A stretch of DNA of 24,000 nt from Pseudonocardia sp. NPDC049635 (GTDB lineage Bacteria; Actinomycetota; Actinomycetes; Mycobacteriales; Pseudonocardiaceae). The stretch is taken from positions 124,235-148,234 of the forward strand of contig NZ_JBFAON010000008.1 in assembly GCF_040659795.1 (NCBI RefSeq), given 5' to 3'. Every line of letters begins with the position of its first letter. The first letter of the stretch is position 1. The notes beneath the pieces were generated by a model. That model saw nothing but the letters and a program-made list of their open reading frames with translations. It was not told the origin of the DNA and did no database searches. Positions 1 through 24,000 of this stretch are shown piece after piece. A program made the position numbers and the translations under genes.

Positions 1-629
1 AACCGGGTCACCCCGGCGGCGTGGAACGCGAGCACGGTGTCCAGGTCGCGCACCCCGCCCGAGGCCTTCACCCGGACCGACGGACCGACGCTGCGCCGCA
101 TCAGCGCGACGTGCTCGGGCGTCGCACCGCCACCGGCGAAACCGGTGGAGGTCTTCACGAACGCCGCTCCGGCCCGTTCGGCGACCCCGCACCCGGCGAC
201 GATCTCCTCGTCGGACAGCAGTGCCGTCTCCAGGATGACCTTCACGATCCGGCCGCCTGCGGCGCCGACGACGGCGCGGACATCGCTCTCGGCGTCGTCG
301 AGCAGGCCGCTGCGCAGCCACCCCACGTTGATCACCATGTCCAGCTCGGCGGCGCCGTCGGCGATCGCGGCGCGGGACTCGGCGACCTTGGCCGCGGTGC
401 TGGTGGTGCCGTGCGGGAACCCGATCACGGTGCCGACCGCGACGCCGGTGCCGTCGAGCCGGCTCACGGCGTGCGCGACATCGCCGGGACGGACGCAGAC
501 ACTGAACACCCGGTACCGGGCGGCGACGTCGAGCTGGGCGTCGACCTCGGACCTGGTCAGCTCCGGCTTGAGGATCGCGTGGTCGATCATCCCGGCGATC
601 TCGGTGGCGGTGAGGGTCGGGACGCGCAC
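1..629 (-). CDS. deoC: deoxyribose-phosphate aldolase (C-terminal end runs off the window)
   Basis: Absent from the ORF track because there is no in-window stop. My reverse-complement translation from GTG at 629 reads VRVPTLTATEIAGMIDHAILKPELTRSEVDAQLDVAARYRVFSVCVRPGDVAHAVSRLDGTGVAVGTVIGFPHGTTSTAAKVAESRAAIADGAAELDMVINVGWLRSGLL...GRIVKVILETALLSDEEIVAGCGVAERAGAAFVKTSTGFAGGGAT. The VKVILET and FVKTSTGF motifs are class I DeoC hallmarks. A purine-rich GAGAGGGGA lies upstream of the GTG. Confidence 0.85.
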   Translation of the reverse strand, partial: MRVPTLTATEIAGMIDHAILKPELTRSEVDAQLDVAARYRVFSVCVRPGDVAHAVSRLDGTGVAVGTVIGFPHGTTSTAAKVAESRAAIADGAAELDMVINVGWLRSGLLDDAESDVRAVVGAAGGRIVKVILETALLSDEEIVAGCGVAERAGAAFVKTSTGFAGGGATPEHVALMRRSVGPSVRVKASGGVRDLDTVLAFHAAGVTR

Positions 630-751
630 GAGGTCCCCTCTCTGCGACGGCGGGTGCACGACGAGGCTACGCGTACCGCATGCGGTCACGGCCGGTCCTT
701 GCCATGCTGGCCGTGGACCGGACCCACCGGTCGCAGGAGAGGCGGTCGGTC

Positions 752-1345
752 GTGGACGAGCAACGGAACCACCCGGCGCCAGCGCCCGCCCACCGTCGGG
801 ACACCGGGCCCGCGCTCCGCTTCGAGACCGCCCGGCACCCCTCCGGTGCGACCGTCCTGCGCGCGATCGGCGCGATCGACGACGAGACCTCCCCCGACCT
901 CTGGGTCGAGCTCGGGATCCGGTCCGAGCAGGCCGACGACATCGTCCTCGACCTGTCCGGTGTGGACGTCCTCGGGACCGCGGGGCTGGCCGCGCTGCTG
1001 GAGTCCCGGGACCGGCTCGACGCCGAGGGCAGGCGGCTGCGGATCCTCTGCGGCACCGGCCGTGCGGCCCGGCGGGCACTGCAGGTCACCGGCGCGATGG
1101 AACAGTTCGAGGTCCTCGACCGGCTGCCCGACGGGCCGGCCGGCTCCCGGGACACCGTGTTCGGCGTGCCCGATCCGGACACCCGGCTCGACGGCAGCCC
1201 GCGCACCGGCGGGGGGGTGAGCCGACCGGCGCCTCACCCGTCGGGCACCGTCACGGTCACCGTGGTGCCGGTCCCCGGCCGGGACCGGATCCGGAGCCGG
1301 CCACCGACCAGTTCCGCGCGCTCGGTCATCGAACGCAGACCGTAG
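752..1345 (+). CDS. STAS-domain protein (anti-sigma-factor antagonist-like) with a long Pro/Arg/Gly-rich tail
   Basis: Frame of track ORF 680..1345. The STAS-like core is LRFETARHPSGATVLRAIGAIDDETSPDLWVELG...DDIVLDLSGVDVLGTAGLAALLESRDRLDAEGRRLRILCGTGRAARRALQVTGAMEQFEVLD. I prefer the GTG at 752 because AGGAGAGG (735-742) lies 9 nt upstream; ATG 680 or 704 are also possible. The 3' end overlaps the convergent kinase gene by 112 nt, and the true stop may be affected by a G7 run (see findings). Confidence 0.6.
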   Translation: MDEQRNHPAPAPAHRRDTGPALRFETARHPSGATVLRAIGAIDDETSPDLWVELGIRSEQADDIVLDLSGVDVLGTAGLAALLESRDRLDAEGRRLRILCGTGRAARRALQVTGAMEQFEVLDRLPDGPAGSRDTVFGVPDPDTRLDGSPRTGGGVSRPAPHPSGTVTVTVVPVPGRDRIRSRPPTSSARSVIERRP

Positions 1346-2430
1346 GCCTCGTCGGGTCCGGGCCCGGCCGGCGCACCGCTGTCGAAGCCGACCCCGTCGT
1401 CGCTCACCTCGAGGCGGGCGATGCCGCCGGTGACCTCGAACCGGATCACGGCCGCCGAGGCCGCCGCGTGCTTGACGACGTTCTGCAGACACTCCTGAGC
1501 GATCCGGTACAGCGCCACCTCGACGTGCTCGGGGAGACGCCGGTCGGTCACCTGCGCCTCCACCGGCAGCTGGGCGGTGGACCGGGCGAGGCTGTCGAGC
1601 GCACCGGCCAGGCCGAGATCGTCCAGGATCGGCGGCCGCAGGCCGCCGATGGCCGAGCGCGCCTCGTCGAGCGCCAGGCCGAGCAGGTCGCGGGCACACC
1701 CCAGCTGGGCGGCCAGCTCGTCCCCGTCGGCCGCGTTCGACGCAGCGTCCAGGTGGTACGACAGGCTGATCAACCGCTGTGAGATGCCGTCGTGGATGTC
1801 GGCCGCCATCCGGCGCCGCTCCGCCTCCTGGGTGGCGACGACCCGCTCGACGAACAGCTCGTGGCTGCGTTCGCGGGCGGCCAGCCGCCGGTGCAGCCGG
1901 GCCTGGTGCAGCGCTCCCGCGACCAGCCGTCCGATGCTGCGCAGGAGCTCGACGTCGCGGCCGGTGAACGCCCGGCGGGCCACGCTGTGCACGTTCAGCA
2001 CGCCGACCAGGTCACCCGGGTCGAGCTCCATCGGGATCGAGGCCATCGAGGTGAAGTCCGCCCCGCGCAGCGCCGGGATCGGCACGTAACGGGGGTCCCG
2101 TTCCTTGTCCTCGACGATCACGACCGGTTCGCGGTTGCGGGCCACCCAGCCCGAGACGCCGGTGCCCAGCGGCAGCCGGACCCGGCCGACCTGCCCGTCG
2201 AACGGCGGGGTGGCGCCGGCCAGGGTCAGCGACCGGTCGGAGTCGTCGAGCACGTGCACGAAGCACACATCGGTGGCCGTGGTCGCGGTGATGATCCGGG
2301 CGACCTCGGCGGCCAGCCGCTCGACGTCCGGGCCGGTCGTGGTGAGCCGGATGACGTCGAGCAGCAGCGCCACCTCGTCGTCCGGGTCGATCAGCGCACC
2401 GACCGGGTCGAGCGGACGCGGCCCGCTCAC
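1234..2430 (-). CDS. GAF-domain sensor histidine kinase (HisKA_3 / NarL-partner type)
   Basis: 399 codons from GTG 2430, which forms a GTGA overlap with the stop of the upstream response-regulator gene. GAF-like N-terminus (VCFVHVLDDSDRSLTLAGATPP...GTGVSGWVARNREPVVIVED), H-box AADIHDGISQRL, and ATPase domain (LEVSDDGVGFD, GLRSMTERAELVGGRLRIRS). The 560-aa track ORF continues upstream through the regulator gene, so I trimmed it. Confidence 0.85.
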   Translation of the reverse strand: MSGPRPLDPVGALIDPDDEVALLLDVIRLTTTGPDVERLAAEVARIITATTATDVCFVHVLDDSDRSLTLAGATPPFDGQVGRVRLPLGTGVSGWVARNREPVVIVEDKERDPRYVPIPALRGADFTSMASIPMELDPGDLVGVLNVHSVARRAFTGRDVELLRSIGRLVAGALHQARLHRRLAARERSHELFVERVVATQEAERRRMAADIHDGISQRLISLSYHLDAASNAADGDELAAQLGCARDLLGLALDEARSAIGGLRPPILDDLGLAGALDSLARSTAQLPVEAQVTDRRLPEHVEVALYRIAQECLQNVVKHAAASAAVIRFEVTGGIARLEVSDDGVGFDSGAPAGPGPDEAYGLRSMTERAELVGGRLRIRSRPGTGTTVTVTVPDG

Positions 2431-3095
2431 CGGAAGATCCCTTCGCGCAGTGCTGCCGCGACCGCGCCGGTCCGGTCGCCGACGTCCAGCTTGCGGTAGA
2501 TCGAGCGCAGATGACTCTTGACCGTCTCGTCGCTGATCACCAGGCGGCCGGCGATCGCACGGTTCGACATGCCCGTCACCATGTGCGAGAGGATCTCGCT
2601 CTCCCGCTGGGTCAGCCCGTGCCTGCTGCCCGGCCAGAACTCGTTGCTCTGCATCCGGGCGGCGGTGTCCACGGCGCGGGCGGCCATACCCGGATCGAGC
2701 ACGGTGGTGCCCGCGTGCGCGCTCTCGATCTGGCGCACCAGGTCGGCCCCGCCGATGTCCTTGAGCAGGTAACCGCAGGCTCCGGCGCGCACGGCCTGGA
2801 ACAGGTACTGCTCGTCGTCGTGCACGGAGAGCAGCACGATCCGGCTGGCGGGGTCGCGCTGGAGCACCCTGCGGCACAGGTCCAGACCGCTGCTGCCGCG
2901 CATCCGGACGTCGCACAGCACGATGTCGGGGGCCAGCCCGGTGATCACCTCGACCGCGTCCTCGGCCCCGATGCAGTGCCCGACCACCCGGACCCGGCTG
3001 CGGAACGCTCCGAGCATCGCCTTCAGTCCCTCGACCACCATCTCGTGGTCGTCGACCAGTACGACCCGGATCGGGCCGGATCCCCGGGTCACCAT
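2427..3095 (-). CDS. NarL/LuxR-family two-component response regulator
   Basis: 222 aa. Receiver domain ([39 protein letters not shown]) plus a C-terminal LuxR-type HTH ([45 protein letters not shown]). Coupled to the downstream kinase by a 4-nt overlap. Confidence 0.9.
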
Positions 3096-3214
3096 GGCCG
3101 GATCCTAGGTCCGCGAACGCCGCCCGGGGATCCCCCGGACTTCCCCCGACGTGGGGGACGAGAACGCGATCCGCGGATTCCTACGGTCGATCCGCCACCC
3201 ACGAAAGGCGCGTG
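3096..3214. promoter_or_regulatory. divergent intergenic region between the response-regulator gene and tkt (putative promoters/operators)
   Basis: 119 bp between two divergent start codons. It contains GGGGATCCCC (3126-3135), TCCCCC-n5-GGGGGA (3142-3158) and ATCCGCGGAT (3169-3178). The tkt SD GAAAGG is at 3203-3208. No promoter hexamers could be assigned with confidence. Confidence 0.35.
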
Positions 3215-5290
3215 ATGACCGAGAACCGGAGCCAACAGGTCCTCCACCCGTTCGACACGCCCCGGGACGTGCCGGACCGCACACCCACCACCGACCTCGA
3301 CGAGCTCGCCGCCCACACGATCCGGCTGCTGACGGTCGACGCGGTGGAGGAGGCCGGGAGCGGGCACCCCGGCCTGCCGCTGGGCGCCGCCCTCCCGGCA
3401 TGGGTGCTGTGGTCGCGGCACCTGCGCCACGACCCCGCCGACCCGGGCTGGCCGGACCGGGACCGTTTCGTGCTCTCCGCCGGGCACGGCTCGATGTTGC
3501 TCTACGCGTTGCTGCACCTGACCGGCTACGACCTCGGCCTCGACGACCTGCGCCGGTTCCGCACGACGGGATCCCGCACGCCGGGCCATCCCGAGTACGG
3601 GATCACCCCCGGCGTGGAGACCACCACCGGCCCGCTGGGGCAGGGGATCGCCACCGCCGTCGGGATGGCGCTCGCCGAGCGGATGCTCGCCGAGCGCTGC
3701 AACTCCGCGGAGCACCCGGTCGTCGACCACCGGACCTGGGTGCTGGCCGGCGACGGCTGCCTGATGGAGGGCGTCAGCCACGAGGCCGCGTCGCTGGCCG
3801 GGCGGCTCGGTCTCGACCGGCTCACCGTGGTGTTCGACGACAACGACGTCACCATCGACGGGCCCGCCACACACAGCTGCACCGACGACGTCGAGGCCCG
3901 TTTCCGGGCCTACGGCTGGCACACGGTGCGGGTCGAGGACGGCACCGATGCCGCCGCGCTGGACCGCGCCTACACGGCCGCCCGCGCCGAGACCGGCCGG
4001 CCGACCCTGGTGTCGGTCCGGACCACGATCGGTCTCGGCGCACCCGGGGTGGAGGGCACGCCGAAGGCGCACGGCAGCCCGGTCGGCCCGGCGGCGGTGC
4101 GGGCGATGCGGGCCGCCGCGGGAATGCCGGACACGCCGTTCGCCGTCCCCGCCGAGCTGAGCAGGTCCCTCGCCGGACTGCGCGAGCGGTGGACGGCGGC
4201 CCGGCGCGAGTGGACGGAGCTGCACGGGCGGTGGCGCGCCGCCCGTCCCGCGGCCGCGGCGGTGTTCCCGCTGCGTGCAACGCCGGTCCTGGACGACCTG
4301 CGCGGGCTGCGACGGCTCGCCGGTGCCGCGGACCGACCCGGCGCGCCGAGCGCCGTGGCGACCCGGCGCGCCTCGGCGGCCGCCCTGCGTGCGGTCGCCG
4401 ACGCCTGTCCCGGCCTGGTCGGTGGCTCCGCGGACCTGGCCTCCTCGACCGGGACGGTGCTGCCCGGTGGTGACGTCGGCCCCGGTTCGTTCGCCGCACG
4501 GACCGTGGCGTTCGGCATCCGGGAGCACGGGATGGCCGCGGCGCTGAACGGGATCGCCCTGCACGGCGGGCTGCGGCCGTTCGGCAGCACCTTCCTGGTG
4601 TTCGCCGACTATCTCCGCCCGGCGCTGCGGCTGTCGGCCATGATGGGGCTCCCGGTCACCTACCTGTTCACCCACGACTCGGTGCACGTCGGTGAGGACG
4701 GGCCGACCCATCAACCGGTCGAGCAGCTGGAGTCGCTGCGGCTGATCCCCGGCCTGACCGTGCTGCGCCCGGCCGACTCCGCCGAGACCGCGCTCGCCTG
4801 GGAGATCGCCGCGACCTCCACCGACCGGCCGACCGCGGTCGTGCTGAGCAGGCAGGACCTCCCCGAGCTCGGCTCCGGGGACCTCGACCGGATCCGCGAG
4901 CACGGGTTCCGGGTGGTCGGCACCGACCCGGCCCGGCCGGACGTCGTGCTGGCCGCCAGTGGCTCCGAGGTCGGGCTGGCCTGCAAGGCCGCCGAGCTGC
5001 TGCGTGCCCGCGGCACCGCGGCGCGGGTGCTGTCGGTGCCGTGGCGGGAACGGTTCGACCGGGCCCTCGACGCCGGGCAGGTCCCCCGGCCCGCGGTGCC
5101 GGTGGTGTGGATCGAGGCCGGCGTCCCGACCGGGTGGCGGGCGCTCGCCCGGCCCGGGGACACGGTGATCGGGATCGAGTCCTTCGGGCACAGCGGCCCC
5201 GGCGCCGAGGTCGCCGCGCATCTCGGTCTCACCGTCCGGGCGGTCGCCGCGGCGGCCCTGCGCTCGATCGGCCGCACCCCGCAGGGGTGA
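3215..5290 (+). CDS. tkt: transketolase
   Basis: Track ORF 3212..5290. Motifs: [99 protein letters not shown] 3215 sits 6 nt after GAAAGG; GTG 3212 is an alternative start. Confidence 0.93.
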
Positions 5291-5301
5291 GCGGCCCGTA
5301 C

Positions 5302-5317
5302 CCGGTGTCCGCACCGG
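5302..5317. terminator. short hairpin between convergent tkt and the operon's last gene (possible bidirectional terminator)
   Basis: CCGGTG-tccg-CACCGG: a 6-bp perfect stem with a 4-nt loop, inside the 28-nt gap between two convergent stop codons. There is no U-tract, so support is weak. Confidence 0.3.
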
Positions 5318-5318
5318 C

Positions 5319-6161
5319 TCAGCGGGGCGCCGGTTCGGGGGTGAGCAGCCCGGGGTCCACGACCGCCCGGGCGGTCACCGAGGTGAGTGCCGCGTCGAGG
5401 ACCAGTGCGGCGTCCGCCGCGCCACCGTCGCCGAGGACGACGGCGGCGCTGTCCGGGCCCTCCCGGTGCGCCATCAGGAAGTCGTAGAGCAACCAGTCCA
5501 CCGCGCAGGCGACGGTCAGCGGATCGGCGGCGGCCGAGCCGGCGGCGTCGAGCACCGAGCGCAGTGCCTCGCGGTGCTCCCGGCGGGCGGCGTCCTTGTT
5601 CACCCCGGAGCTGTCGAACAGCAGCGTCGACAGCGTCAGCGGCAGCCGCCTGCCGTCCTCGGTGCGGACGACCCACCGCCCGCCTGCCCACGGCCGCGCC
5701 GGATCCACCCGGCACATCTCGCCGAACCCGCCGACCACACCCGGGCCGGGCCGGTCCAGTTCGTCGTCCAGCGGTGCGGGGCCGAGCAGACCGAGCGGCG
5801 CACGGGCCCGGACCGAGACGAGCGTGCTGGTGCCGACGATCTGCCCGGTCCGCACGTCCGGTTCCACACCCAGCTCGCGCGAGGCCAGCACGACGTCGTG
5901 CACCAGGCGGTCGAACACCCGGTACAGGGTGTGCAGCGACTCGCGCTCGGCGGCGTCGGGGCGTCGGCCGCCGCCGAGCAGCTCGCCGTAGCGCCGTGCC
6001 GCGTCGATCAGGGCGTCGTCCAGCGCGGCGAGGTGGGTGGCGACGAGGCGGTCCGGTTCGTCGTCGGTGGTGACCAGCGTGCGCAGCGTCGTGGGCGTGC
6101 CGTCCGGGCCCGCCCAGGAGAATCCGATCTGCTCGTCGGTCTGCAGGATCCGTGGTCTCAC
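5319..6161 (-). CDS. hypothetical protein, last gene of the hydrogenase operon
   Basis: 280 aa. GTG 6161 forms a GTGA overlap with the stop of the upstream ORF. Codon usage is GC3-rich like its neighbours. I recognise no motif, signal peptide or TM segment. Confidence 0.65.
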   Translation of the reverse strand: MRPRILQTDEQIGFSWAGPDGTPTTLRTLVTTDDEPDRLVATHLAALDDALIDAARRYGELLGGGRRPDAAERESLHTLYRVFDRLVHDVVLASRELGVEPDVRTGQIVGTSTLVSVRARAPLGLLGPAPLDDELDRPGPGVVGGFGEMCRVDPARPWAGGRWVVRTEDGRRLPLTLSTLLFDSSGVNKDAARREHREALRSVLDAAGSAAADPLTVACAVDWLLYDFLMAHREGPDSAAVVLGDGGAADAALVLDAALTSVTARAVVDPGLLTPEPAPR

Positions 6162-6934
6162 GTCACCCTCCCCTTCCGTTCGCTCCGCGCCGCCACCCGG
6201 AGCAGCCGTCGGTTCGTCCGCTCCAGCTGGCGGACGGTGCTCGCCCGCAGCTCGTGCAACCGGCTGCGTTCGAGGCGGCCGCAGATCCGGCCCCAGTGCA
6301 GTGCGACCGCGTCGTCGACCCGCAGCCCGGGGGCCGGGGCGTAGCCCTCGACGACCGCCGGGATCCGGGTCACCACCGGCTCGGCGAGCCGCAGCGCGCC
6401 GCCGACCAGGCTCAGCGGCCGGTACCGGACGTCGACCTCGTCACCGCGGAGGGCGAGCACCGTCGCCCAGGTGATCCGGCAGCTGTCCAGGACGTGCAGC
6501 GGGTGCTCGTCGGCCCCGCGGCCCAGCAACCGGGTCCAGGGGTAGACGCCGAGGACGTGGAAGGCGTGGTTGCCGGCGGCCTCGTCGAGCAGGTCGGCGG
6601 TGAGGTGCGACCAGTAGTGCCCGGCCTGCGGGCCGATCACGGCCAGCAGCTCGGCGCCGAACGCCCTCGGGTCCAACCGCTCCCCCACCCCGCCGCCGAA
6701 CCAGTAGGACTCGACGACCCGTGGGTCCAGCGGGTCGTCGATCCCGGCCATCCGGGACAGCACCTGCAGGTAGGGCCAGGCGCCGGAGAACCGGCGCGCC
6801 GCGGCCCGGACCTGTGCCGCCGTCCCGGTGCGGAGCACGTCGCCCGCCGGTGGTCCGCAGTAGCCGAGGTGGTTCGGCGCGTAGGCGTAGCGGGCGAACA
6901 GCTCCGCCCCGGCGTCGGTGGCCGCCGCCGTCAC
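6158..6934 (-). CDS. hydrogenase-cluster-associated hypothetical protein
   Basis: 258 aa from GTG 6934 (GTGA overlap with the hypD stop). It lies in the frame of track ORF 6158..7231, which I trimmed at hypD. The N-terminus is distinctive: ELFARYAYAPNHLGYCGPP. No catalytic motif recognised. Confidence 0.7.
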   Translation of the reverse strand: MTAAATDAGAELFARYAYAPNHLGYCGPPAGDVLRTGTAAQVRAAARRFSGAWPYLQVLSRMAGIDDPLDPRVVESYWFGGGVGERLDPRAFGAELLAVIGPQAGHYWSHLTADLLDEAAGNHAFHVLGVYPWTRLLGRGADEHPLHVLDSCRITWATVLALRGDEVDVRYRPLSLVGGALRLAEPVVTRIPAVVEGYAPAPGLRVDDAVALHWGRICGRLERSRLHELRASTVRQLERTNRRLLRVAARSERKGRVT

Positions 6935-8067
6935 CCCTGGCCGACCAGCTGGGCGGCGTCGCGGTGCATGCGCCCGAAGTTGTAGTAGGCGGCGCACGCC
7001 CCCTCCGGGGAGACCATGCAGGTCCCGATCGGGGTCTCGGGGGTGCAGGCGGTGCCGAACACCTTGCACTCCCACGGTTTGAGCACCCCCTTCAGCACCT
7101 CGCCGCACTGGCAGGCCTTGGGGTCGGCCACCCGGACCCCCGGCAGGTCGACCCGGCGCTCGGCGTCGAACTCCGCGAACTCCTCGCGGATCGCGAGCGC
7201 GCTCTGCGAGATGAACCCGAGCCCGCGCCACTCGAAATGCGGACGCAGCGTGAACACCCGGCCCAGCAGTTCCAGCGCCGCCGGGTTGCCGTGCTCGTCG
7301 ACGACCCTGGAGTACTGGTTCTCGACCTCGCAGCGGCCCTCCCGGATCTGGGTCAGCAGCATCGCGACCGAGGCGAGGATGTCCAGCGGTTCGAATCCGG
7401 CGACCACCAGCGGCTTGCGGTAGACCTCGGGGACGAAACGGTACGGCGTCGTCCCGACGACGGTGGAGACGTGCCCGGGCCCGAGGAACCCGGACAACCG
7501 CAGGTCCGGCGAGTCCAGGATGGCCTTGATCGGCGGCACAATCGTCACGTGGTTGCAGAACACGCTGAAGTTCCGCACCCCCAGCTCACGCGCCCGGACC
7601 AGGGTGACCGCGGTGGACGGCGCGGTCGTCTCGAAACCGATCGCGTAGAACACGACCTGGCGGTCGGGGTTGTCGACGGCGATCTTCAACGCGTCCAGCG
7701 GCGAGTACACGAACCGCACGTCGCCGCCACGCGCACGGGCGTCGAGCAGGCTGCCGTTCGAACCGGGGACGCGCATCATGTCGCCGAAACAGGTCAGGAT
7801 GACCTCGGGCTGCTCGGCCAGCCAGATCGCGTCGTCGACCCGGCCCATCGGGATGACGCAGACCGGGCAACCCGGCCCGTGCACCAGCTCGACGTTGCCG
7901 GGCAGGAGGTGCTCGATGCCGTGCCGGTAGATGGTGTGGGTGTGCCCGCCGCACACCTCCATGAACTTGAAGTGTTCGCCCTCGCTGCGCGGCTCGGCGA
8001 GCCGCCCGATCGCCCCGAGCAGTGCCCGGGCTGCCGCGGGGTCGCGGAATTCGTCGACGAATCGCAT
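6931..8067 (-). CDS. hypD: [NiFe]-hydrogenase maturation protein HypD
   Basis: 378 aa starting MRFVDEFRD. Motifs: CGGHTHT, GPGCPVCV, GFETTAPS, GPGHVS, and a C-terminal Cys cluster (CQCGEVL...CTPETPIGTCMVSPEGACAAYY). Confidence 0.93.
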   Translation of the reverse strand: MRFVDEFRDPAAARALLGAIGRLAEPRSEGEHFKFMEVCGGHTHTIYRHGIEHLLPGNVELVHGPGCPVCVIPMGRVDDAIWLAEQPEVILTCFGDMMRVPGSNGSLLDARARGGDVRFVYSPLDALKIAVDNPDRQVVFYAIGFETTAPSTAVTLVRARELGVRNFSVFCNHVTIVPPIKAILDSPDLRLSGFLGPGHVSTVVGTTPYRFVPEVYRKPLVVAGFEPLDILASVAMLLTQIREGRCEVENQYSRVVDEHGNPAALELLGRVFTLRPHFEWRGLGFISQSALAIREEFAEFDAERRVDLPGVRVADPKACQCGEVLKGVLKPWECKVFGTACTPETPIGTCMVSPEGACAAYYNFGRMHRDAAQLVGQG

Positions 8068-8090
8068 GGCTGCTCCGTGGTCGAAATGTG

Positions 8091-8363
8091 TCAGACGATG
8101 GACGACGAATCGAGTGCGTCGATCTCGTCCTGATAGCTCTCGCCCATCTTCTGGACGGCGTCGAGGGTCAGCAGGGCCTCCTTCTCGTCGATACGCGCCA
8201 TGGCGAATCCGACGTGCACGAGAACCCATTCGTCGACGGCCGGGAAGTCCCGTTCGAGCAGCCGGACGCTGATCGTCCGCTGCACGCCGCTCACGTCGAC
8301 CTTGGCGAGACAGTTGGCCCGGTCGGTGATCTCCACGATCCGTCCGGGGATGCCGAGGCACAT
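8091..8363 (-). CDS. hypC: HypC-family hydrogenase chaperone (second copy)
   Basis: 90 aa. Has the N-terminal MCLGIPGRIVEI and the ...DEWVLVHVGFAMARID motif. SD GAGGAGAG lies just upstream. Starts 11 nt after the hypE stop. Confidence 0.9.
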   Translation of the reverse strand: MCLGIPGRIVEITDRANCLAKVDVSGVQRTISVRLLERDFPAVDEWVLVHVGFAMARIDEKEALLTLDAVQKMGESYQDEIDALDSSSIV

Positions 8364-8374
8364 GAACTCTCCTC

Positions 8375-9487
8375 TCAACAGATCCGGGGCAGCGGGTCGC
8401 CGACGAGCGTGTCGACGATCCGGGTGCCGCCGAAGCCGGTCCGGAGGACGACGGTGTCCGCGGGTTCCGCGGTGACGCTGCCGATCACCACGGCGTCCGC
8501 GCCGAGCGGATGGGCACGCAGCGCCGCCAGACCGGCGTCCACCTCGTCCGGGGCGAGCACGGCCAGGAACTTGCCCTCGTTGGCGACGTAGAGCGGGTCG
8601 ATGCCGAGCATCTCGCAGGCCCCGGCGACGACCGGGCGGACCGGCAGCGCCTCCTCGTCGAGCACGACGCCGAGCCCGCTCGCCACGGCCAGCTCGTTGC
8701 AGACGGTGCCGACCCCGCCACGGGTGGGGTCGCGCAGCCACCGGGTGGACGGCGCGGCCGCGAGCAGGTCCGCCACCGCCCCGGCGACCGCCGCGGTGTC
8801 GGAACGGATGTCGGCCTCGATCGCCAGGTCACCGCGGGCCAGCATGATCGCCATGCCGTGGTCGCCCATGAACCCGGAGAGCACGACCCGGTCGCCGGGG
8901 CGCACCGCGGCCGCGGACAGCGTCCGGCCGTCGGGCACCGACCCGACCCCGGTCGTGGTGATGTACACACCGTCCGCCGCGCCCTGCGGGACGACCTTCG
9001 TGTCACCGGCGACGATCGTCACCCCCGCCTCGGCGGCGGCCGACGCCATGTCCGCGACGATCTCCTTCAGCTCGGCGATCTCGAGACCCTCGGCGAGGAC
9101 GAACGCCGCGGTCAGCCAGGCCGGGACGGCCCCGGCCATCGCGAGGTCGTTGACCGTTCCGTGCACGGCGAGATGCCCGATCGACCCGCCAGGAAAGCGT
9201 CGTGGCGACACCACGAAGGAGTCGGTGGACACCGCGATCCGCTGCCCGCCCGGTGGGGCGAGCACCGCGCCGTCGCCGAGGTCGGCCAGTGCCGGGTTCC
9301 GGAACGCCTCCAGGAAGACGGCGTCGACCAGGGCCTGCGAGGACTTCCCGCCGGCACCGTGGGCGAGCGTGATCCGCTCCTCGCGCAGCCGTGGCCTGCG
9401 TCGGCGGAACGCCTCGATCCGGTCGATCACCTCGCCCTCGGCGAACCCCGGACCGGACTCCCGGTACTGCTGCACGGTCCCGCTCAT
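8375..9487 (-). CDS. hypE: [NiFe]-hydrogenase maturation protein HypE
   Basis: 370 aa from ATG 9487 (ATGA overlap with the upstream stop). Motifs: LAHGAGGK, HGTVNDLAMAGA, GDTKVV, and the diagnostic C-terminal PRIC. Confidence 0.93.
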   Translation of the reverse strand: MSGTVQQYRESGPGFAEGEVIDRIEAFRRRRPRLREERITLAHGAGGKSSQALVDAVFLEAFRNPALADLGDGAVLAPPGGQRIAVSTDSFVVSPRRFPGGSIGHLAVHGTVNDLAMAGAVPAWLTAAFVLAEGLEIAELKEIVADMASAAAEAGVTIVAGDTKVVPQGAADGVYITTTGVGSVPDGRTLSAAAVRPGDRVVLSGFMGDHGMAIMLARGDLAIEADIRSDTAAVAGAVADLLAAAPSTRWLRDPTRGGVGTVCNELAVASGLGVVLDEEALPVRPVVAGACEMLGIDPLYVANEGKFLAVLAPDEVDAGLAALRAHPLGADAVVIGSVTAEPADTVVLRTGFGGTRIVDTLVGDPLPRIC

Positions 9488-10131
9488 CGTCGCTCCTCCC
9501 GCATCCGGTGCACCGCGGACCACAACCGGTGGCCGAGCAGCGCCTGTGCCTCCTGGATCCGGTGCACGCTCTGCGACCGGACCACGAAGCAGACGTCGAG
9601 GTCGGTGCTCGTGGCGAACGATCCGCCGTCGTAGCCCGCGAACCCGATCGTGAACATCCCGCTCCGCCGGGCCTGTGCCAGTGCCGCCGTGAGGTCCCGG
9701 GAGCTGCCGCTGGTGGACATCGCGACGGCGATGTCGCCGTCCGCACCGCGGGCGATCAGCTGCCGGGCGAAGACCAGGTCGAAGCCGACGTCGTTGCCGA
9801 GCGCGGTGAGGATCGCCTGGTCGGCGGTCAGCGACCAGGCCGGCAACGGCCGGGCACCGGCGGGCGGGTGGGCGAACAGCGCGGCGAGGGTGGCGGCGTC
9901 GGTCGAGCTGCCGCCGTTGCCGAAGGTGAACATCCGCCCGCCGGCGGCGAACCGTTCGGCCACCGCGGCGGCGGCCCGCTCGACGTCGGCCGCGCAGTCC
10001 TCGGCGGTCGCGCGGCGCAGCCGGGCGCTCTCGGTCGACTTGGCGACCGCGGAGGCGGCGAGATCGGCCAGCAGCGGGCCCGGGTCCCGCTCCCGGGCGT
10101 CCAGGAACGGGTAGAGGAAACCGGAGCTCAT
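9484..10131 (-). CDS. SIS-domain protein (GmhA/DiaA-like sugar-phosphate isomerase fold)
   Basis: 215 aa. Motifs: FTFGNGGSSTDAA, LPAWSLTAD...LTALGND, IAVAMSTSGSSRD, SVHRIQEAQ. ATGA overlaps at both ends (10128-10131 and 9484-9487). Confidence 0.85.
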   Translation of the reverse strand: MSSGFLYPFLDARERDPGPLLADLAASAVAKSTESARLRRATAEDCAADVERAAAAVAERFAAGGRMFTFGNGGSSTDAATLAALFAHPPAGARPLPAWSLTADQAILTALGNDVGFDLVFARQLIARGADGDIAVAMSTSGSSRDLTAALAQARRSGMFTIGFAGYDGGSFATSTDLDVCFVVRSQSVHRIQEAQALLGHRLWSAVHRMREERR

Positions 10132-10859
10132 CGGGTGCCCTCCGCACTCAGCACGCGCAGCGCCGCCCCGGCGTGCACCAGCAGCAGGTCGTCGCGGCGG
10201 ACCCGCCCGACCAGGTCGACCACCACCTCCTGCTCGCCGTCCGGGGTGCGGACCAGCGCGGTCGACCCGGTGCCGGGATCGGTCACCTCGACCACCCGGC
10301 CCTCGTCGCTGCAGGTCACACACACCTCGTCGGTGCAGCCCTCGGTGGTGAGCAGGCCGGGATGCTCGAAGCAGACGTGCGTGAGCTCCCACAGCAGGTG
10401 GTAGAGCAGCACGAAGCCACCGGTCGCCGGCTGCGCCGGGTCGGGGTCGTCGTGCCACAGGACGTGATCGGCCGACCCCGCGGGCGGGCGCGCACCGTGC
10501 CCGATCCAGATCGTGGTCGCGCCCCAGGCGGGCGCCCGGCGGGCGATCTCCCGGACGTACGGGTCCGCCGCGTCCGCGACGGCGAGCACCACGTCGCCCG
10601 GGCGCACCGACAGCCGCGCGGTCGCGACCGGGTCGCGGTCGGTGAGGGCGACGGCCGGCAACGCCCTGGCCCCGACGACCACCGGGTGGACGAACTCGAC
10701 CGCGACGTGCTGCGCGTGCGGCTCCCAGGCGGGCGCCACACACCACAGGGTCGCCCCGGTGGAGAAGCGGCGGGCCAGTGTCAGGGCGGCGGCCGCGAGG
10801 TCGTCGGCGAGTTCGGGGGCGAGGCCCGCGTCCGTCCCGGTCTCCGGTGCGGTCGTCAC
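10128..10859 (-). CDS. fusion of a degenerate SIS-like N-terminal domain with a HupF/HypC-like C-terminal domain
   Basis: 243 aa from GTG 10859 (GTGA overlap with the hypC stop). The N-terminus, LWCVAPAWEPHAQHVAVEFVHPVVVGARALPAVALT, resembles the SIS core but lacks GNGGS. The C-terminal ~75 aa, CTDEVCVTCSDEGRVVEV...ALVRTPDGEQEVVVDLVGRVRRDDLLLVHAGAAL, resembles HupF-type chaperones. Confidence 0.75.
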   Translation of the reverse strand: MTTAPETGTDAGLAPELADDLAAAALTLARRFSTGATLWCVAPAWEPHAQHVAVEFVHPVVVGARALPAVALTDRDPVATARLSVRPGDVVLAVADAADPYVREIARRAPAWGATTIWIGHGARPPAGSADHVLWHDDPDPAQPATGGFVLLYHLLWELTHVCFEHPGLLTTEGCTDEVCVTCSDEGRVVEVTDPGTGSTALVRTPDGEQEVVVDLVGRVRRDDLLLVHAGAALRVLSAEGTR

Positions 10860-11107
10860 GAGGACACCCCCCGGTCCTCGAGGACGCCGTACTCGACCAT
10901 GGTCCGCAACGTCGCCATGGCGGCCGCCTCGTCGACATGGCTGAGCGCGAACCCGGCGTGCGCGATCGTGTACTCCCCGACCTGCAGGTCCGGGACGTAG
11001 GCGAGGCAGAGGTCCTGTTCGGTGTCCGGGAAGCGGACCCGAGCCATGCGGGCGCCGGTCTCGGCGTCCCAGACCCGGATCACCTGCCCGGGGATTCCTA
11101 GGCACAT
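10856..11107 (-). CDS. hypC: HypC-family hydrogenase chaperone (first copy)
   Basis: 83 aa. Starts [12 protein letters not shown] and contains ...[19 protein letters not shown] 11107 overlaps the hypF stop (TAG 11098-11100) by 10 nt. Confidence 0.9.
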
Positions 11108-13533
11108 GGGCTGGACCCTCCTGGTCGTGCGTGGTGGTGGACGGCGGACGGTCCCCCGGAGCCGGGTCGCTCCGCCAGGGCCGTCAGTACCGCTGTCGCA
11201 GCCTGGCCGAGCGCCAGACCGCCGTCGTTGGGCGGGACCACCCGGTGGGTGAGCACCTCGTGCCCGGCGGCCTGCAGCCGCCGCCGGGTCTCCCGCAGCA
11301 ACAGCACGTTCGCGAAGACGCCGCCGGTCAGGCCGACCGTCCGTCGACCGGGGGCGAGGACCGCGACGGCCCGGACGACGGCGTCGGCCAGCGCCCGGTG
11401 GAACGCCGCGGCGAGCTCGGCCGGCCGGATCCCGTGCCGCAGCCCGGCGACGATCCCGCGGATCACCGGGCCCGGATCGAGGACGCCGTCGGGGCCGACA
11501 CCGAACCCGGGCACCGGCCACCGGGACCGTCCGCCCGGTGCCGCGCCCGACGTCGCGGTCGCGGCGAGCGCCTCCAGCTCGATCGCGGCCTGACCCTCGA
11601 ACGCGATCCGGTGCCGCACGTCGAGCAGGGACGCGACGGCGTCGAACAGCCGGCCGACACTGCTGGTCGGCACACAGCCCACACCGCTGTCCAGCTGGGA
11701 CTCCAGCGCGGCCCGCTCGGCGGCGGAGGTGGCCCGCACCGGGGCCAGGTCCGCGGTGCGGGCCACCCCGGCCGCGCGGGCGTGCACCAGCGCCATCCGC
11801 CACGGGTTGCGGACCGCGGCGTCACCGCCGGGCAGCGGCACCGGTGCGAGGTGGCCGGCCCGGGTGAACCGGTGACCGTCCGCTCCGACCAGCAGGATCT
11901 CCCCGCCCCAGACGGTGCCGTCGGTGCCGTGACCGGTCCCGTCGAAGGCGACGCCGACGACCGGGCTGCCCAGCCGTCCGTGCTCGGCGAGCAACGCCAG
12001 CACGTGCGCGTGGTGGTGCTGCACGAGATCGGGTGGACGGTCCCCGGCGAGCCGTTCGGCCCGGCCCCGGGTGAGGTAGCCGGGGTGCAGGTCGGCGACC
12101 ACCCGCTCCGGACGCCCGCGCAGGGCGGTGAGCCGCTCGACGGCCCGGTCGAACGCGAGGGTGGTCTCCAGCGATCCCATGTCACCGACGTGCGCCGAGC
12201 AGAAGGCGTGCCTGCCGTCGGTCAGGCAGAACGTGTTCTTGAGCTCGCCACCGACGGCGAGCACCCGCGGCCCGGTGACCCCCAGGTCGATCGGCAACGG
12301 GGCGTACCCGCGGGACCGCCGGATCGGCAGTTCCTCGCCGTCGACGACCCGGACCACCGAGTCGTCGCACGGCACCTCGATCGGCCGGTCGTGGTCGAGC
12401 ACCGCGTCGCACAGCCCCGGCAGCCGGTCACGGGCGTCAGCGTCGGTGTGGCACAGCGGCTCGTCGCTGAGGTTCGCGCTGGTCAGCACGATCGCGTCCG
12501 GGACGGGGGCCGGGTCGCCGGGGACCGGCGCGAGCAGCAGGTGGTGCACCGGGGTGTAGGGCAGCAGCAGTCCGAGCAGCGGGTTCGCCGGTGCGACCTG
12601 TTCGGCGACCGGCGCCCCGGGCCGGCGCTCCAGGAGCACGACCGGCCGCTGCGCCGAGCCCAGCACCGCCGCCTCGTCCGGGGAGATCCGCGCGTAGCGC
12701 CGTGCGGTGTCGACGTCACGGACCAGCAGTGCGAACGGCTTGCCGGTTCGGGCCTTGCGCCGGCGCAGCTCGGCCACCGCGACGGCGTCGTCCGCGGCAC
12801 AGGCCAGGTGGTAGCCACCGATCCCCTTGACGGCGACGATCCGGCCGGCCGCGAGGGCGCGCTGCGCCGCGGCGATCGCGGCGTCACCGGTGCGCCCGTC
12901 CTCCGCACAGCGGCCGGCGTCCCCGGCCGGCCCACCGTGCGCGCACCGGTAGGTCAGGACCGGGCCGCAGTCCGGGCAGGCCACCGGCTGGGCGTGGAAG
13001 CGCCGGTCGGCCGGATCGGCGTACTCGGCGGCGCAGCGCTCACACATCGCGAACCCGGCCATCGTGGTGGCCGGGCGGTCGTAGGGGAGGCCGCGGATGA
13101 TCGTGAACCGCGGGCCGCAGTCGGTGCAGGTGACGAACGGGTGCCGGTAGCGGCGGTCGGCCGGGTCGAACAGCTCGCGGAGGCAGGCGGCGCAGGTGGC
13201 GACGTCCGGGGGGACCGTGGTCGCCGCTCCCCCGGACGCCCGGCTCCCGTCGATCCGGAAGGCACCGGCGCCGGTCGCCCGCAGGTCGGTCCAGTGGACC
13301 GACTCGATCCGCGCGAGCGGGGGCGCCTCGGTGCGCAGCCTGCGGTCGAACTCGTCGAGCGCGGCGGGTGGGCCCTCGACCTCCAGGAACACCGCCGCGG
13401 AGTCGTTGCCGACCAACCCGCCCAGCTCCAGCGCGGTGGCCAGCCGGTGCACGAACGGACGGAACCCGACGCCCTGGACGACGCCGGTCACCACGGCCCG
13501 GCGACGGAGGGCACCGGCGGCCGGGGCGCTCAC
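11098..13533 (-). CDS. hypF: carbamoyltransferase HypF
   Basis: 811 aa from GTG 13533 (GTGA overlap with the NHL gene stop; GGAGG upstream). Acylphosphatase-like [18 protein letters not shown], two Zn-finger pairs (CAACLREL...CTDCGPRF; CERCAAEY...CPDCGP), a YrdC-like [12 protein letters not shown], and a Kae1-like C-terminus (LTGGVFAN...[12 protein letters not shown]). I trimmed the 918-aa track ORF. Confidence 0.93.
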
Positions 13534-14726
13534 GAGCCCGCCTCCGTGCGGTGCCACAGCACGACCCGGTTGTTGCCCGAGTCGCACACCGCGAGCCGGT
13601 CGCCGTGCAGGGACAGTCCGTAGGGCCAGCACAGCGTGTCGTCGAGCACGGCCGCCCACCGGTTCTCCCCGTTGCCGGCGAAGTCCGGCTGGGCCAGCAC
13701 GTGCCGGGCGCCGCGCCCGTCGGTCGGCACCGTGTCCCACAGCAGCACCCGGTTGTTGGCGGTGTCGGCCACCGCGAACCGGTCGCCGCACGGGTCGAGG
13801 CAGGCCGAGTAGGGGAAGCGCAACCCGGCGGCGGTCTGCGGGGCGTAGGGCCACTCGTCCCCGGTGTCCAGACCGGGCTGGCCGATCGCGAAGCCGGCGG
13901 GCCGGTCGGCGTCCGGGGCGGGTGCCCAGCCCAGCACCCGGTGGTTACCGGCGTCGGCGACCAGCAGCAGACCGTCCCGGCCGGTGACCGCGTGCGGCCA
14001 CCGGAAGCTCGCCGGGCCGACGCCCTCGCCGCGGTTCTCCTCCCGCGCTGCCGGGCCGGGCTGACCGAGCACGACGTCCGCGGGGCGTCCGGGGCCGGGG
14101 ATCCCGCCGTCCCAGCCGAGCACCCGGCGGTTGCCGGTGTCGGCGACCCAGAACCGTCCGTCCACGATCCCGACGCCGAACGGCCAGTAGAACGTGGCCG
14201 CCGAGCAGGCGCCGCCGGCGTTCGGTTCGACGCTGTCCGGGCCCGGCTGGCCGAGCACCAGGTCGGGGGCGACGTCGTCGGAGCGCGGGACGGAGTCCCA
14301 GACCAGGATCCGGTGGTGCCACGCGTCGGCGACGACCAGCCGCCCGTCGTGCACCAGCACGCCGGTGGGCAGGTTCATCCCGTTCGCCGGGCCGCGTCCG
14401 CCCGCCGCGCGGCCCTCGGTGGTCGCGTCCGGCTGGCCGAGCACGACGTCGGCCGGCTGCTCGTCGGTGTCCGGCCCGCCGTGCCAGAGGAGCACCCGGT
14501 GGTTGCCGGTGTCGGCGACGGCGAGCAGGCCCGGGTCCAGGTGCACCCCGCGCGGCGAGTACATCCAGGACCGCGAGGGCGTCGCCGAGGGCAGGGCCAA
14601 CCCGCCGGTCGCGGGTGCGCCCAGCCGGACGCCCGGTGCCCAGCCACCGGCCAGCGCCGGGTCGGTGCCGGGATCGACGCGTGTCGGGCGCCCGCCGATG
14701 CTGTGCCGGACCGTCAGCCGGCTCAC
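13530..14726 (-). CDS. six-bladed NHL-repeat beta-propeller protein
   Basis: 398 aa from GTG 14726 (GTGA overlap with the hucE-like stop). Six blade signatures: [91 protein letters not shown]. Recurrent VLGQP/AIGQP/VLAQP linkers. No signal peptide by eye. Confidence 0.85.
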
Positions 14727-15628
14727 GGTTCGGCCCGGACCCAGACGGTGTCGCGCTCGACCCGCATCGGGAGCCGTTCGAGCTGGGCGCCGGGCGCGCT
14801 CAGGCACTCCCCGGAGCCGGCGTCGAAGCAGAACCCGTGCCACGGGCAGGTGAGCGTGCCCGCGGTGACGTCGAGCAGCGCGTCGTCGAGCGGGAGCCCC
14901 TCGTGCGCGCAGGCGTTGCGGAACGCGGCGAGCCCGTTGTCGACGTTCACCACGACCAGCGAGGCCCGCCCGCCGGGTGTGTCCACCTCGACCGGGTGCA
15001 CCGCCCCCACCGGGAACTGCGCGGTGGACCCGGCCCGCGACCAGCCCTGGGTCGCCGGGTCCGGGCCGATCCGCAGCTCGTCGAGCGGGATCAGGGTCGG
15101 CGACGGCTCGTTCGGCAGCACCTCGACGGTGGTGATCTCCGGTACGCCCTCGACCAGGCTGGACTCGACGAGGTTGCGCAGCGTCACCGAGGACATCGAG
15201 CAACCGTTGCAGGCACCCTCCAGCCGGACGAACGCGGTCGCGCCCTCCACCCGGTCCAGCAGCACGTTCCCGCCGTGGCTCGCCAGCTGCGGTCGCACCC
15301 CGGCCAGAGCCCGTTCGGCCCGGACCGACGGGGGTTCGCGCACGATCCCGTGCAGCGACAGCAGCATCCGCACCACCGGCTCGTCGGCCAGCTCGAACAG
15401 GGCGGGCCGGGTCGCCTCGTCGGCCTTGAGCCGGCGGACGATCTGCACCAGCCCGGCCCGATGCACCGCCTCCAGCGCCGCCCGCAGCTCCTCGGCGGCG
15501 GCCCGCGCGGCCGGGTCGAGGTCGGCCAGTGCGCTCACGGCACGGTCGACGCGGCCGGCGAGCTCCTCGAAGGTCGGTTCGGTGCCCGGCTCGGCAGCCG
15601 GGGCCGTGGGGGATACCGAGGTCGTCAT
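14723..15628 (-). CDS. hucE: HucE-like putative iron-sulfur protein (NifU C-terminal-like domain + Rieske [2Fe-2S] domain)
   Basis: 301 aa from ATG 15628 (SD GAGGAA 5 nt upstream). NifU-like LEGACNGCSMSSVTLRNLVE. Rieske motifs: CAHEG...(19 aa)...CPWHGFCF. Confidence 0.82.
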   Translation of the reverse strand: MTTSVSPTAPAAEPGTEPTFEELAGRVDRAVSALADLDPAARAAAEELRAALEAVHRAGLVQIVRRLKADEATRPALFELADEPVVRMLLSLHGIVREPPSVRAERALAGVRPQLASHGGNVLLDRVEGATAFVRLEGACNGCSMSSVTLRNLVESSLVEGVPEITTVEVLPNEPSPTLIPLDELRIGPDPATQGWSRAGSTAQFPVGAVHPVEVDTPGGRASLVVVNVDNGLAAFRNACAHEGLPLDDALLDVTAGTLTCPWHGFCFDAGSGECLSAPGAQLERLPMRVERDTVWVRAEP

Positions 15629-15680
15629 GGCCGTTCCTCGCTGTGGTGGTGGGTGGTCCGTCGTCCGGGGCGGGCCGGGA

Positions 15681-17033
15681 TCAGCCGGGGGCCGGTGCCG
15701 GTGCGTCGTGCTCGGCGGTGCGGGCCAGTGCGGTCTGCCGGGCGATCTCGTCGAGCACACCGCGCACCGCGCGCACCGACGCCTCGTCGGTGTGCTCCTC
15801 GAACAGGAAGCGCGCCTCGTAGAGGCGGGCCTTGGCGTCGTCGAACGCCCCGAGGTGGGCGAGGACGGTCCCCTGGTTGCTGAGCACCCTGGCCCGGCCG
15901 AGCGGATCGGCGTGCCGGTCCCGGGTCTGCAGCACCGCCTCGTAGATCTCGACGGCGTCGACCAGGTTCTCCTCGCGGTGCGCGGTCGGGCCGTAGACCA
16001 GCGAGTTGGCGAGGTTCAGCTGCAGGCTCGCCCACTCGGCCGGGTGGTCCTCGCGGGTGTAGACGGTCAGCGCCGCCCGCAGCGACTGGGCCGCGATCCC
16101 CAGCCGCAGCTGCCCGGAGGCCTCGACCATCGGCATCGTCAGATAGGCCGTGGCCAGTCCGGCGTGCGCCGCGGCCCAGGTCAGCGCCGCGTCCTCGCGG
16201 CGCACCAGCTGCAGCGCCGCGTGGTAGTGCGGGACGGCCCGGTTCAGCATGTCGGGCCGGTCGTCCGCCTGCTCGTGCAGCGCCCCGGCCAGCTCCAGGT
16301 GCACCTCGGCCCGGCCGACGGCCACGCCGTCGGCGTCGTCGAGCAGGGCCAGCGCCTGCTCGAAGCGGGCCACGCAGCCGAGGTCACCGTGTTCGCGCAG
16401 GATCCCGGCGGCGGCCGCGTGCAGCAGGCCGGCCAGCGGCGGTGACACCGGTGCGGCCTGCTCGACGGCCCGGTCCAGCAGGGCCACGGCGGCGGCGGGC
16501 CCGTCGGTGCCGAGCACGTGGGCGGCCTGCGCGGACAGCACGAGCGCGCCGATCTCGCCGTCGGCCACCTCGCCGTCGGCCACGTCACCGTCGGCCACCG
16601 CGCCGGACGAGCCGGGGGGCTGGTCGGTCCGGCCGAGCGCGAACAGCACCAGGTCGACCAGCACACCGAGCTCCCCCAGCTCCCGGCGGAGCCGGTCCGG
16701 GTCGGTGCCGCGCGGGGCCGGCGCGTCCGGGTCGAGGACGAAGCGGTTGTACCGGGCGACCGGTCCGGGCTCGGGATCGGCGTCCAGCACGGCGAGCGCA
16801 CCGTCCCGGTCCCCGGCCAGCGCCAGCTCGTGGGCACGCAACCGGTCCGGCCAGCGCGCCGGCACCCGCCCGGCGAGCAGGTCGAGACGGGCCGGGTCGG
16901 TGTCCGTTCCGGCCGGTACCAGGAGGTACCCGAGCGGCAGCGGCAGGACGCCGAGCGGCTGCGGTCGGGTGAGCAGCCCGGCCGGGCCGGGATCGTGCGG
17001 TCGGTCGGCCATCTGGGGGTCCCTCGTGTTCAT
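15681..17033 (-). CDS. TPR-like helical-repeat protein, function unknown
   Basis: 450 aa from ATG 17033 (ATGA overlap with the stop of the 81-aa ORF). The C-terminal two-thirds shows TPR-like helix pairs (LTWAAAHAGLATAYLTM, EWASLQLNLANSLVYG, RARVLSNQGTVLAHLGAFDDAKARLYEARFLFE). I trimmed the 764-aa track ORF. Confidence 0.75.
   Translation of the reverse strand: MNTRDPQMADRPHDPGPAGLLTRPQPLGVLPLPLGYLLVPAGTDTDPARLDLLAGRVPARWPDRLRAHELALAGDRDGALAVLDADPEPGPVARYNRFVLDPDAPAPRGTDPDRLRRELGELGVLVDLVLFALGRTDQPPGSSGAVADGDVADGEVADGEIGALVLSAQAAHVLGTDGPAAAVALLDRAVEQAAPVSPPLAGLLHAAAAGILREHGDLGCVARFEQALALLDDADGVAVGRAEVHLELAGALHEQADDRPDMLNRAVPHYHAALQLVRREDAALTWAAAHAGLATAYLTMPMVEASGQLRLGIAAQSLRAALTVYTREDHPAEWASLQLNLANSLVYGPTAHREENLVDAVEIYEAVLQTRDRHADPLGRARVLSNQGTVLAHLGAFDDAKARLYEARFLFEEHTDEASVRAVRGVLDEIARQTALARTAEHDAPAPAPG
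16560..16604 (-). repeat. in-frame 15-nt tandem repeat x3 inside the TPR-like gene (encodes VADGD/VADGE/VADGE)
   Basis: Plus-strand units are gtcggccacctcgcc / gtcggccacgtcacc / gtcggccaccgcgcc. The protein reads AVADGDVADGEVADGEIGA. Confidence 0.8.
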
Positions 17034-17275
17034 CGCTGGTCTCGCTGGTCTCGTTCGGCGGCGCGGCGGATCAGCCGGGCGGAGATCCGGGCCCGTGCCT
17101 CGGTCGGATGGGAACTGATGCGCTTGCGGACCACACCGTCGGCGAAGACGACGACGATCTCGACGACCCACCGGCCGCGCTCGTGCACGACCTCGGTGTG
17201 CACGTCCAGTGCCTCGTCCACGGGGCTTTCCGGACGGGGCGTGGCCCCGGGCCGCTCGTCCGGTGTCCCGCTCAT
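17030..17275 (-). CDS. small hypothetical protein (81 aa)
   Basis: ATG 17275 lies 6 nt after the protease stop, and its own stop overlaps the next start (ATGA). Codons are GC3-rich. No motif recognised. Coding status rests only on operon context and codon bias. Confidence 0.5.
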   Translation of the reverse strand: MSGTPDERPGATPRPESPVDEALDVHTEVVHERGRWVVEIVVVFADGVVRKRISSHPTEARARISARLIRRAAERDQRDQR

Positions 17276-17281
17276 CGCCGG

Positions 17282-18100
17282 TCACGTCTCCCGGAGCGGG
17301 ATCCGCAACGCCTTCTGCTCGTCGTCCCATGCGGTCGGGCGCGGCCCGCTGACCACCCGCTCCCCCAGCACCTCCCGGACGAGGACCGACCGGTCCCCGG
17401 CCGGGTTGCGCTGCTTGAGCAGCAGGCCCCCGCTGCGCGGGCCGGTCAGCGGGACCAGCCAGAGGTCGTCGTCGCGTACCGCGGCGACCGCCGCGTCCGA
17501 CGGGAACCGGCCGGCCGCGAGCCGGGCCGGCAACCGCAGGTAGCCGTCCGGGGTGAACTCCACCGGGTCGTCCGCGCCGGCGTCGGGCCGGAGCTCCGCG
17601 AGGTACTCCCGCTCCACCATCTCGATCACCTGTTCCATCCCTCGCCGCACCGGCTCGGACAGCTCGGCGCCGAGCTCCACGCCTGCCACCTCGATCAGGA
17701 ACACCGTGATGTCGTCCGGGCAGGCCTCCGCCAGCGCCCACCGGGCCAGTGCGATCGCATGGTCCCAACGGAACGAGTGCGTGTGCACCCCCTCGAGCGG
17801 AGGCAGGTCGGCCAGCTCGGCGCCCGGAACGCGGAACACGGTGCCCGGGTCCGAGCCGGTCGCCGCAGCGTCGACGACGACGACGCGATCGGCGCCGCGC
17901 ATCTGGAACGCGACGTCCATCCCCGCGGTGCCGCCGTCGACCAGCCGGGCGCCGTCCGGGACACCGCGTTCCCACAGGTGGCGCACGAGCACCGGGCCGA
18001 CCCCGTCGTCACCCCGCAGCAGGTTCCCGCAGCCGATCACCAGCACGGCGCAGCCGGGCGGTTCCAGGTCCGGGGGTTCGGTGGCGGACGTCGGACTCAC
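17282..18100 (-). CDS. [NiFe]-hydrogenase maturation endopeptidase (HupD/HybD family) with a ~100-aa C-terminal extension
   Basis: 272 aa from GTG 18100 (GTGA overlap with the large-subunit stop). Protease core: VLVIGCGNLLRGDDGVGPVLV, GGTAGMD, VVVVDAAATG, HTHSF. The ~100 extra C-terminal residues (about 17282-17590) have no protease homology that I recognise. Confidence 0.85.
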   Translation of the reverse strand: MSPTSATEPPDLEPPGCAVLVIGCGNLLRGDDGVGPVLVRHLWERGVPDGARLVDGGTAGMDVAFQMRGADRVVVVDAAATGSDPGTVFRVPGAELADLPPLEGVHTHSFRWDHAIALARWALAEACPDDITVFLIEVAGVELGAELSEPVRRGMEQVIEMVEREYLAELRPDAGADDPVEFTPDGYLRLPARLAAGRFPSDAAVAAVRDDDLWLVPLTGPRSGGLLLKQRNPAGDRSVLVREVLGERVVSGPRPTAWDDEQKALRIPLRET

Positions 18101-19704
18101 ACCATTCCGTTGACGACGAACTTCGACAGTTCCCGCCCGGTCCTCCCGTCGTAGGCGTGCACGGTGCACACCAGGCAGGAGTCGAAGCTGCGCGCCACGT
18201 GCCCGAGCTCCACCGGGTCCTCGGCGTCCACGATCGGCGAGCCGACCAGCGCGGACTCGATCGGGCCCGCCACCTCGGCGCCGTCGCGCGGCCCGATGTT
18301 CCAGGCCGTCGGCGTGATCACCTGGTAGTTCTTGATCTTGTTGTCCTCGATCACGATCCAGTCGGACAGTGCACCGCGGGCCGCCTCGGTGGAGCCGAAG
18401 CCCTTGCCCTCCGCGTACTCGGTGGGCTTGGTGTAGAAGCTCTCCTTCAGGTCCAGCTGGTCCAGCCAGTTCCGCACCCACGAGTAGTACTTGGGTGCCT
18501 CGTGCATCCGCGCCAGCTGGCGGACGAACACGCTCGGCCCCATCTTGGCCACGATGTCGACGAACAGCGGGTCCTCGTCCTGGTGGGCGGCCGCGCCCGG
18601 CGCGCCCGCCGCCATCCGGCGGGCCAGCGGCCCGGCCTCCAGCGGGACGTGCCCGAGGCCCGGGACGTCGTAGCGGGGCGACTTCGCCCAGCTGTACTTG
18701 CCCTGCTGGGCACCGACGGCCGGGTCGATCGGGTTGGTCTCGCCCTCGAACGGGTGCAGCGCGCCGGTGCCCTCGTAGAACGAGTGCGTGACGTCCTCGG
18801 TGACCCGGGCCTGGTCGAAGGCGTGCCAGGTGCCACCGGCGTAGATGCCGGAGCGGCCGATCAGCGCGTCGTTGCGCCCGTCGATGGTCGGGTTCTCGTA
18901 GCGCGACGGCTCGAAGTAGGTGCCGGTCGCCAGGAAGTTCCCGACCCCGCGGCCGTAGCGGTCGAGCCCGATGTCGAGCGAGTAGCGGATGAAGAAACCG
19001 CAGTCGCTGTTGTAGTGCGACTCGTTCTCCTCGACCCAGGCCAGCACGTCGGACCAGGTCCGGTTCTCCAGCCAGCGCTCCACCGAGCAACCCAGCCACT
19101 GCTTCTCGAGCCAGTTGTCCTTCCAGTGCTCGAAGATCGCGATGGACCGGGTGACGTCGGCCAGCGTCGGGGCGCACATGACGCCCCCGGGCACCATGAA
19201 GCTGGAGTGCGGCCACTGCCCGCCGAAGATCGCGTAGACCTCGACCGGCTTGGCCGAGAGGACCACCCCCGGCTGGTAGCTCGTACCGACGTAGGGGGCG
19301 AACCGGCGGACGGCCTCCTCGTACAACGCGGACTTCGCGTAGTTCTTGTTCGTGAAGTCGATCGCGAACAGCGCGTAGAAGTACCGCGGGATCGACTGCA
19401 GCGTCTCCGCGGCCTGGCAGATGTTGCGGATCAGGGTGGCGTTGGGCGGCATGTGCGTCTTCCATGCCGTGTCCAGCGCATAGGCCGACTTGTAGAGGTG
19501 GCTGCCGCCGCAGATGCCACAGATCCGCGGGGTCACGATCAGGCCGGCCTGGGGGTCCTTGCCGCGCAGGATCATCTCGAAACCGCGGAACATCGCGGCC
19601 TCGGTCCAGGCCGAGGTGACGACGCCGTCGTCGACGGTCACCCGGACGTCGAGGTCGCCCTCGACCCGGCCGAGCGGGCTGACGTGGAGATCGAGTGTGG
19701 TCAT
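18097..19704 (-). CDS. hucL: [NiFe]-hydrogenase large subunit, group 2a (Huc/HupL-like)
   Basis: 535 aa. L1 motif RICGICGGSH. L2 motif SFDSCLVCTVH followed by a 19-aa cleavable tail (AYDGRTGRELSKFVVNGMV). Conserved LGRVEGDLDV and WPHSSFMVPGG. SD GAAAGGA lies 9 nt upstream. Confidence 0.95.
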   Translation of the reverse strand: MTTLDLHVSPLGRVEGDLDVRVTVDDGVVTSAWTEAAMFRGFEMILRGKDPQAGLIVTPRICGICGGSHLYKSAYALDTAWKTHMPPNATLIRNICQAAETLQSIPRYFYALFAIDFTNKNYAKSALYEEAVRRFAPYVGTSYQPGVVLSAKPVEVYAIFGGQWPHSSFMVPGGVMCAPTLADVTRSIAIFEHWKDNWLEKQWLGCSVERWLENRTWSDVLAWVEENESHYNSDCGFFIRYSLDIGLDRYGRGVGNFLATGTYFEPSRYENPTIDGRNDALIGRSGIYAGGTWHAFDQARVTEDVTHSFYEGTGALHPFEGETNPIDPAVGAQQGKYSWAKSPRYDVPGLGHVPLEAGPLARRMAAGAPGAAAHQDEDPLFVDIVAKMGPSVFVRQLARMHEAPKYYSWVRNWLDQLDLKESFYTKPTEYAEGKGFGSTEAARGALSDWIVIEDNKIKNYQVITPTAWNIGPRDGAEVAGPIESALVGSPIVDAEDPVELGHVARSFDSCLVCTVHAYDGRTGRELSKFVVNGMV

Positions 19705-19743
19705 GGTGGTGGGTCCTTTCGGAGCGTCGGTCGGGACGGCCGG

Positions 19744-20715
19744 TCAGACGACGAACATGTCCTCCTTGGACCACTGCGGCGCCGCGATCTTCGCTGCCGC
19801 GGCGTGCGCCATGTAGGTCAGGTGGTCGCTTCCCTCGGGGACCTCCTTCGGGATGGCCCCGCTGACCTTCTGCGTCTTGAACACCGTCCCCGGTGCGAGA
19901 TCGAAGTGCGGGAACTCGGGCTCGGTGCAGCCCAGGCACGGCATGCCGGCCCTGGTCTTCGACGACTGCCGGTTCCACAGGATCCGGTTGCACGGCGAGT
20001 GCGTCATCGGCCCGCGGCAGCCGAGCTCGTAGAACAGGCAGCCGGTGCGGGTGCCCTCCCCGAACGAGTACGTGGACTGCTTGTACTCGAAGAACTGGAC
20101 CCGGGTGCAGCCGGTCTGGGTGAAGGACTTGAAGAACGTCTCCGGCCGGTGCATGTCGTCGAGCGTGATGTCGCCCGCCCGGCCGGTGGCGAGCGCGACG
20201 AGGATCTGGGTGATCCAGTCGGGGTGCGCGGGGCAGCCCGGCACGTTGATCACCGGTAGCCCCATCTTGGACTTGAAGTCGGGGCCGAGGAACCCGCCCT
20301 TGGCCCGCTTGTGGAACTGCAGTCCGGTCGAACCGGACGGGTTCGGCTCCATCGCCGGGATCCCGCCGAAGCAGGCGCAGTCACCGATGGCGACCACGAT
20401 CTGCGCCGCCGCGGCCAGGTCGGTGACCCAGTCCTTCATCGGCCGGTCGGCGAACATGTCCATCCGCCCGGAGCCGTCGGGCGCCTCGATGACGGTGCCC
20501 TCGAACACGAAGATGTCCAGCGGGCGATCGCCGTTCACGCAGTCCCAGAAGACCTTCTGCGCGTTCTTGCCCAGCTCCAGCCCGAGCGACGGGTGCCAGA
20601 CCAGATCCAGCCCGAAGTCGACGATCAGGTCGACGACGTTCGGTTCCTCGGCGTTGAGGAACGACATCGTGTTCCCGCTGCACGCTCCGCCCTGGAACCA
20701 CAGCACGGACGCCAT
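19744..20715 (-). CDS. hucS: [NiFe]-hydrogenase small subunit, group 2a, no Tat signal
   Basis: 323 aa. It begins directly at MASVLWFQGGACSGN, with no twin-arginine leader. Motifs: GDCACFGGIP, VPGCPAHPDW, GCLFYELGCRGP, SPCN, MPCLGCTEPEFP. SD GAGAGGAG is upstream. Confidence 0.95.
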   Translation of the reverse strand: MASVLWFQGGACSGNTMSFLNAEEPNVVDLIVDFGLDLVWHPSLGLELGKNAQKVFWDCVNGDRPLDIFVFEGTVIEAPDGSGRMDMFADRPMKDWVTDLAAAAQIVVAIGDCACFGGIPAMEPNPSGSTGLQFHKRAKGGFLGPDFKSKMGLPVINVPGCPAHPDWITQILVALATGRAGDITLDDMHRPETFFKSFTQTGCTRVQFFEYKQSTYSFGEGTRTGCLFYELGCRGPMTHSPCNRILWNRQSSKTRAGMPCLGCTEPEFPHFDLAPGTVFKTQKVSGAIPKEVPEGSDHLTYMAHAAAAKIAAPQWSKEDMFVV

Positions 20716-20788
20716 GGGGGACTCCTCTCGGCAGGCTCGCCGCGCGGCGGGCCGTGTGGTGGGCCGGCAGCCGGGCCGCCGGTGCGAA

Positions 20789-20857
20789 TCTGTTCGGAAG
20801 TGTGGTTTCTGTTCGGAAGTGTGGTGGTGGGAGTGCGGATGTGGTGGTGGGAGCGCG
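20789..20857 (-). repeat. two nested tandem duplications in the hucM-like / hucS spacer
   Basis: tctgttcggaagtgtggt occurs at 20789-20806 and 20808-20825 (18/18 identical, period 19). gtggtggtgggagtgcg at 20821-20837 is repeated as gtggtggtgggagcgcg at 20841-20857 (16/17, period 20). Confidence 0.9.
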
Positions 20858-20858
20858 C

Positions 20859-21386
20859 TCAGGTGAGGCGACGGCCCAGTGCACGGGCCGTCTCGACGAG
20901 GACCGCGAGTCCGCGGGCGACGTCGTCGTCGCGCAGCGTGCGCAACAGCCCGAACACGCCGGAGGGCGGAGCGGGTGCCGCCGACGCACGCTCCCGGCCC
21001 GCCACCAGTGCCTCACCGAACAGGACCAGGGTGTCCGCCGTCCGCGGATCGGTCAGCAGCGACGAGGTGAGCAGGGTCTGCAGCTGCGGGGTCGCACCGG
21101 CGACCCCGCCGGACAGCGTGGCGAGGCTGCCGACCAGCCCTCGCAGGTCGACGTCCGCCAGCTCCGCCGGGAGACCGACCGACCGCAGGTCCCGGACTCC
21201 GTCGGCGACGGCCTCGGTGATGACGTCGCCGCGCCGGACGAAGCCGTCGAGCGACTCGACGAGCAGCGCGAGCAGGTCGGCGTGCTCGAGGATGTCGCCG
21301 AGCGCGGCGGCCACCTTCGGGTCGTCCAACCGCTCCGCGAGCCCGTCGGCCGGCGACCGCGCGGCGAGCTGACCGTTGACGGTCAC
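20859..21386 (-). CDS. DUF1641-like protein; HucM-like third-subunit candidate by position and size
   Basis: 175 aa from GTG 21386, which lies 5 nt after a strong SD GAGGAGGA (21391-21398). The track ORF starts at GTG 21428. The helical sequence LDDPKVAAALGDILEHADLLALLVESLDGFVRRGDVITEAV resembles DUF1641 proteins from memory. It sits immediately upstream of the small subunit. Confidence 0.65.
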   Translation of the reverse strand: MTVNGQLAARSPADGLAERLDDPKVAAALGDILEHADLLALLVESLDGFVRRGDVITEAVADGVRDLRSVGLPAELADVDLRGLVGSLATLSGGVAGATPQLQTLLTSSLLTDPRTADTLVLFGEALVAGRERASAAPAPPSGVFGLLRTLRDDDVARGLAVLVETARALGRRLT

Positions 21387-21580
21387 GGGGTCCTCCTCGG
21401 TGCTGGGCGGATGTGTGAGGCGAGGCACAAGGCTAGGCCCGAAGACGGACCCGGCCTATCTCTTCTGCGCAGCGACTGTCGTGATTGCGCTGACCTTGTG
21501 ACGGTCATGCGCTGTTCTCCGGGACGGACTTGCGTGCAGGGTGGAGGATTCCTCGCGGATCACGGAGTTGTGAGCGGCTC
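21387..21580. promoter_or_regulatory. divergent intergenic region: hydrogenase operon promoter and AraC-family gene promoter
   Basis: The lowest-GC stretch in the window by eye. Near-palindrome gcgcTGACC-ttgtgac-GGTCAtgcgc at 21487-21512. Candidate minus-strand -10 TAGCCT at 21430-21435. Both are unverified. Confidence 0.4.
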
Positions 21581-22642
21581 ATGTCACGTCTGTCCCGACT
21601 GCGCTCGATCGACATCCGGCGAACCCGGGGGCCCGTCCGACGAAAGGTCCGGTCCCGCGGCGTCCCGCCGGCACTGGCCGAGCACGAGATCTTCTACTCG
21701 GAGGAGCTGTGGGAAGCGGCTTTCATGGTCGGCAAGGTCCTGTCGGCCGCGACGCTGGACCTGCGCCGACCGGAGGAGCCCGGGTTCGCGGCGAGCTTGT
21801 TCGGCGTCCAGCTCCGCGACATCAGCCTGCTGTACCTGGACCTGACGGTGGCCGCGACGCTGGACATCCCGGCCCTCGGGCCCTACTTCACGGTCTGCAT
21901 GCCGACCAACGGCCGGGTGGTGTGCGAGCACGGGTCCGGAATCGCCTTCGAGGCGAACACGGTGCGTGCACTGGTCACCAGCCCGGGCACCGCGCTCACC
22001 ATGCACTTCGACCACGACTCGCCGATCCTGGTGCTCCGGATCGAGGAGCAGGCCCTGCTGGCATACCTGACCCGGCTGCTGGGCCGGCGGCTCCCGCACC
22101 CGATCAGCTTCGCCCCGGAGTTCGACCTCGCCGCGGAGCCTGCGATGCGGTGGAACACCGCGGTGCAGCTGCTGCACGCCGAGGTGTTCTACCCGGACTC
22201 GCTGGTCCAGCACGGCCACGGGATCGGGGCGGTCGAGGAGCTGCTGATGTCCAGCCTGCTGTACCTGCAGCCCTCGAACTACCACGCCGACCTGACCCGG
22301 CCCACGAACTCCACCGGGCGCCGGGTGGTGCGCGAGGCCGCCGAGTACATCGAGGCGCACCTCGGCGAGCGGATCTCGATGGCGACGCTCGCGGGCAGCG
22401 TGCACATGAGCGTGCGCTCGATCCAGCAGGCCTTCCGCGACGAGCTCGGGATGTCCCCGGTCGCCTACATCCGGGAGCGCAGACTGAACCGGATCCGCGA
22501 CGAGCTGACCGACGCGATGCCGGGCGACGGGGTGACCGTCACCGCCGTCGCGCAGCGGTGGGGCTTCCAGCATCTCGGGAGCTTCTCGGTGGAGTACCGC
22601 AAGCGCTGGGGCGAGTCCCCGTCGGAGACGCTGCGCCGCTGA
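21581..22642 (+). CDS. AraC-family transcriptional regulator (AraC_binding_2-like N-terminus + HTH_18 C-terminus)
   Basis: C-terminal HTH: ISMATLAGSVHMSVRSIQQAFRDELGMSPVAYIRERRLNRIRDEL...TVTAVAQRWGFQHLGSFSVEYRKRWGESPSETLRR. The start is ambiguous: ATG 21581 (used here) or GTG 21530 (track). Confidence 0.8.
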   Translation: MSRLSRLRSIDIRRTRGPVRRKVRSRGVPPALAEHEIFYSEELWEAAFMVGKVLSAATLDLRRPEEPGFAASLFGVQLRDISLLYLDLTVAATLDIPALGPYFTVCMPTNGRVVCEHGSGIAFEANTVRALVTSPGTALTMHFDHDSPILVLRIEEQALLAYLTRLLGRRLPHPISFAPEFDLAAEPAMRWNTAVQLLHAEVFYPDSLVQHGHGIGAVEELLMSSLLYLQPSNYHADLTRPTNSTGRRVVREAAEYIEAHLGERISMATLAGSVHMSVRSIQQAFRDELGMSPVAYIRERRLNRIRDELTDAMPGDGVTVTAVAQRWGFQHLGSFSVEYRKRWGESPSETLRR

Positions 22643-22656
22643 GCGTCGCCGGCCCG

Positions 22657-22775
22657 GACCTCACCGGCCCCGAACGTCACCGGCCTGATCATCACCGACC
22701 CGAACGCCGCCGACCCGACGCCGCCGACCCGAACGTCACCGCCCTGATCGTCACCGCCCAGATCGTCACCGCCCA
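22657..22775 (+). repeat. tandem array of eight ~15-nt units directly upstream of the hypA ribosome-binding site
   Basis: Units: gacctcaccggcccc, gaacgtcaccggcct, gatcatcaccgaccc, gaacgccgccgaccc, gacgccgccgaccc (14 nt), gaacgtcaccgccct, gatcgtcaccgccca, gatcgtcaccgccca. The last two are identical. The hypA SD GGAGGAG starts 4 nt after the array. Confidence 0.85.
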
Positions 22776-22790
22776 CCCGGAGGAGCCGTC

Positions 22791-23129
22791 GTGCACGAAC
22801 TGTCCCTGTGCCGCTCGATCGTCGGGGTCGTCGAGCGGCATGCCGACACCGCACGCGTCCGGCGGGTGAACCTGCAGGTGGGACATCTGCGACAGGTCGT
22901 GCCCGCGACGTTGGAGTACTGCTGGTCGCTGGTGAACGCCGACACGCCGCTCGGTGGCTCGGAGCTGTGCATCGAGTCGGTGCCGGCGCGGATCCGCTGC
23001 ACCGTCTGCGCGGGGACCAGCGAGCTCGACGCGCCGGTCCTGGTGTGCACGCACTGCGGCGGGACCGCGGTGCAGGTCGTCACCGGGGAGGAATTCCTCA
23101 TCACGTCCCTCGAACTCACGGAGGCCTGA
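22791..23129 (+). CDS. hypA: hydrogenase nickel-insertion protein HypA
   Basis: 112 aa. A GTG start gives the conserved N-terminal M-H-E (MHELSLC). Zinc motif CTVCAG...CTHCGG. SD GGAGGAG is upstream. Confidence 0.9.
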   Translation: MHELSLCRSIVGVVERHADTARVRRVNLQVGHLRQVVPATLEYCWSLVNADTPLGGSELCIESVPARIRCTVCAGTSELDAPVLVCTHCGGTAVQVVTGEEFLITSLELTEA

Positions 23130-23131
23130 CC

Positions 23132-23926
23132 ATGGGTCGATTCCACCGCCACGACGACGCGCACGGCCACGGCCACGGCCACGGCCACGGCCACGGCGAA
23201 CACAGCCACAGCGAACACAGTCACGGCGGGCACCCGCACGGGGACCACTCCGGTTACGACACCGGGCCGGAGAGGGTGAGCGTGCTCGAGCGCATCTTCG
23301 ACGAGAACGACGCCACCGCCGCCGCCAACCGGGCGGACTTCGAGTCGGCCGGGGTCACGGTGGTCAACCTGATGTCCTCACCCGGCGCCGGCAAGACCTC
23401 GCTGCTGCGGGCCACCCTGCAACGGCTGGCCGGCACCCCCCGGATCGGGATCGTCGAGGGCGACATCGAGACCAGCCTGGACGCCGACCGCCTCCACGGG
23501 CTCGGCGCCGCGATCACCCTGGTGAACACCGGCAACGGGTTCGGCGGCGAGTGCCATCTGGACGCCCCGATGGTCCGCTCGGCGCTCCCCCGGTTGCCGC
23601 TCGAGGAGCTCGACCTGGTGATCATCGAGAACGTCGGCAACCTGGTCTGCCCGGCCGAGTTCGCCGTCGGGGAGCACTCCAGGGCGATGGTGTTCTCGGT
23701 GACCGAGGGCGAGGACAAGCCGCTCAAGTACCCGGTGATGTTCCGGTCCGCGGACCTGATCGTCGTGAACAAGATCGATCTGCTGCCGCACCTCCCGTTC
23801 GAGCTCGACGACTTCTACCGCAACCTGCGCGCGGTCAACCCGGGCGTCGCCGTCGTCGAGACGAGTGTCGTCACCGGCGCCGGGATCGACCGGTGGTGCG
23901 ACTGGCTCACCACCGCCGGGCGGTGA
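23132..23926 (+). CDS. hypB: hydrogenase nickel-incorporation GTPase HypB with a His-rich N-terminus
   Basis: 264 aa from ATG 23132 (2 nt after the hypA stop). N-terminus: HRHDDAHGHGHGHGHGHGEHSHSEHSHGGHPHGDH. P-loop SSPGAGKTSLL, plus GECHLDA, ENVGNLVCPA and NKIDL. Confidence 0.93.
   Translation: MGRFHRHDDAHGHGHGHGHGHGEHSHSEHSHGGHPHGDHSGYDTGPERVSVLERIFDENDATAAANRADFESAGVTVVNLMSSPGAGKTSLLRATLQRLAGTPRIGIVEGDIETSLDADRLHGLGAAITLVNTGNGFGGECHLDAPMVRSALPRLPLEELDLVIIENVGNLVCPAEFAVGEHSRAMVFSVTEGEDKPLKYPVMFRSADLIVVNKIDLLPHLPFELDDFYRNLRAVNPGVAVVETSVVTGAGIDRWCDWLTTAGR
23162..23197 (+). repeat. (CACGGC)x6 hexanucleotide microsatellite encoding (His-Gly)6 in hypB
   Basis: Six perfect cacggc copies, read directly from the sequence. 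Confidence 0.95.
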
Positions 23927-24000
23927 CCGGCGGATACCCCGCGGGATCCTCCGCTGCGGGGAGGCCGGGAGCCGCTCGCCGGGCCTAGCGTCGCGGCACG

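What the first reader, a model, noticed from the sequence alone, without database searches (positions are those of the whole stretch)
9484..10859. Paired SIS-fold proteins, one fused to a HupF-like chaperone domain, translationally coupled between hypC and hypE
Seen: two ORFs are joined to each other and to both hyp neighbours by 4-nt overlaps (GTGA 10856-10859, ATGA 10128-10131, ATGA 9484-9487). ORF 9484-10131 carries canonical SIS/GmhA-type fingerprints (FGNGGSSTDA, AMSTSGSSRD, VHRIQEAQ). ORF 10128-10859 has an N-terminal half that looks like the same fold with the GNGGS loop lost (LWCVAPAWEPHAQHVAVEFVHPVVVGARALPAVALT). Its C-terminal ~75 aa carry C-V-T-C-S-D-E ... LLLVHAGAAL, typical of HupF/HypC-type large-subunit chaperones. 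Established: the canonical HypABCDEF pathway has no step that needs a sugar-phosphate isomerase/binding fold. Inference: an active/degenerate SIS heteromer tethered to a chaperone domain could be a scaffold, or a metabolite-binding or metabolite-supplying module for cofactor assembly under oxic conditions. No hypX-like CO-ligand gene is present in this window. I do not know of an assigned function.
Basis: partly seen in the sequence, partly recalled or inferred. Interest (0 to 1): 0.72.

Follow-up and report, generated by a model that had tools for sequence, protein, structure and literature searches.

The report
Split GmhA-like pair in hydrogenase maturation
Two adjacent genes in a Pseudonocardia Huc hydrogenase cluster encode relatives of a sugar-phosphate isomerase that each keep only half of the ancestral active site, so they probably work only as a pair, one of them tethered to a HypC-type chaperone domain, as an uncharacterised helper in building the enzyme's metal centre.

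Summary
On the minus strand, ORF A (10128-10859) and ORF B (9484-10131) lie between hypC and hypE, joined by 4-nt start/stop overlaps, in a group 2a (Huc) [NiFe]-hydrogenase cluster of Pseudonocardia. ORF B is GmhA-like. ORF A is a GmhA-fold domain fused to a HypC-like domain. The "active/degenerate" reading needs correcting, because both proteins are degenerate in complementary ways. ORF B keeps every phosphosugar-binding residue and Gln172 but has lost His61 and Glu65, and usually His180. ORF A has lost the phosphate loops and Gln172 but keeps His61, Glu65 and His180 in 113 of 113 partner-associated sequences. In solved GmhA, zinc is held by exactly His/Glu/His of one monomer and Gln of its neighbour. 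An A:B heteromer would therefore rebuild one complete site per pair. A and B are adjacent in 82 of 82 contexts. Single-chain A+B fusions occur naturally. All seven ORF A lineages that lost the triad also lack ORF B. The literature notes the gene pair ("gmhA" in 1h/2a operons) but assigns no function. The biochemical role remains inferred: metal hand-off, a phosphosugar reaction, or scaffolding.

The parts
10128..10859 (-). ORF A, 243 aa: an N-terminal GmhA-fold domain (called SIS' here) that has lost its phosphate loops, fused to a C-terminal HypC-like domain
   Evidence: GTG start overlaps the hypC stop. Pfam HupF_HypC covers residues 187-240. AlphaFold2 pLDDT 90.3. Foldseek matches GmhA and DiaA. 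There are thousands of homologues of about 240 aa in Actinomycetota, named only 'HypC/HybG/HupF family'.
10350..10820 (-). SIS' domain of ORF A (about residues 14-170)
   Evidence: Foldseek TM about 0.70 to GmhA structures 5LU5, 2I2W and 2X3Y and to DiaA 2YVA. hhalign against the ORF B family gives E=2.8e-7. The best PDB sequence hit is DiaA, E=0.005.
10683..10718 (-). HAQHVAVEFVHP (ORF A residues 48-59): His51 and Glu55 correspond to GmhA His61 and Glu65. His48 and His58 are additional conserved residues on the same helix face.
   Evidence: His51, Glu55 and His58 are present in 113 of 113 partner-associated sequences and His48 in 109 of 113. These positions are scrambled in lineages without ORF B.
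10362..10403 (-). YHLLWELTHVCFEH (ORF A residues 153-166): His154 corresponds to GmhA His180. It is followed by a ladder of Glu158, His161, Glu165 and His166.
   Evidence: His154 and Trp157 are present in 113 of 113 sequences. The register is fixed by intermediates P0338 and P0365, which still read VVQEVHETLYH, matching GmhA RIQEIHIKVIH.
10140..10328 (-). HypC-like beta-barrel domain of ORF A (residues 178-240)
   Evidence: Pfam PF01455 E=1.1e-8. The alignment with both window HypC proteins shows that the C-terminal helix of HypC is absent.
10311..10322 (-). CVTC motif (Cys180, Cys183). The first Cys aligns with the essential N-terminal Cys of HypC but is internal here.
   Evidence: Cys180, Cys183, Asp185, Glu191 and His229 are nearly invariant across 36 representatives of 50%-identity clusters.
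9484..10131 (-). ORF B, 215 aa, a GmhA-like SIS protein
   Evidence: SIS_2 E=5e-15. TIGR00441 scores 110 bits against a cut-off of 209. Solved GmhA structures give E=7.5e-30. The sequence is 100% identical to a protein of Pseudonocardia sp. NPDC049635.
9907..9921 (-). GNGGS phosphate and sugar loop of ORF B (residues 71-75)
   Evidence: Conserved in 85-86 of 86 family members.
9877..9891 (-). ORF B residues 81-85 (TLAAL): Thr81 and Leu85 occupy the positions of GmhA His61 and Glu65
   Evidence: Thr in 79 of 86 and Leu in 80 of 86 family members. The pairwise alignment to B. pseudomallei GmhA is.
9700..9717 (-). STSGSS phosphate-binding loop of ORF B (residues 139-144)
   Evidence: Ser, Thr, Ser, Gly and the later Ser are present in 86 of 86 members.
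9526..9561 (-). RIQEAQALLGHR (ORF B residues 191-202): Gln193 corresponds to GmhA Gln172. Position 180 is His here but Tyr in most relatives.
   Evidence: Arg, Gln and Glu are present in 86 of 86 members. Position 180 is Tyr in 74 of 86 and His in 6 of 86.
10105..10119 (-). FLYPF motif in the N-terminal extension of ORF B, which GmhA lacks
   Evidence: Leu6, Tyr7 and Pro8 are invariant in alignment A6. The motif is also present right after the linker in natural fusions.
10856..11107 (-). hypC paralogue 1 (upstream neighbour)
   Evidence: PF01455 E=9.6e-19.
8375..9487 (-). hypE (downstream neighbour; its start overlaps the ORF B stop)
   Evidence: ORF translation ending in the PRIC motif. Homologous position in 78 loci.
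8091..8366 (-). hypC paralogue 2
   Evidence: PF01455 E=2.3e-24.
6931..8067 (-). hypD
   Evidence: ORF translation. Conserved order hypE-hypC-hypD.
11098..13533 (-). hypF
   Evidence: ORF translation. Synteny.
18097..19704 (-). Huc-type (group 2a) [NiFe]-hydrogenase large subunit, the presumed client
   Evidence: 1058 bits, E=0 to M. smegmatis Huc structures 7UUS and 7UTD.

Best explanation
ORF A and ORF B are diverged paralogues of the tetrameric zinc enzyme GmhA (sedoheptulose-7-phosphate isomerase). I propose that they have become an obligate hetero-oligomer dedicated to [NiFe]-hydrogenase maturation.

Shown:
- ORF B keeps the complete phosphosugar pocket (GNGGS, Asn93/Asp94, STSGxS) and Gln172, but lacks the metal and catalytic residues His61 and Glu65, and usually His180.
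- ORF A has lost the pocket and Gln172, but keeps exactly His61, Glu65 and His180, plus extra conserved His and Glu residues on the same two helices.
- ORF A carries a HypC-like domain with a CxxC motif and the HypC His51 equivalent.

Established for GmhA: zinc is bound by His/Glu/His of one monomer and Gln of the neighbouring monomer. Paired sites show half-of-sites reactivity.

Inferred:
- In an A:B interface one complete GmhA-type metal and phosphosugar site forms (triad from A, Gln and pocket from B), and the reciprocal site is dead. By analogy with GmhA and DiaA the assembly would be A2B2.
- The HypC-like domains project from this core and couple it to the HypC/HypD/HypE machinery or to the apo large subunit.
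- The most likely role is an accessory factor for assembling or handing over the iron centre of O2-insensitive Huc/Hhy-type hydrogenases. In this role the composite site would hold a metal (plausibly Fe2+ in a 2-His-1-carboxylate-type site) together with a phosphosugar ligand. Whether it still isomerises a sugar phosphate is open.
For: - Residue census in E. coli GmhA numbering. ORF B family, n=86: GNGGS, Asp58, Asn93/Asp94, Ser119-Ser124, Arg170, Gln172 and Glu173 in about 100%; His61 replaced by Thr in 79 of 86; Glu65 replaced by Leu in 80 of 86; His180 replaced by Tyr in 74 of 86. ORF A family, n=121: His61 in 114, Glu65 in 117, His180 in 115. Among the 113 partner-associated sequences these are 113 of 113.
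[quoted passage not shown] Ligands span two chains and the site spans three (PMC11056994). GmhA is a half-site enzyme (PMC5705639).
- ORF A fold: GmhA/DiaA-like. Paralogy of A and B: hhalign E=2.8e-7. Intermediate forms P0338 and P0365 still carry GSG and QE motifs.
- Adjacency: A followed by B in 80 of 80 genome loci and in 2 of 2 distant contexts. Start/stop overlap in 63 of 80 loci.
- Natural single-chain fusions. A+B: P0248, P0264, P0368. SIS'+SIS without the HypC-like part: P0283, P0290, P0318, P0349. P0248 and P0290 were looked up and both sit at the same syntenic place, hypF-(hypC)-fusion-hypE.
- Correlated loss: all 7 ORF A representatives that lost the His/Glu residues have no ORF B beside them. 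They fall at 4 or more separate places in a neighbour-joining tree.
- A concatenated A+B chain folds with pTM 0.74 from only 9 sequences.
- The block is embedded in hypF-hypC-A-B-hypE-hypC-hypD next to a Huc-type hydrogenase.
Against: - No coordinates of a complex could be obtained, so the juxtaposition of the ORF A triad with ORF B Gln193 is inferred from homology, not seen.
- Which GmhA chain supplies the phosphate loops relative to the triad could not be verified from the texts read.
- The metal identity, any ligand and any interaction with HypC, HypD, HypE or the large subunit are untested.
- ORF A persists without ORF B in several lineages, so the SIS'-HypC-like protein has a function that needs neither ORF B nor the triad.
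- Some fusions lack the HypC-like domain, so that domain is not indispensable either.
- The 80 loci are the best-scoring hits, mostly Mycobacteriaceae, and are phylogenetically non-independent.
- No genetic or biochemical data exist in the literature searched.
Confidence: 0.6

Rival explanations
1. DiaA-like inert hub. The SIS'/SIS core is only an oligomerisation platform that displays two to four HypC-like domains to raise local concentration or to bridge HypD, HypE and the large subunit. The pocket and the metal residues would be structural relics.
For: E. coli DiaA is a GmhA-fold tetramer that has lost catalytic residues and acts as a protein-binding scaffold, and it is the best PDB sequence hit of ORF A. 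ORF A survives without ORF B and without the triad in at least 7 cluster representatives, which shows a function independent of the site.
Against: Relics do not stay invariant. His51, Glu55, His58 and His154 are 113 of 113 in ORF A, and the whole phosphosugar set is 86 of 86 in ORF B. They decay exactly when the partner is absent, which argues that the composite site itself is under selection.
Confidence: 0.15
2. ORF B is an ordinary stand-alone GmhA that makes heptose-7-phosphate for a cell-envelope or glycosylation pathway and merely rides in the operon. ORF A is simply a long HupF/HypC chaperone.
For: Public annotation calls ORF B homologues 'D-sedoheptulose-7-phosphate isomerase' or 'gmhA'. 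Similarity to solved GmhA is strong, E=7.5e-30.
Against: ORF B lacks His61 and Glu65. Glu65 is the catalytic base, and in N. gonorrhoeae GmhA substitution of E65 truncates the lipooligosaccharide. ORF B scores far below the NCBIfam equivalog cut-offs, 110 against 209 and 116 against 276. It is always adjacent to ORF A, is sometimes fused to it, and is always inside hyp clusters. No gmhB or hddA-type heptose pathway genes are in the window.
Confidence: 0.05
3. Metabolic gate. The heteromer senses a pentose-phosphate intermediate such as S7P and licenses or blocks cofactor assembly according to carbon or redox status. It would act as a regulatory ligand-binding module, like the SIS domains of RpiR/MurR regulators.
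For: The phosphosugar pocket is intact. SIS domains act as sensor modules in RpiR and NanR regulators, which appear among the fold hits. Huc and Hhy are induced on carbon starvation (established knowledge). A transketolase gene flanks this cluster and two others.
Against: A sensor would not need the catalytic Glu and the full metal triad. Transketolase adjacency is found in only 2 of 80 loci. There is no DNA-binding or signalling output domain.
Confidence: 0.1
4. Ligand-synthesis enzyme. The composite GmhA-type site binds iron and converts a ketose phosphate to its aldose or enediol form at the metal. This would yield or deliver the carbonyl ligand, or an Fe-CO unit, to the CxxC/His HypC-like domain. 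It would be a HypX-independent aerobic route.
For: The complete GmhA catalytic set is preserved across the two chains. The product of GmhA chemistry is an aldehyde-bearing sugar. The source of CO without HypX, and the source of iron, are acknowledged open questions (review PMC12134894). No hypX is in the window. The site is tethered to a domain with the HypC Cys and His iron ligands.
Against: This is purely inferential. There is no precedent for biological decarbonylation of a sugar phosphate. Genome-wide absence of hypX was not tested. Many Huc/Hhy-type clusters have ORF A without ORF B or lack the pair yet presumably still mature their enzymes.
Confidence: 0.07

Closest known systems
GmhA (D-sedoheptulose-7-phosphate isomerase; Pfam SIS_2, NCBIfam TIGR00441; structures 2X3Y, 2I2W, 5I01)
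   Same: Both ORFs have the GmhA fold. ORF B keeps all phosphosugar-binding residues and Gln172. ORF A keeps the His61/Glu65/His180 zinc triad. As in GmhA, the site is expected to span subunits.
   Different: GmhA is a homotetramer in which each chain carries all residues. Here the residues are split between two paralogues, so at most half of the sites can be complete. ORF B has a conserved N-terminal extension (FLYPF motif). ORF A has lost a helix and both loops and gained a HypC-like domain. The genomic context is hyp genes, not heptose biosynthesis.
DiaA (E. coli DnaA initiator-associating protein; 2YVA)
   Same: A GmhA-fold protein that has lost catalytic residues and was recruited to a protein-assembly role. 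It is the best PDB sequence match of ORF A.
   Different: DiaA is a homotetramer without a partner that restores the site, and it keeps the GNG-S and ST-G loops. ORF A keeps the metal triad that DiaA partly lost (Glu65 to Ser, His180 to Asn).
HypC/HybG/HupF/HoxL chaperones (PF01455)
   Same: The C-terminal 60 residues of ORF A form the same beta-barrel. A Cys aligns with HypC Cys2 and a His (LVHAG) aligns with HypC His51. The genomic place is among hypC, hypD and hypE.
   Different: The Cys is internal and part of a CxxC motif rather than being the N-terminal residue. There is no C-terminal helix or HupF-type extension. The domain is fused behind a 170-residue SIS' domain. Two ordinary hypC genes are present as well.
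Accessory factors of O2-tolerant hydrogenase maturation (HupK/HoxV, HupF, HypX)
   Same: These are extra, cluster-encoded proteins beyond HypA-F that occur with hydrogenases made in air. They are thought to hold or protect the iron unit or to supply a ligand.
   Different: There is no sequence or fold relationship to HupK/HoxV (large-subunit-like) or to HypX (formyltransferase plus enoyl-CoA hydratase). Those factors are described mainly in Pseudomonadota, whereas this pair is mainly in Actinomycetota with Huc/Hhy-type enzymes.

Membership tests
GmhA, sedoheptulose-7-phosphate isomerase (ORF B) | SIS_2 / GmhA-type sequence and fold | tested here: met
   Pfam SIS_2 E=5.2e-15. Solved GmhA chains E=7.5e-30 over residues 43-207.
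GmhA, sedoheptulose-7-phosphate isomerase (ORF B) | Score above the curated equivalog cut-off | tested here: not met
   TIGR00441 110.2 bits against 209.45. NF010546 116 against 276. NF001628 88 against 265.
GmhA, sedoheptulose-7-phosphate isomerase (ORF B) | All four zinc and catalytic residues (His61, Glu65, Gln172, His180) in the same polypeptide | tested here: not met
   ORF B has Thr81 and Leu85 at positions 61 and 65. In the family these are Thr in 79 of 86 and Leu in 80 of 86. Gln172 is kept in 86 of 86. Position 180 is His in the window but Tyr in 74 of 86.
GmhA, sedoheptulose-7-phosphate isomerase (ORF B) | Phosphosugar-binding residues (GNGGS, Asn93/Asp94, Ser119-Thr120-Ser121, Ser124) | tested here: met
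   Present in 85-86 of 86 at every position.
GmhA, sedoheptulose-7-phosphate isomerase (ORF B) | Isomerase activity on S7P; homotetramer | not testable with these tools
   Needs an enzyme assay and a solution or structural study.
SIS domain (ORF A N-terminal half) | Match to the Pfam SIS or SIS_2 profile | tested here: not met
   No SIS family at E<=1. There is only a weak DiaA hit: NCBIfam E=0.031 and PDB E=0.005.
SIS domain (ORF A N-terminal half) | GmhA-type alpha/beta fold | tested here: met
   AlphaFold2 pLDDT 90.3. The top 29 Foldseek PDB hits are all GmhA or DiaA, probability 1.00, TM about 0.62-0.72. hhalign to the ORF B family gives 93%, E=2.8e-7.
SIS domain (ORF A N-terminal half) | Phosphate-binding loops (GNGGS and S-T-S-G) | tested here: not met
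   Replaced by AP-AW and ADAAD. The Asn93/Asp94 helix is deleted.
HypC/HybG/HupF chaperone (ORF A C-terminal domain) | Match to PF01455 above the gathering score | tested here: met
   35.5 bits against 28.5, residues 187-240. It is below the TIGR00074 cut-off, 22.6 against 48.
HypC/HybG/HupF chaperone (ORF A C-terminal domain) | Cysteine as the first residue after Met (N-terminal Cys) | tested here: not met
   The aligned Cys is residue 180, internal, within CVTC.
HypC/HybG/HupF chaperone (ORF A C-terminal domain) | Conserved His (E. coli HypC His51) in the (L/V)VH(V/A)G motif | tested here: met
   His229 in LLLVHAGAA, nearly invariant.
HypC/HybG/HupF chaperone (ORF A C-terminal domain) | Stand-alone protein of about 80-100 aa with a C-terminal helix (HupF has an additional extension) | tested here: not met
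   It is a domain of a 243-aa protein that ends right after the barrel.
HypC/HybG/HupF chaperone (ORF A C-terminal domain) | Binds HypD and the apo large subunit and carries Fe(CN)2CO | not testable with these tools
   Needs pull-downs, native mass spectrometry or FTIR.
HypX (aerobic CO-ligand synthase) | Formyltransferase plus enoyl-CoA hydratase domains | tested here: not met
   No such domain in ORF A, ORF B or any other called gene of the window. The rest of the genome was not available.

The most novel reading that the evidence does not exclude
The A:B complex could be a HypX-independent, oxygen-compatible enzyme of cofactor biosynthesis. In this reading its composite GmhA-type site binds Fe(II) through His51, Glu55 and His154 of ORF A and Gln193 of ORF B. 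It converts a bound ketose phosphate to the enediol or aldose form at the metal. It then passes iron, possibly already carrying a carbon-derived carbonyl, to the adjacent CxxC/His HypC-like domain and on to HypCD. This would identify the missing iron or CO donor for atmospheric-H2-oxidising hydrogenases.
Probability: 0.07. Interest if true: 0.95.

Novelty: new variant of a known kind. Interest (0 to 1): 0.66.

Why it matters
Huc and Hhy hydrogenases let soil bacteria live on atmospheric H2, and they are made in air. The review literature covers HypA-F and a few proteobacterial extras, and it leaves open where the iron and, without HypX, the CO ligand come from. This pair is one of the most consistently hyp-linked unknowns in those clusters: it was found in at least 577 species' genomes in one scan. 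It is currently mislabelled as 'gmhA' plus 'HypC/HupF family protein'. The complementary split of one active site between the two chains turns a vague 'SIS protein of unknown role' into a testable model. The model predicts an obligate heteromer, names the residues to mutate, and predicts a site that binds a metal and a phosphosugar. The pair is also a clear natural case of a half-of-sites homo-oligomeric enzyme that became fixed as a heteromer, which is of general interest for enzyme evolution.

Tried and rejected
- Stand-alone GmhA reading of ORF B: rejected because His61 and Glu65 are missing and the scores are below cut-off.
- "One active, one degenerate" reading: rejected by the residue census.
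- Link to the flanking transketolase, which makes S7P: adjacency is found in only 2 of 80 loci, so it is treated as coincidence or lineage-specific.
- The search for related loci with the diverse alignment A1 failed because no stretch was conserved enough. It was repeated with the closer set A2.
- A mixed alignment of the concatenated A+B with separate A and B homologues (A3) was misaligned and discarded.
Only a 9-sequence alignment with natural fusions (A5) could be folded. No coordinates are returned, so inter-residue distances at the proposed site could not be measured.
- Ten literature searches found no functional study. They found only mentions of 'gmhA' in Huc/Hhy-type operons, a microarray listing of MSMEG_2706 and a proteomic detection in Acidithiobacillus.
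- P0293, P0327, P0358, P0316 and P0376 look like frame-shifted gene calls and were ignored.

Full report
**What is in the window.** Third-position GC and ORF analysis give one long minus-strand gene array. In transcription order it runs as follows.

- A DUF1641 protein (20859-21428).
- The hydrogenase small subunit (19744-20715) and large subunit (18097-19704).
- A maturation protease with a C-terminal extension (17282-18100).
- An 81-aa ORF, then a TPR-like protein.
- A NifU-Rieske protein (14723-15628) and an NHL-repeat protein.
- hypF (11098-13533) and hypC (10856-11107).
- ORF A (10128-10859) and ORF B (9484-10131).
- hypE (8375-9487), a second hypC (8091-8366) and hypD (6931-8067).
- A DUF6390 protein and an unknown 280-aa ORF.

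An AraC-type regulator, hypA and hypB lie on the plus strand. The large subunit matches the M. smegmatis Huc structures 7UUS and 7UTD with 1058 bits, so this is a group 2a Huc cluster. ORF B is 100% identical to a protein of Pseudonocardia sp. NPDC049635.

- ORF B matches Pfam SIS_2 (E=5e-15), NCBIfam GmhA models (E about 1e-32) and solved GmhA structures (E=7.5e-30).
- The last 55 residues of ORF A match Pfam HupF_HypC above the gathering score.
- The N-terminal 170 residues of ORF A match no Pfam SIS model. An AlphaFold2 model (pLDDT 90.3, pTM 0.87) nevertheless has GmhA and DiaA as its top 29 PDB neighbours (TM about 0.62-0.72, rmsd down to 2.1 A). A profile-profile comparison with the ORF B family gives 93% probability and E=2.8e-7 over 148 columns.

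**The key new point: complementary degeneration.** I aligned 86 distinct ORF B-type sequences and 121 ORF A-type N-domains with E. coli GmhA and DiaA.

- ORF B keeps GNGGS, Asp58, Asn93/Asp94, Ser119-Thr120-Ser121-Gly122, Ser124, Arg170, Gln172 and Glu173 in essentially every sequence. At His61 it has Thr (79 of 86), at Glu65 it has Leu (80 of 86), and at His180 it has Tyr (74 of 86; His in this window).
- ORF A has lost GNGGS, the Asn93/Asp94 helix, the STSG loop and Gln172. It has His at 61, Glu at 65 and His at 180 in 114, 117 and 115 of 121 sequences.
- Among the 113 ORF A sequences of partner-associated type, His51, Glu55, His58, His154 and Trp157 (window numbering) are invariant. His48, Glu158, His161, Glu165 and His166 are nearly so.
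- The register is secured by divergent members (P0338, P0365) that still read GSG...TDAYH and VVQEVHETLYH.

[quoted passage not shown] The ligands span two chains and the site involves three (PMC11056994). GmhA works as a half-of-sites enzyme in pairs of adjacent sites (PMC5705639). ORF A has thus kept exactly the three same-chain ligands, and ORF B has kept exactly the cross-chain ligand plus the substrate pocket. By inference, an A:B interface rebuilds one complete GmhA-type site and leaves the symmetry-related site dead.

**Independent support for a physical and functional pair.**

1. A scan of one genome per species found at least 577 genomes with an ORF A relative. In the best 80 loci ORF B follows ORF A in 80 of 80, then hypE-hypC-hypD wherever the contig allows. 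This holds in Huc-type clusters and in a second cluster type that is probably group 1h. A start/stop overlap at the A-to-B junction is present in 63 of 80 loci. Two distant contexts (P0338 and P0308, the latter beside a 638-aa large subunit) show the same A-then-B order with overlaps.
2. Natural fusions exist. P0248, P0264 and P0368 carry SIS', the HypC-like domain and the ORF B-type SIS domain in one chain. P0283, P0290, P0318 and P0349 carry SIS' and SIS without the HypC-like part. P0248 and P0290, the two looked up, both lie in the syntenic slot between hypF(-hypC) and hypE.
3. Loss is correlated. Seven ORF A representatives in which the His/Glu positions are scrambled (P0249, P0253, P0268, P0306, P0311, P0325, P0345) all lack an adjacent ORF B. 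The next gene is hypE, hypD, DUF6390 or something unrelated. They keep the structural residues and the CxxC/LVHAG motifs, and they occupy at least four separate positions in a neighbour-joining tree.
4. A direct A+B concatenation, which mimics the natural fusions, folds with pLDDT 80.7 and pTM 0.74 from nine sequences. This is only weak support, because no coordinates are returned.

**The HypC-like domain.** Aligned with the two window HypC proteins, the first Cys of the nearly invariant C-x-T-C-S-D-E-G motif falls on HypC Cys2. LVHAG falls on the HypC His51 motif. The C-terminal helix of HypC is absent. The domain therefore keeps both residues that HypC uses at the iron unit, but the Cys is internal and doubled. 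It is a HypC-family domain, not a HupF orthologue.

**How it most likely works.**

- Shown: two GmhA paralogues with reciprocal residue retention, obligate adjacency or fusion, correlated loss, a HypC-like appendage and embedding in the hyp operon of an O2-insensitive hydrogenase.
- Inferred: a GmhA/DiaA-like hetero-oligomer (probably A2B2) with two composite metal and phosphosugar sites and two projecting HypC-like domains. It would act as an accessory factor in assembly or hand-over of the iron centre.

I consider a metal-holding or hand-off role with a bound phosphosugar the most likely reading. His-Glu-His plus Gln resembles a 2-His-1-carboxylate Fe(II) site, and the extra His/Glu ladder on the two helices suggests expanded metal binding. 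Retention of the full GmhA catalytic set also means that real isomerase chemistry cannot be excluded. Rivals are an inert DiaA-like hub, a stand-alone GmhA, a metabolic gate and a ligand (CO) synthase. They are weighed in the structured fields.

**Comparison with what is known.**

- Published cluster descriptions already note the genes. [quoted passage not shown]
- The M. smegmatis homologue MSMEG_2706 is listed as gmhA in the Hhy region.
- Acidithiobacillus GmhA was detected among hup-operon proteins.
- Mycobacterium indicus pranii lists two adjacent 'phosphoheptose isomerases' with R. eutropha homologues.
- A 2025 review of [NiFe] cofactor biosynthesis does not mention them, and it lists the iron and anaerobic CO sources as open.
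- I found no functional, structural or residue-level analysis.

The presence of the genes is therefore known. The split-site architecture and the SIS' nature of the 'HypC/HupF family' protein appear not to be described in the library searched.

**Verdict.** The feature is real and conserved. It is best classed as a new variant of known kinds: a GmhA-derived heteromer combined with a HypC-family domain. It is a well-defined and experimentally tractable open question in aerobic hydrogenase maturation.

Noticed in passing
window 6158-6799 (-): A DUF6390 protein (Pfam E=9e-82) lies directly downstream of hypD. It is co-conserved with the hyp block in nearly all of the 80 related loci, either after hypD or between hypF and ORF A. 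It also follows a partner-less ORF A in L088. It is another uncharacterised hyp-linked gene.
   Followed up: partly
window 5319-6161 (-): A 280-aa ORF with strong coding signal and no Pfam family. tblastn finds it after DUF6390 in several Huc-type loci (L002, L005, L006, L009, L036, L043).
   Followed up: partly
window 3212-5290 (+): A transketolase gene, whose product makes sedoheptulose-7-phosphate, flanks the cluster on the opposite strand. The same adjacency occurs only in L036 (Pseudonocardia MAG) and L076 (Dactylosporangium) among the 80 loci, so it is probably coincidental.
   Followed up: yes
window 17282-18100 (-): The hydrogenase maturation protease is 272 aa. The HycI profile covers only residues 38-164, leaving a C-terminal extension of about 110 residues of unknown nature.
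   Followed up: no
window 20859-21428 (-): A 189-aa protein with a C-terminal DUF1641 domain lies immediately upstream of the small subunit. By position it may correspond to the third Huc subunit (HucM) of M. smegmatis. This was not tested.
   Followed up: no
window 17030-17275 (-): An 81-aa ORF in the coding frame between the protease and the TPR-like gene, with no family match.
   Followed up: no
window 10856-11107 and 8091-8366 (-): There are two separate hypC genes plus the HypC-like domain of ORF A, so three PF01455 members in one operon. The upstream hypC is the more divergent (TIGR00074 47.5 bits against a cut-off of 48).
   Followed up: partly
L083, L085, L086, L087, L088, L089, L090: Lineages exist in which the SIS'-HypC-like protein persists without any ORF B and with its His/Glu positions scrambled. 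This implies a second function that does not depend on the composite site.
   Followed up: partly
L095:5486-6667 (P0290); also P0283, P0318, P0349: Single-chain SIS'-SIS fusions lack the HypC-like domain. In the one case looked up (L095) the fusion is preceded by a stand-alone hypC in a Huc-type cluster. The HypC-like domain is therefore dispensable, or supplied in trans, in some lineages.
   Followed up: partly
window 10105-10119 (-), ORF B residues 5-9: ORF B and its relatives carry an N-terminal extension of about 30 residues with an invariant FLYPF(L/I)D motif that GmhA and DiaA lack. It could be a docking peptide. In natural fusions it sits right after the linker.
   Followed up: no
window 13530-13533 and 11098-11107 (-): Further start/stop overlaps occur in the operon. 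The likely GTG start of hypF overlaps the stop of the NHL-repeat gene as GTGA, and the hypC start overlaps the end of hypF by 10 nt. Coupling runs through much of the array.
   Followed up: no
L065 (Rhodococcus opacus plasmid pHG201) and L073 (Candidatus Sericytochromatia MAG): The hypF-A-B-hypE-hypC-hypD block also occurs on a Rhodococcus megaplasmid and in a non-actinobacterial (Sericytochromatia) genome bin. This suggests horizontal mobility of the whole module.
   Followed up: no

Follow-up and report, generated by a model that had tools for sequence, protein, structure and literature searches.

Four overlapping genes downstream of the hydrogenase structural genes of Pseudonocardia sp. NPDC049635 are real, and represent a Pseudonocardia-type copy of the helper gene set of Huc, a group 2a [NiFe] hydrogenase. 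Found within a 24,000 nt window, the whole stretch of DNA that was analysed, they encode an 81 aa small protein (s81), a TPR protein, the NifU-Rieske protein HucE and an NHL propeller. As group 2a-specific accessory genes, they most likely form a dedicated maturation or assembly line for the cytosolic, Tat-independent HucS and HucL subunits, at a probability of roughly 0.55, and we infer that the block is best read as a Huc-specific maturation module rather than as an electron relay. An earlier note on this DNA described the block as uncharacterised; it has in fact been known from publications since 2008 (PMC2408588, PMC7248562, PMC7784904), and the present copy is one more ordinary instance.

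Gene content and organisation of the locus

The operon is ordered HucM-HucS-HucL-HupD-s81-TPR-HucE-NHL-HypF (Table 1), and the coordinates and ATGA/GTGA overlaps that the earlier note had given for the four helper ORFs were all confirmed on the minus strand. The s81 stop codon and the TPR start codon share an ATGA at 17030-17033, while a 52 nt spacer separates the TPR gene from hucE. The GTG start of the NHL gene overlaps the hucE stop codon (GTGA), and its own stop codon overlaps the GTG of hypF at 13533 (GTGA). Translational coupling links the NHL gene to hucE on its upstream side and to hypF on its downstream side, and the maturation protease and HypF are translated together with the helper ORFs. 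GC content at the third codon position is 0.84 for the 81 aa ORF, 0.95 for the 450 aa ORF, 0.94 for the 301 aa ORF and 0.96 for the 398 aa ORF, matching the expectation for genuine genes at a genomic GC content of 74%. In all four proteins the Kyte-Doolittle hydropathy is ≤1.6 in every 19-residue window, so no transmembrane helix is predicted, as the earlier note had judged. No twin-arginine signal was found in HucS, and in HucL the residue His166 is conserved within the motif QWPHSS.

Table 1. Features of the huc locus, with positions in the window
Feature	Position	Strand	Basis
s81, 81 aa small protein	17030..17275	-	ATG start, ORF and ATGA overlap
HcaA-type TPR protein, 450 aa	15681..17033	-	AF2 model, Foldseek, HMM
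HucE, 301 aa	14723..15628	-	Pfam, PDB matches, invariant ligands
Predicted HcaB-type NHL propeller, 398 aa, six blades	13530..14726	-	Pfam NHL, blade motifs
HupD endopeptidase with fused C-terminal domain	17282..18100	-	HycI/TIGR00072 matches
HupD C-terminal domain, ~100 aa	17282 to ~17593	-	Outside the finding; fusion ties domain to s81
HucL	18097-19704	-	PDB 7UUS/7UTD match, E = 0
HucS	19744-20715	-	Pfam
HucM/DUF1641	20859-21428	-	Pfam
HypF	11098..13533	-	HypF start overlaps NHL stop

Domain composition of the helper proteins

The s81 protein combines a variable N-terminus with a conserved core of ~55 residues, modelled by AF2 with a core pLDDT of 92-97 and strands at E24-32, E35-44 and E47-56 followed by a helix at H59-80; the core is accordingly predicted to be a beta3-alpha domain, a three-stranded beta meander with a C-terminal helix. 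No named family covers it, Pfam and NCBIfam giving no match, and its fold found no match in the PDB better than E 0.09, the closest being non-significant dsRBD-like or YfiA-like beta-alpha pieces at E 0.09 to 0.4. The small ORF is nevertheless conserved across 72 related loci with a median dN/dS of ~0.32, a check that the earlier note had left to be made, and the family comprises 175 clusters at 50% identity. In Sulfobacillus, s81 is fused to a domain resembling the C-terminal domain of HupD, and a second such fusion is 50% identical to this one. Further fusions among the longer s81 family members of the representative library were considered and rejected, as these are mostly frame-shifted or chimeric calls. 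An assignment of s81 to the type of cyanobacterial asr0689/asr0690, with two transmembrane regions, was likewise dismissed on account of its low maximum hydropathy (1.11) and soluble beta3-alpha model; unlike s81, alphaproteobacterial ORFs of 64-73 aa do fit the asr0689/asr0690 description.

The protease part of HupD spans residues ~19-165. Its C-domain, for which Pfam and NCBIfam give no match, is fused to the protease in Actinobacteria and encoded by a separate gene in other phyla: an HMM of the domain matches the ORF following the protease gene in Thermus (2.9e-31), Sulfobacillus (2.7e-12) and Alphaproteobacteria (2.7e-09 to 5.7e-13), with weak matches in Runella (0.0087, or 4.6e-05 with filters off) and Hymenobacter (4.3e-04 with filters off).

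Pfam gives the TPR protein a TPR_12 match (0.0028) that falls under its cut-off. The AF2 model, with a pLDDT of 90.5 and 18 helices, has Foldseek matches to the TPR superhelices of LGN/Pins (6.5e-6) and to the KLC TPR, suggesting a TPR superhelix of the peptide-binding type; the scaffold proposed in the earlier note thus gains a predicted fold. The C-terminal core of ~200 residues is kept across phyla, while the N-terminal ~150 residues, which carry the motif RPQPLGxFP, are lineage-specific and confined to the HucM-bearing Actinomycetota, Thermus and Sulfobacillus. An actinobacterial HMM for the protein scores from 1.6e-92 in Thermus down to 8.4e-16 in Hymenobacter, and across eight group 2a clusters TPR HMM scores lie between 8.4e-16 and 2.2e-220, identifying these proteins as orthologues. 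In two independent assemblies, TPR and NifU domains are joined in a single 546 aa protein.

The 301 aa protein comprises a helical N-domain (residues ~1-100) with no match in Pfam or NCBIfam, an Nfu-type NifU domain (Pfam 2.7e-20) and a Rieske domain (Pfam 2.1e-13). The motifs GACNGCSMS, CAH and CPWH reported in the earlier note are present; the predicted ligands are C140-x-x-C143 in the NifU domain and C240-x-H242 ... C261-x-x-H264 in the Rieske domain, and the Cys and His residues of these motifs are invariant in seven sequences from four phyla. PDB matches are to CnfU/Nfu/NFU1 structures and to the Rieske ferredoxin T4moC. With its CxxC NifU and CxH...CxxH Rieske motifs and its position downstream of hucSL in a group 2a cluster, the protein can be classed by sequence as HucE. 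The Nfu domain is the constant part of HucE, as the Rieske domain has been dropped in some lineages: at two loci (L076 and L079) it is missing with the Nfu domain retained, and Thermopolyspora HucE lacks it and has a degenerate CxxC motif. Truncated forms without the C-terminal domain were also reported by Islam et al. (PMC6883350). No hucE gene was found on two Bacteroidota plasmids. The overlap between the hucE stop and the NHL start recurs in four phyla.

The 398 aa protein matches Pfam NHL at 4e-25 and contains six [AC]D-x-x-[NH]-x-R-[VI] motifs, at residues 71, 133, 195, 257, 320 and 381, in keeping with the six blades counted in the earlier note; it is predicted to be a six-bladed propeller of the HcaB type (about 370-400 aa). 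It is 35-69% identical to the NHL proteins of eight group 2a clusters from five phyla, with HMM scores of 7e-72 to 1.3e-221, and reverse look-up from the NHL protein ends in group 2a clusters. The NHL gene is the sole one in its own genome, and in Bacteroidota it adjoins hyp genes. Among the protein-search matches listed, all were close relatives, from Actinomycetota for one query and Alphaproteobacteria for another; a cyanobacterial NHL match was absent from the 14 control genomes.

Conservation and distribution of the block

The block is collinear in ~75 actinobacterial loci, and in every actinobacterial locus that extends far enough. It recurs, plasmid-borne or chromosomal, in Deinococcota, Bacillota and Alphaproteobacteria, the order protease-(C-domain)-TPR-(small ORFs)-NifU-NHL being found in Thermus, Sulfobacillus, Sphingopyxis, Octadecabacter, Bradyrhizobium, Hyphomonas and Tistlia, and the NHL and TPR genes occur in the Bacteroidota, in Runella and Hymenobacter. 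The genes are therefore strictly syntenic in relatives and across phyla rather than sporadic. HucL was detected in four of 151 randomly sampled genomes of the order, the TPR protein in the same four, and NHL and s81 in three of these; TPR, NHL and s81 were absent from the remaining 147. Across 301 genomes of the phylum, likewise sampled at random, full-length NHL was limited to the four that were Huc-positive. Phylogenetic profiling, one of the checks suggested in the earlier note, thus limits full-length NHL, TPR and s81 homologues to Huc-positive genomes in these samples, and strict synteny and Huc-restricted occurrence together uphold a functional tie to the Huc-type hydrogenase.

The set is not invariant. 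In one complete genome (G435), s81, the NifU-Rieske gene and NHL have been lost, while HucMSL, the protease, the C-domain gene and the TPR gene remain. In Alphaproteobacteria, the loci as read (12 kb to each side of HucL) contain no HucM homologue; they keep NHL, the TPR core and HucE, and encode two small two-helix membrane proteins directly beside the NifU gene. Bacteroidota clusters, likewise with no HucM in the loci read, keep TPR and NHL.

Relationship to described systems

In 2008, cyanobacteria were reported to carry the order TPR/NifU/NHL between hupSL and hypF (PMC2408588). In PCC 7120 and N. punctiforme the genes are asr0689, asr0690, alr0691 (TPR), alr0692 (NifU-like), alr0693 (NHL) and hypF, and a role in maturation of the small subunit was proposed for them (PMC2408588, PMC3126725). 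The equivalence of the present block to alr0691-alr0693 is set by the domain descriptions in these papers. The small ORFs of the cyanobacteria carry two transmembrane regions, whereas s81 has none and resembles a domain in Bacillota and Bacteroidota. In group 2a operons, the names hcaA (TPR) and hcaB (NHL) appear in a passage of PMC7248562 that cites Greening 2015, and these families are also noted in PMC7784904 and PMC11879354, where their function is likewise given as unclear; the present TPR and NHL genes belong to these two families and this operon type, and no difference was found.

A close studied counterpart is the M. smegmatis huc operon, MSMEG_2261-2270, including the protease MSMEG_2264, the TPR protein MSMEG_2267 and HucE MSMEG_2268 (Berney 2014; Islam 2019, PMC6883350), which is like the present locus in gene order and domains. 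Mycobacterial protease, TPR, HucE and NHL proteins are 57-79% identical to those described here, s81 51-74% and HucL 85-87%, and the annotated gene order of an M. intracellulare plasmid is identical. By contrast, hypF directly follows NHL here but lies upstream or elsewhere in many mycobacteria, in which an overlap replaces the 52 nt spacer before hucE. HhyE of the group 1h hydrogenase (MSMEG_2718) resembles HucE in having a NifU-like CxxC domain and being required for its own hydrogenase, but ends in CxxC pairs where HucE has the Rieske motif (PMC6883350). A Huc-positive genome of the Mycobacteriaceae family (G069) encodes a second, 31% identical HucE-like protein, with no accompanying second NHL gene.

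As cited in passages of PMC2408588 and PMC6883350, the HupGHIJ/HoxOQRT genes of group 1 membrane-bound hydrogenases likewise lie between structural and hyp genes, include a rubredoxin-type redox protein and are needed by the Fe-S subunit during production of the enzyme in air. They may serve as a working analogy for the job of the block; no sequence relation to it was seen in Pfam or NCBIfam, and they serve Tat-exported enzymes, whereas HucS carries no Tat signal.

The literature in any organism yielded no direct biochemical or genetic evidence on the TPR, NHL or s81 proteins, and from 2021 onward no study of HucE or HhyE was found; a 2023 review of these enzymes leaves the helper genes unmentioned. 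Modest additions made here are the TPR-NifU fusion, the joint loss of s81, NifU-Rieske and NHL in one lineage, the persistence of the block where HucM is absent from the loci read, and s81 as a conserved, putatively beta3-alpha domain outside any Pfam family, joined in Sulfobacillus to the domain that follows the protease in Actinobacteria.

Discussion

Enzyme building is most likely the job of the block, and we infer its individual biochemical steps from the observed identity, domains, conservation, co-occurrence and fusions of the genes. The helper proteins would act before the finished enzyme exists, with the Nfu domain of HucE delivering Fe-S clusters to HucS, a subunit with three [3Fe-4S] clusters, and the Rieske domain, where present, supplying or removing electrons as clusters are built in air. 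The TPR superhelix and NHL propeller may act as platforms holding unfolded or apo subunits and HucE, and s81 could cooperate with the extra C-terminal domain of the protease when HucL is cleaved. The gene fusions speak for physical association, and the partners in the protease/C-domain, C-domain/s81 and TPR/NifU fusions are probably in contact. Maturation is further favoured by the group 2a identity of the locus, the conserved order of the block and its Huc-restricted co-occurrence; by the HucE-NHL overlap and the position of NHL beside hyp genes in Bacteroidota; and by the constancy of the Nfu domain where the Rieske domain is dispensable in some lineages. It is also consistent with experiments in M. 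smegmatis, the one species in which hucE has been shown genetically to be required for Huc activity, as the earlier note stated for M. smegmatis: the delta-hucE strain phenocopies structural mutants, having no activity at all, and the artificial acceptor nitroblue tetrazolium (NBT) fails to compensate (PMC6883350). Purified Huc consists of HucS, HucL and HucM only, and reduces menaquinone directly (10.1101/2022.10.09.511488). The TPR and HucE proteins of M. smegmatis have been detected, and are co-regulated with Huc.

Other observations count against maturation. The losses in G435 mean that the module is not universally required, and HucE is degenerate in Thermopolyspora and missing from the Bacteroidota plasmids. 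In an RNA-seq table for Parageobacillus, TPR and NHL stand at ~0 FPKM with neighbouring genes induced several hundred-fold, for which the authors give no reason and which may be technical. The Rieske domain, classically an electron-transfer module, is kept in most lineages. Electron transfer was the role of HucE favoured by Islam et al. (PMC6883350), and the earlier note likewise offered an electron relay as one option: the Rieske cluster would pass electrons from HucS to the quinone pool, with the TPR and NHL proteins holding HucE on the enzyme. The invariance of the Rieske and CxxC ligands in four phyla and the need for hucE in H2 oxidation agree with this, and the two-helix membrane proteins of the HucM-less alphaproteobacterial loci, as read, could anchor such a relay. 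Nevertheless, the self-sufficiency of purified HucSLM in reducing menaquinone, the failure of NBT to rescue the mutant, the loss of the Rieske domain from HucE proteins that keep Nfu, and fusion and coupling partners that are maturation rather than respiratory genes led us to reject a relay as the main role, and make it unlikely.

The module might instead repair the Fe-S clusters of Huc once the enzyme is complete, or protect them from damage by oxygen, over long persistence. Such maintenance is conceivable, if improbable, as Nfu-type carriers such as NfuA serve cluster repair under stress, Huc operates in air, the helper genes are co-expressed with the structural genes and the module is dispensable in some lineages. 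However, the delta-hucE strain has zero activity rather than faster decay (PMC6883350), and the protease-domain fusions point to a step preceding HucL cleavage. A role in assembling or checking the quality of the HucM-centred oligomer of 833 kDa, also raised in the earlier note for the large Huc oligomer, would suit TPR and propeller folds, which are typical assembly platforms, and the restriction of the RPQPLGxFP region to HucM-bearing lineages; yet the persistence of the TPR core, NHL and HucE in alphaproteobacterial loci, and of TPR and NHL in Bacteroidota clusters, where HucM is absent from the loci read, weakens any link to the large oligomer and renders this quite unlikely. Very unlikely, finally, is a Huc-specific tailoring reaction carried out by the NHL propeller and HucE, whether formation of the D-histidine at HucL position 166, the origin of which the published structure leaves unexplained, or trimming of [4Fe-4S] to the three [3Fe-4S] clusters of HucS; this is suggested by the confinement of the propeller to genomes with a Huc-class enzyme and by the conservation of His166 in the present HucL. 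Nothing beyond these two observations favours catalysis by the NHL protein.

Huc-type enzymes, which oxidise H2 in air at its atmospheric concentration, are sought as catalysts, and making them in foreign hosts will require the appropriate helper genes. The protease C-domain, TPR core and NHL propeller are constant across phyla; HucE is frequent, its Nfu domain being kept wherever the FeS part of HucE exists and degenerate in one lineage; and the Rieske domain, s81 and HucM are optional. This division between constant and optional helpers provides a focus for knock-out and co-expression work.

Gene organisation and precedents

The four genes are part of a run of genes overlapping at their starts and stops, which extends over approximately 5.3 to 21.4 kb on the minus strand of the window, whose overall GC content is 74%. 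The ATGA overlap described by the earlier note between s81, the gene for the 81 aa protein, and the 450 aa gene was found, as were the GTGA overlaps joining the 301 aa gene to the 398 aa gene and the latter to hypF; the only junction among the block genes without an overlap is a 52 nt spacer 5' of the 301 aa gene. Third-position GC is 0.84-0.96 across the four ORFs, and a search of the minus strand from hypF to hucM for terminator-like sites found none. The large subunit, HucL, matches that of M. smegmatis Huc over its full length (7UUS, 7UTD; E = 0), and the small subunit, HucS, lacks a twin-arginine signal, its sequence beginning right with the first cluster motif, so the context is that of an operon for a group 2a, Huc-type [NiFe]-hydrogenase. 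The closest public locus is that of Pseudonocardia kongjuensis, with a HucL identity of 94%.

All four genes are real, as the earlier note observed, but the block is not uncharacterised in the sense of having gone unnoticed, nor is it new: group 2a hydrogenases have a widely conserved set of accessory genes, already published, of which the window carries an ordinary copy. In N2-fixing cyanobacteria including Nostoc, five ORFs between hupSL and hypF, encoding two small proteins and TPR, NifU-like and NHL proteins, are co-transcribed with hyp genes and have been proposed to act in small-subunit maturation (Agervald et al. PMC2408588; Holmqvist et al. PMC3126725); judged by the published domain descriptions, the last three resemble the block in the window. 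In M. smegmatis, hucE is needed for Huc activity (Islam et al., PMC6883350), and the TPR protein MSMEG_2267 and HucE have been detected in the proteome, falling together with HucL, HucM and the protease (PMC5338346). The hucE and NHL-repeat genes were later listed among those commonly associated with hucL across phyla (Islam et al., PMC7784904), and Hogendoorn et al. used the names hcaA and hcaB for the TPR and NHL genes and called their functions unclear (PMC7248562). The same genes are drawn in papers on Frankia and Parageobacillus.

Features of the window and of relatives' loci (L-numbers)
Feature	Sequence	Position	Strand	Description
s81	Window	17030-17275	-	ORF, 81 aa
TPR protein (HcaA-type)	Window	15681-17033	-	ORF, 450 aa
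TPR N-terminal ~150 residues	Window	16600-17033	-	RPQPLGxFP motif
HucE	Window	14723-15628	-	ORF, 301 aa; NifU + Rieske
NHL protein (HcaB-type)	Window	13530-14726	-	ORF, 398 aa; NHL repeats
HupD-type endopeptidase	Window	17282-18100	-	Upstream neighbour, 272 aa
HupD C-domain	Window	17282-17593	-	C-terminal ~100 residues
HucL	Window	18097-19704	-	Upstream neighbour
HucS	Window	19744-20715	-	Upstream neighbour
HucM	Window	20859-21428	-	Upstream neighbour, DUF1641 protein
C-domain genes of other loci	L086	14062-14406
	L087	14077-14574
	L089	12976-13287
TPR-NifU fusion	L076	12571-14208		Uncultured actinomycete
	L100 and L101	6001-7641		Identical protein
HucE without Rieske domain	L079	15017-16039		Thermopolyspora
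Reduced cluster	L094	~7700-15800		Genome G435, C1:1722000-1741900
s81-like domain protein	L088	9800-10159		Runella, 119 aa
Alphaproteobacterial extra ORFs	L089	11790-12499; 14390-14835
	L091	13650-14361; 16274-16699
	L092	13686-14337

Domains and predicted structures

HucE comprises NifU (2.7e-20) and Rieske (2.1e-13) domains by Pfam, its PDB relatives being plant CnfU/NFU1 and the Rieske ferredoxin T4moC. The 398 aa protein matches NHL (4e-25, Pfam) and contains six evenly spaced blade motifs, the number counted in the earlier note. The 450 aa protein scores below the Pfam threshold for TPR_12; its AlphaFold2 model (pLDDT 90.5, pTM 0.86) has 18 helices, and its structural matches are LGN/Pins and kinesin light chain, whose TPR superhelices bind peptides (best E 6.5e-6). 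Its N-terminal part carries an RPQPLGxFP motif, and in the TPR alignment (A5) this part is confined to Actinomycetota, Thermus and Sulfobacillus, the lineages encoding HucM. As the earlier note had judged by eye, no TM helix is predicted in the four proteins, all of whose hydrophobic stretches are too short to form one.

The s81 protein matched no family in Pfam or NCBIfam. Its N-terminus is disordered in the model and varies in length and sequence among relatives, whereas the core, conserved over ~55 residues, is predicted (pLDDT 92-97) to form a meander of three strands and then a long helix, for which a search for structural neighbours gave nothing significant. With this core, homologues in 72 loci and a median dN/dS of ~0.32 against those 72 relatives, s81 is a genuine, conserved gene. 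Its profile retrieved only 175 clusters from 1.84 billion representative proteins, nearly all of 55-105 aa. A Runella locus encodes an s81-like domain (2.5e-9) just upstream of hucS, between two TetR regulator genes, rather than after the protease.

Linkage to the hydrogenase

The block is tied to the Huc hydrogenase by three independent tests, using actinobacterial loci, other phyla and random genome samples. Among 80 actinobacterial loci encoding close HucL relatives, taken with 10 kb flanks, HupD, TPR, HucE and NHL have the same order and orientation in every locus that reaches far enough, each missing gene coinciding with a contig end; s81 is found in 72, and is genuinely absent from three (L074, L076 and L079). 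By contrast, hypF may be directly downstream, as in the window, upstream or out of range, implying that the block travels with the structural genes and not with hypF.

For the other phyla, plasmid-borne group 2a clusters were read with the annotation deposited for them, and HMMs of the actinobacterial proteins were used for scoring. NHL, TPR and protease were present in all eight (Thermus, Sulfobacillus, Runella, Hymenobacter, Sphingopyxis, Octadecabacter, Bradyrhizobium and M. intracellulare) and HucE in six, being absent from the two Bacteroidota plasmids; HucM was found only in those of M. intracellulare (Actinomycetota), Thermus and Sulfobacillus. NHL identity to the window protein is 35-69% across five phyla, and in a reverse look-up the NHL homologues of Hyphomonas and Tistlia (Alphaproteobacteria) were located in the same type of cluster. 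The overlap of the HucE stop with the NHL start is common to Actinomycetota, Deinococcota, Bacillota and Alphaproteobacteria; in Bacteroidota, the NHL gene adjoins hypE.

The genome sets are samples of related genomes rather than independent trials, and provide counts only. HucL occurs in four of 151 genomes from the same order, TPR in the same four, and NHL and s81 in three of these; neither TPR nor NHL nor s81 was found in the remaining 147. Across 301 genomes of the phylum, only the four that are Huc-positive gave full-length matches to NHL, the short matches (E 1e-10 to 1e-20) in five others lying inside unrelated 700 aa NHL-repeat proteins. A search of the window's own genome found no second NHL gene.

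Fusions and reduced clusters

The C-terminal ~100 residues of HupD constitute a separate conserved domain, matching no Pfam family, which is an independent gene immediately 3' of the protease in Thermus (2.9e-31), Sulfobacillus (2.7e-12) and Alphaproteobacteria (2.7e-09 to 5.7e-13). Bacteroidota matches are weaker (Runella, 0.0087, or 4.6e-05 with filters off; Hymenobacter, 4.3e-04 with filters off only). The annotated 165 aa protein following the Sulfobacillus protease combines the C-domain (residues 2-91, 1.8e-14) with an s81 domain (100-164, 1.3e-12), and a second such fusion has the same length and 50% identity to it; fusions in different lineages thus link protease, C-domain and s81 pairwise. 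Likewise, in an uncultured actinomycete, TPR reads without a stop into NifU, giving a 546 aa protein, called identically in two independent assemblies, that lacks the HucE N-domain and the Rieske domain, at a locus without s81.

The Rieske domain is optional, being absent from this fusion and from the HucE of Thermopolyspora, in which the NifU motif is also degenerate (GASRGC, the first Cys lost). The latter protein also has an N-terminal extension, which is long and repetitive. The cluster is reduced in G435, a complete genome from the same order (HucL 73% identical): HucM, HucS, HucL, protease, the C-domain as a gene of its own, and TPR are retained, whereas of HucE only the helical N-terminal domain remains, and hypF follows. 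The s81, NifU-Rieske and NHL components are missing; NHL and s81 were not found elsewhere in this genome, and the sole other HucE-like match, at another site, is a weak one to the Rieske region (E 1.9e-6). Together with the Bacteroidota plasmids lacking HucE, these cases show that the block is not indispensable everywhere.

The alphaproteobacterial loci contain no HucM homologue in the range read. Between HucL and protease they instead encode a pair of Cys-rich proteins (105-126 aa; CxxCMYY...C...C), and between TPR and NifU two hydrophobic ones of 64-73 aa; all of these are possible alternative partners or membrane anchors.

Function

The block is best explained, with a probability of roughly 0.55, as a Huc-specific maturation module, for which we infer all the biochemical steps. 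Purified Huc consists of HucS, HucL and HucM only, and reduces menaquinone directly (10.1101/2022.10.09.511488); the small subunit of the complex carries three [3Fe-4S] clusters. A delta-hucE strain resembles mutants of the structural genes, and its activity is not restored by nitroblue tetrazolium, an artificial acceptor (PMC6883350), which fits a factor for making the enzyme rather than a downstream acceptor. These same observations, of direct menaquinone reduction and failed rescue, count against an electron relay, which is distinctly unlikely; maintenance or repair of the clusters is slightly less so, and assembly of a HucM-centred oligomer appears improbable. A catalytic tailoring role for the NHL propeller, such as forming D-His166 of HucL, is conjectural and the most doubtful. 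That residue has been reported as the D-isomer in M. smegmatis, and a histidine is conserved at the same position in the window HucL (QWPH166SS). We know of no enzyme that forms it.

A maturation role is also indicated by the fusions to the maturation protease, the coupling to hypF, the fact that in Bacteroidota NHL is next to hypE, and the retention of Nfu when Rieske is lost. In such a module, the Nfu domain of HucE would deliver Fe-S clusters to HucS, and the Rieske domain would manage the electrons that the chemistry of these clusters requires in air. The superhelix of the TPR protein and the propeller of the NHL protein would serve as holding platforms, and cleavage of HucL would be the step at which s81 and the C-domain of the protease are active. 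The HucE N-domain may dock HucE on the TPR protein, as it is lost from the TPR-NifU fusion and is the only part of HucE kept in G435, beside TPR. Against this reading count the lineages that do without parts of the block, and also Parageobacillus RNA-seq, which gave TPR, NHL and one hypB values of ~0.01-0.04 FPKM in all conditions, those of TPR and NHL being ~0.02-0.04, compared with neighbours induced to hundreds of FPKM, on which the authors do not comment (PMC12976888, Table 1); as hypB shows the same odd value, these may be technical. The fusions and co-losses described above offer some guidance for experiments on the function of the block, which is where its interest lies.
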